64,000 nucleotides of DNA. It comes from Candidatus Krumholzibacteriia bacterium (GTDB taxonomy: Bacteria > Krumholzibacteriota > Krumholzibacteriia > JAJRXK01). The position numbers were made by a program, and so were the translations under genes. How positions within the stretch are numbered: position 1 is the first letter of the stretch; each line of letters opens with the position of its first letter. Shown here in pieces: positions 1 to 64,000 of this stretch. The notes beneath the pieces were generated by a model that saw only the letters and a list, made by a program, of their open reading frames with translations, was not told the DNA's origin and made no database searches. The stretch is from positions 96,001 to 160,000 of the forward strand of contig JBGPIA010000001.1 of the NCBI GenBank assembly GCA_041484665.1. The letters run 5' to 3'.

Positions 1-218
1 ATCTCGATGAGGTGGTTGGCGTTGTACACACTTTTCTGGCGCTCAGAGATTGAACTTCTACCCCGGCTTGTGATAACCTCGTGAACAGGAACTCTCTCTG
101 AACCGGGTTGATCATCCAACCTGAGTGACGGCTCCCCGACAACCCGGGCGCCTATCCAACTCTCGACAACTTCGTCCGCGCTGCCGCAAGCAGCACGCGG
201 CGCACCCAAGGAGGATCC

Positions 219-3200
219 ATGCGATTGGCAAGAGCTAAGTGGCTTGCTGGCGCGTTGCTGCTGGTTCCTGCGCTGGCGAGCGGGGCCCAGTCCCCGACCA
301 GCCGGCCGCCCGTGACACCGGCTGCGGCAGGCGACGGCGCGCAGATCGTGCGTGACGCGCTGGCTTCCTGGGACGGCTGGAGGCCCGGGGCCTCGCCGCA
401 AGCGGCTCTGCGCGTCAACGCGATGCCGAGCACCTATGGCGCGGACACTGGCTCGCCCCAGCCCGCCTCGTGGATCGGCCGAGACAATATTCTCTGGGGA
501 AACGTGACGGGCGGGACGGCCCCCTACACCTACACGGTCGCGTTCGATGACGGCAGCCCGGCTGCCTCCGGCGCCGTCGCCGACCGGCGCTACATCGTCG
601 TGCACCACTCGTACACGACGCTGGGTCCCAAGTTCGTGACGTTGACCGTGCAGGACAACGTGGGAGCGACCGACACGGAGACCTTTCGCATCGACGTCGG
701 CCCCTACGGCATCCAGTCGCGCGTCCAGGCCGCCATCGAGGACGGCCTGCGCTACCTGTACCTGACGCAGCTGTCCAGCGGCCGCTGGAACGCGCCGGCC
801 TCCGAAGGCATCCACGCGCTGGCGTTCCAATTGCGCAATCACGACAAGAGCGCCAACCCGACGAACGACATCTACGCGGAGACGCTCCAGGCCTTCTGGA
901 ACAACATCTTCTCCAGCATGACCCGGTTCCCCATCGGCGCCCAACCCGCTGGCAATCCGGACACCAACGGCAATGGCTACTCCCTCTACGCCAACGGATT
1001 CACGCAGTGCTACAACCACGGAATCCTGATGCTGGCCATGGCCGGGATCAAGGACCTCAACGAGGTCGTCACCGTGGGTAGCGAGGCGGGCCGCACGATC
1101 AAGGATGTCCTGCAGGACATGATCGACCTCGCGGCGTACTCGCAGACCGAGACCGGCGTGGAGCGCGGCGGCTGGCGCTACACCCTGGTCACGTCCAACT
1201 CCGGCAGCGACAACTCGGCCGTCCAATGGGTCGTCCTGGGTATGGTGGCCAGCGAGGGCAGGGGCCTGACGATCCCGGCGTTCGTGAAAACCGAGCTGGA
1301 GATCTGGACGCTCTACAGCCAGGGGGCCGACGGTGGCTTTGGCTATACCGACAAGAACTTCTGGAACAACATCGCCAAGACCGGCTCGGGGCTCATGCAG
1401 CTGGCGTGGCTGCACTACGCACCGACCTCCGCGCAGGTGCTGGCCGCCGCCAACTTCCTGAACGCCCACTGGACGCTCCAGTCCGATAACTTCGGCTACG
1501 CGGAGATGTTCTACACCAACGAGTACGCGATGTACGCCGTGAAGAAGGGGCTCGAGTCGTTCTCGCCGCCCATCTCGTTCATCGCCGCGCACGACTGGCA
1601 GGACGAGTTCAACAAGACACTCGTCTACGACGCGCTCAGCGACTACGACGGCGTGGGCGGGATCGCGTACAACAACGACTTCAACGAGCAGATCTACGGC
1701 ACCGGCGACCTGGTCGACGGACGCTGGACCTCGTCCTACTGGCTCGGCTCCAACGACTACAGCCTGGTGACGGCGGCCCGCGTCCTGACGCTGACCGCTG
1801 GGGTCAGCAGCCTCGTGCCCGTGGCGAACTGCACGGTCACGCCGCCCTCGGCAGGGCCGGGCGTCACCATCACCCTGGACGGCACCGGCTCCTTCCATCA
1901 GGACCCCAACCACGAGATCGTGCAGTACCTCTGGGACTTCGACGCGTCCAACGGAGTCAATTTCGCTCCGCCGGACGGCGTGGGTTCCGTCGTCACCACC
2001 AGCTACTCGCTGGGAGTGGGCGAGCTGTCGCGCACCTTCACGGTGACGCTGCTCGTGCGCGACAACGCGGTGCCGCCCGTGGAGCGCCAGACCACCTGCC
2101 GGGTGGTGATCAGCCGGGAGAACCACCCGCCGGTGGCCGTGCCCGGCGGGCCGTACGCCGCCTGCGTCGGACAGCGGATCTGCGTCGACGGCAGCGGCAG
2201 CTACGACCCCGATGCCGGTGACTTCGTCGCCGAGTACCACTGGGACCTCGACGGAGACGGCCAGTTCGACGATTTCGACGGACCGGCCACCTGCGTGACC
2301 TTCCCGGGGCTCTACGACGGATTCATCGGCTTGCAAGTCGTGGACAGCTTCGGCGTCCCCAGCCAGAACAGCGGCGCCGTAGTCCGGATCTTCACCGCGC
2401 TCGGTGACCTGAGCACTGCGGACTCCGACCTGGTCGTCGACAGCGATGCCGGCTGCGTCCAGGGAGGCCAGACGTGCGTCACGGGCACCTACCGCGTGCT
2501 CAGCGACGATCCCACGTACGTGGTGGCGGCAGCGCGCGTGGACTTCTTCCTGGACGACCCGACCAATCCGGTGAACCGCATCGCGACGTTCACGGACAAC
2601 AACCTGGTGGGCGGCATGACGCTGAGCCATCAGGCCTGCTTCAACCGGCCGGACAACCTGGCGCACGCCGTATTCATGGTGCTCGATCCCAATCAGGTCC
2701 TCAACGAGTGCGTCGAGACCGACAACGTCGCCGTGCACCGTTTCGCGTGCGGGTGCGACGCGCAGCTCGCCGACCTTGCGCTGGTCGGATACGAGACCGT
2801 GTCGTGGGATCCCGGCACTCTCATCTGGGAGGTCCGGGTCAGCATCAAGAACAACGGCCCGGGCACGGCGCACGACGTCAACGCCACGCTCATGGAGGAC
2901 ATCCCCTGGGTGACTCCCGTGGACGGAGCCAGCAGCTACGGGGACATCGCGTCGGGCGACACCAAGTTCGGGGACAGCTTCACGCTGGACCTGACCGGCC
3001 GTCCGGGCGCGGGTGGCTTCAACGTGTTCTTCGACGTATTCTACACGGACAACTGCCAGACGGCCCACGAGGTCCGTCTCGACCCCGAGGCCGTCACCCC
3101 TGGTGAGAATGGCCGCAGCGCGCTGCGGACGTACGCGCTGAGCCAGAACTCCCCCAATCCCTTCAACCCGCGGACGATGATCTCCTTCACGCTGGCCAAT

Positions 3201-3404
3201 CCCGGCCACGTGAAGCTGGAGGTCTTCGACTTGCGTGGCCGTCTGGTCAAGACCCTGGTCGACGCCAATCTCGCGGCGACGCAGCACAGCGTCGACTGGG
3301 ACGGCACCGACCTCACCGGACAGCCCGTGAGCTCTGGCCTGTACTACTACCGCCTGAACGCGGCTGACTTCTCGCAGACTCTCAAGATGACGCTCGTGAA
3401 ATAG
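219..3404 (+). CDS. Secreted multidomain protein: PKD + prenyltransferase/squalene-cyclase-like alpha/alpha barrel + PKD x2 + CARDB-like + C-terminal FlgD-Ig/T9SS-type sorting domain
   Basis: AAGGAGG RBS; signal peptide (MRLARAKWLAGALLLVPALASGA); PKD motifs (FDDGS...HSY, YLWDFD, YHWDLDGDG); QW-like repeats (LTQLSSGRW, SQTETGVERGGWRY, SQGADGGFGY); C-terminus QNSPNPFNP...FDLRGRLVKTL...WDGTD...SGLYYYRL. Confidence 0.85.
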   Translation: MRLARAKWLAGALLLVPALASGAQSPTSRPPVTPAAAGDGAQIVRDALASWDGWRPGASPQAALRVNAMPSTYGADTGSPQPASWIGRDNILWGNVTGGTAPYTYTVAFDDGSPAASGAVADRRYIVVHHSYTTLGPKFVTLTVQDNVGATDTETFRIDVGPYGIQSRVQAAIEDGLRYLYLTQLSSGRWNAPASEGIHALAFQLRNHDKSANPTNDIYAETLQAFWNNIFSSMTRFPIGAQPAGNPDTNGNGYSLYANGFTQCYNHGILMLAMAGIKDLNEVVTVGSEAGRTIKDVLQDMIDLAAYSQTETGVERGGWRYTLVTSNSGSDNSAVQWVVLGMVASEGRGLTIPAFVKTELEIWTLYSQGADGGFGYTDKNFWNNIAKTGSGLMQLAWLHYAPTSAQVLAAANFLNAHWTLQSDNFGYAEMFYTNEYAMYAVKKGLESFSPPISFIAAHDWQDEFNKTLVYDALSDYDGVGGIAYNNDFNEQIYGTGDLVDGRWTSSYWLGSNDYSLVTAARVLTLTAGVSSLVPVANCTVTPPSAGPGVTITLDGTGSFHQDPNHEIVQYLWDFDASNGVNFAPPDGVGSVVTTSYSLGVGELSRTFTVTLLVRDNAVPPVERQTTCRVVISRENHPPVAVPGGPYAACVGQRICVDGSGSYDPDAGDFVAEYHWDLDGDGQFDDFDGPATCVTFPGLYDGFIGLQVVDSFGVPSQNSGAVVRIFTALGDLSTADSDLVVDSDAGCVQGGQTCVTGTYRVLSDDPTYVVAAARVDFFLDDPTNPVNRIATFTDNNLVGGMTLSHQACFNRPDNLAHAVFMVLDPNQVLNECVETDNVAVHRFACGCDAQLADLALVGYETVSWDPGTLIWEVRVSIKNNGPGTAHDVNATLMEDIPWVTPVDGASSYGDIASGDTKFGDSFTLDLTGRPGAGGFNVFFDVFYTDNCQTAHEVRLDPEAVTPGENGRSALRTYALSQNSPNPFNPRTMISFTLANPGHVKLEVFDLRGRLVKTLVDANLAATQHSVDWDGTDLTGQPVSSGLYYYRLNAADFSQTLKMTLVK

Positions 3405-3477
3405 TCGACACCCGCGTGGGGTCGCCCCCAGGGCGGCCCCGCCTGACACGTACGAACTCGGAGGAAAGATCTCAACG

Positions 3478-3588
3478 ATGGAAACGCCCAGCAGGGAGCG
3501 CCGTCCCTACGAGTCCCCGGTGGTCACCAAGCACCAGAGCCTCGCGGACATCACGCTCTTCACGAACTTCGGTCCGCCGGGCAGCTGA
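3478..3588 (+). CDS. Small peptide 1 (36 aa, METPSRERRPYESPVVTKHQSLADITLFTNFGPPGS), putative RiPP precursor with lasso/RRE-type leader
   Basis: Translated by hand; GGAGG at 3460-3464; paralogue at 3869-3994 differs mostly at synonymous positions; followed by an intrinsic terminator. Confidence 0.85.
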   Translation: METPSRERRPYESPVVTKHQSLADITLFTNFGPPGS

Positions 3589-3609
3589 GCCCGCGGCACA
3601 TCGGAGACG

Positions 3610-3646
3610 AGGCCCTCAGCCCGCCGGGCAGAGGGCCTTTCGTTTT
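3610..3646 (+). terminator. Rho-independent terminator after peptide 1
   Basis: AGGCCCTC-a-GCCC-gcc-GGGC-a-GAGGGCCT hairpin followed by TTCGTTTT. Confidence 0.8.
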
Positions 3647-3783
3647 CCCCCCGGCCCCGTCGGCAAGCGTCCGGCCGTGCGCAGTGCGCGGGCAGCCCGC
3701 GGCGCGGGTCGTCCGCAGCGGGAGCAATCGGGAATCTGGGGGCATGACCGGTCGCGGGGGCGGGGGCCGCCGGGGGGGCCGGG

Positions 3784-3813
3784 TTGTCCGCGCGGTGCGC
3801 GCCGTGGTAGAAT
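3784..3813 (+). promoter_or_regulatory. Putative sigma70 extended -10 promoter for peptide 2 and the downstream gene
   Basis: TTGTCC-N18-TAGAAT with TG-n immediately before the -10 box (TGGTAGAAT). Confidence 0.55.
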
Positions 3814-3868
3814 GGATGCCATGGATGAGAGGGGGCGCCCAACCGCAGCATCCCGTAGAGGAGTCCCG

Positions 3869-3994
3869 ATGTCGGCAGATATTTCGGCCAGCCAGGGGTC
3901 CCCGGACCGTCGACCGTACGAGTCACCGGCGATCACCAAGCACCAGAGCCTCAAGGAAATCACCCTCTTCACGAACTTCGGGCCGCCGAGCTGA
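3869..3994 (+). CDS. Small peptide 2 (41 aa, MSADISASQGSPDRRPYESPAITKHQSLKEITLFTNFGPPS), putative RiPP precursor
   Basis: GAGGAG RBS at 3858-3863; 23/27 aa identical to peptide 1 over RRPYESP...FGPP. Confidence 0.85.
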   Translation: MSADISASQGSPDRRPYESPAITKHQSLKEITLFTNFGPPS

Positions 3995-4137
3995 GAGCCG
4001 GCGACTCTCCCGAACGAGCAGTCGCGTCTCAAACCTCCGTCGCTCTCGCATGATCGGGTGAATCGGACGTGGGGCGCCCTTCCCCGGGCGCCCCCGGTCG
4101 TCTGTGCCCTGCGCCGTTGCGCTGGTTGGAGAGGCTC

Positions 4138-6378
4138 GTGCCAGAATCCGTGCGTCGCATCCTCCGTTCCCCGGCCGACTGGGCGCGGGACTCTGCCCGC
4201 TGGCTGGTGGCGATCGTGGCGCTGGTCGTGCCAGCACGGCCCGCCATCGCGCCTGCCGGAAGCAACGCGTGGACCCAGGACGCCGGCCCGTACGGCGGCC
4301 GCATCCTGTGCCTGTTGGTCCACTCCAGCAGTCCATCGAAACTCGTGGCGGGGACGGAGGCTGGTGGCCTGTACGTGAGCGGGGACGGCGGCCAGACCTG
4401 GCAATCGCGCAGCCAGGGCCTCGGCCTGCTCACGGTCAACGACGTGCAAGCCGTTCCGCTGGGCACCAGCACCATCTGCGTGGCGACCAACAACGGTGTG
4501 TACCGCTCGGACAACCTCGGCCAGAGCTGGACGCAGCGCAGCGGCGGGCTGGGATCGCTGCTCACCACCTGCCTGGCGATCCACCCAACCAATGTCGCGC
4601 GGATGCTGTGCGGCACGGTGAACGGGCTCTACGCCACTGCCGATGCCGGCGTGTCGTGGACTCCGGTCAACGCCGGCCTCACCAACAGTTCGGTCGAGCG
4701 CATCCTCTGGGACGTCGGTGGCAACGCGATCTACGCGTGCACCGACGGCGGCGCGTTCCTCAACACCGATCCCCCGGGCACGTGGCTGCCGCGCAGCAAC
4801 GGGCTCAGTGGTCTGGCGCTGTTCACGCGCCAGCTCGTCACCAACCCGGCCGCATCGAGCGAGCTCTACCTTGCCACCTACGGCGGCGTGTTCCACAGCT
4901 TCAGCGGGGGCGGGAGCTGGGAGCTGCACAGCGCGGGCCTGACCGATACCCGGGCGCAAGCACTCTGGATCGACCCCGCCGATGGCATGCACCTGCTGGT
5001 GGGCACCGAGAGCGGAGTGTTCGAGACCTTTGACGGCGCGCTGCACTGGGCCGCGGCCAGTGCGGGCCTCACCGATCGGGTCGTGCGCAGCCTGGCCTAC
5101 GACGGCACGTCGATGCTATGCGGCACGTTTTATCGCGGCGTGCAGCGCCGGACCGGGTCCACCTGGGCGCCGATCAACCAGGGACTGGCCAATACGTTCC
5201 TGCAGGAGATCGCCGTCGACAGCTCGGGGAGCCTGATCGCCGCAGCCGGCTACGGCGGTGTCTATCGCAGCGCGGACGTCGGGAGCAGCTTTGCGCTGGG
5301 CGACGCCGGAATCACCGTGCCCGATGTGCGCACGGTCTGCTTCGATCCCACCAATCCGCAGGTTGTCTTCGCCGGCGCGAACTACGGTGGCGTGTACAAG
5401 TCGACCAACGGTGGCACGACATTCTCGCTGGTGGGGCTGGCCGGGGAGACCGTGCGGGCGATCCGCGTGCACCCGACCAACTCGCTGATCGTCTACGCCG
5501 GGACCTACGATGGCGTCTTCCGCAGCGACAACGGCGGCGGGCTGTGGGTGGCGCGCAGCGCGGGCATGACCGCGGACAACGTCAACGACCTGGAGCTGGA
5601 TCCCACCAACCCCGAGGTCATCTACGCCGGGATCTACCTGGGCTACGTGTACAAGACCAGCAACGGCGGGTTGAGCTGGACGCAGAAGACCAACGGGCTG
5701 GGCGCCAGTATCGTGTTCGACCTGGCCGTCGATCCCGCCGATCCGCAGGTCGTGCTGGCCGCCGGCTTCGAGGGCAAGGGGATCTGGCGCAGCGCGGACG
5801 GCGGCGACACCTGGCACGACGCCAGCACGGGGCTGCCCAACAAGAGCATCTGGAAAGTGAAATTCGACCCGTTCGACGCCTCGCGCGCGTACGCGGCCAC
5901 CCAGGACGGCGTCGCGCGCAGCCTCGACGGGGGCGCCACCTGGGCGGACCTGAGCAACGGACTGCTCGTGAAGGACGTCCGCGACATCGCAGTGGATCCG
6001 CTGAGCTTCCGGACGCTGCGCGCGGCGACCTTCGGCGGTGGCCTCTACACGTTCACGGACATGGCCACGGCGGCCCCCCCCGTCCGGCCGGCGGCGGCCG
6101 AGCTGCATCCCGGCTTTCCCAACCCCTTCAATCCCAGCACGACGCTGGCCTTCGAGCTGCGCGGGGCGGACGCCCGGCGCGTACGCCTGGACGTCTTCGA
6201 CGCGCGCGGGCGCCGCGTGCGTACGCTGCTGGATGCGCCAGCCGATCCGGGCGTGCACCGGGTGACGTGGGATGGGCGCGACGACACCGGCTCGGGTGTC
6301 GCGGGTGGCGTCTACCTGGCGCGGCTGGCCGTCGACGGCCAGGGTGCGGGAGTTCAAAAGCTGACGCTGCTCAAATGA
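4138..6378 (+). CDS. Secreted BNR/Asp-box (VPS10/YCF48-like) beta-propeller protein with C-terminal FlgD-Ig/T9SS-type domain
   Basis: Many SxDGGxTW repeats (SGDGGQTW, STNGGTTF, SADGGDTW, SLDGGATW); C-terminal FPNPFNP...FDARGRRVRTL...WDGRDD..G..VAGGVY; start re-chosen at GTG 4138 after GGAGAGG (4150 also possible). Confidence 0.85.
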   Translation: MPESVRRILRSPADWARDSARWLVAIVALVVPARPAIAPAGSNAWTQDAGPYGGRILCLLVHSSSPSKLVAGTEAGGLYVSGDGGQTWQSRSQGLGLLTVNDVQAVPLGTSTICVATNNGVYRSDNLGQSWTQRSGGLGSLLTTCLAIHPTNVARMLCGTVNGLYATADAGVSWTPVNAGLTNSSVERILWDVGGNAIYACTDGGAFLNTDPPGTWLPRSNGLSGLALFTRQLVTNPAASSELYLATYGGVFHSFSGGGSWELHSAGLTDTRAQALWIDPADGMHLLVGTESGVFETFDGALHWAAASAGLTDRVVRSLAYDGTSMLCGTFYRGVQRRTGSTWAPINQGLANTFLQEIAVDSSGSLIAAAGYGGVYRSADVGSSFALGDAGITVPDVRTVCFDPTNPQVVFAGANYGGVYKSTNGGTTFSLVGLAGETVRAIRVHPTNSLIVYAGTYDGVFRSDNGGGLWVARSAGMTADNVNDLELDPTNPEVIYAGIYLGYVYKTSNGGLSWTQKTNGLGASIVFDLAVDPADPQVVLAAGFEGKGIWRSADGGDTWHDASTGLPNKSIWKVKFDPFDASRAYAATQDGVARSLDGGATWADLSNGLLVKDVRDIAVDPLSFRTLRAATFGGGLYTFTDMATAAPPVRPAAAELHPGFPNPFNPSTTLAFELRGADARRVRLDVFDARGRRVRTLLDAPADPGVHRVTWDGRDDTGSGVAGGVYLARLAVDGQGAGVQKLTLLK

Positions 6379-6543
6379 CTGGCGCAACCGCCAGGGCGGC
6401 AGCGCCCGGCGTCAAGCCTGGAAGCTGCGGGCGCGCACGCGTGGATGGGCAGCGAGTGGCCGCGAGCACGACCCAGGGAGCCGCCTGCGCGTTGGGCGAG
6501 CGCTTGAAGCCCGGCAGTCGATCCGCCGGTGCACGAGCGGGGG

Positions 6544-9500
6544 TCACGAGCGCGCACGTGCTGGAACGGAACCTGGGGCGTGGCGCGAACCTGCGTCCCG
6601 GGAGATCGCCAGGCCGGCGAGCAGCCACAGCAAGGCCGCGGCCAAGAGCGGCGTACCGCGTGTCGGGTCACGGCTCGCCAGAGAGCCCTCCGCAGGCTGC
6701 GCGGCTCCTGCGTGCCCCCAACCGGCCGCCGAGAGAGCCGCCAGCCGCACGGCATCCACGCCGCGCGCGCGCAACTCTGCGGCCGGATCGTCGGCGAACG
6801 CCACGTCCAGCCCTGTGGCGCCCGTGCTGTCGATGACGCGCACGGGGTCCGCCAGCGACGGGCCCACTGGACGTAACACGCCGGGCACGACGGCCTCCAG
6901 CGCGACGGTGTCGCCCAGTGCGTCCACCAGCGCCAGTCCGCTCGCATGTCCATCCGCGAGCCCTCCCGCCGTCGTCAGGCCTGGCTCGTTCGCCGGGACG
7001 AGCGACCAGGGTGGTGTCGACGACTCTACGCGCAATCGGGGAGCGCTCCCTCCCTCCCAGCGCACGCGCGGTTGCTCCTGTCGCGTGAGCCACGCCAAGA
7101 GCTGCGCCACCGCCGCGGGCCAGCGCGCGTCCTCTGGATTCCACGGCGGGCCCGCTGTGCTGGCCAGCACGGCCATACGGCCGGGGCCAAACGAACCCAG
7201 CGCCAGCAGCGGGTCGCGCTGCAACCCCGCGCTCCAGGCCACCTGCGCCAGTTGCGGCGTCAGAGCCACATAGCGTACTGCCCCCGCCGGCAGCAGCGCG
7301 CTCCACGCCGCCAGCTCCGCGCGCGCGGGCTGCGGCGCGGCGACGAATCGATCGCGTGGTGCCGAGTCCACCGTGCGCGCCAGTACCTCACCGAGCTCCT
7401 GGAAGCGGCGCAGCACCAGATGGCGCCCGCCGGTGCGCGCGGCCAGCTCGCGCAACGCCGGCGTGCCCCGCGTTCCGACCTCGATCGCCGTCACCGGCAG
7501 GTCGCCGACGGCGTCGAGCCAGGACTGCAGCGACTCGTCGCCGGTCACACCATCGCTGAGGACGACGATGCGCCGCGCGCGCGGGGGCTTTGCCGCGACG
7601 CCGGCGCTCCCATCGCCAGCAGCGGCGGCCTGCAGGAGACCGGCGGCTTCCTGCAGCGCCGGGCGCAGCACCGTGCCGCCCGAGGCGTGCACGCCCCGCA
7701 GTGCCTCCTGCACCTGGGTCAGCGTGCGCCGCGGCTGCGGCGGGAGCGTGCGCAGCACCCGGTCGGCGAAGGCGACCAGCCCGACGCGCTCGCTGGCCTC
7801 GGCGGCGCGCAGCGCGCCGGAGAGGGCGAGCAGAGCGCGGTCGAGCTGCGAGACGCCGTCCTCCAGCGTCGCCATGCTGCCGGAGACGTCCAACAGGAAG
7901 ACCCAGTCCCCACGCGAGGGATCGCGCTCCTCGCGCACCTGCAGGCGGACGGGAAGCCGTTCCTCCAGCGCCAGACGGCCGCTCTCACCCCGCTGCAGCC
8001 AGTCGCCCGGGCCCGCGAGCAGCAGGAGCCCCGTGCCCAGGTCCATGGCGCGCAAGACCTGGACCTGCAGCGCTGCCACCAGCGATTCCGGACACGCGTC
8101 GAGCACCCAGACGTCGGGACGGCCGCCGGCGGGCGGCTGTGGCAAGGAGGTCGTGCGCTCGCCCGAGGCGGCGGTCCAGCGAACCGTCGGCAGTGGCCCC
8201 GTGCTCCAGCCGTAGGCGAGGATGTCGTCCTGCGGCCAGACGTCGCGAGGCCCCGCAGCCTCCGGCTGCAGCTCGGCGGTGATGGTGTGGGCGCCCGTGG
8301 CCAGCGGTGGCAGCGGCAAGGCCAGCCGCACGAGCGCTCCGTTCGCTTGCGGGTCGCGCTGCGCCACGCCGTCGCGCACCAGCGCGGCGAGATCGCGGTC
8401 CAGCAGGACGCGCCCGTCGAGCGTCACGGCGAGCCGGCGCTCGGCGTCGCCCGGATCGAGCGCCAGCGTCAGCGTGCGACCCGCCCCGGCGGCCTGCTGC
8501 TCGACGCGCAGCTGCGTGACGGACGCGTCGCCGCTGCGCCCCGCCGGCGCTGCTGCGATGGAGCATTCACCGACGGGCAGTGACGCAGCAAGCGCTTGGG
8601 GCGTGTCCTCGAAGCGGCCGTCGCTGACGAGCAGCACCCGCGGCGCACGCAGGCGCGTGGCGCCCATCAGCCGGCGCAACGGCGCCGCCAAGCGCGTGTG
8701 CGGTGGCGTGGGGAGATCCCGCAGGCCCGCCTGCAGCCAGCGTTCGAGCTCCACGGGAGTGAACGGCCAGGCCCGGCGAGGGGTGGGTGGGAGCAGCCAC
8801 CGACCGTCCTCCCCGTCGAGCGCCGCCACGGCCAGCCGCTGCCCGGGCCCGGCCGCGCCCAGGAACTCCCGCAGCGCCGCAGCGGCGGCCGCAGGGGCCA
8901 GCGCGCGGCAGCTGGGAGATGCGTCGACGATGAGCACGCAGTCCCCGGCCGACGGCCGCAGCGCCAGGGCCAGCAGGGCCAGCAGCGCGATGCCCAGGCC
9001 CGCGCGGCGACGGCGCGGCCACCTGGCCAGCGCCAGCGCCGCGGCCGAGACCAACCAGGCGGCCGCAGCGAGCCAGGGCGAGAGGGCAAGGTCCGTCCCC
9101 GCTCCGCCGGTGCGGCCTCCTGTGGCGGCGGCCGCCAGCGCGCCCGGCGACACAGGCTCGCTGCCGGCGGCCGGCAGTTCGCCGGGACGCGTCAGAGCCG
9201 CGGGCCAGTTGAACCGCGGGGAGGAGAGGCCAGGCCCCGCGCACACGTCCTGGGCGGGCAGCAGCGCCCGCGCCACGCGCAGGGCCGCCAGGGCCGGGCC
9301 GAGCGATCCATCGGGGGCTGCGGGGTCGGGCAGGTTCACGACCGCGGCACGGGACTCCCAGAGCAGGATCCTGCCCCCGGCCATCGCGGCCCACTGCACA
9401 CCCAAGTCGAGTACGCCGCAGGCGCGGGACACGCCCGCAAGGTCTAGCCCCGCCGCCGGCCCCGCGAACTCCAGCGCGCCCGACCCGTCGTCCAGCTGGG

Positions 9501-10728
9501 GGCCCGTACGGCTGGAACGGAGCTCCTCCAGCCGGAGGCCGGGAGCTGCGCCGGCCCGCGGCGCGATCCACTCCCAGCACAGGCTATCTGGGAAGGCCGG
9601 TGGCGCGTCGCCGACCACCACCAGGAGCTCGTGCTGGGCGCTGCCGGTCCGCCCGCGTTGGGCGCGCCACCGCGCCCACTCCGCCGCGTCGGGCCGCGGG
9701 GGCAGGCGCGCGCGGTCGACCCTGCGCAGGTCGATGGCCGGCCAGGCCTCCACGGCCGTTGCCCAGGGGGAGCCGGCTGCGGACACGAGCCAGACCAGAG
9801 GCGGCGCAGGCAACTCCAGCACCTGACGCTCGGCAGACGATTGCGTGAGCGGCGCAGCTCCCGGCAGAACGTGCGGTAGCGGGCCGTGCCGCGTGGCGCG
9901 GGACTCGAGCTCGACGGTGATCCGTCGTCGCGCACGGCGCCCGGGGTCCGCACCCGGCTCCGGCGGGCTGGGCGGCGTCGGCACGAGCGCCGGATCGATC
10001 TCGACTGCGCCGCGCCCCTGCGCATCGAGCGGGATCTCCTGCGAGGCACCGGCGGTCTCGGCCACGACGCTCGTGGTGGGGCCGGCACCCTCGACCGCCA
10101 CGCAGAGTCGACCGGCCAGGTCGAGATGCGCGAGCGACAATCGCGGGCCGGCCTCGCCGCCGGGCGCAGCGAGCCGGTGCGCTCGCCAGCGGCCCCGCGT
10201 TGCAGGCGGCTCTCGCCAGCAGAACACCTCCACTGCGCGCAGGGGATCGGGGGCGAGCGCGCACAGGAGCTCGCCCAGCGTCGGCCCGGCGGGGTCCACG
10301 GAGCTCTCCCGCGCCGAGGCCAGGTCCGGGAACGGACCGGTGGGCGACCGGCCCGCGCAGTAGATCTCCACCCCCGCCGCAGCGGCCGCCAACGCGGCGA
10401 TGGTCTCCTCCACGGGGCGGCGCGTCGCGTCAGGGGCCTCCAGCGTACCGGCGTCCAACAGCACCACCGCGCGCGACGGCAAGGCGGGCGAAGGGCGCAG
10501 CGGCGCCGCGAGCGCGCCGATCCAAAGCACCCCTGCTACCAGCGTCAGCCACGCCCGCGGATCGCGCCAATGGATGCGGCGGCGCGCCGGTGCGCGCCCG
10601 GGCTCGTCGGCGAACAGCCAGACGGGAGCGAATCGCTGCCGCAGCGCGCCGCCCCGTCGCAGCAGCAAGGCCACGACCAAGAGGAGTGGCACGAGCAACA
10701 ACAAGGAGACTGGACGCAACAAGCTCAT
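6544..10728 (-). CDS. Large membrane-anchored VWA-domain protein (BatA-like N-terminus, several VWA domains)
   Basis: N-terminal hydrophobic helix; VWA starts VLLDAGT, LIVDASPS..VSDG and FLLDVSGSM..GGT..LSDG; C-terminal TM; lies downstream of MoxR/DUF58. Confidence 0.75.
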   Translation of the reverse strand: MSLLRPVSLLLLVPLLLVVALLLRRGGALRQRFAPVWLFADEPGRAPARRRIHWRDPRAWLTLVAGVLWIGALAAPLRPSPALPSRAVVLLDAGTLEAPDATRRPVEETIAALAAAAAGVEIYCAGRSPTGPFPDLASARESSVDPAGPTLGELLCALAPDPLRAVEVFCWREPPATRGRWRAHRLAAPGGEAGPRLSLAHLDLAGRLCVAVEGAGPTTSVVAETAGASQEIPLDAQGRGAVEIDPALVPTPPSPPEPGADPGRRARRRITVELESRATRHGPLPHVLPGAAPLTQSSAERQVLELPAPPLVWLVSAAGSPWATAVEAWPAIDLRRVDRARLPPRPDAAEWARWRAQRGRTGSAQHELLVVVGDAPPAFPDSLCWEWIAPRAGAAPGLRLEELRSSRTGPQLDDGSGALEFAGPAAGLDLAGVSRACGVLDLGVQWAAMAGGRILLWESRAAVVNLPDPAAPDGSLGPALAALRVARALLPAQDVCAGPGLSSPRFNWPAALTRPGELPAAGSEPVSPGALAAAATGGRTGGAGTDLALSPWLAAAAWLVSAAALALARWPRRRRAGLGIALLALLALALRPSAGDCVLIVDASPSCRALAPAAAAAALREFLGAAGPGQRLAVAALDGEDGRWLLPPTPRRAWPFTPVELERWLQAGLRDLPTPPHTRLAAPLRRLMGATRLRAPRVLLVSDGRFEDTPQALAASLPVGECSIAAAPAGRSGDASVTQLRVEQQAAGAGRTLTLALDPGDAERRLAVTLDGRVLLDRDLAALVRDGVAQRDPQANGALVRLALPLPPLATGAHTITAELQPEAAGPRDVWPQDDILAYGWSTGPLPTVRWTAASGERTTSLPQPPAGGRPDVWVLDACPESLVAALQVQVLRAMDLGTGLLLLAGPGDWLQRGESGRLALEERLPVRLQVREERDPSRGDWVFLLDVSGSMATLEDGVSQLDRALLALSGALRAAEASERVGLVAFADRVLRTLPPQPRRTLTQVQEALRGVHASGGTVLRPALQEAAGLLQAAAAGDGSAGVAAKPPRARRIVVLSDGVTGDESLQSWLDAVGDLPVTAIEVGTRGTPALRELAARTGGRHLVLRRFQELGEVLARTVDSAPRDRFVAAPQPARAELAAWSALLPAGAVRYVALTPQLAQVAWSAGLQRDPLLALGSFGPGRMAVLASTAGPPWNPEDARWPAAVAQLLAWLTRQEQPRVRWEGGSAPRLRVESSTPPWSLVPANEPGLTTAGGLADGHASGLALVDALGDTVALEAVVPGVLRPVGPSLADPVRVIDSTGATGLDVAFADDPAAELRARGVDAVRLAALSAAGWGHAGAAQPAEGSLASRDPTRGTPLLAAALLWLLAGLAISRDAGSRHAPGSVPARARS

Positions 10729-10765
10729 GGATCTCGCCGCAGGATCGTAGACGCGCACCGAGCGC

Positions 10766-11629
10766 TCAGGAGGTCACGACGAGGCCTGCGGCGCGCAGTG
10801 GGCCCATCAGCGCCGCCTCCCAGGATTGCGCGGCGTCCACGTCCACCACGCGCACGCCCGCCGCACGCAACGCCGCCGTACGCCGAGTCCGGTGGTGGAG
10901 CAAGCGCGCGCGTGCCGCGGCGACGGTCGGCGGGTCGAGGACCGTTTGCCGGCGCCCACGCCCCTCCGCGTCGAGCAACTCCACGGCCTCCCCCGTCGCC
11001 ACCAGCGGGTCGTCGGGATGGGTGAGCACGATCACCCAGCCCGGCGAGGGGCCCGCCAGCGCTGCGACCCAGCCCCCGGCGGGAGCGTCATCGAGGAAGT
11101 CGGTCAGCACGACACTCACCCCGCGTGGCGCGCCGCGCAGCAGCGACGCGAGCGCTGCGGCCGGTGCGCGACCGCCGCAGGCGAGCCCGCGCAGCCTTGC
11201 TGCAAGCATGGCGCTGCTGCTGCGGCCATGGGCCACCGTCACGAGCGTTCGAGGCGGGTCGGCCAGCGCCGAGAGGCGCACGTCCTCCAGCCCGGCCAGG
11301 CCGATCGCCGCGAGCGCGGTGGCGATCTCGCGCGCGCGGTCGTAGCGCTCTGGAAAGGCTGCGCCCATGGACCCGCTCGTATCCAGGATCAGGTGCAGGC
11401 GCTGCTCGCGATCGCGGCGGTAGGTGCGGACGACCGGGCGATCCAGTCGCGCCCACGCGCGGTGATCGATGCGCCTTGGATCGTCGCCGAGAGCGTAAGG
11501 GCGGTGCCCGGCCAGCGTCTGCCCCTGGCCGGTGAGCGCCGTCGAGACGCTGCCGGGACGTTCGCCGAGGGCGAGCTTCTCGGAGGCCAGCGCCAGCCGG
11601 TCGAGCAGCGGCCCTCCCACCTCACGCAT
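10766..11629 (-). CDS. DUF58 domain protein (MoxR partner)
   Basis: HRPYALGDDPRRIDHRAWAR, LILDTSGSM, VVLTDFL; start overlaps the moxR stop. Confidence 0.85.
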   Translation of the reverse strand: MREVGGPLLDRLALASEKLALGERPGSVSTALTGQGQTLAGHRPYALGDDPRRIDHRAWARLDRPVVRTYRRDREQRLHLILDTSGSMGAAFPERYDRAREIATALAAIGLAGLEDVRLSALADPPRTLVTVAHGRSSSAMLAARLRGLACGGRAPAAALASLLRGAPRGVSVVLTDFLDDAPAGGWVAALAGPSPGWVIVLTHPDDPLVATGEAVELLDAEGRGRRQTVLDPPTVAAARARLLHHRTRRTAALRAAGVRVVDVDAAQSWEAALMGPLRAAGLVVTS

Positions 11630-12644
11630 CGGCTTGGACCTCGGACAACAGCCGCACGATCGCCTGCTCGATGGTGTCGCCCTCGGCCTCGCGCTCGTAG
11701 CGCAGCCGCAGCCTGTGTCGCAGCGCCGCAGGCGCGGCGGCCCGCACGTCCTCGAAGGCGATGTGCTCGCGGCCCGCGGCGAGCGCACGCACGCGCCCGC
11801 AGCGCAGCAGCGCCAGCATCGCGCGCGGCCCGGCGCCCTGGCGCAGCCCCCCGGCCACGCCGCGCGCTGCGCTCTGCGGGTGAGTGGCAAGCACCAGCCG
11901 CGCCGCGTAGCGCGCGACCGCGTCGGCGACGGGAACCTGCGCGGCCGCGGCAATCGCCTGCACCGTGCCCGCGGGCTCGAGCACGGCGCTCGGCAGCGCT
12001 GCTGTGCCCGCACCGTGCCGGCGGAAGATGTCCACCAGCGCGGCCTCGCCCGGGGACTCGATGCGCGCCTGTAACAGGAAGCGGTCCAGCTGCGCCTCGG
12101 GCAGCGGGTAGGTGCCTTCCAGGTCGAGGGGATTCTGCGTGGCCACGACGAAGAAGGGGCGCGGCAGCGCGAAGGTCGCGCGGCCGATGGTAACCGTCCC
12201 CTCCTCCATGGCCTCCAGCAGCCCCGCTTGCGTGCGCGGGGTGGCGCGATTGATCTCATCGGCCAGGATCACGTTGGCAAAGACGGGCCCTTGGTGGACG
12301 TCGAAGCGCACGCTCCCGTCGGCGCCGCGCGCGAGCACCTCGCTTCCGGTGATGTCGGTGGGCATCAGATCCGGCGTGAACTGCACGCGCGAGAATCGGC
12401 CGCCCAACAACGATCCGAGCGTACGCACCAACAGCGTCTTGCCCAGACCGGGCACGCCCTCGATCAGGATGTGCCCGCCGCCGAGCAAAGCCCACAGCAC
12501 CTCGTCGATGAGCGGCTCCTGCGAGACGATGATCTGCGCGAGCCCGCTGCGCAGCGCCGCGTGGGCCCGGGCGAACGTGTCGAGGGCCGCGTCGGACGCC
12601 GCCTTGGAGCGTAGGTTGCTGGTAGGCCCGCTGGATTGGGTCAT
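11622..12644 (-). CDS. moxR: MoxR-family AAA+ ATPase
   Basis: GHILIEGVPGLGKT, RVQFTPDLMPTD, LADEINRATPRTQAGLLEAM, ATQNP..EGTYPLPEAQLDRF. Confidence 0.95.
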   Translation of the reverse strand: MTQSSGPTSNLRSKAASDAALDTFARAHAALRSGLAQIIVSQEPLIDEVLWALLGGGHILIEGVPGLGKTLLVRTLGSLLGGRFSRVQFTPDLMPTDITGSEVLARGADGSVRFDVHQGPVFANVILADEINRATPRTQAGLLEAMEEGTVTIGRATFALPRPFFVVATQNPLDLEGTYPLPEAQLDRFLLQARIESPGEAALVDIFRRHGAGTAALPSAVLEPAGTVQAIAAAAQVPVADAVARYAARLVLATHPQSAARGVAGGLRQGAGPRAMLALLRCGRVRALAAGREHIAFEDVRAAAPAALRHRLRLRYEREAEGDTIEQAIVRLLSEVQADA

Positions 12645-13963
12645 GGCTTGCCTCCAGGCGAGGTGGTGTCGGCTTGCGCTTGAGAGTTCCGCGGCTGTGG
12701 ACTGTCGGGCGCGCCCCGCGCGGCGCGCAGCGCGCGCAACGCGTGCTCCGCGCGGAGCAGGTAGTCGCGCTCCAGGCGCGAGAACGCGCGCCCCTGGCCG
12801 TCCCTCAGGAGGAGCGTGCGGTCCGCGCGCGCAGCGTCACCGGAGGGCGCGCCGGCCAAAGGCCCTGGCCGCGCGCGCGCGATCAGGTCAGGCGCCAAGG
12901 CGGGGGTGGAGCGCGAGCGGTCGCCGCCAGGCACGAGCGCCCGATCCAGAGTCGGCGCCTGCGGCAGCGTCAGCGCCCGTCCGTCCGGAGCCCGCGCTGG
13001 AGCGCGGCCCGTGCCTTCTCCCTGCGGCGAACCCTCGGGCGCCTGCGCACCGGCCGGCGTTCGTGTCCGCACGGTCATGCCCAAGGCCTCCGCGCGTTGC
13101 GCGCCGTCGCGCAGCAGCGCAGAGGCGTCGACGGCGAGCGTCTCGCCGGGCGCGTGACCACTGCGCTGCGACGCGCCGGCGCGCTGGGCGGACGGCAGCT
13201 GCGCACCCGGCGGCGCGGGCAGGATCTGCGGCACGGTCAGGGTCGCTTTGGGCGGTGACGCGGGCGCTGGTTGCGGGCGCTGCGCCGTGTGGCTGGATCC
13301 CGCCGCGCGCGTCAGCTGCGCCGCGGAGGTGTCGACCGCAGCGGGGGCCACACGCCACCCGGCCGCGGACTGGGCGCGGGAGCCAGCGCGCGGCGCCGGG
13401 ACCATCGCAAGACCTACCGCGCCGGCCAGCACGAGCGCGCAGGCAGGATGCAGTCGCGCTGGTAGCGGCCCAGGGACCGCAGCGCCGGTGCGGCGCGCCA
13501 GCCGCGTCCGGAACGGCTCCTGCGGCGCCCGCAGGAAGCTGCGCCAGATCAGATCGGCACCGTCGAGCCCGGCACCAGCGGAAGCAGGCGCTGCGAAGGA
13601 CCGCCGCGCGTCGCGGGCGCCGGTGTGGCGGTCGAGCCATCGCGCCGCGGACTCCAGCCGAGGTCCCGGTCCGCTGGCCAGCCCCGCCAGCGCGCACGCG
13701 CCAAGCGCGCCCTGGAGCAGACAGGCGCCGATCGTGACGCCCCAGCGCCACGCGACGACCCCCAGCAGCGCTCCGGCCGCTATCAGCGCCACAGAGTGGG
13801 CGCGGCGGCGCTGTCGGAGTCGCCCGAGCACCTCGGCGAGCCGCTGCCGAGCGACCGCCAGCTCTGCGGACTCCGCGGCCGACCCCGCAGTCGAATCCGC
13901 GGCCGACCGCTGCGCCGGCGCTGCACGGGCGGGTCCGCGCTGCGCGCCACGGTCAGAACCCAC
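12641..13963 (-). CDS. Hypothetical membrane protein (MoxR-operon associated, Pro/Ala-rich C-terminal region)
   Basis: GGAGG 7 nt before GTG 13963; two N-terminal TM helices then AARWLDR; ATGA overlap with moxR. Confidence 0.6.
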   Translation of the reverse strand: MGSDRGAQRGPARAAPAQRSAADSTAGSAAESAELAVARQRLAEVLGRLRQRRRAHSVALIAAGALLGVVAWRWGVTIGACLLQGALGACALAGLASGPGPRLESAARWLDRHTGARDARRSFAAPASAGAGLDGADLIWRSFLRAPQEPFRTRLARRTGAAVPGPLPARLHPACALVLAGAVGLAMVPAPRAGSRAQSAAGWRVAPAAVDTSAAQLTRAAGSSHTAQRPQPAPASPPKATLTVPQILPAPPGAQLPSAQRAGASQRSGHAPGETLAVDASALLRDGAQRAEALGMTVRTRTPAGAQAPEGSPQGEGTGRAPARAPDGRALTLPQAPTLDRALVPGGDRSRSTPALAPDLIARARPGPLAGAPSGDAARADRTLLLRDGQGRAFSRLERDYLLRAEHALRALRAARGAPDSPQPRNSQAQADTTSPGGKP

Positions 13964-14813
13964 GATCGACCTCCACCAGCCAGCGCGAGCGCGCGGCGGC
14001 ACCCGTCGCGCCCGCGAGCGCCACGCCCCACAGCGCGACGGCGATGAGGGCCCAGGCCGTGACAGCTGCGAGCGCGACGGGCGGGACGAGCGCCCTCGGC
14101 GCCGAGGGGCCCTCGGCCCACGCCGGGCGTAGCGCGCCCAGCGGTGTGGCGCGTGCCAGCGCGCGGCACAGCCAGCTCGCGAGGTCGGTGGGCCACACCA
14201 GTTGGGTGCCACGCACCGCGAGCAGGGCGCACGGTAACGTGAGCAGCGCCACCATCAAGATCCCCATCGCAGGACGCTCGCGGCCGGGGCCCTCGGTCCA
14301 CGCGCCGAGCACCCCGCAGGCTACGGCCGCGGCGCCGTACAGCACCCCCATCACCACCAGCGCCCCCGATTCGGCGGGCACCCACCCCCCCAACCCGATC
14401 AGCAGGAAGGGGAGGAGCCACCATGACGCGGTGAGCTCCCCGAGCTGCGCCCCGGCACGCCGCCCCACCAACAGCACCACGTGCCGGCGCCCGGCTCCGC
14501 GCAGCAGGGCCTCCTGCACGAGACCCGACGCCGCCAGCGCGCGCCAACTTCCGCGCCCCATCACGGGGCCGAGCAGCCCAAGTGCGAGCAGCCAGAGCCC
14601 CGCGGCCACGGCCCCGGCGTGGCGTGCCTCCAGCAGCTCACCGCGCCCCGACGCCTCAATGACCCCCGCGAGGGCGACCAGCGGCACGATGGCGAGCCCC
14701 GTGTGGGTCAGGAGCGCCCCGGCGGCAGCAGCGCGGCTCCTTCCCCGCCCGTGCACGACGCGAACCGCCTGACCGCCGGCGTCTGCACCCATCCTTTCCA
14801 CTGCACGACTCAC
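13953..14813 (-). CDS. Multi-pass membrane protein, ABC-2 permease-like
   Basis: About 6 hydrophobic segments; GTGA overlap with the upstream ABC ATPase-like gene. Confidence 0.6.
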   Translation of the reverse strand: MSRAVERMGADAGGQAVRVVHGRGRSRAAAAGALLTHTGLAIVPLVALAGVIEASGRGELLEARHAGAVAAGLWLLALGLLGPVMGRGSWRALAASGLVQEALLRGAGRRHVVLLVGRRAGAQLGELTASWWLLPFLLIGLGGWVPAESGALVVMGVLYGAAAVACGVLGAWTEGPGRERPAMGILMVALLTLPCALLAVRGTQLVWPTDLASWLCRALARATPLGALRPAWAEGPSAPRALVPPVALAAVTAWALIAVALWGVALAGATGAAARSRWLVEVDRGF

Positions 14814-15664
14814 AGTGTCTCTTCTCCGTCCTGCAGCCAGACGCTCGCCGGGGGCGGCGTGCTCGCCAGCAGCCAGCGTGCGGCCTCGCGTGCCTGCTCG
14901 GCTGACGAGAATGGGCCCAGCCGGCAGGCACCGCCGCGCAGGCCGACCCGCCAGCGTCCGGCCAGTCCGCGCGCGGATGCTTCGCGCTGCAACGTGGCCA
15001 CCGACCCGCAGAAGCGCGCCCAGACCCACGGGCTGCGTCCGTTGGCAGGCGGGACACAACGATCGGCCAGCATGGCGGCCTCGGCGCTGCCATCGCAGAG
15101 CACGATCGCCACGCCGTCGGCGGCGGCCTGCGCCAGGGCCGCTGCCAAGATCGTGCGATCGTCGGCCTCCAGCCCATCCAGCGGGTGAGCGGCCAAGAGC
15201 ACCGCGGGGCGGTGCAACAGGGCGACGGCCAGACGTACGCCGTGCCGCATCCGCGCCGGCAGAGCGCCCATCGGCGTGCGCGGCCAGGGCTCTGGCAGCC
15301 AGAGCTCGAAGCGGCTGCGGGCTTGCGCCAGGGCGTCGGGCGGCGTCCGTCGCCAGCGCGCGACGCGCCGCAGGATCTGCTCGGGCGTCTCCTCCCGCTC
15401 GTAGCCGCCCTCCTGCGGTAGGAATGCCAGCGCGCGGCGCGCCGCGTCCAGGGCGGTGGCAGTGTCGTGTCCTGCGACCATCAGGCGGCCCGCCAGCGGC
15501 GCGTCCAGGGTGCAAAGCACGTGGAGCAGCGCACTCGGGAACTCTGCGCCCGGCATGCGCAGGCAGACGATCTCGCCGGCAGCCACGGCCAGGTCCACCG
15601 GCCCGCGTTCGCCTGCGGGGGTCCGGTAGCGCACACCGGCCGCCGCAAGCTGCGCCTCGCCCAT
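14810..15664 (-). CDS. ABC transporter ATP-binding-like protein with degenerate motifs
   Basis: VDLAVAAGEIV, FLPQE Q-loop, ALLHRPAVLL..HPLDGLE; Walker A and B are not canonical; start chosen after GGAGAGG. Confidence 0.7.
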   Translation of the reverse strand: MGEAQLAAAGVRYRTPAGERGPVDLAVAAGEIVCLRMPGAEFPSALLHVLCTLDAPLAGRLMVAGHDTATALDAARRALAFLPQEGGYEREETPEQILRRVARWRRTPPDALAQARSRFELWLPEPWPRTPMGALPARMRHGVRLAVALLHRPAVLLAAHPLDGLEADDRTILAAALAQAAADGVAIVLCDGSAEAAMLADRCVPPANGRSPWVWARFCGSVATLQREASARGLAGRWRVGLRGGACRLGPFSSAEQAREAARWLLASTPPPASVWLQDGEETL

Positions 15665-15777
15665 CGGCCTCTCCGGCATTAGTTTAGCACCTCGTCGGGG
15701 CCGGCCGGTCCAGAGCGGCACGGGCATGGCGGCAGGCCGCAGGGGCCGGCTTGGAGCGGCAGCGAAAGGCGGACACG

Positions 15778-16641
15778 ATGATGCTCGGCTTCTGCAGCAA
15801 CGCGTATACGCGCCACAGCCTCGAGGAGGCGATCGACCGCGTCGCGCGCGCGGGCTACGCCGGGATCGAGCTGTTGTGCGATACGCCCCACTACTGGCCG
15901 CCCGATGAACCCCCCGACCGGGCGCGCCGTCTGGCCGAGCGGCTGCGCCACGCCGGCATCGCCGCCTCCAATATCAACGCGAATACAGCGATTGGCGCGT
16001 ACGGCGCCGCCATCCCCGAGAACGTGTTCGGCCCCTCGCTGGCCAGCCCCGACCCGCAGGTGCGCGCGTTCCGCCTGGACCATGTGCGAGCGGCGATCGA
16101 CCTGGCCGTCGCCGTCGGCGCCCCCTGCGTTTGCGTCAGCAGCGGCTGCACGGAGTCGGACCATCCACCCGAGGCCGCCCTCGACGTGTTGCGGCGGTCC
16201 CTGGAGGAGTTGCTCGCGTACGCGCAGCCTCGGGGCATCCGCATCGGCGTCGAGTCCGAGCCTGGCCTGCTGCTGGAGCGCAGCGACGAGGTGGCCGCGC
16301 TGATCGCGAAAGTGGGGCATCCGCTCCTCGGTTTCAATCTCGATGTCGGACACGCGGTCGTGATGGAGGAGGACCCAGCGGCAGTGATCGCCGACCACGG
16401 CGCGCGCATCTGGCACCTCCATCTGGAGGACATCGCAGGTGGCAAACACTACCACCGGACCCCCGGTGAGGGGGATGTGGACTTTGCTGCGATCGCGCGC
16501 GCGCTGCGCGCGGCGCGCTTTGGCGGGTACGCATCCGTAGAGCTCTACGCCCACAAGGCCGATCCTGACGCGGCGGCGCGCGGGGCGCTGGCCCACCTCG
16601 CACCATTGTTCGCGCCGCCCGCGCCCGATCGGGCGCGTTGA
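15778..16641 (+). CDS. Sugar phosphate isomerase/epimerase (xylose-isomerase-like TIM barrel)
   Basis: AGYAGIEL, IGVESEPG, NLDVGHA, HLHLED, HYHRTPGEGDVDF, SVELY metal-binding motifs. Confidence 0.85.
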   Translation: MMLGFCSNAYTRHSLEEAIDRVARAGYAGIELLCDTPHYWPPDEPPDRARRLAERLRHAGIAASNINANTAIGAYGAAIPENVFGPSLASPDPQVRAFRLDHVRAAIDLAVAVGAPCVCVSSGCTESDHPPEAALDVLRRSLEELLAYAQPRGIRIGVESEPGLLLERSDEVAALIAKVGHPLLGFNLDVGHAVVMEEDPAAVIADHGARIWHLHLEDIAGGKHYHRTPGEGDVDFAAIARALRAARFGGYASVELYAHKADPDAAARGALAHLAPLFAPPAPDRAR

Positions 16642-16776
16642 CCGCAGCTCGGGCGGCCCCTATCCTGGCAGTTCAGCGCAGGCGCGCCGCCGGGCTGCGC
16701 CACGCGCGGCGTCACGGTCGCGCAGCAGCGCGCACCCCCGCCGCGCTCGAGTGTGCCCCCAGCAGAGGGAGCGAGC

Positions 16777-17841
16777 ATGCGCGTCCTCATTACCGGCTTC
16801 ACCGGTTTCGTCGGCAGCCACCTGGCGGACCACCTGCTCACGCGCCCCGGTGTGGAGGTCTTCGGCCTCTACCGATGGCGCAGTCGTTTCGAGAACGTGG
16901 AGCACCTGCGCGGCAAGGTGACCTTCCTCGAAGGCGACATCGCAGACGCGGCCGCCATGCGCCATGTGCTGGAGATCGCGCGCCCGGACTGGATCTTCCA
17001 CCTCGCCGCCCAATCGTTCGTGCCCACCAGCTGGACCAGCCCGGGTGAGACCCTCGACGTCAATATCCAGGGACAGCTCAACGTGTTCGAGGCGGTGCGG
17101 GCGCTGGGCCTAGATCCGCGCATCCAAATCGCGTGCAGCAGCGAGGAGTACGGTCTGGTGCTGCCCGAGGAGGTCCCGATCAAGGAGGAGAACCCGCTGC
17201 GACCGCTGTCGCCGTACGCGGTGAGCAAGGTTGCCCAGGACATGCTCGCCTACCAGTACCACCGCAGCTACGGAATCGACGTGGTGCGCACGCGCGGCTT
17301 CAACCACACGGGCCCGCGCCGCGGCTCGGTGTTCGTTTGCAGCAACTTCGCATTCCAGGTAGCGCAGATCGCGGCCGGGCTGCGCGAGCCGGTGATCTAC
17401 GTGGGGAATCTGGAGGCCAGCCGAGACTTCACCGACGTGCGCGACATGGTGCGTGGATACGTGCTGGCGCTGGAGCGCGGCACCAAGGGTGAGGTGTACA
17501 ACATTTGCAGTGGGCGCAGCTGGAAGATCTCCGCCATGCTGGACATGCTCGTGGAGCTCGGGAAGATCAAGGTCAGAATCCAGCCCGACCCAAGCCGCAT
17601 GCGCCCCAGCGATGTGGAGACCCTGCAGGGGGATCCGAGCCGATTCATGGCGGCCACCGGCTGGAAGCCCACGATCGAGTTCCGCCAGACGTTGACCGAC
17701 CTGCTCGAGCACTGGCGCGACGTGCTGCGACGCTCGCCCCGGGGTTTACATGACCCCCAGGACGTCATGCGCCCGGCGGGTGTCACCGCCGGCACGACTG
17801 GCGGCACGGCCGGCGGCGGGCGCGCGCGCGGCGGCCGGTAG
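16777..17841 (+). CDS. GDP-sugar dehydratase/reductase (Gmd/Rmd-like extended SDR)
   Basis: LITGFTGFVGSHL, HLAAQSFV, SSEEYG, SPYAVSK, FNHTGPRR, GNLEASRDFTDVRD. Confidence 0.9.
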   Translation: MRVLITGFTGFVGSHLADHLLTRPGVEVFGLYRWRSRFENVEHLRGKVTFLEGDIADAAAMRHVLEIARPDWIFHLAAQSFVPTSWTSPGETLDVNIQGQLNVFEAVRALGLDPRIQIACSSEEYGLVLPEEVPIKEENPLRPLSPYAVSKVAQDMLAYQYHRSYGIDVVRTRGFNHTGPRRGSVFVCSNFAFQVAQIAAGLREPVIYVGNLEASRDFTDVRDMVRGYVLALERGTKGEVYNICSGRSWKISAMLDMLVELGKIKVRIQPDPSRMRPSDVETLQGDPSRFMAATGWKPTIEFRQTLTDLLEHWRDVLRRSPRGLHDPQDVMRPAGVTAGTTGGTAGGGRARGGR

Positions 17842-17846
17842 CGCGC

Positions 17847-18851
17847 GTGGCCGGCGTGGGCGACTCGCCCTTGAGGACCGCGTGGGTCACGGGCTGCTTC
17901 GGCTTCGCGGGGCGCCACCTCACCGCAGAGCTGAATCGGCGCGGGACGCGCGTGATCGCCATCGACCGCCCCGGCAAGGAGCCGCCCGCCTGGCTCGCGC
18001 AGGCGCAGGCCGAGCCCCTGGAGCTCGATCTGCTCGACGCGCAGGCCGTCGTTGCGCAGCTGCATCGCTCTGCGCCCTCCCAGGTCTATCATCTGGCCGC
18101 CCTCAGCAGCGCCGCGGAGTCGTTCCAGTCACCTGGGGCGACCCTGCGCGTCAACGTGGAAGGAACCGCCGGATTGCTGGAGGGCCTGCGCGCCCATGCG
18201 CTCAGCAGCCCCCCACCACGGCTGCTGGCCGTGGGCAGCTGTGAGGAGTACGGTACCCCCGACGACCTTGGCGAGCGCCCGATCGCCGAGGACCATCCCC
18301 TGCGCCCTGCCAGTCCCTACGCGGTCAGCAAGGCGGCGCAGACCTTGCTGTGCCTGCAGTACCATCGGGCCTACGGGCTCCCGGTGGTGTGCACGCGCAG
18401 CTTCACCCACACCGGGCCCGGGCAGAGCGACCGGTTCGTCTTCTCCAGTTTCGCCCGCCAGGTGGCGGAGCTGGAAGTGCAGCCGCCCCAGGCGGGCGGG
18501 CGCATCCGGGTGGGCAACCTGGAGGCGGTGCGCGACGTGAGCGACGTACGGGACGTGGTGCGCGCCTACGTCGAGCTGCTCGACTTGGCCGAGGCGGGCA
18601 CGGTGGTCAACGTGTGCTCGGGGCGCGGGCTGCGCATCCGCGAGGGGCTGGAGCTACTCCTGCGACGGGCGGCCCGGCCGATCCCGGTGGAGATGGACCC
18701 GACCCGGCTGCGCCCGCTGGATGTTCCTGTGTTCGTCGGCAACGCGGCGCGGCTGCGGTCGATCTTGGGGTGGATCCCGCAGATACCGATCGAACGGACC
18801 CTGGACGATCTGCTGGCCAGCTGGCGCCAGCAGCTGCGGGCGGGCTCCTAG
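17847..18851 (+). CDS. Second GDP-sugar SDR (Rmd-like), paralogue of the upstream gene
   Basis: VTGCFGFAG, HLAALSS, GSCEEYG, SPYAVSK, HTGPGQ, GNLEAVRDVSDVRD. Confidence 0.85.
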   Translation: MAGVGDSPLRTAWVTGCFGFAGRHLTAELNRRGTRVIAIDRPGKEPPAWLAQAQAEPLELDLLDAQAVVAQLHRSAPSQVYHLAALSSAAESFQSPGATLRVNVEGTAGLLEGLRAHALSSPPPRLLAVGSCEEYGTPDDLGERPIAEDHPLRPASPYAVSKAAQTLLCLQYHRAYGLPVVCTRSFTHTGPGQSDRFVFSSFARQVAELEVQPPQAGGRIRVGNLEAVRDVSDVRDVVRAYVELLDLAEAGTVVNVCSGRGLRIREGLELLLRRAARPIPVEMDPTRLRPLDVPVFVGNAARLRSILGWIPQIPIERTLDDLLASWRQQLRAGS

Positions 18852-18916
18852 CAGAACCAGGCAGCGGCGCGCGGCGGCGCCGGGCGGCCAAGCGGGCGAG
18901 CGCGGGAGGAGGAGAC

Positions 18917-20224
18917 GTGGCACGGATCTGCATCGTGGGCAGCGGATACGTCGGGCTGGTCACTGGCGCCTGCTTCGCCGACTTTGGGCACGAGGTGGCG
19001 TGCGTCGACATCAACGCACAGCGCATCGCGACCCTCCAGCGCGGCGACGTCCCGTTCTACGAGCCTGGCCTGGACGTGCTGGTGCGCCGAAACCAAGCCG
19101 CACGCCGGCTGCGCTTCACGACCACCCTGGAGGAGGACGTCGCAGGCGCCGACGTGATCATGATCGCCGTCCAGACGCCCAGCGGCGAGCAGGGTGAGGC
19201 CGATCTCAGCCACGTGCTGTCCGTTGGCCGCCAGGTTGGAACGCTGCTGCCGCCGGACGGTTACCGCGTGATCGTGACCAAGAGCACCGTGCCCGTAGGC
19301 ACCTCGCGCACGCTGGAGCAGGCGGTGCGCGCGGCGGCGCCCCCTGGGGCCGAATTCGACGTGGCGAGCAATCCGGAGTTCCTGCGCGAGGGCAGCGCGA
19401 TCGAGGACTTCATGCGCCCCGACCGCGTCGTGATCGGCGTGCAAACCGAGCGCGCCGGCGACCTGATGCGTGAGCTCTACCGCCCACTCTTCCTGCTCGA
19501 GACGCCCATCGTGGTGACCTCAATCCAGTCGGCAGAGCTCGTCAAGTACGCCAGCAATGCCTTCCTGGCGGTGAAGATCAGCTTCATCAATGAGATCGCC
19601 AATCTCTGCGAGCGGGTGGGCGCCGATGTGGGCGTGGTCGCCCGCACCATGGGGCTGGACCGGCGGATCGGGTCCAAGTTCCTCCACGCAGGGTTGGGCT
19701 TCGGCGGCTCCTGCCTGCCCAAGGACACCCGCGCCATCACGTATATGGCGCAGGAGCACGGCGAGCAGATGGGGCTCGTCGAGGCGGCGATCCGCGTGAA
19801 CGAGCAGCGCGTGGTCCGCGCCGTGCAGAAGTTGGAGGAGCTGGGCGGCGACCTGAAGGGCCGCACCGTGGCCCTGCTCGGGCTGGCCTTCAAGCCCAAC
19901 ACCGACGATCTGCGCGAGGCCCCCAGCCTGCGTCTGATCCCCATGCTGCGCGAGCGTGGCGCGCGCGTGCGCGCCTGCGATCCCGAGGCGACGCAGTCGG
20001 CGCTGCGCATCTTCCCAGACCTGGAGACTTGCGACGATGTCTACGAGTGCGCGCGCGCAGCGGATGCGTGCATGCTCGTGACCGAATGGAATCCCTACCG
20101 CGAGATCGATCTGGCACGGCTGAAGGCCGTCATGCGCGGCAACGTGTTCGTCGACTGCCGCAATGTCTACCCACCTCACCGCATGCGTGCCCTGGGCTTC
20201 CACTACGAGAGCTTCGGGCGCTGA
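18917..20224 (+). CDS. ugd: UDP-glucose/GDP-mannose 6-dehydrogenase
   Basis: GGAGGAGG RBS; IVGSGYVGL, KSTVPVGT, SNPEFLREG, GFGGSCLPKD, GLAFKPNTDDLRE. Confidence 0.95.
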   Translation: MARICIVGSGYVGLVTGACFADFGHEVACVDINAQRIATLQRGDVPFYEPGLDVLVRRNQAARRLRFTTTLEEDVAGADVIMIAVQTPSGEQGEADLSHVLSVGRQVGTLLPPDGYRVIVTKSTVPVGTSRTLEQAVRAAAPPGAEFDVASNPEFLREGSAIEDFMRPDRVVIGVQTERAGDLMRELYRPLFLLETPIVVTSIQSAELVKYASNAFLAVKISFINEIANLCERVGADVGVVARTMGLDRRIGSKFLHAGLGFGGSCLPKDTRAITYMAQEHGEQMGLVEAAIRVNEQRVVRAVQKLEELGGDLKGRTVALLGLAFKPNTDDLREAPSLRLIPMLRERGARVRACDPEATQSALRIFPDLETCDDVYECARAADACMLVTEWNPYREIDLARLKAVMRGNVFVDCRNVYPPHRMRALGFHYESFGR

Positions 20225-20429
20225 CCCCACCGCCCCGTATCCGGCGCGGGGCGCCGCTGGGGCCCCGGCTCAAAGCGACTCCGCGCCCGGCGCGCCCGCC
20301 GGGGCGGCGCAGCGACCGGCGGAAATCCTTGACCGGCCGGTGGGCCAGGGGTACACCCTTGGCGGCTTGTCGCGCGGCCCGCGCGTTCCTCGCGGGTAGG
20401 CCTGTGGCGCCCCAAGGGATGGTCGACGC

Positions 20430-21668
20430 TTGCACGTCTCCGCCGCCGTCTTCGGGTTCAGCCTGGCTTGCATTTTCTCGCTGGCGCTGACTCCCCTGGT
20501 GAGGCTGCTGGCGGTGCGCCGGCAGCTCCAGGATCTCCCTGGCCCCCACAAGATCCACCGTGTGGCGCGACCGCTCGTGGGAGGGCTGGCGATCTACGCC
20601 GCGCTGGCCCTCTCGCTGCTGGCCACGGCCTATGCCTTTCCGCACCTCGAAGAGAGCTTCCGCGCGCTGGCCCGCGCCGTGGTCGTGGCTGGCGGCCTGG
20701 TGGTCGTCCTGGGGCTGATCGATGATCTGCAGGGCAGCCGCCCGTGGAAGAAGCTGCTCACGCAGGCGCTGGCTGTCGGCGTGGTCCAGGTCCACGTGGA
20801 CGTCCTCGGGCTGGGCTGGACAACTTCGGCCGGACCGCTCCCGATGCTGGTCGCCATCGCATTGGTCGTTCCTTGGGTGGTGGGCGTGACCAACGCCATG
20901 AACCTGATCGACGGCCTCGACGGGCTCGCCTCGGGCGTGGCGGCAGCCAGCGGGTTGGGGCTCTTGGCGCTGGGGTGGGCCCTGGGCCAGCCGGTGCCGG
21001 CGGTGGTGGCGGCGGTCGTGGTCGGCGCGGCCCTGGGCTTCCTGCGCAGCAACGCCCACCCCGCGAAGATCTTCATGGGCGACACGGGCAGCATGTTCCT
21101 GGGCTTCGTGCTCGCGATCCTGGGCGCCCGCCTCTTCCACAGTCGCCCCCAGCCTCTGACGCTGCTGGCGCTGATCCTGATCTTGTGGGTTCCCTGCATT
21201 GACGCCGTCTACGCGGTCCTACGGCGCTGGGCGGGCCGGCGCAGCATCTTCCGACCGGATCGTGGCCACATCCACCATCGCCTGCTGGACGCCGGTCTCT
21301 CGCAGCGCAGCGCAGGCCTCGCGCTGTGCTGCCTGTCGGCGCTGGGCGCGCTGGCCGGAGTGCAGGTCGGCCGCGGGCAGAGCCCGCTGCCCTGGACCGG
21401 CTCGGTGCTGCTGGCCACGCTGCCGCTGGCCATCGTGCTGCGGACACGGCGCGCCCAGCCAGCGCTGGCGCCGGGCGCGGCGCTCGGGGCCACGCTGGGT
21501 CCCGCCGCGGCGGCGCGGGTCGCGGGCGCCGCCGTCCGCACTGCCAGCGCGGGGCGCACGGCGGGCAGCCCGGTGCGCGTGCCAGGCGCCACGCCGCCCG
21601 CGGACCAGCAGGCGCTCGAGCCCGCGGCCCTGGCTCCCCAAGCCGTCTCCCAGGATCGGGCCGCCTAG
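20430..21668 (+). CDS. wecA: WecA/TagO-like undecaprenyl-phosphate GlcNAc-1-phosphate transferase
   Basis: GLIDD, NAMNLIDGLDGL, KIFMGDTGS, DRGHIHHRL; multiple TM helices. Confidence 0.9.
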   Translation: MHVSAAVFGFSLACIFSLALTPLVRLLAVRRQLQDLPGPHKIHRVARPLVGGLAIYAALALSLLATAYAFPHLEESFRALARAVVVAGGLVVVLGLIDDLQGSRPWKKLLTQALAVGVVQVHVDVLGLGWTTSAGPLPMLVAIALVVPWVVGVTNAMNLIDGLDGLASGVAAASGLGLLALGWALGQPVPAVVAAVVVGAALGFLRSNAHPAKIFMGDTGSMFLGFVLAILGARLFHSRPQPLTLLALILILWVPCIDAVYAVLRRWAGRRSIFRPDRGHIHHRLLDAGLSQRSAGLALCCLSALGALAGVQVGRGQSPLPWTGSVLLATLPLAIVLRTRRAQPALAPGAALGATLGPAAAARVAGAAVRTASAGRTAGSPVRVPGATPPADQQALEPAALAPQAVSQDRAA

Positions 21669-21765
21669 CCGCTCTTGCGCAAGTGCCCTCCAGCCTGCAA
21701 GGTTGGAGGCGCCACGCTCCCACCGGAGCTCTGCTCGACCCGCGCTTCACATCCGCGCCAGAGGC

Positions 21766-22827
21766 ATGGACGACCGCCCCCTCACCATCGGAGCCCACGA
21801 GGGAGGCCTGGCGCGCGCGCAGGCCGACCGGCTCGTCCACCTGCTGCGCAGGACGCGGCCGAAATACCCCATCCACCTCGAGGTGGTGAGCACCCGCAGG
21901 CCCAAGCCGGAGCACGTCCATTTCGAGCACATCGCCGAGCACCACGGCGCGCAGCGCACGCTGCACAAGCTGCTGCGCGACGGCGAGGTCGACGTGGTGA
22001 TCCACCGCGGCTTCGACCTGAGGGCCCAGTACATGGAGGATCTACAGGTCTCCTCGGTCCTGCAGCGCAGCTCCCCCTACGACGCCCTGCTGTCGGCGGA
22101 CGGGCTCACCCTCGACGAGCTGGAGACCGGCACGCGCGTGGGCATCACGCAGCTGCGCACGCGGGTCCAGCTCATGGAGCACCGCGACGACCTGGAGCTG
22201 GTGCAGCTCTCCGGTGACGTGGGGTCGTGGCTGACAGAGCTGATCGAGAGCCGCATCGAGGCGCTGGTGATGCCCAACGCGGCCCTGGAGCACCTCGGCT
22301 TGCAGGAGCGCGTTTGCGAGATCTTCCCGCCCGAGTTGCTGCTACCGGCACCGGGAGCGGGCGTGTTGGTGTGCGTCACGCGCCGCGACGACCGGACGAC
22401 GGCCGCGCGCCTGACCCCGCTCAATGACGAGGCCACCGCCGCCGAGTACACGGCCGAGGTGGCGGTGATCGAGGCGCTCGCCTGCCGGTGGGAGTCGGCG
22501 ACCGCGGTGCTGGCACAGACGCTCGGCGAGCGGATGCGGGTGTTGGCCATGGTCGCCGGCACGGACGGCGCGCAGATCCTCAGGCAAGGCGTCGAAAGCC
22601 GGGCGGACGATCCACTGGGTCTGGGACGACGGCTGGCGGAGCTGTTGTTCGAGGCGGGTGCCGGCGCGCTGCTGCGTCCGCAGGAGGACGCGCAGGAGAG
22701 CGGCAGCTCGACTGCGATCCTGGTGGCAGCGAGCCAGGGCTTCCGGTGCGGCGAGCTGGACCGCGAGGAATCGGCGCAGCTCGACGAGAGCGACGAATCA
22801 TTTCGCAAGCCGGATGAGGAGGACTGA
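21766..22827 (+). CDS. Hydroxymethylbilane synthase (HemC)-fold protein, catalytic residues largely lost
   Basis: Aligns by eye to HemC (LTIG..LARAQA, GEVDVVIH...D, SPYDALL, LLPAPGAGVL, AE); cofactor Cys and several Arg are missing. Confidence 0.75.
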   Translation: MDDRPLTIGAHEGGLARAQADRLVHLLRRTRPKYPIHLEVVSTRRPKPEHVHFEHIAEHHGAQRTLHKLLRDGEVDVVIHRGFDLRAQYMEDLQVSSVLQRSSPYDALLSADGLTLDELETGTRVGITQLRTRVQLMEHRDDLELVQLSGDVGSWLTELIESRIEALVMPNAALEHLGLQERVCEIFPPELLLPAPGAGVLVCVTRRDDRTTAARLTPLNDEATAAEYTAEVAVIEALACRWESATAVLAQTLGERMRVLAMVAGTDGAQILRQGVESRADDPLGLGRRLAELLFEAGAGALLRPQEDAQESGSSTAILVAASQGFRCGELDREESAQLDESDESFRKPDEED

Positions 22828-22829
22828 CC

Positions 22830-23819
22830 GTGGAGGAGATCCTGGACGTCGTGCTGCTGCTGGCCCTGCCCGCCTCCGGCAAGTCCGAGGTGCGCACGTA
22901 CCTCGCCCACGTGCCAGCCGCGCAGGCCCGCCGCGATTTCCACATGGGCGTGACCCTGCAGCTGGATGACTATCCGTACGTCCACATGATGCGCCGTATC
23001 TCCGAAGAGTTGCGCCGGGGCGGTCACGACGGCGTCTTCTTCGCCAGCCACGACGAGCCGTTCCTGGAGCCGCGTGATTGGGGCACGCTGATCGAGCTGC
23101 TCAACGAGGACTTCGAGGACCTGAAGGCGCTGCGGCGCATCGAGGTGGCATCGGCAGCGGCGTGGTTGTTCGAACGATTTGACGCGTCGCGACGGAAGGT
23201 GGGAGCGAATCCGGAGCTGGGACTGTTGCCGGCACGGTTGCGCGCTGCGTTGGTCGATGCCCTCGAGCCGGAGGCGCGCAGACTCCTGGCGGACAAACTG
23301 GCGGCGTACCCGCCCCATCCGGCGGACTTGCAGGGCAGTACGATCGTCGCCGAGTTCGCCCGCGGCGGCCCGCAGGGAACCAGCATGCCGCTGCCGGCGC
23401 CCCTGGGCTATCAGTACTCACTCGCGCGGCTGTCGGACGCGATCCTCGCGCGGGCGTCGATCCTGTACGTGTGGGTGACGCCGGAAGAGTCCCGCCGCAA
23501 GAACGAGCAGCGCGCCCGCCCGGGCCGCGCGGGCGATGCCTCGATCCTCCACCATGGCGTACCCATCAAGGTGATGCTGGGCGACTACGGAGTGGACGAC
23601 CTGGCGTATCTGATCGATACGAGCGACCGGGCGGGGACCGTCCGGGTGGAGACGCGCGGGCGGACGTTTCACCTGCCCGTGGCGCGCTTCGACAACCGGG
23701 TGGACAAGACCTCGTTCATCCGCGAGGACCCCGGCCGGTGGACGCCGGAGCACATTGACGCGGTCCACGCCGGGCTGCAGGGGGCCCTCGAAGAACTCGC
23801 GAAGGCGCGCCGCACGTAA
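22830..23819 (+). CDS. Hypothetical P-loop protein (NMP-kinase-like topology)
   Basis: N-terminal hydrophobic strand plus ALPASGKS Walker A; LDDY; ILYVWVTPEESRRKN; clear coding-like ORF starting 2 nt after the upstream stop. Confidence 0.75.
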   Translation: MEEILDVVLLLALPASGKSEVRTYLAHVPAAQARRDFHMGVTLQLDDYPYVHMMRRISEELRRGGHDGVFFASHDEPFLEPRDWGTLIELLNEDFEDLKALRRIEVASAAAWLFERFDASRRKVGANPELGLLPARLRAALVDALEPEARRLLADKLAAYPPHPADLQGSTIVAEFARGGPQGTSMPLPAPLGYQYSLARLSDAILARASILYVWVTPEESRRKNEQRARPGRAGDASILHHGVPIKVMLGDYGVDDLAYLIDTSDRAGTVRVETRGRTFHLPVARFDNRVDKTSFIREDPGRWTPEHIDAVHAGLQGALEELAKARRT

Positions 23820-24236
23820 CCGGTGTGACGGGTGTGACGGACGCTGCCGCAGGGGCGTGGCCCCAGCGCCCCGTATCCGTCTGCGAGCCAGAGTCGTCTC
23901 CACGGTGTGACGGCAACAGCAGGCGGCCGGTGCTTCACCGCAACGTTGATCTTCCGGACGATGGCCGCATGGGTGGAGCAGGCCCGCGCTTCGGATCGAT
24001 CGTAAGCAGCGCAGCGCCAGCTCGACCTGCCGCCGATCGCTTGCGATCCGCCGCTTCGCCTTCCCAGCCCAGTCCAACTCAAGCGCAGCCAGGCGCGGGC
24101 GGCTGGCCACCACCGATCTGCTGAGCTGGGGCCTGGGGCGGGGGGCCCCCGCGGGGTACGGGTACCTCCACGGCAACCCCTGGCGCCGGCGCCCCGGCCG
24201 GCCGGGTGCAACCTGTCGGGCCCCTTGTCCGTTTAC

Positions 24237-24263
24237 ACTGACCGGAAGGACAAATCGGTCAGT
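24237..24263. promoter_or_regulatory. Palindromic putative TetR operator
   Basis: ACTGACCG-N11-CGGTCAGT perfect inverted repeat 14 nt upstream of the tetR start. Confidence 0.7.
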
Positions 24264-24277
24264 ATTCCGGAGACCCC

Positions 24278-24925
24278 ATGCCCGGTCCGATTCCCGACCC
24301 CACAGTCCGTTCGCGTCTGTTGGACGTGGCCGACCGCCTGCTCGCGCGGGACGGCTATCGATGCATGACCATCGACGCGGTGGCCGCGGAATCGGGCGTC
24401 GGCAAGGGCTCGGTCTACCTGCATTTCCGCAGCAAAGAGGACCTGGCGCTGTCCTGCATCGACCGCATGGCCGGACGCATCGTCGCTCGGCTCGAGGCGA
24501 TCGCCGCGCGACGCGCCTCGGCGACCGCCCGCCTGCGCGCCATGCTCACGGCGCGAGTGCTCGAGCGCTTCGATTACGCCTGCAAGCACGCGGCGAGCCT
24601 CGATGCGCTGTTGGCGGCAGTACGTCCCCGGCTGCTGGCGCACCGGGCGGAGCACTTCGGCGCCGAGGCCGACGTTTTCGCGCGCGTGCTGGCCGAAGGT
24701 GGCCGTGACGGCACGCTGCGGGCCGTGCCGGCGGCGTCCACCGCCTGGGCACTGGTCACCGCGACCAACGCCCTGCTGCCATACAGCCTCAGCGCCGCCG
24801 AGTTGGGACGGCGCCCGCAACTGCAACGCCGCACCGCCGCGCTGGCGGCGTTGCTCTTGCGCGGTTTGCTGGCCCCGACGTCTTCACGCACCACTCCATC
24901 CCCACTCCGACGGAGGTCGTCATGA
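24278..24925 (+). CDS. TetR/AcrR-family transcriptional regulator
   Basis: RLLDVADRLLARDGY..TIDAVAAESGVGKGSVYLHFRSKEDL HTH. Confidence 0.92.
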   Translation: MPGPIPDPTVRSRLLDVADRLLARDGYRCMTIDAVAAESGVGKGSVYLHFRSKEDLALSCIDRMAGRIVARLEAIAARRASATARLRAMLTARVLERFDYACKHAASLDALLAAVRPRLLAHRAEHFGAEADVFARVLAEGGRDGTLRAVPAASTAWALVTATNALLPYSLSAAELGRRPQLQRRTAALAALLLRGLLAPTSSRTTPSPLRRRSS

Positions 24926-26055
24926 AGTTCCGGATGCTCTCGTTGCTTCCCATGGCCCTGCTCGGCGCGGCACCCGCGTACGCTCAGTTCGCCCCCCCAG
25001 GCCCTGCGCAGGCCGATATGGCCATCGACGCCGAGGTGCGGACGGCGGTCGTCGATACGCTCACGGAGCGGCTCACCCGCCTCTACCTGTTCCCAGACCA
25101 GGGCAAGACCATCGCCCGGGCGCTCCACAAGCGCCTGGCAGCGCACGAGTACGACCGCGTGACCAGCGCCCGGGAGTTCGCCGACTCGCTCACACAGCAC
25201 CTGCGCGCCGCAAACCACGATCTCCACCTGCGGGTGGGCTACCGGCAGCAAACGTTGCCGATGCTCGATGCGCAAGGCGTGCCCAACGAGGAGGAGCGGC
25301 GCAAGGAGCACGAGCTGGAGCGGCGACTCAACTTCGGCTTCGAGCAGCTGCGCCGCATGCCCGGCAACGTCGGCTATCTCGACCTGCGCATGTTCTCGGG
25401 CGATCCGGCCGCACAGGAGGTTGCCGTCGCGACGATGAACTGGCTGGCGAACACCGACGCGCTGATCATCGACCTGCGACGCAACGGAGGCGGTGACCCC
25501 GTGCTGCTCAACACGATCGTCACGTACCTTACGCCCACCGGCTCCCGGCTGCACATTAACGACTTCTACCAACGGGACGGTGACCGCATTGAGCAGTTCT
25601 ACACCTCCCCCTACCTGCCCGGCCCACGCTATACCGGCAAGCCGGTCTACGTACTGACCAGTCACTTGACGGGTTCGTGCGCCGAGGAGTTCGCGTACGA
25701 CGTGCAGAACATGAAGCTCGCCACTCTCATGGGGACGACGACCGCCGGTGCGGCGCATCCGGGCGGAATGGTCCGCCTGAGCGAGCACTTCGCGGCGTTC
25801 ATCCCCACCGGGCGGCCGATCAACCCGGTCACGAAGACCGACTGGGAAGGCGTCGGCGTGAAGCCGGAACTGCAGGTGCCGCCGGCAGACGCGCTGCGCG
25901 AAGCGCACGTGGCGTTGCTGAAGGTGCTGCGCGAGAAGGCGGGCGCCGATGTCGAGCGGGTTGCGCGCTACGACCGGGCAATGGAGGAGGCCAAGCAGGC
26001 GCCAGCAGAGCCGGCGGACGACTTCGAGCGCCATGGTCCGCACGCGCCGCGTTGA
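24922..26055 (+). CDS. S41-family peptidase (IRBP-like), secreted
   Basis: Signal peptide; NVGYL, LIIDLRRNGGG, TGSCAEEF, GTTTAGAAHP, WEGVGVKP. Confidence 0.9.
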   Translation: MKFRMLSLLPMALLGAAPAYAQFAPPGPAQADMAIDAEVRTAVVDTLTERLTRLYLFPDQGKTIARALHKRLAAHEYDRVTSAREFADSLTQHLRAANHDLHLRVGYRQQTLPMLDAQGVPNEEERRKEHELERRLNFGFEQLRRMPGNVGYLDLRMFSGDPAAQEVAVATMNWLANTDALIIDLRRNGGGDPVLLNTIVTYLTPTGSRLHINDFYQRDGDRIEQFYTSPYLPGPRYTGKPVYVLTSHLTGSCAEEFAYDVQNMKLATLMGTTTAGAAHPGGMVRLSEHFAAFIPTGRPINPVTKTDWEGVGVKPELQVPPADALREAHVALLKVLREKAGADVERVARYDRAMEEAKQAPAEPADDFERHGPHAPR

Positions 26056-26219
26056 TGCCGAGGTGGCATGCACGCGTCCCGCCTTCCGCGAGCCGGGGGG
26101 ACGGCGCTCCAGTTCGGCCGGTAAGGGGCTGCGTCGGCGGCGTCCAGTGCGGTCACCGGCGGCGCGTACGTGGCCTGCAGCGAAGGAGAGGTGAAGGGCC
26201 TGGCAGGGCAGAGCCTGTG

Positions 26220-27254
26220 TCATGCGTCGGTCGCGCGCTGCGACATGCGCATCGCCGCGACGCTGCTGGCGCCATGCCCAGAGAAGGCGGCGGCCAGCTC
26301 ACCGACGAGCCGATTCCCCAGATCCGGCTCCGCGAACAACTGCGTCCCGACCTGCACACCGCTGGCGCCTACCACGAGGAACGAGAGGACGTCGTCCACG
26401 CACGTGATCCCGCCCACGCCGATGATCGGGAGCGAGACGGCCTGGGCAACCTCCCACACCTTGGCCAGGGCGATGGGCAGGATCGCCGGGCCGCTGTAGC
26501 CGGCGGTGCCGCGTGGAAAAACCGGCCGGCGCTCCTTCAGATCGACCGCCAGCCCGAGCACGGTGTTGATGCAGGTCACCGCGTCGGCGCCGGCACGCTC
26601 GGCAGCCTGGGCGAGCTGCGCGATCGACGTGACGTTGGGCGTCAGCTTCACCCACAGCGCCTTGTCCGTGGGCAGAGCCGTGCGCGAAAGCTGGGTGATG
26701 CGAGCGACGCAGTCGCGGTCGGTGCCGAAGTCCAGCCCGCCGTGGGCGACGTTGGGGCAGCTCAGGTTCAGCTCGACGGCGTCCCAGCCGCCGTGGCGGG
26801 AGAGCTCGCGGATCATGGTGGCGAACTCCACCTCCTCGCGCCCGGCCAGGCTCACGATCACGCGCACACGTCGCTCGCGCAGCTGGGGTAGCTTCTCGCG
26901 CACGAACGCAGCCAGTCCCACGTTCTCCAGGCCGATCGAGTTGAGCATCCCGTGGGGCAGCTCGCGCACGCGCGGCTGGGGATTGCCGGCGCGCGGTTCG
27001 ACGGTGATGGTCTTGGTGACGACTCCGCCCAGCTCAGCGGGATCGACGAGGTCGAGGAAGTCCAGCCCGTAGCCCCAAGTGCCCGAAGCGGTGAAGATCG
27101 GGTTGGCGAACGTCACCGGACCAGTGCGGACGCTCAGGTCGACGCGCGAAGGGTCGCCGGACCCGCCCGGCGTCGCCCCGGCCGCAGGCGCAGCCGGCGG
27201 AGTCACGGAACGCGCCCCCCAGGTGCCTTCGCGATCGCGCGGAAGCTCAGCCAT
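26220..27254 (-). CDS. pyrD: Dihydroorotate dehydrogenase class 1B catalytic subunit
   Basis: NPIFTASGT, GNPQPR, LNSIGLEN, ELNLSCPNV, VKLTPNV, INT, GYSG, IIGVGGI. Confidence 0.95.
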   Translation of the reverse strand: MAELPRDREGTWGARSVTPPAAPAAGATPGGSGDPSRVDLSVRTGPVTFANPIFTASGTWGYGLDFLDLVDPAELGGVVTKTITVEPRAGNPQPRVRELPHGMLNSIGLENVGLAAFVREKLPQLRERRVRVIVSLAGREEVEFATMIRELSRHGGWDAVELNLSCPNVAHGGLDFGTDRDCVARITQLSRTALPTDKALWVKLTPNVTSIAQLAQAAERAGADAVTCINTVLGLAVDLKERRPVFPRGTAGYSGPAILPIALAKVWEVAQAVSLPIIGVGGITCVDDVLSFLVVGASGVQVGTQLFAEPDLGNRLVGELAAAFSGHGASSVAAMRMSQRATDA

Positions 27255-28170
27255 AGGCGATCTCCTCGAGGCGGAATACCGGGCCCTCCTTGCAGACGGT
27301 ACGCATGCGACTCTCGCAGGCGTCGGGCACGACGCACGCGCGGCAAACGCCGGCGCCGCACCCCATCTGCGCTTCCAGGCAGAGCCACAGCGGCACGTTG
27401 CTCTGCCGGCAGGTGCGCGCCACCTCACGCATCATGGGCGTTGGTCCGCAGGTGGCCACGACCGCGTCGGGCTGCTGCTCGAGCGCCTCACGCAGACCGT
27501 CGGTGACCATGCCCTGGCGCATGCCCGCGGCACGGTCGGGCTCCCGTTCGACCCACAGCCGCCAGTTGTCGCTGCGGCGGTCGAACAGCTCCGTGGGGAT
27601 ATCGGAGGGAGTGCGCGCGCCAAACAGGCCCAGCGGCGCTGGGGTGCTGGCGGAGGCAAGCCGCTCGGCTGCGAGCTCGCGTGCCAACAGGTGCAACGGC
27701 ACGATCCCGACGCCGCCCGCCACCATCACGAGGGGGCCCGCGCGCAACTGTGGGTCGTCGAACGGGCGCCCCAACGGCGCGAACACCCGCACCCGGTCGC
27801 CGGCCGACAGCTTCGCGAGCGCGCGCGAGCCCCGGCCAACGGCCTTGACCAGGATCTCCATGGCGCCCGGCCCGGCCCGCTCGCTCAGCTCGCCCGTCCC
27901 GGCCATCGCCCTGGGTCCGCCGGGTCGGCCCAGGCGGCCCGGGGCCGGCGGCTTGTAGTCGAGGATGCTGAATGGCCGTCCGAGCAGACAGCCGGCGCGC
28001 AGCGGGTGCACCATGGCGAACTGGCCGGCGCGCGGCATCTGCTGCAGGTCGACGTCGATGGTGAGGATGACGGTGTCGTGCGCCACCGTGCGATTGCCGC
28101 GCACCGCGCAGATGCCCAGCGTGCGCCGCGGGGCCAGCTCAGCGGAGGCCGTCGCGCCGGGATCGCTCAC
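27247..28170 (-). CDS. pyrK: Dihydroorotate dehydrogenase electron transfer subunit
   Basis: GQFAM, RPFSI, PLGRPF, AGGVGIVP, TCGPTPMM, MGCGAGVCRAC..VCKEGPVF [2Fe-2S] motif; adjacent to pyrD. Confidence 0.9.
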   Translation of the reverse strand: MSDPGATASAELAPRRTLGICAVRGNRTVAHDTVILTIDVDLQQMPRAGQFAMVHPLRAGCLLGRPFSILDYKPPAPGRLGRPGGPRAMAGTGELSERAGPGAMEILVKAVGRGSRALAKLSAGDRVRVFAPLGRPFDDPQLRAGPLVMVAGGVGIVPLHLLARELAAERLASASTPAPLGLFGARTPSDIPTELFDRRSDNWRLWVEREPDRAAGMRQGMVTDGLREALEQQPDAVVATCGPTPMMREVARTCRQSNVPLWLCLEAQMGCGAGVCRACVVPDACESRMRTVCKEGPVFRLEEIAYG

Positions 28171-28189
28171 GGGTCGCCCATCGGCCCAC

Positions 28190-29848
28190 TCACGGCCTGC
28201 GCTGCGGCTTGGCGGAGCCCGGGCCCCCCAGGCGCAGAGCGCGCCATGACTGCTCCGCCGGCGGGATGTCGCGATCGGTGAGCCACGCTTTGTCATGTCC
28301 CTCGTGGCCGTGCCGGCGCGCCGTCTCGTCGCCAGCGCCGGGGGTCGCCCCGGATCCGGCTCCCGCGCCCGGTTGTGCTTCCACCTCGCCGGAGGCAGCG
28401 CCGGCGCCTGGCGCTCCCGGTCTGCCCGCGCCGGCCTCGCTGTCGCCCGCTTTGGGCTTGGGGCGCGGCCGGGGATCGAGGAAGACTGCGCCGTCCAGCG
28501 CGAGCGCTTGCGGTGACTGCGGGTACTTCTCACGCAACAGCGTGTACATGACCTGCGCCGAGTCGGGGCGAGCCACCAGCTCGCTCTCGATGTAGCCGAT
28601 GGCGTACGCCGAGCGCGGCGCGAGCGGGCTGTCGGGATGCTCCTGGAGCAGCTTGCGGTAGCACTCCAGCGCGCGCTCCGGCTGCTCCAGCTCCACCAGC
28701 AGCAGCTCGGCCAGCTGGAAGGCGGCCCGCGGGGCGCTCGCGGAGTCCGCCTTCGCCAGCTGTTCCTTGAGCTGACTGTAGCGCGCGAGCTGGCGCTGCA
28801 GCGCCTGGACCTGCTTGCCGAAGTCGCCGCCCCCCTTGTCGTCGATCGCGGTCTGCAGCTGGTCGGCGACCCGCTTCTCGTCGGGCCCGTGCGTCTTGAG
28901 TAGGTGCTCGGCGATGGCGTAACGCGCTTCGGACTCGAAGGGCTTGCCCTTGAACTCGGTGGCCGCCGCCTCCAGGATGCTGATCCCCTGGTCAGCCTGG
29001 CCCTGGTCCAGGCGGAGCTCCCCCTGCAGCACGAGCGTTTCGCCCCGCTTCTTGTAGAAGTCCGCGTCCTTCTCGAGATTAGCCAGCAAGTCGGCCGCCT
29101 CCTTCGCGCGCGCCAGGCCGCGCAGCGCCTGCACCCGCATGAAGTCAGCCGTGAATTGCTGCTCGCCCGTGGCCTTCTTGCGATCGATGCCGGAAAGGAC
29201 CGGCTCGGCATCAGCAAACCGCTCCTGATCGATGTAGAGCTGCCCGAGCTCCAGCTGCACCTGGGTTCGCGCAGCGTGCTTGGGGTAGTTCTTCAGATAC
29301 TGCGCGTAGTAGTCGGTGGCCTGGTCGTAGCGCTTCTCGCGTGCGTGGATCTGGCCCAGGCGGTAGAGCGCCTCCACGCCGAAGCGGCTGTTGGGGTAGT
29401 CACGGCTCAGTTGGCCCAGCAGGTCCATGCTCGGCTGCTGCTCCCCCACCTCCAAGTGCGCGACACTCTTGAGGTAGACCGCTTCCTCGACGAACTCCGA
29501 CTTGGGAAAGTTGGCGAGCAGGTTGTCGAAGCCGTGGATGGCCTTGCGGTAGTCCTTGAGGCCGAAATAGGAGCGGCCCATGTAGAACAGGGCGTCGTCG
29601 ATCAGCCCGCTGTCAGGATACTCGTCGAGCACTCCCTGGCACTTCTGGATGCAGACCTGGTACTTGCTGCGCTGCTGCCCGGTAGGCTGGCTGCGTGGAT
29701 CGACGTTCTTGCCCAAATCGAGCGCATCGGAGTAGGCCTTCTTCGCGTTGTAGAAGGTGTTGTAGTACGCGCAGCCAACCAGCAGCGTGGCGCCGCAGGT
29801 CAGCGCGGCGAAAAGGGCACGCAGCGTCGCGTGCCTGGCCAACCGCAC
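28190..29848 (-). CDS. TPR-repeat lipoprotein (BamD/SprE-like N-terminus)
   Basis: Lipobox LLVGC followed by AYYNTFYNAKK; repeated TPRs (YPDS..DDALFYMG, FPKS, YPNS..EALYRLG); start may be at 29920. Confidence 0.8.
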   Translation of the reverse strand: MRLARHATLRALFAALTCGATLLVGCAYYNTFYNAKKAYSDALDLGKNVDPRSQPTGQQRSKYQVCIQKCQGVLDEYPDSGLIDDALFYMGRSYFGLKDYRKAIHGFDNLLANFPKSEFVEEAVYLKSVAHLEVGEQQPSMDLLGQLSRDYPNSRFGVEALYRLGQIHAREKRYDQATDYYAQYLKNYPKHAARTQVQLELGQLYIDQERFADAEPVLSGIDRKKATGEQQFTADFMRVQALRGLARAKEAADLLANLEKDADFYKKRGETLVLQGELRLDQGQADQGISILEAAATEFKGKPFESEARYAIAEHLLKTHGPDEKRVADQLQTAIDDKGGGDFGKQVQALQRQLARYSQLKEQLAKADSASAPRAAFQLAELLLVELEQPERALECYRKLLQEHPDSPLAPRSAYAIGYIESELVARPDSAQVMYTLLREKYPQSPQALALDGAVFLDPRPRPKPKAGDSEAGAGRPGAPGAGAASGEVEAQPGAGAGSGATPGAGDETARRHGHEGHDKAWLTDRDIPPAEQSWRALRLGGPGSAKPQRRP

Positions 29849-29879
29849 GTCCGCCGATTCCGCGCCGCGATTGCGGCCC

Positions 29880-31244
29880 TCAGGCAATGGCCGCCTCTTC
29901 CAGTCTGCCGCGGAGCGCATACGTCGTCTTCCCCTCCAGGCAGGTGCCGATCACCCGCCCCGTGAGCGAACGTCCCAGCCAAGGACAATTGCGGGACTTG
30001 CTCTTGAGGTCACCCTCACGGGGGGTCCACTGCTCACCGGGGTCGATCAGGGTAAAATCGGCAGGGGTGCCCGGCGCGAGCGACGCGCCCGGCAGGCCCA
30101 AGATACGTGCGGGGCCGGTCGTCAACAACTCCACCAGGCGCGGCAACGTCAGGGGGCCCCGGCGCACCAGACGGTCGTGGCAGGCTGCGAAGCTGGTCTC
30201 CAGCCCGATCACGCCGAACGGCGCCTCTCCGAACGGCCGCTCCTTCTCGGTAACGGTGTGCGGCGCGTGGTCGGTGGCGATCGCTTCGAGCGTGCCGTCC
30301 ACGAGCCCTTCGATCAGCGCCTCCTGGTCGTGCATGGCGCGCAGCGGCGGATTCATCTTGAAGCGGGTGTCGTAACCCGCGCACTCGGCGTCGGTGAAGT
30401 CGAGGAAATGCGGCGCCGTCTCGGCGGTCACGGCCAGCCCCTCGTGCTTGGCGCGGCGCACTAGCTCCACTACGTCCTTGCTGCTGACGTGTGCCACGTG
30501 CAGGCGCGCGCCGGTCAGGCGCGCCAGCTCGATGTCGCGCGCGACCGCCACCGTCTCGGCGGCCCTGGGGATCCCACGCAGCCCCAGGCGGGTGCTCCAG
30601 GCTCCCTCATTCATCGCGCCGCCGCGGGAGAGGCTGCGGTCCTGCGCGTGGGTGATCAGGGGAACGCCGAGCATCCGGCTGTACTCCATGGCGCGGCGCA
30701 TGATGGCGCCGTCGGCGACCCAGCGTCCGTCATCGGTGAAGGCCACGGCGCCCGCCGCGATCAGCTCGTCGTACTCGCACATCTGGGTGCCGTCCAGGCC
30801 CTGCGTGATGGCGGCCGCGGGATGCACCCGGCAGAGACCCGCGGCGCGGGCGCGCTCGAGCACCAGGCATACCCCGCCGGCATTATCGATGGGCGGGCTG
30901 GTGTTGGGCATGGTCACGACGCGGGTGAACCCACCGGCGGCGGCCGCGGCGCAGCCGGTGGCCACGGTCTCCTTGTCCTCCTGCCCCGGCTCGCGGAAGT
31001 GGACGTGGATGTCCCACAGCCCGGGCGCCAGCACGGCGCCCAGGACGTCGACCCGTCGGACGGCAGCTTGCCCCTGCTGCGCCAGTGACTGCGGCACCGG
31101 ACCCGCGCCGCAGGAGACGACCACCCCGTCGTCGGCCACCAAGTGGCCAGCGGCGTCGACGCCACGGGCGGGATCGACGACGCGCGCGTTGAGCACGACC
31201 AGACGGCCTGGGGCCGGGCGGCCGGCGCGATCGCTCATGGACAT
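29880..31244 (-). CDS. pyrC: Dihydroorotase (long, type I)
   Basis: DIHVHFREPG, MPNTSP, HVAHVS, KMNPPLR, IATDHAPH, APFGVIGLET. Confidence 0.95.
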   Translation of the reverse strand: MSMSDRAGRPAPGRLVVLNARVVDPARGVDAAGHLVADDGVVVSCGAGPVPQSLAQQGQAAVRRVDVLGAVLAPGLWDIHVHFREPGQEDKETVATGCAAAAAGGFTRVVTMPNTSPPIDNAGGVCLVLERARAAGLCRVHPAAAITQGLDGTQMCEYDELIAAGAVAFTDDGRWVADGAIMRRAMEYSRMLGVPLITHAQDRSLSRGGAMNEGAWSTRLGLRGIPRAAETVAVARDIELARLTGARLHVAHVSSKDVVELVRRAKHEGLAVTAETAPHFLDFTDAECAGYDTRFKMNPPLRAMHDQEALIEGLVDGTLEAIATDHAPHTVTEKERPFGEAPFGVIGLETSFAACHDRLVRRGPLTLPRLVELLTTGPARILGLPGASLAPGTPADFTLIDPGEQWTPREGDLKSKSRNCPWLGRSLTGRVIGTCLEGKTTYALRGRLEEAAIA

Positions 31245-31292
31245 GGGCTCCTCCTGTGGCCTGGTGCCGGGCGGCCGGCCCGGCGCGCCGAT

Positions 31293-32958
<1,666 letters not shown>

Positions 32959-32982
32959 CTACCCTCGATCATCGTCACGGCA

Positions 32983-33015
32983 CCCTTTCGGATCTCGCTG
33001 GATCCGGCTTAAAGG
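32983..33015 (-). ncRNA. PyrR binding loop (cis-regulatory RNA)
   Basis: Minus strand CCUUUAAGCCGGAUCCAGCGAGAUCCGAAAGGG resembles the CUUUAA..[RUCC-nGnGA-G]..AAAGG PyrR-binding consensus; lies just upstream of the terminator. Confidence 0.8.
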
Positions 33016-33249
33016 CCGCGGCGCATCGGGTCGCCGCAAGGGTGCGTCGAGCCAGCGGCGCTGACGGACGCGGCGGGCGCGCAGTCGGGGGCCGCCGCCC
33101 GGAACTCCCCGTGCGCGAGAGTACCGCAATCCGGCGGCGGCGGGCAAGACCGGGGTGGCCGCGGTGCGGTGGCGGGAGTGTCCGGGCGGGGGGAGCCGCC
33201 GATGGGCGTCCCGCGGCGGGGGCGGGCTCGCGCCGGCTGCGACCGCGCG

Positions 33250-34020
33250 TCAGGGCAGCGCCCGCAGGTGGCTGCGCGCTTCCTGCGCCCACGCGCTCGT
33301 CCCGTCGAGCTCCAGGTACTTCTGCCAGGCCAGCCGCGCGCGCTCGCTCTCCCCCAGCTTCTCCAGGACCATGCCATGGGTGAAGCGCGCCCGCAGGAAC
33401 GCAGCGTCCAGGCCCAGCGCCGCCTCCAGCTCGGGCAGGGAGTCGGCGTAGCGCCCGAGGTGGAAGTAGGCCGAGGCGAGGGCGTAGCGCGCATCCTTGT
33501 CGGCGGGCCGCACTGCGACCACCTCGCGCAGCGGTGCGACGGCGTCCCCAGCCTTCTGCAGGCGCAGCAACGCCAGGCCAAGGTTGTACTGTGCGTCGAC
33601 GAATCCGGGAGCGCGGTGCAGCGCCTCCTGGAAGGACGCTGCGGCCTCCTTGTAGCGGCCGGCGTTGAGGTGTTGGAACCCCGTGTTGTAGGGCTCGCGC
33701 GCCTCGGCCAGCTGCCGCACGCGCGGCATCTCCGCCGCCAGGATGCGTACGCGCACCGTATCCCCCGGCGCGGGCGCGGAATCGATGGCACGGCCGTTGT
33801 CCCTGGCCAGGCGCGCGGCGGGCTCGGGGGTTCCAAGGTAGGTCTCCGCGATGCTCTGCCAGGTGTCGCCAGGGCCCACGGTGTGCGCGAGGGTCGTGCC
33901 CGACGGGGGCAACGCGGACGGCTCCGTCTGCACGCCCCTGGGATGCTTGCTGCACCCGGCCGCGAGCAGCAGCGCGAGTGCCCCGCAGCAAAGCGGGAGG
34001 CCGCGCGCGCGCCGCATCAT
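33250..34020 (-). CDS. LysM + TPR lipoprotein
   Basis: Lipobox LAAGC; LysM HTVGPGDTWQSIAETYLG...LARDN; four TPRs (YNLGLAL, YALASAY); ATGA overlap with dusB. Confidence 0.8.
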   Translation of the reverse strand: MMRRARGLPLCCGALALLLAAGCSKHPRGVQTEPSALPPSGTTLAHTVGPGDTWQSIAETYLGTPEPAARLARDNGRAIDSAPAPGDTVRVRILAAEMPRVRQLAEAREPYNTGFQHLNAGRYKEAAASFQEALHRAPGFVDAQYNLGLALLRLQKAGDAVAPLREVVAVRPADKDARYALASAYFHLGRYADSLPELEAALGLDAAFLRARFTHGMVLEKLGESERARLAWQKYLELDGTSAWAQEARSHLRALP

Positions 34021-35105
34021 GCGGCCTCCGCCGACGCCAGCGTGCGCTGGGGACGCGCGAGCGGCTGGCTCCCGTGCTCGGCGCGAAAGCGGTCGAAGGC
34101 CTCCACGATTGCCCCACGCTGCAGCAGCTCGAACACCATCCGGCGCAGCTCCGCCACGCCGGGGTAGCCCTTCAGATAGTTCGACATCTGCCGGCGCATG
34201 CGCAGGATGCCGTTGCGCTCCCCGCGCAATGCGATCTCGCGGTCGAGGTGGTCGATGATCGCGTCCACCACCTGGCCCACCGTGGGGGGCGACCACGCCA
34301 GCCCGCGCCTGGCGGCCTTCACCTCGCCGAAGATCCATGGATTGCCGATCGCCCCGCGAGCGATCATCACGGCGTCGCAGCCGGTCTCGCGCTTCATGCG
34401 CAGGAAGTCCTCGCCGGTCCACACGTCGCCATTGCCCACGATGGGGACGCGGGCGACCGCCTTGACCTGCGCGATGGCGCTCCAATCGGCGCGGCCGGTG
34501 AACTTCTGGTCGCGCGTGCGCCCATGGACGGTGACCGCGCACACACCCGCCTCCTCGAGCATGCGCGTGACCTCGAGGTGGTTGAGGCTGTCGTGGCTCC
34601 ACCCGATGCGGATCTTGGCCGTGACGGGCAGGCGTGTGGCCGCCACCACGGCCCGCACGATCTGCTCCATCAGAGGCACGTTACACAGGAGGGCCGAGCC
34701 GCCGTTCTTCTTGACGACCTTCTTCACCGGGCAGCCGAAGTTGATGTCGATGAGGTCGGGCTCGAGCTTCTCGGCTTCCACGGCCGCCTCAGCCAGCACG
34801 CCCGGCTCGCTGCCGAACAGCTGGATGCCGACCGGGTGCTCGTCCTTCGCCAGCTCGACCAGATCGAGGGTGGCCTGATTGCCTTGCAAGAGCCCGTTGG
34901 CACTGACGAACTCGCAGTAGGTCACGTCCGCACCGTGGGCGCGGCAGATGGCGCGGAAGACGAGATCGCTGACGCCGGCCATGGGCGACAGCAGGGCATC
35001 CGCAGGCTCGAGCATCGTGCGCACACGCGCGCGCTTCGCCTCCAGAGCGGACACGGTCGCGCCCAGCCGCTGCGAAGCGGTCCTTGCGAGCAGGTCGTAC
35101 GCCAT
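34017..35105 (-). CDS. dusB: tRNA-dihydrouridine synthase B
   Basis: SPMAGVSD, IQLFGSEP, IDINFGCPVKKV, AKIRIGW, HGRTR, GNGDV, VMIARGAIGNPW. Confidence 0.92.
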   Translation of the reverse strand: MAYDLLARTASQRLGATVSALEAKRARVRTMLEPADALLSPMAGVSDLVFRAICRAHGADVTYCEFVSANGLLQGNQATLDLVELAKDEHPVGIQLFGSEPGVLAEAAVEAEKLEPDLIDINFGCPVKKVVKKNGGSALLCNVPLMEQIVRAVVAATRLPVTAKIRIGWSHDSLNHLEVTRMLEEAGVCAVTVHGRTRDQKFTGRADWSAIAQVKAVARVPIVGNGDVWTGEDFLRMKRETGCDAVMIARGAIGNPWIFGEVKAARRGLAWSPPTVGQVVDAIIDHLDREIALRGERNGILRMRRQMSNYLKGYPGVAELRRMVFELLQRGAIVEAFDRFRAEHGSQPLARPQRTLASAEAA

Positions 35106-35302
35106 GTCTGCGCCGGCTCCGGAATGCATCGAGTGCGTCGTCACGTCGCCCGCGGGGTCCCGCCGCACGTGGGAGGTGCGGGCGGCTGCCAGCGGCTCCC
35201 CCGAGCCGGTTTCCAGGGTAAGGCCTGCCTCTCACGCACGCCAGCCGTACGGCGCACGTACGGGCACCCGACGGATCGAGCCGGTCGGCCGCGCTTGCGC
35301 CG

Positions 35303-35716
35303 TCAGAGGTACAGGACGTGCCGCGCGCCGGCCATCAGGGACAGCACGGTCGGCCAGCCGACGATCTCGTCCACGGCGCGGCGCACGTCGTCCTGCGCCA
35401 GGCCCATCAGCGCCACCGAGGCGCTGCACGCGAGCAGGCGCACGCGCCCGGTGCGACGCGCAGCGTCGAGCATGGTGTCGAGCGCCGGAGTGCCGATCTC
35501 GTCGATCCGCTGCCGCAGGCGGGCCTCCCGGGCGGGGTCCTGCGGCTCGAGCGTGACCTCGTCGAGGCGACCCAGGGTGAGCTTCTCCAGGGCGGAGAAG
35601 TAGAAGACCAGCGTGACCGTGTCGCCTACGGACGCCGCGCTGGCCGCGGCGCTCACGGCCTGGTAGAGGCGGTCCCAGCTTCCAGTGTGGCAGAGCAGGA
35701 GCAGCGCGTTCGCCAT
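35303..35716 (-). CDS. DsrE/DsrF-like protein
   Basis: VTLVFYF..L..L, VRLLACSASVALMG, IVGWPTVL...HVLYL pattern typical of the DsrE-2 family. Confidence 0.75.
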   Translation of the reverse strand: MANALLLLCHTGSWDRLYQAVSAAASAASVGDTVTLVFYFSALEKLTLGRLDEVTLEPQDPAREARLRQRIDEIGTPALDTMLDAARRTGRVRLLACSASVALMGLAQDDVRRAVDEIVGWPTVLSLMAGARHVLYL

Positions 35717-35937
35717 GGTGCCCGCAAGCGTACCCTCCGGCCCGCCGTGCCGCCACCGTCAACGGCGATCGAGGGCGAAGACGCCCGGCGCCGCCGTGCT
35801 GGACGAAGACCCAGGCGGTCTTTGCGGACCGCAGAGGCGCCGGCGCTGGCCGCCTGCCCCCATCCTGCGGACCGGGCCGCGGCCGCTGTGCTATGGTCCG
35901 TCCACGCGCCCGCGAGAGTGCGCACGGCAGGAGCATC

Positions 35938-37701
35938 GTGCAAGAGCCACGCCGCAAGCCAAGCGCCACCTCCGCTCGAACTGCAGGAGGGGCCCCAACG
36001 GACGCGCCGCTGCTGTGGCATGCGCTGCTGGTGGCCGCTACCGCGCTCGCGTTGTACCTGCCCGCCCTCCGCTACGGCCTGGTCTGGGACGACCCGCACT
36101 TGCTGGCGCAGGTGGACCGGGCGACGCACGATCGCGGCGCGGCTGGGCTGCTGCGATCCGAGTTCCAGCTGTTCGCGGACCGGCCCACCGGGTACTACCG
36201 GCCGGTCGTGACGCTGAGCCTGTGGGCCGATACGGGCCTGGCCGCGGCGCTGGGCGGCGATCCCCGCGCCCAACGGGCGCGGGTCCTCCACGCAACGAAT
36301 CTGGGCCTGCACGTCGCGTGCAGCGTGCTGTTGCTGTTGCTGGTGCGCTCGCTCGCGGGCGCCGGCTGGCCGGCGACGGTCGCAGCGTTGCTGTTCGCCG
36401 CCCATCCGGCGCACGTGGAATCGGTGGCGTTCGTGTCGGGCAGAACCGACCTGTGGGCGGCGTTGTTCGCCGTGTTGGCGATGCTCGCGTGGCTGCGCGC
36501 GCGGCGCGCCGCGGCGGCGGCATGGCCCTGGATCGCCGCCAGCGGAGCGACCCTCCTGCTGGCCACGCTCTCCAAGGAGACCGCCTTCCTACTCCCGGGC
36601 GTGCTCCTGGGATGGGACACGCTGATCATCGGGGAAGGCGCCGCCGGACCGCGGAAATGGTGGCGGCGCATGGGGCCTGGCCTGCTCGCCTGGGCTGTGG
36701 CCATCGCGCTCGCGCTCGCGCTGCGCGGGGCCGCGGGCGTTGGCGAGGGTGCCGCATCGATCGCCCGCGCAGCCGACGCCGCGCCGCGCGCGCTGCGTCT
36801 GGTGCTGCCGGCTCTGCTCACCTACCTGCGTCTGTTGCTGTTGCCCCGGCCGCTGAACGCCTACTACACGCCGGCGCAGCTCGCCGTGTCGGCGCTGACG
36901 TTGGCCGCGTGCATGATCGCTCTGCTGGCCGGCGGGCTCTGCGCGCGGCGCGGCCGGGGGCGGTTGGCGGCGGCCGGGCTGCTGGCCAGCGTGGTCTTCC
37001 TGCTGCCGGTCGTGCACTTCGTGCCACTGCAAGGAGCGGCGGCGGCCGAACGCTTCCTCTATCTGCCCTCAGTGGGGCTGGCGCTGGTAGCCGCGGCGAC
37101 GCTGCAAACAGCCCGGCCGTCCGCGCGCAGCCAGCGGATCGCGTGGATCCTGGCCGGCGGGGTGACCGTCGCCTGCGCGCTGGGGACGCTCCGCCGGCTG
37201 CCGGTATGGCAGAGCGAGGCGACTCTCTTCGCCGACATGGTGCGCACCTCGCCGGGCGCGCCGGTGGCGCACTACGGCCTGGCCAGCGTGCTGGCCGACG
37301 CCGGGCGCGACGCCGAGGCGGTGGAGCACTACCGAGAGACGCTGCGGCTGAAGCCCGACCACGTGGACGCGCTCAACGGGCTAGGCACGTCCAGCACGAG
37401 CCTGCGCAACTATGACGAGGCCCGCCGCGCACTGGAGACGGCGATCCGCCTGCGGCCCGAGCAGGCGCGGGCCTACACGAATCTTGGGATCGCCTGCGCC
37501 CTCTCCGGGGACGACGCGCGCGCCATCGAGCTGTTCCGCAGGGCGGTCGTCCTCGATCCGGGCGATCCGAAGGCGCGTTTCAATTTCGGGCTGGCGCTGG
37601 TCGGCGTGGGCCAAGCGGACAGTGCGCGCGTGCAACTGGCGATCCTGCAGCAGCTGGACGCTCGCATGGCGGAGCGGCTGCAGCGAGAGCTGCAGCGCTG
37701 A
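35938..37701 (+). CDS. TMTC-like GT-C membrane glycosyltransferase with C-terminal TPRs
   Basis: VWDD, YYRP, LFAAHPAHVESVAFVSGR, LSKE, AERFLYLPS, WQSEATLF, then TPRs; start chosen after AGGAG (35893 also possible). Confidence 0.88.
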   Translation: MQEPRRKPSATSARTAGGAPTDAPLLWHALLVAATALALYLPALRYGLVWDDPHLLAQVDRATHDRGAAGLLRSEFQLFADRPTGYYRPVVTLSLWADTGLAAALGGDPRAQRARVLHATNLGLHVACSVLLLLLVRSLAGAGWPATVAALLFAAHPAHVESVAFVSGRTDLWAALFAVLAMLAWLRARRAAAAAWPWIAASGATLLLATLSKETAFLLPGVLLGWDTLIIGEGAAGPRKWWRRMGPGLLAWAVAIALALALRGAAGVGEGAASIARAADAAPRALRLVLPALLTYLRLLLLPRPLNAYYTPAQLAVSALTLAACMIALLAGGLCARRGRGRLAAAGLLASVVFLLPVVHFVPLQGAAAAERFLYLPSVGLALVAAATLQTARPSARSQRIAWILAGGVTVACALGTLRRLPVWQSEATLFADMVRTSPGAPVAHYGLASVLADAGRDAEAVEHYRETLRLKPDHVDALNGLGTSSTSLRNYDEARRALETAIRLRPEQARAYTNLGIACALSGDDARAIELFRRAVVLDPGDPKARFNFGLALVGVGQADSARVQLAILQQLDARMAERLQRELQR

Positions 37702-37734
37702 AGCAGCGTCCCGCCGCGGGCCGTGGAGCCAGCT

Positions 37735-39159
37735 TTAAAGCTTCACAAAGATCCGCCGGCGATGCAACGCTGCAGCGACCGCTGCCCAAACCAGGACGAC
37801 GCAGAGCGCGAACGCGAGCGAGGCCGGCCGGGGCGGCGCCCACGACGCGAACAGCCGCTCATAGAGCCAGCTCTTCAGCGGCATGAGAGTCATTGCACCA
37901 TCGGCCGCGCGCGCAGGGACGCGCAGGTGCAGGCTGAGCGTCGCCGCTAAGCTCGATCCCAAGAACACCAGGATTGCATTGCGACCGTACCAGACCCAGG
38001 GCAGCGCCGGGCCGCGCCAGGCCCGGACCTCGATCGCGTACGCGCACGCCGCCAGGCAGCAGCACGCGAACCCGCCCATGAGCAGGGCATACGAGCTGGT
38101 CCACAGCTGCTTGTTGATGGGAATCCAGAGGCCCACCAGCCATCCCACAACGCACAGCGCCGCGCCGGCGGCCAACAGCCCGCGCAGCCGCCGCCGCACT
38201 TGGGTCAGGCCACCGATCAGGGCCCGCCCGCAGAGCACACCCATGAGCACGGTCGCGATCGCAGGGATCGTGCTCACCAGTCCTTCGGGATCGAACCCCC
38301 ACAGCATCGCCCCAGTGTGCGGATCGCGCACGGTCTGGTAGCAGCGGGTGCCGAACGCGCGCGCATCCACCCAAGCGCACCAGTTCGGCAGCACCGGGGG
38401 GGCTGCCCGGGACGCCGCTGCGAGATCGATGCTCAGGTCCGGCCGGCCGAAGCCCGGAACCGGAACGTACAGCATCCAGACCGCATATCCGCCCAGCAGC
38501 ACGGCGATCCAAGTGACCAGGCGGCGTGACTGCGGGCTGGTCAAGCCGATGGCCGCGGCCACGAGCGAGCAGATCCCGATGCGGAACAGTACGCCCGGAA
38601 CGCGCGACTCGGCGAGCTGCCGGCCGAGCCACTGCAGATCGCCGGCGCGCGCCCAGGGAAGCGAAGCCGCCGCAACGAAGACCGCCATCGCCAGCAGCCG
38701 CGCCCACCGCCGCCGGTGCGTCTGCGCGGACAACAGCGCGGCGGCGGCGAGCACGAGCGCAACGATCGCGCCTCGCAGCGCGACGCCAGCCGGGCCGACC
38801 GCCGCCAGCTCTGCCCAGAAGCCCTGCGGTGAGCGTTGCAGGAAGGGGAAACGGCTCTGGAACAACCCGAGCACCACCAGCGCCGCAGCGCGCCCGGCCA
38901 CGTGGCGCAGCAGGGCAGAGCGCTCACCAGGCTGCGCGAGCCGGCGCTCGAATGACAGGGCCATCGAGACACCGACGATGAACAGGAAGAACGGGAAGAT
39001 CGCGTCGGTGAGGGTCCAGCCATTCCAGGCGGCATGGCGCAGCTGCGCGTAGCCGGCCGATTCGGCCCAGAGACCGGGGTTGTTGACCAGCAGCATGGCC
39101 GCGATCGTCAGCCCGCGGAAGGCGTCCAGCGATTGCAGGCGAGGGGAAGCCGGGTTCAT
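37735..39159 (-). CDS. HGSNAT/NagX-like (DUF5009) membrane acyltransferase
   Basis: SLDAFRGLT..MLLVNNPG, HAAWNGWTLTDAIFPFFLFIVGVS, PGVLFRI, DPEG, PINKQLWTSSY, GRNAI. Confidence 0.9.
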   Translation of the reverse strand: MNPASPRLQSLDAFRGLTIAAMLLVNNPGLWAESAGYAQLRHAAWNGWTLTDAIFPFFLFIVGVSMALSFERRLAQPGERSALLRHVAGRAAALVVLGLFQSRFPFLQRSPQGFWAELAAVGPAGVALRGAIVALVLAAAALLSAQTHRRRWARLLAMAVFVAAASLPWARAGDLQWLGRQLAESRVPGVLFRIGICSLVAAAIGLTSPQSRRLVTWIAVLLGGYAVWMLYVPVPGFGRPDLSIDLAAASRAAPPVLPNWCAWVDARAFGTRCYQTVRDPHTGAMLWGFDPEGLVSTIPAIATVLMGVLCGRALIGGLTQVRRRLRGLLAAGAALCVVGWLVGLWIPINKQLWTSSYALLMGGFACCCLAACAYAIEVRAWRGPALPWVWYGRNAILVFLGSSLAATLSLHLRVPARAADGAMTLMPLKSWLYERLFASWAPPRPASLAFALCVVLVWAAVAAALHRRRIFVKL

Positions 39160-39353
39160 GGCGTTTCGGCCGCGTGCGGGTCGGGCCAGGGGAGCTGCGG
39201 CGCCCAGGCTACCCCGCGCGCAGCGCTTCGTCATGCAGAAGCGCGGAAGGCGTCCACCCGCTGGCCGGCCGCCGCCTTCCCAGAACGAAACGGCCGGCCG
39301 CAGCAGTCGCCACGGCCGGCCATCCCCTCGCGGCCAGAGTGTAGAGCGAGCTG

Positions 39354-40604
39354 CTAGAGCTTCAACCCGAGGGTGACCCAGAGCTTGTTGGTGCCTGTGT
39401 CGTAGGTCTTGGCGTCGTACGCGGCGTACATGACGCTGGCGGTGTACGTCTCGTGGAAAGTGCGCTCGAGCGCCACGTCGATCTCGGTGCCGTACTCGGC
39501 ACCGCCGTTGTTGGCCTTGAACTGGTGGTAGACGCCGGTCAAACCGAAGGACGCGATCGAGGCCTGCGCCCCGGCGAAGACGTCCTCGAGCCCGTCGCTG
39601 GGCGTCGTCAGGAACTTGTCGGCCCAGCCGTTGAAGTTATGGAGCGTGGCGAGCGGCGTCTGGAACGAGTAGTCCCCGGCGAACGAGCTGAGCAGCTCGC
39701 GGCCCACCTTCAGCGTGCACTTGCCGATGCCGACGCCGAACTCACCGAAGTAATAGGACGCGTTGATCCGCGGGTCGCTGTCGGCGTATTTGCCCTGCGC
39801 GGCGTACTCGGCGGTGTACAGTGCCTTGAACCCGCCCGGCAGCGACGCTTGTCCGTTGAAGCGCAAGCCCAGGTCCCGGTGCGAGGACTGGGGTAGATGC
39901 TGCATGTTGACGAGATAGGCGTAGGCCGTCGCCGTCCCGATCGGGGTCTTGTACGCGAGGTTGAACAGCTCGCTCGAGACGTCGAGGTTTGCCAGGTTCT
40001 GGTTGGGGTTGTGCTCCCCATAGGACAGGTTCACGTTGGTGACGTGCGCGGCGAAGAGCGTGAGGTTCGGCAGCGGGCTGGTGTGCAACGTCAGTGCGTC
40101 GAAGGTCTGCTCGTTCTGGCGCCAGCCGCCGTTGCCGATGAAGCGCGAATTGTCGAGGATCATGCGCTGGCGGCCGAGCTGAAGCGATGTGTTGGGGATA
40201 CCCGACCACGAAACGTAGGCCTGGTTGACCTCCGTATCCTGGGGATCGGGCACCAGCGGCAGGTCGGTGCGCCCGTTGGCGGTGCTGTTGTACCGATCGT
40301 CCCCGACGTTCGCGATCGCCTCGATGTCGGCGTAGGCGTAGAAGTTGGCGAAGGGGGCTGTCTGATAGCCGAGCCTGGCCCGCACCGTCGATGCCAGGGC
40401 GCCCTCGGTCGCGCCCTTCTGGTCGACGCTCTCGGCCCGGTAGCGCAGGTCTACGCTCACCTTGCCGGTGGTGAGCGCGCGCGCGAACGCGTCCAGGTCT
40501 TCCGGACCGGCGGCGCTGGCGCTGGACGGCAGGCTTCCCAGCAACGCCCCAGCGGCCACGACGACGACGAGCAGCGTGCTCCTGCCCTCACTGCGAAAAC
40601 CCAT
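39354..40604 (-). CDS. Alginate-export-family outer-membrane porin
   Basis: AGGAGG RBS; signal peptide; DLRYRAESVDQ, GRQRMILDNSRFIGNGGWRQNEQTFD, FQTPLATLHNFNGWADKFL. Confidence 0.85.
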   Translation of the reverse strand: MGFRSEGRSTLLVVVVAAGALLGSLPSSASAAGPEDLDAFARALTTGKVSVDLRYRAESVDQKGATEGALASTVRARLGYQTAPFANFYAYADIEAIANVGDDRYNSTANGRTDLPLVPDPQDTEVNQAYVSWSGIPNTSLQLGRQRMILDNSRFIGNGGWRQNEQTFDALTLHTSPLPNLTLFAAHVTNVNLSYGEHNPNQNLANLDVSSELFNLAYKTPIGTATAYAYLVNMQHLPQSSHRDLGLRFNGQASLPGGFKALYTAEYAAQGKYADSDPRINASYYFGEFGVGIGKCTLKVGRELLSSFAGDYSFQTPLATLHNFNGWADKFLTTPSDGLEDVFAGAQASIASFGLTGVYHQFKANNGGAEYGTEIDVALERTFHETYTASVMYAAYDAKTYDTGTNKLWVTLGLKL

Positions 40605-40865
40605 GATCGGGACCTCCTGAGGTACCAGTGGGATGGGACGCAGCGGCCTGCGCCGTGCGGTCCCGGCGCGCGGGCGGTTGCAAGCGCCGCACCGAACCGA
40701 GGGACTTTGCGCGGTGAACCTGGCAAGTGCTTGCTGCACATCGAGATGTCGCGCCAGCGGAGGCTCGGTTCCCAGTACCAAGACCCCCGCGCGCAGGCGG
40801 ATGGACGCATGTTGGGTGGCCGGCTTCGGGCCAGTCGCGGCGTGCTGTTTCCCGAAGCGTACCGT

Positions 40866-42569
40866 CTACATGTGGACGTACCGCGGGCCGCCACCACCTT
40901 CTGGCGTCGTCCAATCGATGATCTGGTAGGGGTCCATGATGTCGCAGGTCTTGCAGTGCACGCAGTTGGAGAAGTTGATTTGGAAGGTCTGCCCGCCGCC
41001 TTCCTGGGGAAGCCACTCGTAGACGCTCGCGGGGCAGAAGTGCTGGCAGGGGTTGCCGTACTCGCGCGTGCAGCGGTCGTGGCACAGGTCGAGGTCGCGC
41101 ACCACGAGATGGCAGGGCTGGTTCTCCTCGTGGCTGGTGTCGCTGTGATAGACGTCGGTGAGCTTGTCGAAGGCGAGCGTTCCGTCGCACTTTAGCTTGT
41201 CGGGCGCAGCGCCCGCGCCGCCGGCCGCGCGCGCGTAGGGCCGCCCGTAATACTCCTGGACCGTGCGCATGTGCTCGTGGCCCGCGGGCACGCGCCACGG
41301 GTCGCGCAATCCGCGGCCGCCGGTGAGCAGCTGCAGCCCAGCGTGGACGAGCCCGGCGTACAGCCCGCCCGCGAACGCCTGGTGGAAGTTGCGCGCCTTC
41401 CAGAGCTCCTGCTTGGCCCAGCTCTGCTGGAAGCGACGCTCGTAGCCTGCCAGCGTCGCTGCGGAGAAGTCTCGCTTGCACAGCGCCTCGTAGATCGTCT
41501 CGGCCGCCAGCATGCCGCTCTTCATGCCCAGATGGATCCCCTTCAGCCGCATTCCGTTCAGGAACGCGGCCGAGTCCCCCACCACCAGCACGCCGTCGGC
41601 CCACAGCTTCGGCAGCGAGTAGTATCCGCCCTCCGGGAGGGTGGCGGCCCCGTAGTGCAGGAGCTTGCCGCCGGCCAGGATCGTCTTGAAGAACGGATGG
41701 CCCTTCAGCTGCTGCAGGCGCTCCTGGGGATCGAGGAACGGGTCCTTGTAATCCAGCCCGATGACGAGCCCCAGCGAGAGCTGTGTCTCGCTCATGGCAT
41801 ACAGGAAAGCGCCGCCGAACTCCTCGCTCTTGAGCGGATAGCCCAGCGTGTGCACGACGCTGCCCGCCCGGATGCGGCCTGCGGGAACCTCCCACAGCTC
41901 CTTGACCCCGATGGCGTAGAGCTGCGGCTGGACGGATGAGTGCAGCCCCAGCCGCGCAAACAGCTCCTTGCAGAGGCTGCCGCGTGCCCCCTCCCCAACC
42001 ACCGTGACCTTCGCGCGCAGATCGATGCCGGGCTCGAAGTTGCCTTTGCGCTGCCCCTTGCTGTCGATCCCCTTGTCACCGGTGCGCACCCCCACCACGC
42101 GCGTGCCGTCGTAGAGCATGGCAACTCCGGGAAATCCTGGAAAGATCTGCACGCCCATGTCGGAGACCTGGGGCGCCAGCCAGCGGACGACGTCCCCCAG
42201 GCTCACGACGTACTTGCCGTGGTTCTGCAGCGGCGGCGGGACGATCGGCAGCTTGAGCTTGCCGCGGCGGGTCAGCAGCAGCACGGTGTCGCCGGTGACC
42301 AGCTGATGGAACGGGCCGTCACCAGCGCGGAAGTCGGGAATGAGCTCGTCGAGGGCGCGCGGATCGAGGACGGCGCCGCTGAGGACGTGCTGGCCGACCT
42401 CGGCGGACTTCTCGATCATTGCGATCATGGGCTCGAGCTTGGGACTCTCACCGCGCTGGTTGTGCTCGGCGACCAGCCGGCCGAGGCGGTACGCCCCGGC
42501 CAGGTTGGCCGGTCCGGCACCCACGAAGAGGACGTCCACCTCGAGGGTTTCGCGCACGGTCTCCGTCAT
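40866..42569 (-). CDS. Electron transfer flavoprotein-quinone oxidoreductase
   Basis: VGAGPA, HVLSGA, GIHLGMKSGMLAAE, HEENQPCHL, CPASVYE, NCVHCKTCDI, PEGGGGP. Confidence 0.95.
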   Translation of the reverse strand: MTETVRETLEVDVLFVGAGPANLAGAYRLGRLVAEHNQRGESPKLEPMIAMIEKSAEVGQHVLSGAVLDPRALDELIPDFRAGDGPFHQLVTGDTVLLLTRRGKLKLPIVPPPLQNHGKYVVSLGDVVRWLAPQVSDMGVQIFPGFPGVAMLYDGTRVVGVRTGDKGIDSKGQRKGNFEPGIDLRAKVTVVGEGARGSLCKELFARLGLHSSVQPQLYAIGVKELWEVPAGRIRAGSVVHTLGYPLKSEEFGGAFLYAMSETQLSLGLVIGLDYKDPFLDPQERLQQLKGHPFFKTILAGGKLLHYGAATLPEGGYYSLPKLWADGVLVVGDSAAFLNGMRLKGIHLGMKSGMLAAETIYEALCKRDFSAATLAGYERRFQQSWAKQELWKARNFHQAFAGGLYAGLVHAGLQLLTGGRGLRDPWRVPAGHEHMRTVQEYYGRPYARAAGGAGAAPDKLKCDGTLAFDKLTDVYHSDTSHEENQPCHLVVRDLDLCHDRCTREYGNPCQHFCPASVYEWLPQEGGGQTFQINFSNCVHCKTCDIMDPYQIIDWTTPEGGGGPRYVHM

Positions 42570-42648
42570 CGCTGCCCAGGCTCCGGTAGGTTGGGGTTCG
42601 AGCTGATGCCACGGTGCGGAAGGGGTAGCCCCTGCCGAGGGTCATGGC

Positions 42649-42677
42649 AGTGTAGTGGGGGGGTCCACTCGCAGCAA
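42649..42677 (-). promoter_or_regulatory. Putative sigma70 promoter for ETF-QO
   Basis: Minus strand TTGCTG-N17-TACACT, 80 nt upstream of the start. Confidence 0.45.
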
Positions 42678-42852
42678 CGGGGCGCTGCTTCCTCCATTGC
42701 CGGCGCGCTGCGCGCGAGACTAAGTTGATCCTCGCGCGTGACTTGGCCCGCGGGCAGCCCCGGCGGGGACGTCGGGGGAGGTGTACCGCGTCCGCGATCG
42801 CCGAAACGTCCAGCGTAGCCTCGCACCAGCGGCGGAGCGCCCGAACCCGACC

Positions 42853-44007
42853 ATGCCCAACGCAACCCCCGGTCTCCGCCTGCTGTTCGCCGACTCCGTG
42901 CGCGTCCTGGCGGGCGCGCAGCGCTTCGTGCTCGATGCCGCCGTCGGGCTGCGCGAGCGTGGACATGCCGTGACCGTCCAGACCCACAGGGGAGCGCTCC
43001 TCGCCCAGCGCGCACGCGCTGTGGGCCTGCCCGTGCGCGAGCTGACCATGCGCACCGACGCGGCGCCGTGGACCGTCCTGCCGCTGGCCCGGTTGCTGCG
43101 CCGCGCGCCCGTCGACGCGGTGGTGACGACCTACGACAAGGACCTGCGCACGGCCGGCCTCGCGGCGCGGCTCTGCGGCCGCCGGATCGCGGTGCTGCAC
43201 AGCCGTGAGTGCGACGACCCCCTGAAGGACCGACTGCGTTACCGCCTGTTCTACAACCGCGTAGCGGACCACGTGATCACCAATAGCGAGGCCACGCGCC
43301 GCACCACGCTCGCGTCGGCACGGTGGCTGCGGCCCGAGCGCGTGAGCGTGATGTACAAGGGGATCGATCCCGCAGTCTACGAACACGCGGGTGGGTCCGC
43401 ATGGCGGGCCAAACTTGCTGTGCCTGCTGGTGTCACGGTGCTGGGATTCGCCGGGCAGCTCGTGGAGCGCAAGCGCTGCGACCGACTGCTGCGCGTGCTG
43501 GCGACGAGCGGGCTCCAGCAGCGACCGTGGCTGCTCGCCATCGCCGGCTCCGGCCCACAGGAGGAGCGCCTGCGGCGCCTGGCGGTGGAGCTGGGGCTGG
43601 CGGACCGGGTGCGCTTCAGTGGCTTCGTCGATCCCATCGCCCCCTGGTTCGCCGCCATCGATCTCTTCGTGCTGCCCTCGTTGATCGAGGGATTCGGCTA
43701 CGTCCTGGCCGAGGCCATGGCTGCGGGCAAGCCGTGCGTGTCGTACGCTGCCAGCAGTACGCCCGAGGTCGTTGAGGACGGCGTGACGGGACTGTTGGCC
43801 GCGCCCGGCGATGAGGCCGGGCTCGGCCGCGCCCTCGCCCGGCTGCTCGATGACGCACAGTTGCGCGCAGCCATGGGGAGCGCCGCGCGCCACCGGGTGC
43901 GCGAGCGCTTCACGCTGCAACGCATGATCGACGCGCTCGAGCAGCGCATTCTCACGGAGGTGGAGCGCCGCCGCTGCGCTTCGTCGCCCAAGGAGGACTT
44001 CGCATGA
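42853..44007 (+). CDS. GT4 family glycosyltransferase
   Basis: LPSLIEGFGYVLAEAMAAGKP, EVVEDGVTG. Confidence 0.9.
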   Translation: MPNATPGLRLLFADSVRVLAGAQRFVLDAAVGLRERGHAVTVQTHRGALLAQRARAVGLPVRELTMRTDAAPWTVLPLARLLRRAPVDAVVTTYDKDLRTAGLAARLCGRRIAVLHSRECDDPLKDRLRYRLFYNRVADHVITNSEATRRTTLASARWLRPERVSVMYKGIDPAVYEHAGGSAWRAKLAVPAGVTVLGFAGQLVERKRCDRLLRVLATSGLQQRPWLLAIAGSGPQEERLRRLAVELGLADRVRFSGFVDPIAPWFAAIDLFVLPSLIEGFGYVLAEAMAAGKPCVSYAASSTPEVVEDGVTGLLAAPGDEAGLGRALARLLDDAQLRAAMGSAARHRVRERFTLQRMIDALEQRILTEVERRRCASSPKEDFA

Positions 44008-44795
44008 GGCTGGCCCTCGTCCAGACCAATCCCGCGTTCGGCGAGGTGGAGCGCAACCTGAATGCTGCCGAGGCGCTGCTGCGCGGACCCAAGGCGGACG
44101 TCTACGTCCTGCCCGAGCTGTTCGCAACGGGGTATCTGTTCCGCGACCGCGCCGAGGCGGCCCAGTTGGCGGAGCCGCTGGATGGGGGCCCCACGCTGAG
44201 GCGCCTGCGCATCTGGGCCTGTGAGCTCAACGCGGCCATCGCCGCTGGGTGGCCCGAGCGCGACCACGAGCGGCTCTACAACAGCGCGGTGTTGGTGGGG
44301 CCCCAGGGCGTGCTGGCGCACTACCGCAAACTGCATCTGTTCGATCGGGAGAAGCTCCATTTCGAGGCCGGCGACAAGGAGCTGCCGGTGGTCGAATTCC
44401 GCGGCGCGCGGTTGGGGCTCATGATCTGCTTCGACTGGCGCTTCCCCGAGGCGGCGCGCACGCTGGCGCTCCAAGGCGCTGAGGTGATCCTGCATCCAAG
44501 CAACCTGGTGCAGCCCTTCTGCCCGGATGGGATGGTGACGCGCTCGCTGGAGAATTGCGTGTTCACCGCCACCTGCGACCGCTGGGGTGTGGAAGACCGC
44601 GGTGGCGGGCTGAAGATCGGCTACCTGGGGCGCAGCCAGGTGGTCGATCCCAAGGGCCGGCGCCTCGGCCAGCTCGGCGAAGCCGAGGATGGCGTCCTGC
44701 GCGTGGAGATTGATCCAGCGCAGGCGCGCGACAAGCGCGTCACCGAGCACAACGACGTGCTGGCGGATCGCCGCGTGGAGTGGTACCGCCATTAG
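44004..44795 (+). CDS. Carbon-nitrogen hydrolase (nitrilase superfamily)
   Basis: E-K-C triad: LPELF, YRKLHLF, ICFDWRFPE; ATGA overlap with the GT4 gene. Confidence 0.92.
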   Translation: MRLALVQTNPAFGEVERNLNAAEALLRGPKADVYVLPELFATGYLFRDRAEAAQLAEPLDGGPTLRRLRIWACELNAAIAAGWPERDHERLYNSAVLVGPQGVLAHYRKLHLFDREKLHFEAGDKELPVVEFRGARLGLMICFDWRFPEAARTLALQGAEVILHPSNLVQPFCPDGMVTRSLENCVFTATCDRWGVEDRGGGLKIGYLGRSQVVDPKGRRLGQLGEAEDGVLRVEIDPAQARDKRVTEHNDVLADRRVEWYRH

Positions 44796-44882
44796 ACAGG
44801 GCAACGCCACGCCGGTGCGCTCGCGTCGACCTGGGCACTTGCCCCGGCCGGTGCGCCCAGTCCGGCCGGCGCCCAACGCGGG

Positions 44883-46058
44883 TCAGGACTGCGGGTCGCC
44901 GAACAACTCCAGGTTCTCCCCCGGACGCGGTGGAACGCGGAAACGCGTGACGTCCAGCGCGAAGGCCTCGTGCTCGTCGAGGCCCAGGCGGCGGCGCGCC
45001 AGGTCGAAGCGTTGCGCCAGCAGCTGTGCGCTGGGCCCCGTGCCGGTCATCCGCGTGCCGAACCCGGGCCGGTAGAGCCTTCCATCGCGCATCTCGCGCA
45101 GCAGGCCGAGCACCTTGTCGGCCTTGCGCGGATAGTGCGCGCGCAGCCACTCGCTGAAGAGCCCCTGCACCTCACCGGGCAGCCGCAACAGGATGTAGCC
45201 GGCGGTGCGGCAGCCGGCCTGCGCGGCAGATTCGAGGATTCCCTCCAGCTCCGCATCGGTCAGCCCGGGGACGACCGGCGACGCGAGCACTCCCACCGGC
45301 ACCCCCGCCGCCGCCAGGCGACGCATGGTCTCGATCCGGCCAGCGGGGCTGGTCGCTCGCGGCTCCATGCGGCGCGCCAGCTCGCGGTCCAGGGTCGTCA
45401 CCGAGATCATCACGGCGGCCAGCCGTTGCTGCGCCATCGGGACGAGCAGGTCGAGGTCGCGCAGCACGAGCTGCGACTTGGTCACGATCGCCACGGGGTG
45501 CCGGTGCGCGGCGAGCACTTCCAGGAGCGCGCGGGTGATGCGCAGGTCGCGCTCGGCCGGCTGGTAGGGATCGGTATTGGCCCCCAGGGCCACGACCTGG
45601 GGACGGTAGCCCTTGCGCGCGAGGGCTTGCCGCAGGCGCGCGGGAGCTTGCGGTTTGGAGAAGATCCGCGTCTCGAAGTCGAGCCCCGCCGACAGCCCCA
45701 GGTAGGCGTGGGTGGGCCGTGCGAAGCAGTAGACGCAGCCGTGCTCGCAACCCTTATACGGGTTGATCGAGCGGTCGAACGGGACGTCGGGTGAGTCGTT
45801 GCGAGCGAAAGGGTCGCGTGTGCGCTCCGGCGTGACGGTGGTGGCCAGGCGCGGCGCCTCTGCCTCCACCGTGCCCCATCCGTCGTCGACGCCGATGCGA
45901 TCACGCGCCTCGAACCGCCCGGTGCGATTGGTCACCGCGCCGCGCCCGCGCAGCGGGCGGAGCGCGTCCGGCAGGGCGGCCGGGCCGGGCGCGCCTGCGG
46001 GGGCGAGGGGAGCTGATGTGCGTGGTCTGCGGCTCACGGTGACACGACGGCGGGGCAT
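44883..46058 (-). CDS. PA0069/Rv2578c-family radical SAM protein
   Basis: NDSPDVPFDRSINPYKGCEHGCVYCFARPTH, NTDPYQPAE; start uncertain. Confidence 0.9.
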   Translation of the reverse strand: MPRRRVTVSRRPRTSAPLAPAGAPGPAALPDALRPLRGRGAVTNRTGRFEARDRIGVDDGWGTVEAEAPRLATTVTPERTRDPFARNDSPDVPFDRSINPYKGCEHGCVYCFARPTHAYLGLSAGLDFETRIFSKPQAPARLRQALARKGYRPQVVALGANTDPYQPAERDLRITRALLEVLAAHRHPVAIVTKSQLVLRDLDLLVPMAQQRLAAVMISVTTLDRELARRMEPRATSPAGRIETMRRLAAAGVPVGVLASPVVPGLTDAELEGILESAAQAGCRTAGYILLRLPGEVQGLFSEWLRAHYPRKADKVLGLLREMRDGRLYRPGFGTRMTGTGPSAQLLAQRFDLARRRLGLDEHEAFALDVTRFRVPPRPGENLELFGDPQS

Positions 46059-46103
46059 GCCGTACGGCGTGCCCCGCAGTCTAGAACCGCCGCCGCGCGG
46101 CCG

Positions 46104-46616
46104 CTAGCGCGGCGCATCCTGCCGATACGTGCCGGCGTTGGGGTCGCTGTCGCTCGGGTCGATCTCGGTGGAACGCTCTGCGAGGCTCGCCAGGCCGCTG
46201 CCCGTGGAGGCCGCGTGGAAGATCAGCAGGGTGGCGCGCACGCCCCTTGAGAGCTTGCGCCCGAACACCGTGGCCTGCACGCCGTCGAGCCCGCTGGGAT
46301 CCGTGGTGAGGTCCCGGTCGCCGATGGGGAAAAACCCCGTCTGCAGTCCCACGAACACGGGCTCGCCATCCAGCGTGAGCCCGTCGCGCGAGCTGTAGGC
46401 GAGCTGTCCCTGCAGCCGCACGGCCGGCGCGCCGGCCGCGCGCGCCGCGGACGCGTTCTGCCGCTCCACGGCGGCCTCGTTGGGGGAGGCCGCGCGGGCG
46501 CGCTCCAGACGCATCCGGTTGGACGCGGTGCCTTGGGCCGGCAGCATCAGCAATGCGGCCGCCAGCGTGGCCGCAACGCCGGCGAAGAGGGAGCGGGGCA
46601 ACGGCTGGGCGATCAT
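46104..46616 (-). CDS. Hypothetical secreted protein
   Basis: AGGAGAAAGG upstream; signal-peptide-like N-terminus; same strand, just downstream of pilY1. Confidence 0.6.
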   Translation of the reverse strand: MIAQPLPRSLFAGVAATLAAALLMLPAQGTASNRMRLERARAASPNEAAVERQNASAARAAGAPAVRLQGQLAYSSRDGLTLDGEPVFVGLQTGFFPIGDRDLTTDPSGLDGVQATVFGRKLSRGVRATLLIFHAASTGSGLASLAERSTEIDPSDSDPNAGTYRQDAPR

Positions 46617-46675
46617 GGCGTGTCCTTTCTCCTGCGGTCGCGTGCCTGCCGCGGGCGTGCGGAGCCGGCCGCGCG

Positions 46676-49372
46676 TCAGTCGAACTTTTCCTTCCAGGCC
46701 TCCACCGTCAGCCGGCGGGGCTGGGCGTTCATGTCCAGCAGGTTGATCCGCGCGTCGCTGGTCTGCACGAGCACCTGCGACTCCTCGATCTGGACGACCG
46801 CCTTGGAGGCGACGCCCTCCCCCAGATCCGCGGCGCGGTCCTGGGTTGTATCGGCCGAGGGCGAGCTGCCGTCGCGGTAGTCGACATGGTAGAGCCAGGA
46901 GTGACCGCCGCCCTCGCAGGCCGTCGAGCTGGGCGCGAACGACGTGAAGTAGAGCACGCCCTCGACCACGCTGGCGGCCTCGACGACGCGCTCCCCTGGC
47001 GCCTGCACCAGGTCCAGCTTCCAGCCGGGCGCGTCCATGACGTCGTGGATCGAGCCCGTCTGGTCCACGAGATCCTGCGGCGTGCGCCCGGTCAAGGTCC
47101 CGTCATCGCGCACGCAGTAGAAGGCCTGCGCGCTGGTGTCGGCCAGATCGCCGCCCTCGACGTAGCGGCCGGTGCCGAAGTAGACGAGCAGATCGCCGTC
47201 GGGCCCCATGGCGAGCGTGGGGCGCGCCTGGATGGGCTGATCGCCCACGAAGAGCGGAGCAGCCGGCCAGTCCGTGGGTTCGCTCGCCCGCACGTCCCAA
47301 CGCCAGAGCGTGCCCGACAGGTCGCCTTGGTAGACGAAGTCGGCGTAGCCATCCCAGTCGGCGTCGTAGACGCTGGCCGCCGTGCACATGTTCGTGCTGG
47401 TGTGCTGCTCCCCAGTGGTCGCGGTGTACACCAGCGAGCCGTCCTCCATGTCCAGTACGGCGATGGAAGCGGTGCCGCCCGGGTCCGGGCCGCTGCCCGT
47501 CCACAGGAAGGTACCGACGTGCGTGCGGACCAGGGTGGGAACGGTGAACGACGAGCGGATGTCCGGGACCGCGGTCTCCCACATCACCTGCGGTGCGTAG
47601 GGATCGGTGACGTCGATGGCGAAGTAGGCATCGCCGCCCGTGCGTTGGCCGCCGACGATCACGGTGCGCCAGGTTCCGCCGAGCTTCAGCTCGTAGGCTA
47701 CGGGGCTGAGGTCCACGAACGCCTGGTGGCAGTAGGCGGGGTCGGTGAGCTTGACCAGCTTACCCAGCGCCGCCTGCGGCACGTAGGCCCATAGCTCGTC
47801 CCCCGTGGCAGCCACGAAGGCGTGGAGCATGCCATCGTTGGCACCGACGTAGATCATGTTGACGCGATCGCTCTGATCGGCCAGGTACTGCTGGTAGCTC
47901 TCGTCGAGATGGAACTCGGCAGGTCCGCCCACGACCAGCGGGGTCGAGCTGACCATGTCCCCCAACTTCCAGCCACCGCGGTCACGGTAGCCCGGCAGGT
48001 CCTCGCCGAGCACGTAGCTGATGATGTTCTGGGCCTCGGTCGGGTTGGCGGCACCCAGCGCGTCCTTGAGCTGGTCGGCGCTGCCCGGCACGAAATCCAG
48101 CGTCTGCCCGTTGTGGAACGTGAAGACCACCCGGTCGCTGGGCGAGCGCGAGCTCAGGAGAGCCCCTGCCTCCCAGACCGGCGGTGCCGACTGGGTCAGC
48201 GGCAACGCGTACGCCTCGAGGTAGCCGCGCCAGCTCCCCGGGAGGAACTTGCCGCGGTAGACGTGCCCGCCGGTCTGCTGCTCGGTAGATACAACGGCCA
48301 CGGCGGCGCCAGCGGACACGCGGCTCACGATGTTGCCCACCACCGTTCCCAAACTGGCTGCCAGGGTCTCGGTGTCCCACGCCGACTGGTACGTGCCGCC
48401 GCCATTCGCAGCCGTTGACACCAGCAGCGGGGCGTCGATGCCGAAGCCGATCGTATAAGTATGGACGTGCTGGGCGCCTGCCATGTCCGAGCGCAGGTCG
48501 GTGTGCGCGAGGTAGTACGCGACATCGTCGAGCCAGCCCGAGCAGTTGCTGGAGTTGGGCTCGGGCGCGCCGATGCTGGCACAGTTGCCCGGGTCGAGGC
48601 CATCGTGGTCGGCATCGCCGATCCAGGACGGAACGTTCAGATCCTGCGTTGGATATCCGTCGGTCACGAAGACGATGAAATTCTCCTGGCACGCGAACTC
48701 AATCGGCGCTCCCGCGCCGGTGCTCTTGAAGTAGTTCAGCGCATCCACCATCGTCTCGGCCGACGGCGTCCAGCTGTCGGCCAGTATCCCGGCCATCGCG
48801 GACGAGATCGCGCTCGCGGAGCTCCCCAGCGGTGAGACCAACGTCCCGCCCGTATCGCCGTTGAACCGCATGAGGCCGTAGCGCAGCCCGGTCGACTGCG
48901 CGAGGATGGCCTGCACCGCGGCCTTGCCCGACTCGATCTTCGTGATCTGCGGCAGCGCTGCGAGCTGGGCGGCGGTGGCGTGGAAGAAGATCCAATTCAG
49001 GTAATTGCCCAGGTAGCGGCCGGCCTGGCCCAGCTCGCACGCAACCAGCGGAGCCGAGGGACTGCTCGGCCAGGCGCTGTTGAACGAGTTCGGCGTGTAG
49101 CTCCCGGTGACCGCCACGCTGTAGGCGGTCATCGCAGTGAAGTTGCCGCTCCACGCGACGCTGGGATCGTAGTCCGGGTGGGTGAGGGCCTCGCGCATGG
49201 ACCCCGAGGAGTCGAGGATGATCAGCACGTTAGGCGGCACGACGCCCTGCGTCACCATCAGCGGGACGTCGCACTGCTGCGCCCCCACGCGCTGCGGCGG
49301 GCTCAGCCAGAGCCCGGCCGCGGCAAGGACGACAGGCGTGAGTCGTCGGAATGAGGGGTGGCGGATGTCCAT
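46676..49372 (-). CDS. pilY1: PilY1/PilC-like type IV pilus adhesin (vWA + beta-propeller)
   Basis: Signal peptide; PNVLIILDSSGSM MIDAS, VTDG, YTIGFG; LGDMVSSTP, YVGANDGMLHAF, ELWAYVP, DADWDGYAD..GDLSGTLWR, VYFGTGRY. Confidence 0.88.
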   Translation of the reverse strand: MDIRHPSFRRLTPVVLAAAGLWLSPPQRVGAQQCDVPLMVTQGVVPPNVLIILDSSGSMREALTHPDYDPSVAWSGNFTAMTAYSVAVTGSYTPNSFNSAWPSSPSAPLVACELGQAGRYLGNYLNWIFFHATAAQLAALPQITKIESGKAAVQAILAQSTGLRYGLMRFNGDTGGTLVSPLGSSASAISSAMAGILADSWTPSAETMVDALNYFKSTGAGAPIEFACQENFIVFVTDGYPTQDLNVPSWIGDADHDGLDPGNCASIGAPEPNSSNCSGWLDDVAYYLAHTDLRSDMAGAQHVHTYTIGFGIDAPLLVSTAANGGGTYQSAWDTETLAASLGTVVGNIVSRVSAGAAVAVVSTEQQTGGHVYRGKFLPGSWRGYLEAYALPLTQSAPPVWEAGALLSSRSPSDRVVFTFHNGQTLDFVPGSADQLKDALGAANPTEAQNIISYVLGEDLPGYRDRGGWKLGDMVSSTPLVVGGPAEFHLDESYQQYLADQSDRVNMIYVGANDGMLHAFVAATGDELWAYVPQAALGKLVKLTDPAYCHQAFVDLSPVAYELKLGGTWRTVIVGGQRTGGDAYFAIDVTDPYAPQVMWETAVPDIRSSFTVPTLVRTHVGTFLWTGSGPDPGGTASIAVLDMEDGSLVYTATTGEQHTSTNMCTAASVYDADWDGYADFVYQGDLSGTLWRWDVRASEPTDWPAAPLFVGDQPIQARPTLAMGPDGDLLVYFGTGRYVEGGDLADTSAQAFYCVRDDGTLTGRTPQDLVDQTGSIHDVMDAPGWKLDLVQAPGERVVEAASVVEGVLYFTSFAPSSTACEGGGHSWLYHVDYRDGSSPSADTTQDRAADLGEGVASKAVVQIEESQVLVQTSDARINLLDMNAQPRRLTVEAWKEKFD

Positions 49373-49438
49373 GGCCTTGCTCCTGGTGTGGCTGGCTCCC
49401 TTCCCGGGACCCTGGTCAGGGAGCCTGTCCGACAATTT

Positions 49439-49912
49439 CTAGAACCCCTGGTGGCCAGCGCGGCCGAGCTTGTGCACGACCAGCGCGATGTTGCTGCTGC
49501 CCTGGCGGCTGGCCTGCCCGCGGGAGTCGACGCCGTAGATGTAGTCCATGTGGCTCAGGTCGTAGCCGGCTCGGGGCCGCGTCTGCATGAACCGAATATC
49601 GAAGTCGTAGCGCTGCGTGCCGTGCAGGGTCTGCGTGGCGCTGGCGGTGACCCGCTTGCTGGCGAAATCGACGATCGGGACCGGCTTGCTGCGCACCAGC
49701 AGCCAGTTCACCGCCGCCTCGCCACCCGAGTCGGCCGACAAGAACGCGCCGGACCGGACGAACTCATTGAAGGCCCCGCGGCGCTCATCGACGGCCAGGT
49801 GCGCGGCGGCGAGCGCGAACACGGCGAGCAGGCTCAGGGCGAGCATTGCACTGACCATGCCGATGCCGTCCTGGGAAGCCAGCAGGGCGAAAAGTGGGTT
49901 GCGCCTGGACAT
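49439..49912 (-). CDS. PilX-like minor pilin
   Basis: Prepilin-like QDG|IGMVSAMLALSLLAVFA, then AFLSADSG; directly upstream of pilY1. Confidence 0.7.
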   Translation of the reverse strand: MSRRNPLFALLASQDGIGMVSAMLALSLLAVFALAAAHLAVDERRGAFNEFVRSGAFLSADSGGEAAVNWLLVRSKPVPIVDFASKRVTASATQTLHGTQRYDFDIRFMQTRPRAGYDLSHMDYIYGVDSRGQASRQGSSNIALVVHKLGRAGHQGF

Positions 49913-50328
49913 CTCGAACCTGACCTCAGCCGGTCCCCCCGGACCGTGCCTGCCCATAGCGCAGCCGGCGTGCCTCGGCAGCGGCCCGACGGGCGACGAC
50001 CCCATAACTTTCGTAATGGGATTTGTTTAGAGACTTTCCCGCAGTAAGAGCTTCAACCCAGACGGCGCTGAATCGGTGGGTCCACACCCGCGACGCTGGC
50101 GGAGTTTCCCCCGCTCCCGCCGCGGGACAGCCCCCGGCGGCCGGCGCAGGGTGGTCGAGGTGCAAGCGCGGTCCCCGCTGCCGCGAAATGCCCTCTAGTG
50201 GCGGCGCCGGGTGATCCACCGAGCCGGCGGCCACCGGTCGGGCGGGCCGGCGCGCCAGGTTCGGACGCAACGCGCGCCAGCCGGAACGGTCAACCGCGCG
50301 GCCCACCCGGGCCGCGCGCCCAGTGACC

Positions 50329-51315
50329 TCAGCCCGGTAGATCCCCGGTCCGAGCGACCAGGGGCAGGTGGGGGCGCAGCTGCTCGGCCCAGGCTCCCAG
50401 CGTCGTCATGGGAAGCGACGCCAGCGCGCGGGTCAACTTGCCATGCAGGTCCCGCTTGCCGCCCTGGCTGCGCAGGTTCTGCAGCGCCCCGAGATCGACG
50501 TCGGGCAGGTAGGGGTCGAGCTCCCACGGGTGGAAGTAGAAGATGACCGGCTCGCGCTGCCCGCCCCGCACCCGCCGCGCGCAGGCACGCAACACGGGGA
50601 GCGGTAGCAGGCGGAAGTAGCCCCCGCCCGAGAAGGCGAGGTTGGTGCGGGCGACGCGCAGGGTCGTCATCGGCAACACGAGCAATCCGTCCTCGCGGCG
50701 GGGGCCCAGGATGAACGGCTCGCGCGGGCCCCGCGGATTGCCGTAGCGCGGATGGCGCACCGGAAACAGGCTGCTGTCGATGCGGAAGCCCTCTTCGCGC
50801 AGGACCTCCAGCGCCCAGTAATTGCGCCGCACGATCGTGAAGCTCGCAGCCCGGAACGCCACGGGTGCGCGCCCGCACGCCGTCCCGACGGCGTCCCGGC
50901 CGCGGCGCGTGTCGGCGCGGAACTGCTCGGGGGTCTGCTCGTAGGCCACGGGGTGGGCGTAGGTGTGGCAGCCGATCTCATGCCCGGCCGCTGCGATCCG
51001 GCGTACGATCCCCGGCTCGCGCTCCGCGAGCCAGCCGAGGATGAACCAGGTGGCCGCGATCCGCAGTTCGTCGCACAACGCCAGCAGCCGGTCCACGCCT
51101 TCGTGCGCGCGGCGGGCGCGTCCCTCCCAGCTCGCCGCGTCCACCTTCGCGGCATAGTTGTGCGCGTGGAACCACTCCTCCACGTCCAGGGTGAGGATGC
51201 ATGGCGGTGCTCCGCCGCCGGCGGCGGAGAGCGGCTCGCGCACGAGCGGCTCCGCCGCCGCACGCTGCGACGAGAGCGGCGAAGGCTGAGCTGGAGGCGG
51301 CGAGGATCCGCTCAC
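50329..51315 (-). CDS. Polysaccharide deacetylase with DUF3473 (XrtA/PEP-CTERM locus type)
   Basis: LTLDVEEWFH, ATWFILGW, GHEIGCH, FRAASF, DSS.FP, GGGYFRLLP, FYFHPWELDP. Confidence 0.9.
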   Translation of the reverse strand: MSGSSPPPAQPSPLSSQRAAAEPLVREPLSAAGGGAPPCILTLDVEEWFHAHNYAAKVDAASWEGRARRAHEGVDRLLALCDELRIAATWFILGWLAEREPGIVRRIAAAGHEIGCHTYAHPVAYEQTPEQFRADTRRGRDAVGTACGRAPVAFRAASFTIVRRNYWALEVLREEGFRIDSSLFPVRHPRYGNPRGPREPFILGPRREDGLLVLPMTTLRVARTNLAFSGGGYFRLLPLPVLRACARRVRGGQREPVIFYFHPWELDPYLPDVDLGALQNLRSQGGKRDLHGKLTRALASLPMTTLGAWAEQLRPHLPLVARTGDLPG

Positions 51316-52544
51316 GGTGCACCTTGCGCCACGCCGGCGCTGCGGCTGGCGGCGGCGCGCTCGAGCAAGGCGGCGAGCTGCCGCGCCGAGGCCTCCCAGC
51401 TGTGGAAGCGTCGCACCATGTCCACGCCGGCGTCTGCCTGGGCGCGGGCCGACTGTGGATCGACAATGAGCTCCACCACCGCGGAGGCGAAGCTCCGCGC
51501 GTCGTCCGCAACCCGCACGTGGGGGCCGCGCGGCTCACCGAGCCCCCGTGTGGCCAGCGACGAGGCAACCACGGGCAACGAGGCCGCCATCGCCTCGATC
51601 ACCTTCGTCTGCGTCCCTTGCGCCACGCGCATCGGAACGACGGCCACGCTCGCCTCCCACAGATAGGTGCGCGCGTCCTCGACCCAGCCCGTCACGCGGA
51701 TCCCCGGCCGGCTCGCCAGTGCCTTCACGCGCGCGGACGGATGCGCTCCGACCACGACGAACTGCGCTGTCGGCAGCTGCAGGCGCACCAGCGGGAGGAT
51801 GTCATTGGCGAAATGGACCACGGCGTCGACGTTGGGTTCGTGGTCCATTGCGCCCACGAACACCATGCGCGGCGGGTCCGCTTTGCGCACGATCTGGGGC
51901 CGGGTGAAGTAGCCCTCGTCGGCCCCGACGCTGAGCGCCTCCGCCGGCAGCCCCGGCGCGACCTTGGCCTGGAAGATCGCGACCTCGGCCTCGCTCACGA
52001 AGACGCTGCAGAAGGCGGCCTGGGCCGTCGCGCGCTCGAACGCCGCCAGACGATGGTGCTCGCGGGCGTAGATCAACCGCATGGGCGAGTGCGTGTAGCG
52101 GGCGACCTGGGCCCACTTCTCGCTGTCGACGTCGATGAAGTCCATGACCGCGGGCAGTCCGCTCTGCGCTCGCAGCGCCAGCCAGTACGGCGCCATCGAG
52201 CTGCTGCAGACGTACGCGACGTCGAAGCGGACCGCGTTCGCCCATGCCCGCAGCTGGTGGCCGAGCATCGGATGGTGGAACCAGCCCAGGGTCAGGGGCT
52301 CACGCGCGAGCAGACTGTGGGCCGCGCCGGCGTAGCGGCGCAGCGGGCTCAGTCTGAACACAGCGTGGGCCTCGCAGAAGCCGGCCAGACCGGCGTGGGT
52401 CTGCTCCTCGGTGCCACTGTCGTCGACGCACCCCAGCCAGATCTCGTGCTCGCGGGCCAGGCGCGAGAGCAGGTTGAAGCTGCGGATGCGGTCGCCCTTG
52501 TTGGGCGGCAGCGGCGTGCGGTGGGTGATGGCGAGGATGTTCAT
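51312..52544 (-). CDS. GT4 glycosyltransferase, TIGR03087-like (XrtA system)
   Basis: HRTPLPPNKGDRIRSFN, SSSMAPY, DFIDVDSEKW, GAMDHEPNVDA, KVIEAMA. Confidence 0.9.
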   Translation of the reverse strand: MNILAITHRTPLPPNKGDRIRSFNLLSRLAREHEIWLGCVDDSGTEEQTHAGLAGFCEAHAVFRLSPLRRYAGAAHSLLAREPLTLGWFHHPMLGHQLRAWANAVRFDVAYVCSSSMAPYWLALRAQSGLPAVMDFIDVDSEKWAQVARYTHSPMRLIYAREHHRLAAFERATAQAAFCSVFVSEAEVAIFQAKVAPGLPAEALSVGADEGYFTRPQIVRKADPPRMVFVGAMDHEPNVDAVVHFANDILPLVRLQLPTAQFVVVGAHPSARVKALASRPGIRVTGWVEDARTYLWEASVAVVPMRVAQGTQTKVIEAMAASLPVVASSLATRGLGEPRGPHVRVADDARSFASAVVELIVDPQSARAQADAGVDMVRRFHSWEASARQLAALLERAAASRSAGVAQGAP

Positions 52545-52933
52545 GGGTGGGCTCCGGCGTCGGCGCGGGCTCCGCAGGGCAAACGCCCGTCGAGCCGGGT
52601 CGCGGGCCGCACACTCAGCGCAACGGGCGACCGGTGCGACGCGATCCCGGCCAGCGCGCGACGCGTGAGGTCGGCGGTTGGATCCGCCACAGCCTCCCCA
52701 TCCGCCCTCAGGGACTCCCCGTGGAGGAGTCCCCCGCTCGGGCCCGACTGGCCCCTCATTCTGTACGTGCCCCACTCCTTCGTCGAGCGGCCGGAATCGG
52801 ACTCGCACAGTCGCACGGCGATCGAGGCCTTCGGCAGCTGGTGCTCGAGCATCGTGAGCGGCGCGAGTCCGCGCTGCTCACGAAGGCTGGCGCCGATCGG
52901 GACCCGCCGACGCTGATGATAGCTCAGGGTCAC
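52541..52933 (-). CDS. Hypothetical 130-aa protein
   Basis: Fills the gap exactly, with 4-nt start/stop overlaps at both ends; no recognisable motif. Confidence 0.4.
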   Translation of the reverse strand: MTLSYHQRRRVPIGASLREQRGLAPLTMLEHQLPKASIAVRLCESDSGRSTKEWGTYRMRGQSGPSGGLLHGESLRADGEAVADPTADLTRRALAGIASHRSPVALSVRPATRLDGRLPCGARADAGAHP

Positions 52934-54147
52934 GGCTGTGGACTATGTGACAGATCCTCACGCGACGCGGCCACCCCGGCCTGCGCCGGACGCGGCGAGG
53001 AGAGGTAGGGTGCCGCAACCCGATCGTAGAGCGCGGCCATCCGCTGCGCGTATAGCGCGCTGGCGAACTCCCCACGCGCGCTCCGGCCCCCGGCCTCACC
53101 CATGGCCCGGCGCCTCTGCGGATCGGCCAACAGCACATCGATGGCGGCCGCGAGCGCAGGGGCATCTTCCGCGGCGACGAGCATCCCGTCCACTCCGTCG
53201 CGGATGACCTCGGGGATGCCGCCCACACGCGCGGCGATCACGGGGACGCCGCACGCCATCGCCTCGATCAGCACCCGGCCGAAGGGCTCCACCCGCGACG
53301 GGCACAGCACGAGATCGAAGGCGCCCAGCAGCTGCGCGGCGTCGCGGCGGTAGCCCGTGAACGCGACGTGCGCGGCGATCCCCAGCCCCAGGGCCATGCG
53401 CTGGAGGATTGCCGCGTACTCGCCGTGCATCTGCGTGTCCTCCCCCACCACCGCCAGACGCACAGCCCGGCCACGCTTGCGCAGCGTCGCCACCGCCTCC
53501 AGCGAAAGGTCGATGCCCTTGATCGGGATCACCTGCCCCAGCTGCCCCAGCAGCAGCTCGTCGTCGCGCACGCCCAGCTCCTGCCGCAGGGCGAGCCGCC
53601 GCTGCGGCGGCAGAGCAGGGGGCGGATCGGTACCGTCGAGGATCACGGTGGCGGCGGCCCATCCGACTTGCGCGCGCAGGGATGCGCTGTTGAACACGAC
53701 GGCATCGGCCAGCGGCAGTCCCTGCCGGCGCAGGAACCGCCGGTCGCACGCGATGCGCACGTGCACGACGCACGGCAGGCGGCATAGGCGCGCGGCCGCG
53801 ATGAACGCCGGCGCCTCCATGGGACTGTTGACGTGCACCAAGTCCACTTGGGCACGGCGCAGCGCCCGCGTGACGCGCGCGATGCGCGCAAGCAGCTTTG
53901 CCGGGCGCCGCCAGTCGAGCATCCCCCCTTCCGACCGCACGCACGGCAGCCCGCGCTCCTGCGCTTGCAGCTCCAGCTCCCCGGGCTCGGTGATCCACAG
54001 CTGCGCGGTGTAGGGAGGAGGCAAGGCCCTCGCCAGCGACAAGAAGCTCACCTCTCCACCCGTAACGCACGCCCCACGAGCCACCAGAGCCACCCGAAGC
54101 ACTGCTGCCTCGGTTGAGTCGGGGAATGCTCTCATCGTCGTGTTCAT
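52930..54147 (-). CDS. GT4 family glycosyltransferase
   Basis: GGEVS, PSRVEPFGRVLIEAMACGVPVIA..GGIPE. Confidence 0.88.
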   Translation of the reverse strand: MNTTMRAFPDSTEAAVLRVALVARGACVTGGEVSFLSLARALPPPYTAQLWITEPGELELQAQERGLPCVRSEGGMLDWRRPAKLLARIARVTRALRRAQVDLVHVNSPMEAPAFIAAARLCRLPCVVHVRIACDRRFLRRQGLPLADAVVFNSASLRAQVGWAAATVILDGTDPPPALPPQRRLALRQELGVRDDELLLGQLGQVIPIKGIDLSLEAVATLRKRGRAVRLAVVGEDTQMHGEYAAILQRMALGLGIAAHVAFTGYRRDAAQLLGAFDLVLCPSRVEPFGRVLIEAMACGVPVIAARVGGIPEVIRDGVDGMLVAAEDAPALAAAIDVLLADPQRRRAMGEAGGRSARGEFASALYAQRMAALYDRVAAPYLSSPRPAQAGVAASREDLSHSPQP

Positions 54148-54359
54148 GGGGAGCCACCGCCGGCGATCGCCAAGGGGGAGGCCCGGGCGTGCACGCCGGG
54201 ACCGATCAGCGAATCGCGATCCTACCGCCCACCACCCCACGGCGCGCGCCCGCGGCCACAACGGGGGGCCGCCGCCGTGCGCGCCGGCGCGGCTGCGCGG
54301 CCCCGCCGCGGCTCCCGACCACGGGGGCGATTGCCTCGGCAACGCTCGGGAGCCACGCG

Positions 54360-54647
54360 CTAGCCGGATCGGATGCGGAAGCCGCTTCCGAGGTCCTCGG
54401 CGGGGGTGACCCAGTGGATCAGGACGGCATCGACACGCGAGGAGGGCGGCCCGATGTGGCACCAGGCCACCAGCGACTCCAGGGCCTCCCGCTCTCCCTG
54501 GGCCACGATGAAGACGTCTCCCGCGGGCTCATTGCGCACCCACCCGCGCAGGCACAGGCGACGGGCGGTGTCTGCCGCATGCCAACGGAATCCCACTCCC
54601 TGCACCCTGCCCCGGATCGTCAGCTCGACGCGCGCAAGGTCACCCAA
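54360..54647 (-). CDS. acyP: Acylphosphatase
   Basis: GRVQGVGFR, GWVRN, GPPSSRV. Confidence 0.92.
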   Translation of the reverse strand: MGDLARVELTIRGRVQGVGFRWHAADTARRLCLRGWVRNEPAGDVFIVAQGEREALESLVAWCHIGPPSSRVDAVLIHWVTPAEDLGSGFRIRSG

Positions 54648-54950
54648 GAAGACCTCCCGCCTCGCCCCCGGCCGGCCCGAGCCGGAGCGGGCGCGCCGTA
54701 GAGTAGCGCCGGGCCTCCTCCAGAGCCAGACGTTGTGCGGATGAGCACAGCCCCTCTCCCAAGAGCAGGTCGCGCAAGTGGGGCTGCCTGCGGCCGGCGA
54801 CGCAAGTGCTCGGCTTCGAGCGAGGCAGCCGACGGCGGGGGATCCCGGGGTGGCGGTTGGCGGGTGGCGGCCTGGAGGCTAGACTGGTCGCCATCGCCGG
54901 GCGGCCTCGCGGCGCCATGGCAAGCGATCACCCCCGGAAGGAGGCGCGAC

Positions 54951-55763
54951 GTGGATCCCCATGCCGACACCCTCAGAGACCGCTGGGCCCTGATCCTGGG
55001 GGCGAGCAGTGGTTTCGGAGAGGCTACTGCCCGCCACCTGGCCACGCGGGGGATGCACATCTTCGGAGTCCACCTGGACCGCCGGGCCACTCTCGATCAC
55101 GTGGGAGAGGTGAAGGCTGCCATCCAGGCCGCCGGCCGTCAGGCCTTCTTCGTCAATATCAACGCGGCCGACGACGAGGCGCGCGAGCAGGCCCTCGATC
55201 AGTTCGTCGCACAGCTGGGCGAGAAGGCCCCGCGCAGCCTCAAGCTCCTGATGCACTCGCTGGCCTTCGGGACGCTGAAGCCGTATGTGGACGAGGAGGG
55301 GCGCGCCGACCTCAATCGCAAGAACCTCGAGATGACCGTGGACGTCATGGCCCACAGCCTCGTGTACTGGGCTCAGGCCATCGTCAGCCGGCGTCTGATG
55401 GGTGAAGGCGGGCGCATCTTCGCCATGACCAGCAGCGGCGGCACCCGCGCGATCCGGACCTACGGCGCCGTCTCCAGCGCGAAGGCCGCCCTCGAGAGCC
55501 ACATCCGACAGCTGGCCTACGAGCTTGCGCCGTTCGGCATCCGCGCCAACGCCATCCGCGCCGGCGTCACCGATACGCCTGCCCTGCGTAAGATCCCCGG
55601 CCACGAGCAGCTGCTGAGCGAAGCGGCGCGCAAGAACCCGACTGGCCGCCTCACGACCCCTGCGGACGTGGCAGGGGCGATCGCCGCCCTCTCCGGGCCC
55701 GGCACCGACTTCATCAACGGCAACGTGATCGGCGTCGACGGCGGCGAGGACGTCGTGGGGTAG
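54951..55763 (+). CDS. SDR oxidoreductase, enoyl-ACP reductase (FabL/FabI-like)
   Basis: AAGGAGG RBS; ILGASSGFG, YGAVSSAKAALE, NAIRAGVTDTPAL. Confidence 0.85.
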   Translation: MDPHADTLRDRWALILGASSGFGEATARHLATRGMHIFGVHLDRRATLDHVGEVKAAIQAAGRQAFFVNINAADDEAREQALDQFVAQLGEKAPRSLKLLMHSLAFGTLKPYVDEEGRADLNRKNLEMTVDVMAHSLVYWAQAIVSRRLMGEGGRIFAMTSSGGTRAIRTYGAVSSAKAALESHIRQLAYELAPFGIRANAIRAGVTDTPALRKIPGHEQLLSEAARKNPTGRLTTPADVAGAIAALSGPGTDFINGNVIGVDGGEDVVG

Positions 55764-55878
55764 CGCGCAGCGCGGTCCTGCCCATTGCCGCCCAGCGCTG
55801 CCCGCGCGACGGTGCGCGGCGGCTGGGTGGCCGCGCCAGGCCGGGCGCGGAAGCTCCCGGGCGGCCCGCGCGCGCGGG

Positions 55879-56253
55879 TTACAGCGCGCGCCCCGCGAGG
55901 AACCCCAGCACGAAGCCCAGCAGCACGCTCCAGGCGATGACGCGGGCGCGCATGACCTCGACCCTCTCGCCGCGTTTGAGCGCGATGAAGGTCACGAGCC
56001 ACGTCAGCCCGTTGATCACCAGCACGAGCGGCAAAGTGATCACCTGCGCGATCACGGGCCCCACGCCCGGCACCAGAGCGATCAGCCCGACCAGGGCCGT
56101 GAACGCCTTGGTGACCAGCCCGACGATCAGCAGCACGAGGGCGACCAGGCTCTTGTCTGCCTGCAGGTGCAGCAGGACCGCGGCCAGAGCCAGCAGCAGC
56201 ACCACCAGCCCTGCCGCGCGCAGGCGCGGGTGCTGGATCAACACGTGGGTCAT
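55879..56253 (-). CDS. Hypothetical membrane protein
   Basis: About 4 hydrophobic segments; fills the intergenic gap. Confidence 0.65.
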   Translation of the reverse strand: MTHVLIQHPRLRAAGLVVLLLALAAVLLHLQADKSLVALVLLIVGLVTKAFTALVGLIALVPGVGPVIAQVITLPLVLVINGLTWLVTFIALKRGERVEVMRARVIAWSVLLGFVLGFLAGRAL

Positions 56254-56287
56254 GCGCATGCCGCGAGCTTAGTCCGGCGAGGCCGGT

Positions 56288-56316
56288 TTGACACTGCCCA
56301 AGGCGGTTGATAGCAT
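56288..56316 (+). promoter_or_regulatory. sigma70 promoter for the aldehyde dehydrogenase operon
   Basis: TTGACA-N17-TAGCAT. Confidence 0.7.
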
Positions 56317-56456
56317 GCCCGTGTTGCGGCCGCGGCGCGCGGCCGTGCCCCGTGGTCCTGGCCGGTGGCCACGGCCCGCAGGCGGACCGGCGCGGCATTG
56401 CGGCTGCGCGCCACGCCGGCGACGCGATCCCACCATTCCACCACCCGAGGAAATCC

Positions 56457-57926
56457 ATGGCCGAACCCGCGACCCTGCTGGAGCGCTTCCGCCCCGGGCT
56501 CCCGTTCATCGACGGCCAGTACGTCCAGCCGCAATCCAAGGAGAGTTTCTCCTCGATCAATCCCGCGTCCGGCAAGGCGCAGTGCGAGATCGCCGCGGCC
56601 GGACCCGCCGATGTCGACCGCGCGGTGGCGGCGGCGCGCAAGGCCTTCGATGAGGGGCCTTGGGGGAAGATGGCTGCGGCCGACCGCGGGCGCCGGCTGC
56701 TGAAGCTCGCCGACCTGATCGAGGCCAACGCGCAGGAGCTGGGGCTGCTCGAAACGCTGGACACGGGCAAGACGATCTTCGATTCGAGTCGCATCGAGAT
56801 CCCCTTCGCGGCGGCGCTGTACCGCTACTTTGCCGGCTGGGCGGACAAGATCCAGGGCGCCACCCTCCCCACGCGCGCGGGGTTCGTCTATACGCTGCGG
56901 CAGCCCGTGGGCGTCGTCGGGTTGATCACGCCCTGGAACTTCCCGTTCCTGCTGGCGTCGTGGAAGCTGAGCGCGGCGCTGGCCGCCGGCTGCACGGCGC
57001 TCCTCAAGCCCGCGCAGCTCTCTAGCCTCACCGCGCTGCGCCTGGGGTACCTTCTGGCGGAGGCGGACATCCCGCCCGGCGTGGTGAACGTCCTGCCCGG
57101 GCGCGGTTCGGTGGTCGGACAGGCGATGGCGGTCCATCCTGGCATCGACAAGCTCGCCTTCACCGGATCGACCGCGGTCGGCAAGCAGCTCATGGCGCAG
57201 GCCGCCGGCAGCGTCAAGCGCATCAGCCTCGAGCTGGGCGGCAAGTCGCCCAACATCATCTTCGAGGATGCCGATCTGCAGGCCGCGCTCAAGGGTGCGT
57301 TCACCGGCATCTTCTACAACAAGGGCGAGGTCTGCGCGGCGGGCAGCCGGCTCTTGATCCAGCGCTCGATCTACGAGCCGGCGGTTGCCCAGCTGGCCGA
57401 GCGCGCCAGCGCAACCGTGGTGGGCAACCCGCTGGAGAAGACCACGCGCATGGGCCCTCTGATCAGCGACGAGCAGCTGCGCTCGGTGCTGGGTTACATC
57501 GAGGCCGGCCAGCGCGAGGGCGCGCAGCTGGTGGCGGGCGGCCAACGCATCCTGCAGGAGACCGGTGGCTACTTCGTGCAACCCACGGTGTTCACGGGCG
57601 TGCGCAACGACATGAAGATCGCCCGCGAGGAGATCTTCGGGCCGGTCGTGGCGTGCATCCCCTTCGAGGATGAGGCCGACGCGATCCGCATCGCCAACGA
57701 CACGGTGTACGGGCTGGCGGCCGGCGTCTGGACACGCAGCGTGGCGCGGGCCCACCGCGTGGCGCGCGCTCTGGCCGCCGGGACGGTGTGGATCAACACC
57801 TACAACCTCTACGACCCGTCGGCTCCCTTCGGCGGCCTCAAGCAGAGCGGGTTCGGCCGCGAGCTGGGCCAGGAAGGGCTGCTCCCGTACACCGAAACCA
57901 AGACCGTCTGGACCGACCTGGAGTAA
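56457..57926 (+). CDS. NAD-dependent aldehyde dehydrogenase
   Basis: ITPWNFP, FTGSTAVG, LELGGKSP, GEVCAAGSR, EEIFGPV, PFGGLKQSGFGRE. Confidence 0.96.
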   Translation: MAEPATLLERFRPGLPFIDGQYVQPQSKESFSSINPASGKAQCEIAAAGPADVDRAVAAARKAFDEGPWGKMAAADRGRRLLKLADLIEANAQELGLLETLDTGKTIFDSSRIEIPFAAALYRYFAGWADKIQGATLPTRAGFVYTLRQPVGVVGLITPWNFPFLLASWKLSAALAAGCTALLKPAQLSSLTALRLGYLLAEADIPPGVVNVLPGRGSVVGQAMAVHPGIDKLAFTGSTAVGKQLMAQAAGSVKRISLELGGKSPNIIFEDADLQAALKGAFTGIFYNKGEVCAAGSRLLIQRSIYEPAVAQLAERASATVVGNPLEKTTRMGPLISDEQLRSVLGYIEAGQREGAQLVAGGQRILQETGGYFVQPTVFTGVRNDMKIAREEIFGPVVACIPFEDEADAIRIANDTVYGLAAGVWTRSVARAHRVARALAAGTVWINTYNLYDPSAPFGGLKQSGFGRELGQEGLLPYTETKTVWTDLE

Positions 57927-57966
57927 TCCCCGGGCTGCCGCAGCCCCTTGCCGCAGGGAGTCGCCG

Positions 57967-58788
57967 ATGCCGCTTGCGTTCGAGAACATCGTGTTGGAGG
58001 TCCAGGACGGCGTGGCGTGGATCACGCTCAACCGCCCCGAGCAGCTCAATGCCTTCGCCGACGAGATGCGCGAGGAGTTGCTGCAGGCCATCCTCGCCGT
58101 GCAGGAGGACGACGCCGCGCACGTGCTGGTGATCACCGGCGCGGGCCGCGCCTTCTGTGCGGGCGGGGACGTACGCACCATGGCGGCGCTCAAGGAGGAC
58201 AACGCCGGCTTCGAGCGGCTGCGGCCGCTGCTGGACGCCGGGCGGCGCGTGATCACGGTGCTGCACCAGCTCCCCAAGCCCGCCATCGCCATGGTCAACG
58301 GCGTGGCCGCAGGGGCCGGCTGCAATCTGGCCCTGGCCTGCGACCTGCGAGTTGCCAGCGACCAGGCGTCGTTCGCCGAGAGCTTCATCAGCATCGGGAT
58401 GCACCCCGACTGGGGCGGGACATTCTTCCTGCCGCGACTGGTGGGCACCGGCCGCGCGCTGGAAATGATGTGGACAGGCGAGCGCATCCACGCCGAGATG
58501 GCCGAGGAGATCGGGCTGGTGCACCAGGTCGTGCCGGCGGCGCATCTGCGCGAGCACACCGAGCGCCTCGCGCTGCGCCTGGCGCGGGCGCCGCGCACGG
58601 CGGTTCGGCTGATCAAGCTCGCCGTCTACAACAGCCTGCACTACGACCTCGAGAGCATGCTCGACTACGAGAGCGAGGCGCAGTCGCAGTGCTGGAGCTC
58701 GACCGACTCCGCCGAGGGGATCGCCGCCTTCCTGGAGAAAAGGCCTCCCCAGTTCCATCAGGGTGAGGCCGGCCGCATGGAGTCGTGA
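57967..58788 (+). CDS. Enoyl-CoA hydratase/isomerase (PaaG-like)
   Basis: LNRPEQLNA, AFCAGGD, NGVAAGAGCNLALACD, GMHPDWGG (Asp-type). Confidence 0.9.
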   Translation: MPLAFENIVLEVQDGVAWITLNRPEQLNAFADEMREELLQAILAVQEDDAAHVLVITGAGRAFCAGGDVRTMAALKEDNAGFERLRPLLDAGRRVITVLHQLPKPAIAMVNGVAAGAGCNLALACDLRVASDQASFAESFISIGMHPDWGGTFFLPRLVGTGRALEMMWTGERIHAEMAEEIGLVHQVVPAAHLREHTERLALRLARAPRTAVRLIKLAVYNSLHYDLESMLDYESEAQSQCWSSTDSAEGIAAFLEKRPPQFHQGEAGRMES

Positions 58789-59124
58789 CGGCATCCGCCA
58801 CCGTCGGGCTCGCGCGCCTCGCAGGAACGCTCCCCTGCGAATCCTGATCGTCGCCTTGGCGACGTCTGCACGGTTCGCCCTCAGCGCATCCGCGTCCGGA
58901 CATCCCACGCTGAGCTCCCCCGAGCTCGAAGGACACGATGGGCTAAGGGTGTGGGACCCGCGCACGGCGTGGGTCGAGCTGCCATCGCGGGTCACGCAGG
59001 CGCCGGCTGGCTCGATCGTCGTGTCGGTGACCGGCATTGCCGGACGAGGGAGGCTTGTGGGCGAGGCCCGGAGGTAGTATCCTCCATGCAAGTCGCCCCT
59101 GACCCCCCACTCGGGAGGTCGAAC

Positions 59125-59898
59125 ATGCGACGTCCACTCGCGATGCGGCCGGTGATCTTGGCCGCCGCTGGGTTGTTCGCAACCCTCGCCTGCTCCTCCC
59201 CATTCTCGACCGCGTCGGCCTGGGGCCTCTACAAGGGCAACGGTCGACACCATTCCAAGGAAGCCCTGGAGGCGCTCGCGCATCCATGGCAGGCGCGGCT
59301 CAATCTGTCAGGCGGCCTCCATGGAGCCTCCGACGCGCTCGGTGATGGCTACCGGTACGTCTACCCTTACGGCTACGGCTCCTACGGGCACTTCTACAAC
59401 TACGACTTCTGGCGGCTGGGCGGCTACGTGCAGGCGGGGCTGGAAGTCCGGCTCCAGAACGGATTCAGCCTGGAGCCCTATGGGATGTTCCGCAAGGTCG
59501 ACAACACCGACAAGTCCCGGCCCGGCATGCATGGCTATGGCGCCGGTGGAGCGTTCGCTTCGATCCGCGATCATGTCGACATCGAGGCCTGGAGCGGCGG
59601 CCTCACGCTGCGCCGGTACGCCGAGCCCTGGTACGGCTCGGCCTGGTGGGGCGCCGGCGGAGGATTCGTGCACAGCAAGTCCGCACGCTGGGAGTGGAGC
59701 TACGGCTCCCCCCCGGCCTACAAGCTGGATCATCAGGACAACGCCCCCGAGGTCCACTTCGTGGTGGGCTGGGAGGCGAATATGCTGCCGTCGGCGACCA
59801 TCGGACTCGAGGTCGGCTATCGCTACACTTGGCTCGACACGTTCGACGACTTCAGCGGGCTGATTCTCGGCGCGCGTGTGGGCTTGTTGTTCCGGTAG
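59125..59898 (+). CDS. Outer-membrane beta-barrel protein
   Basis: GGGAGG RBS; signal peptide; alternating beta-strands; C-terminal LEVGYRY..FSGLILGARVGLLF. Confidence 0.7.
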   Translation: MRRPLAMRPVILAAAGLFATLACSSPFSTASAWGLYKGNGRHHSKEALEALAHPWQARLNLSGGLHGASDALGDGYRYVYPYGYGSYGHFYNYDFWRLGGYVQAGLEVRLQNGFSLEPYGMFRKVDNTDKSRPGMHGYGAGGAFASIRDHVDIEAWSGGLTLRRYAEPWYGSAWWGAGGGFVHSKSARWEWSYGSPPAYKLDHQDNAPEVHFVVGWEANMLPSATIGLEVGYRYTWLDTFDDFSGLILGARVGLLFR

Positions 59899-59943
59899 GG
59901 TCGGACGCGCGCCCTCACGTGCGGCATCAGAAGGAGATGGATC

Positions 59944-60684
59944 ATGCGCCAGAGAATGATTTCGTATCCACGGGTTGCCCGGGTCAGAACGGCGGCAGCT
60001 CTGCCGATTGCCATTCTGCTCGCGGTGGTCTCGATCCGTCCTGCTGCAGCGGGCTGGAACGCAGTCTCCTCGGACGCGACGCCCGCCTCATTCCCACGGT
60101 CCGCCGAAACACGGTTGACCCTGTTGACGGGTGTTCTGGGCGCCATCGAGGACAACAACGCTCTGGGCGGTGACAAGCTTGGCCCGCTCGTGCAGCTCGG
60201 GCTGGAGCTCCCCGTCGGCGCCCAGTTCGGTCTGGACGCATACGCGGGGTTTCGGATGGTGCAAGGGCAGCAGGGGCAGGCGTCGATCCTCCCGGCAGTG
60301 GGACCTGCCGCGGGGGCGTTGTTCGGTGATGCGCAGATCGTTCGGTCGAGAGTCCAGGCCTGGAACGCAGGTGTCGGCCTGCGCCGGACGGTGGTCGGCG
60401 CGCGGCACGAGACGTACGCGAGCGTCGGGGCGGGGATCGTCTACGCACGCACCAAGCTGTCCGACGCGGTCAATGTCCCGCTCGACTTCGTCGGTGATCG
60501 CAGTCGCGTCAGCGACCAGTTCCACGACCTGGCGCCCGAGGTCCAATTCATGGCCGGCTGGAATCTGCGGGTTTCCGGGAACTCGGTCGTCGGGCTCACG
60601 GCCGGCTACCGGCATGCGTTCCTGTCTGAAGCGACCAACCTCAGTGGACTCGTCCTCGGCGTGAAGCTCGGCCGGTCGCTGTAA
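59944..60684 (+). CDS. Outer-membrane beta-barrel protein (paralogue of the upstream gene)
   Basis: AAGGAG RBS; signal peptide; shares VQ.GLE, AW..G, APEV.F..GW, GYR and SGL.LG motifs with the upstream gene. Confidence 0.7.
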   Translation: MRQRMISYPRVARVRTAAALPIAILLAVVSIRPAAAGWNAVSSDATPASFPRSAETRLTLLTGVLGAIEDNNALGGDKLGPLVQLGLELPVGAQFGLDAYAGFRMVQGQQGQASILPAVGPAAGALFGDAQIVRSRVQAWNAGVGLRRTVVGARHETYASVGAGIVYARTKLSDAVNVPLDFVGDRSRVSDQFHDLAPEVQFMAGWNLRVSGNSVVGLTAGYRHAFLSEATNLSGLVLGVKLGRSL

Positions 60685-60839
60685 CGCGCGGATCGCGGCC
60701 GCCGTGAGCCTGATCGCAGCGCTCACGGCAGGATTCACCTGCGAGTTGTGGCGCTGCTGGCTGGAGCCGTCCAACAAACTTCAGCGGCCCGTTCTTCGCC
60801 AGGGCCTTGGCGCTGCGTTCCAGCTCCGCAGGCGCTCCC

Positions 60840-61634
60840 CTACCGTCCCGTGAAGTTCGCTTTGCGCTTCTCCAAGTAGGCGGCGACGCCCTCGCGGGAG
60901 TCGCCGCTCTCGAACAGCCGCTGCTGCAGCTCGCGCTCGAGAGCCAGACCCTCGCCGAGCGCGGCCTCCAGCCCCGAGCACACGGCTCGCTTGATGTGCC
61001 CGACCGCCTTGCTGGCCTTGCCCGGCGGAACGAACTGGCGAGCGTACTCCAGCACCTTCTCCCACCAGCCATCGCTCTCGAAGATCTCGGTGACCAGGCC
61101 CAGCGGCTTGGCCTCGTCGAATTCCATCGTGCGACCGGTCACCAGGAGCTCGAGCGCCTTGGCCTTGCCCAGCAGCCGCGCCAGGCGCTGCGTGCCGCCC
61201 GTGCCTGGCAGCACGCCGAGGGTCACCTCCGGCAGGCCGATCTTGCCGCCGCCGCGCCGGGCAATGCGCAGATCGGCAGCCAGCGCGATCTCGAGTCCGC
61301 CGCCCACCGCATGGCCGTTGAGCGCCGCGATCACCAGCTTTGGCGTCTGCTCCAGGCGATTGAGCGTCTCGTTGGCGTGCAGGCAGAAGGAGTACTTGAA
61401 AGCAGGCGTAGCGGCGTTGAGCATCGTAATGTTGGCGCCGGCGCAGAAGAACTTCTCGCCCGCCCCGCGCAACACGATCACATGCGCACCCTCGTCCATG
61501 CGCGCCCGCAAGATCGCGTCGTCGAGCTGGCGCATCATCGGGTAGCTGTAAGTGTTGGCAGGCGGATCGTCGAGCGTGATCACGGCCAGGCCGTCGTGCG
61601 TCTCGGTGCGGATGAGGGTCTTCTGCTCGGTCAT
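60840..61634 (-). CDS. Enoyl-CoA hydratase/isomerase
   Basis: FFCAGANI, NGHAVGGGLEIALAAD, GLPEVTLGVLPGTGGTQRL (two catalytic Glu). Confidence 0.92.
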   Translation of the reverse strand: MTEQKTLIRTETHDGLAVITLDDPPANTYSYPMMRQLDDAILRARMDEGAHVIVLRGAGEKFFCAGANITMLNAATPAFKYSFCLHANETLNRLEQTPKLVIAALNGHAVGGGLEIALAADLRIARRGGGKIGLPEVTLGVLPGTGGTQRLARLLGKAKALELLVTGRTMEFDEAKPLGLVTEIFESDGWWEKVLEYARQFVPPGKASKAVGHIKRAVCSGLEAALGEGLALERELQQRLFESGDSREGVAAYLEKRKANFTGR

Positions 61635-61796
61635 GCGTCTCACCTCGGGGAACGCGGGGAATCGCAGATGCGCGCACCGGTGCGGCCGCGGCCCCGGACT
61701 GCGCGCCGGCAGCTGGCCGCTCGCGCCGCCGCGTGGACCGCAGGCGCCGGGGCCCAGTCTAGCGGGAGCGCGGCCGTTCTGCTAGCATCCGCCGCC

Positions 61797-62687
61797 ATGT
61801 CGGCCGAGCTTTTCACAGATTCCGTCGCGATCAACTCGATCGTCGTCGCCGGGGCCGGGGTGATGGGGCGCGGCATCGCACACGTGTGCGCCACCGGCGG
61901 CTACCGCACGTTGCTCTACGATGTCGACGCGCCGCAGCTGGCCAATGCCCGCGCCGGGATCGAGGCCAACCTCCACAAAGGCGTCGAGAAGGGGAAGCTC
62001 GCCTTGGCAGATGCGGGTGCGGCCACGCAGCGACTTGGCACGACGACCGATCTGGCCGCAGCCTGCGCCGGCGCGGACCTGCTCATCGAGGCCGTGCCCG
62101 AGCAGCTCGCCTTGAAACTCGAGTTCCTGCAGAGCGCGCAGCGGCATCTGCCAGCGCACGCGCCGATCGCCACCAACACGAGCGCCCTGTCCATCACCGA
62201 GCTAGCCTCCTGTCTGGCGGACCCCGGGCGCGCAGTGGGGATGCACTTTTTCAACCCCGTGCATCTCATGCAGCTCGTGGAGGTGGTGCGGGGCCTGCAG
62301 ACGCGCGATGCGACGATTGCGACCGTGCTCAGTGTGGCGCGCCGCATGGGCAAGACCCCCGTGGAGGTGAACGAAGCGCCAGGTTTCGTTACGACGCGCG
62401 TCAACGCGCTGATCGGCAATGAGGCGTTCTACATGTTGCAGGAGGGGGTGGCCAGCGCGCGGGACATCGACACCGCGCTGAAGCTGGGACTCAACCACCC
62501 CATGGGGCCGTTCGAGCTGGTAGACCTGGTAGGGTTGGACACACGCCTCTCGATCCTGCAGTACCTGCACAGGACGCTGGGCGAGAAGTTTCGCCCCTGC
62601 CCGTTGTTGGAGAAGTATGTCAAGGCCGGCCGGCTGGGCCGCAAGGTGGGGCGGGGCGTCTACGACTACAGCACGCCGCAGAGCTGA
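61797..62687 (+). CDS. 3-hydroxyacyl(butyryl)-CoA dehydrogenase
   Basis: GAGVMGRGIA, IEAVPE, ATNTS, GMHFFNP, PGFVTTR, HPMGPFELVDLVGLD. Confidence 0.95.
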   Translation: MSAELFTDSVAINSIVVAGAGVMGRGIAHVCATGGYRTLLYDVDAPQLANARAGIEANLHKGVEKGKLALADAGAATQRLGTTTDLAAACAGADLLIEAVPEQLALKLEFLQSAQRHLPAHAPIATNTSALSITELASCLADPGRAVGMHFFNPVHLMQLVEVVRGLQTRDATIATVLSVARRMGKTPVEVNEAPGFVTTRVNALIGNEAFYMLQEGVASARDIDTALKLGLNHPMGPFELVDLVGLDTRLSILQYLHRTLGEKFRPCPLLEKYVKAGRLGRKVGRGVYDYSTPQS

Positions 62688-62723
62688 GTGCACGCGCGCG
62701 CCGCAGCGTGCGCACCACTACCC

Positions 62724-63090
62724 CTACCGCCAATCCCCCGCCGCCACGAACGCGCCCCCGCTGAACGGGTGCGTGCTCCACCCGTGCGAGCGCTGCCGTC
62801 GCAGCAACTCCAGACTGGCGCTGCGGACCGCGCTGGCAGTCGTCTGCCCGTCGACCAGTCGCGCATGGTCGAGCGCCAGCATCCACCGCCGTGCCTGTTC
62901 GTCGTCCACGGCCCACAAGCCCATCACCACCGTGCGGGCGCCGGCGATCCGGAAGGCGCGGCGCAGGCCGAACACGCCTTCGCCCGCGGCCATCGTGCCC
63001 AGGCCGCTCTCGCACGCCGACAGCACGGCCCACTGCGTACCGGTGAGGCTGAGGGCGGCGATCTCCTGGGCGGTGAGAATCCCGTCCTTT
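62724..63090 (-). pseudogene. C-terminal fragment of a CHAT (caspase-like) domain gene
   Basis: DGILTAQEI..VLSACESGLG..GEGVFGLRRAF..AGA..VVMGLWAVDD..HPF; N-terminal part is missing, abutting the IS remnant. Confidence 0.8.
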
Positions 63091-63100
63091 CCGCGCCGAA

Positions 63101-63702
63101 ATGACGCGGGACTCCAACGCGATCGTCTACGCGCCCAGCCTGCAGGAAGCGCGCAAGGCCCGCGAGCACTTCGTACGCAAGTGGCGCGCCCTCAGCAGCG
63201 AGGTCGTGAAGAGCCTGGAGGAGGCGGGCCCCGAGCTGCTCACCTTCTACGACTTCCCCCAGAGCCCAGTGGGACGTGCTGGGTGACCACCAACGCGATC
63301 GAGCGGCTCAACGGGGAGTTCCGCCGGCGGACCAAGACGCAGGGCTCCTTCCGCAACGAGCAGACGGTGCTGGTGCTGCTGTACGGACTGATGATCTCGG
63401 GGCAGATCCGCATGCGTCGCCTCGACGGATGGAGCGACCTGGCGAAGATCCAGACGGCGCCGACGAGCGCAGCGGCGTAGGGCGGTCAGTCGATGATGCG
63501 AGACACCCGATATCTTGAACTACCCCCTACCTGGGAGATATCTTCGGAGCGATCGAACGCGTTCCTGGGGCATCCGGGGAGGTCGCTTCCACGGCTGACC
63601 GCCCTAGGAAGCGTATCCGGTGGTTGACGACGCTGACCTCGGCGTCGTAAGGAGGAACTTGGAGACTACGTCAGGGAAGTCCACAAGAAGCGGGACACGA
63701 CC
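63101..63702 (+). mobile_element. IS256-family remnant: frameshifted C-terminal transposase fragment (63101-63480) and probable right end
   Basis: LEEAGPELLTFYDFP | frameshift near 63265 | TTNAIERLNGEFRRRTKTQGSF..SGQIRMRRLDGW; TCCACAAGAAGCGGGACACGACC at 63680-63702 resembles an IS256 terminal repeat. Confidence 0.75.
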
Positions 63703-63882
63703 CGAGGCGCGAATCCGGCGAAAAAACACCGAACCGTCGTGCGCTCCGCTGGCGTCAGATCACTCGGGCGGGCCTCTGGGTCCCTGGGCGCCGGCCCTTC
63801 ACAATCATTGATAGCCCCAAAGGCCCTGCGAGACTTCATGGACCCGTGCCAAACGCAGCTCGCGTACTTTGGCTAGCCAGTC

Positions 63883-64000
63883 ATGTTCAGCAGGATCTAC
63901 TGGATCAAGAAGCTCAAGGCGTGGTTCGTACGGCTGAGGCTGCACACCGTGTTCGGACCTCTGTCCCGCGCCGGCCTCTTCCTCGCTTATCTGTCACGAT
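63883..64000 (+). CDS. Possible 5' end of a gene running off the window (MFSRIYWIKKLKAWF...)
   Basis: Open frame from ATG 63883 to the window edge; no clear RBS. Confidence 0.3.
   Translation, partial: MFSRIYWIKKLKAWFVRLRLHTVFGPLSRAGLFLAYLSR

Follow-up and report, generated by a model that had tools for sequence, protein, structure and literature searches.

The two small open reading frames analysed here encode, with a probability of about three in four, precursors of a cyclase-less, lasso-derived linear phosphopeptide pathway that resembles the one making the linear polyphosphorylated peptides (LPP). They lie in a 64,000-nt stretch of contig C1 of a Candidatus Krumholzibacteriia genome (labelled G000), which we call the window and in which position 1 corresponds to C1:96001. 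The genes of this pathway, their intact catalytic motifs, their co-inheritance and linkage, and the register of the conserved precursor residues were established in this analysis.

Precursor 1 (ORF1, 3478..3588, + strand) has 36 aa, made up of a leader that ends in ITL and a predicted core, FTNFGPPGS, in which the predicted phospho-acceptor Thr is encoded at 3562-3564. Precursor 2 (ORF2, 3869..3994, + strand) has 41 aa and the predicted core FTNFGPPS. A third precursor (C16:59755-59925, - strand) combines the core FTNFGPP with a 16-residue tail; it and ORF2 are present in a public protein library as P0002 and P0006, respectively. We reproduced exactly the two ORFs and translations given in an earlier note on this DNA, as well as its tally for the 27 shared codons, of which six differ synonymously and four, all in the leader, non-synonymously, and saw again the in-frame 3-nt indel that follows the shared stretch. 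The ribosome-binding sites that it had reported correspond to the RBS-like sequences GGAGG at 3460-3464, at a rather long spacing of 13 nt before the ORF1 ATG, and AGGAG at 3859-3863, 5 nt before ORF2. The identity between ORF1 and ORF2 is 86% over 81 coding nt, 35% in the 60 nt after the stops and 20% in the 60 nt before the shared stretch, so that the similarity is limited to the coding stretch. Uncorrected pN/pS, which is computed here from few sites at high GC, is 0.26 for ORF1 and ORF2 and ranges from 0.18 to 0.67 over all 15 pairs of six homologues, staying below 1 in 15 of 15. The coding-only similarity and these ratios bear out the earlier suggestion of selection on a peptide and indicate that, judged by sequence, both ORFs are genuine RiPP precursors under selection. 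The three G000 peptides match no Pfam or NCBIfam model, and a PDB sequence search with the precursor profile gave no match.

Three maturation genes lie upstream on the same strand. The first is an RRE/PqqD gene (C1:94332-94607, + strand; PF05402, E 5.6e-21), the second a lasso-type B2 cysteine protease gene (C1:94622 or 94694 to 95044, + strand; PF13471, E 2.8e-13) with invariant Cys, His and Trp, and the third an HprK-like peptide kinase gene (C1:95064-96053, + strand; TIGR04352, E 6e-8, below the cut-off), the 3' end of which occupies window positions 1..53. The His, P-loop and Asp-Asp motif of the kinase are invariant in 6 aligned rows, HprK structures are its best PDB matches, and the catalytic Cys and His of B2 are invariant in 9 aligned rows. 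The statement that no RRE, protease or maturase gene is adjacent to the precursors is true inside the window only, because the cassette ends at window position 53. Enzymes acting purely in trans, as had been proposed, are not what we found, since the RRE, B2 and kinase genes are 3.4-5.1 kb upstream of the precursors. The genome search recommended in the same note did recover both a PqqD/RRE gene, which is the sole PF05402 match in G000, and a B2 protease. In the RRE, Asn and Asp align with G42 and Q79 of PbaB1, to which the Tyr-leader-selecting positions N33 and D70 of LppB are equivalent (PMC13381572). A search with a single kinase sequence returned one related locus, which has the same gene content as a locus found already.

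The wider surroundings of the cassette were also recorded. An operon on the - strand (window 6544-15727) encodes, to go by sequence appearance, a large vWA-domain membrane protein, a DUF58-like protein, a MoxR-like AAA ATPase and ABC-type proteins; this operon and the cassette are together inserted between lpdA and sugar-nucleotide genes. The sugar-nucleotide block (window 15751-22827, + strand) contains isomerase-like, two NDP-sugar epimerase/dehydratase-like, UDP-glucose dehydrogenase-like and MraY-like genes. It is conserved and flanks the cassette site across family f1 (also at L060, L070, L072, L073 and L107), and at the site beside it G002, G003 and G007 retain the RRE gene only. Two short ORFs at window 63101-63480 (+ strand) resemble what we take to be fragments of an IS256-type transposase.

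Between the kinase gene and ORF1 lies a large gene for a secreted protein with a barrel domain, and a GC-rich hairpin separates it from ORF1 (3416..3448, + strand; z -2.46, 4 of 200 shuffles as good). This hairpin is a possible stability or processing element. A second hairpin, with a U-rich 3' side, follows ORF1 (3603..3647, + strand; z -3.72, 0 of 200 shuffles as good) and is likely to be the terminator of an RRE-B2-kinase-barrel-ORF1 unit, although a consensus terminator scan did not call it. Before ORF2 we found a sigma-70-like promoter with an extended -10 element (3784..3813, + strand; TTGTCC-18-TAGAAT, TG present). It is the only such site in positions 1-6600, and it is weak on its own because 0.3 +/- 0.6 are expected by chance. 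The hairpin after ORF1 and the promoter-like site before ORF2 therefore raise the possibility that the two ORFs form separate transcription units.

We then looked at which residues are conserved in the precursor family. A search of the public protein library gave 55 proteins, of which 54 were parsed and one (P0047), with an ill-fitting leader, was set aside; the 54 include the seeds and two of G000's own peptides. The conserved positions are Y1, P4, V6, H9, L12, T16 and S/T19. Thr at -2 is found in 51 of the 54, Leu at -1 in 49 and Ser or Thr at +2 in 52. The residue at Tyr+18 is Ser in 26 members and Thr in another 26, including the window peptides. All 20 precursors of the 11 genomes with a cassette have Ser or Thr at +2, and the two are never mixed in one genome: Thr is used in five genomes (9 peptides) and Ser in six (11 peptides). 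This suggests, but does not show, that the split reflects kinase specificity, because it follows family lines. The lasso/RRE-type leader recognised in the earlier note is present, with Tyr at -17, Pro at -14 and Thr at -2, and the alignment supports a B2-type cut after T-L, in agreement with the cleavage after T-x predicted there. That the Bsf B2 protease cleaves with Tyr at -17 also supports the predicted cut in the window peptides. A phosphosite at a C-terminal Ser, of the PadeK type, fits both window peptides and was judged unlikely, as only 8 of the 54 end in Ser.

The enzyme that would act after the kinase is encoded elsewhere in the genome. A nucleotidyltransferase gene (NTase; NTP_transf_5, PF14907, E 9e-32) lies at C10:24650-about 25750 on the - strand, and its product is 42-44% identical to the cassette-encoded NTases of G008 and G001, of which it is, judging by this resemblance, the orthologue. 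Its structural model (pLDDT 75) matches MenT1 and nucleotidyltransferases of the ANT(2'')-Ia type, whereas a PDB sequence search with the NTase profile gave no match. An ANT(2'')-like fold has likewise been reported for PsmN, which is needed for hexose capping of the phosphate in pseudomycoidin (PMC6993621). The orphan NTase gene faces that of a 1496-aa FlgD-type secreted protein (G000:C10:20104-25750). G001 has what looks, by N-terminal similarity only, like a relative of this protein at a distance of 3 kb from a precursor (L027).

To see how the system is distributed, we searched 208 genomes of the phylum. A 17-sequence precursor alignment used as a profile found 25 places in 14 genomes, of which 17 were the seeds and 8 were new, in four genomes; of 16 weaker places inspected in detail, six proved to be precursors and the other ten matched by chance. 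A 6-sequence kinase profile matched 16 genomes, 11 of them at the orthologue threshold (E <= 1e-88) and 5 weakly, over the P-loop region only. Every one of the 11 genomes with a kinase orthologue also has a precursor and an NTase orthologue, and B2 is complete in 10 of them and partial in G087. Because the genomes are kin, these counts are not independent events; G064, G070, G087 and G101 were absent from both seed alignments. The layout of the cassette varies. It is RRE-B2-kinase-ABC-2 facing NTase in G001 and G008, precursor-RRE-kinase facing ABC-2-NTase-B2 in G042, and RRE-B2-kinase-precursor facing NTase in the compact loci of G005, G007 and L111, which contain no further enzyme. No cyclase, radical SAM enzyme or P450 was found in any layout of the relatives' cassette loci. 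An ABC-2 exporter is within the cassette in seven relatives (G001, G008, G042, G046, G064, G070 and G101), and G000 has no orthologue of their ABC-2 permease. A scan of metagenomes, limited to cores of the pattern [F/Y]-T-x-F-G, gave 4 loci, all of them precursors.

Three genomes of one genus (G004, G006 and G009; 93, 96 and 88% complete) have precursors without kinase and B2. Their NTase is absent (G004), carries catalytic substitutions (G006) or contains stops (G009), and Thr at -2 is lost in 3 of their 5 precursors, so that the rest of the system appears from sequence to decay where kinase and B2 are missing. At L026 (G009:C8), several genes near the cassette site look frameshifted, pdh genes as well as the NTase; since the pdh genes are affected too, part of the apparent decay in G009 could be assembly error. 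Other RRE loci of the phylum (L062, G046:C19; L074, G035:C8; L067) have HprK-like kinase, NTase or radical SAM-like genes, and L067 (on G030:C7) includes, at positions 8526-8696 of the locus, a candidate precursor of the YxxP type whose core is different and contains Cys.

Homology to LPP, Bsf and Psm leads us to infer leader binding, phosphorylation, cleavage and capping in the following order. The discrete RRE would bind the YxxPxV leader and present the precursor to the HprK-like kinase, which would phosphorylate, and possibly polyphosphorylate, the Thr 18 residues after the Tyr. The B2 cysteine protease would cut after T-L and free F-pT-N-F-G-P-P-(G)-S, the predicted product, and the PF14907 enzyme, acting in trans, would probably cap its phosphate further with a nucleotide or sugar. 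Export of the peptide is probable, which is a guess, and its role as an extracellular signal or an envelope-associated ligand is a guess as well. Against this pathway it counts that in G000 the NTase gene is on a different contig from the cassette and no orthologue of the relatives' ABC-2 permease was found, that LppK does not accept Thr at the LPP phosphosite (PMC13381572), and that even in LPP the NTase product is unresolved in the available text of the same report. The register of the phosphosite is also not universal, because the BsfK site is one residue further from the Tyr.

The precursors are flanked by genes for two secreted proteins, both of which reappear beside the system in different families. 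Upstream is a 1061-aa protein (219..3404, + strand) with PKD, alpha/alpha barrel, further PKD repeats and a FlgD/T9SS-type C-terminal domain. The barrel model (pLDDT 90.7) has a fold like that of squalene-hopene cyclase and GH76 at 10-13% identity. Downstream is a BNR/sortilin-like beta-propeller protein (4138..6378, + strand; 746 aa as publicly called, P0125), also with a FlgD/T9SS-type C-terminal domain. PDB sequence searches with both proteins returned PKD or BNR matches only. Several other secreted proteins of G000 end in a short 'WG..K' motif. We considered the barrel as an obligatory maturase, LanC-like or prenylating, and rejected it: strong matches occur in 3 of 11 cassette genomes, the protein is secreted, and elsewhere the domain is fused to many unrelated domains.

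These neighbours bear on an alternative in which the phosphopeptide is an intermediate: the NTase-activated phospho-Thr would be used on, in a cyclic phosphoramidate with the freed N-terminus or as a glycan-attachment primer, and the secreted propeller and barrel would bind or finish the product at the surface. We regard this as unlikely. In its favour, the best propeller matches in the phylum (E <= 1e-32) are confined to G000, G008, G046, G064, G070 and G087, six of the 11 cassette genomes, and always lie beside a precursor or kinase gene, while 17 other genomes match only at E >= 1e-21. The barrel has strong matches in three genomes (G000, G070 and G087), all of which carry a copy next to a precursor, and on the metagenome contigs L108 and L110 its orthologues again adjoin precursors. 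A FlgD-type gene lies within 400 nt of 9 of the 25 precursor loci, compared with 127 of 1281 gaps (10%) in G000, a background that comes from this genome only and from a profile that may miss divergent genes. Furthermore, in family f1 the cassette has sugar-nucleotide genes as neighbours, as LPP clusters are located in capsule loci, and the final structure of LPP is itself unknown according to the available text (PMC13381572). However, a close propeller match is missing from 5 of the 11 cassette genomes and a barrel match from 8, so neither protein is essential; weaker barrel matches turn up in four genomes that lack the system, and the two folds are widespread among unrelated secreted proteins. 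FlgD-type genes are abundant, with the domain in 194 of the 3595 called genes of G000, and sugar-nucleotide genes flank RRE-only remnants too. The predicted complex of the propeller with unmodified precursor 1 scored 0.01, with no controls folded, and we count it neither for nor against binding. Since neither of them occurs throughout and their folds are widespread, we consider the two proteins accessory, linked to the system in some lineages, with the propeller a candidate partner; co-regulation or shared mobility accounts for the linkage as well as binding does. In its boldest form, to which we give an equally small chance, miniature phospho-Thr or phospho-Ser peptides would have their PF14907-activated phosphate converted to a new linkage (a nucleotidyl or glycosyl cap, or a cyclic phosphoramidate with the B2-freed N-terminus) and would be read or displayed by a dedicated T9SS-secreted beta-propeller. 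If true, this would provide the first partner and function for LPP-type peptides.

It is less probable still that the peptide has an intracellular role, that of a phospho-regulated adaptor or signal, and is no secreted natural product. The missing exporter orthologue in G000 and in the compact G005 and G007 loci, and the scattered precursor copies with their own promoter-like site, would fit such a role, but the cassettes of the seven relatives named above include an ABC-2 exporter and leader removal by B2 implies a released product.

A lasso system with a trans-acting cyclase, or a decaying remnant of one, is largely refuted and retains only a very slight probability. RRE (B1), B2, kinase and NTase are all parts of lasso clusters, G000 has six AsnB-family genes, and 18 of the 54 family cores have Asp or Glu at positions 7-9. 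Nonetheless, none of the 208 genomes reaches the NF033535 lasso-cyclase cut-off (the best match scores 262 of 525 bits, and 163 genomes have AsnB-type matches). All six AsnB genes of G000 keep the N-terminal Cys-Gly-Ile of glutamine-dependent enzymes; four lie amid glycosyltransferase or polysaccharide genes and none is near a precursor. The window cores contain no Asp or Glu, which together with the cyclase search upholds the earlier view that a lasso macrolactam is not formed, and 19 of the 54 family cores have just 6-8 residues. Decay is contradicted by the purifying selection and the intact active sites.

Triceptides are defined by a conserved aromatic-x-x motif. Cross-linking of the aromatic residues in trans, whether by a radical SAM enzyme of the triceptide type or by a P450, was suggested in the earlier note and can be set aside as the least credible reading. 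All three G000 cores do contain F-x-N and F-x-x-F, and the genome does contain the SPASM (three genes), P450 (one gene, 32 kb from the C16 copy) and AsnB genes whose presence the note had asked about. However, none of these is linked to a precursor, the single PqqD match is not overlapped by any SPASM gene, TIGR04085 gives nothing over its cut-off in G000, and a search of 5 related cassette genomes found P450 in 0 of them. Aromatic-x-N and aromatic-x-x-aromatic occur in only 8 and 18 of the 54 family members (Leu is at +1 in 20); the conserved residue is Ser/Thr at +2, and the co-inherited enzymes are kinase and NTase.

The linear phosphopeptide pathway that we prefer is closest to LPP, described by Popov et al. 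2026 for lppA-K-B-S-D-N of Paenibacillus alginolyticus (PMC13381572). LPP clusters encode an RRE, an HprK kinase, an NTP transferase, an MsbA-like exporter and an SpI-like peptidase, are described there as restricted to Bacillota, and have the precursor consensus YxxPxVLxHQxIxFETxxS, whose final Ser is a proven phosphosite; the available text leaves open what the NTP transferase does and which biological function the peptides have. The G000 system shares with LPP the discrete Tyr-selecting RRE with a YxxPx[V/L] leader, an HprK-like kinase with an intact motif, an uncharacterised NTase (in trans in G000, in the cassette in relatives), the lack of a macrolactam cyclase, and one to three precursors with a conserved N-terminus and a variable tail. 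The seven conserved precursor positions are in the same register as in LPP, and the acceptor at Tyr+18 coincides with the phosphorylated Ser3 of LPP. The two differ in the leader protease, which is a B2 cysteine protease here and the SpI-like LppS in LPP; because B2 replaces LppS, the predicted cut is one residue later here, with the acceptor at +2 instead of +3. They also differ in the acceptor, which in the G000 lineage is the Thr that LppK rejects, in the length of the core (8-9 residues here, 45 in LPP), in the exporter (ABC-2 or none here, and no MsbA-like exporter in the G000 locus), in the dispersed precursors with linked T9SS-type secreted proteins, and in the host, a diderm candidate phylum and not Bacillota. 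The LPP family is delimited by its SpI-like peptidase gene. Because an SpI/SipW-like leader peptidase (TIGR02228) has no match in G000, which is 93.65% complete, and B2 is present instead, the system appears to work like LPP yet lies outside the family as delimited.

Among phosphorylated lasso clusters, Bsf of Bradymonas sediminis (Duan et al. 2023, PMC10368454) likewise has B1, B2, kinase and NTase, YxxPxL at -17 to -12 and, as predicted here, phosphorylation near the core N-terminus. BsfK performs RRE-assisted phosphorylation of Ser3 before cleavage and also accepts Thr. Bsf differs in encoding a cyclase and in its precursor, which has Gly1/Asp8, Ile at -2 and an acceptor located at +3 (Tyr+19). 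The paeninodin and pseudomycoidin systems (PadeK; PsmK and PsmN; PMC6993621, PMC9266682) use the same enzyme families, and PsmN, with its Asp-x-Asp motif, offers a model for the capping step, but both have a cyclase and phosphorylate the C-terminal Ser that is so rarely conserved here. Lasso peptides in general share B1, B2 and Thr at -2 and differ by their lasso cyclase and by a core in which a tail accompanies an Asp or Glu at 7-9, a residue that none of the three G000 cores has there. According to the parts of PMC9266682, PMC7470986 and PMC12710340 available, roughly one in two discrete RREs of the lasso type has no cyclase and peptidase nearby. A term search of six supplements of PMC13381572 found no mention of Krumholzibacteriota, and in the literature outside subscription journals we found neither an account of a cyclase-less cluster that depends on B2 nor one of the system in this phylum.

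Taken together, the sequence comparisons point to a real and conserved RiPP system, a variant of the LPP kind, which would extend linear phospho-RiPPs beyond Bacillota. They also suggest that B2 and SpI can replace each other as leader protease without a change in the phosphosite register. Synthesisable cores of 8-9 residues with one obvious acceptor, a minimal set of four enzymes, natural Thr-only and Ser-only lineages and candidate surface partners should make the open questions about LPP easier to address in this system.
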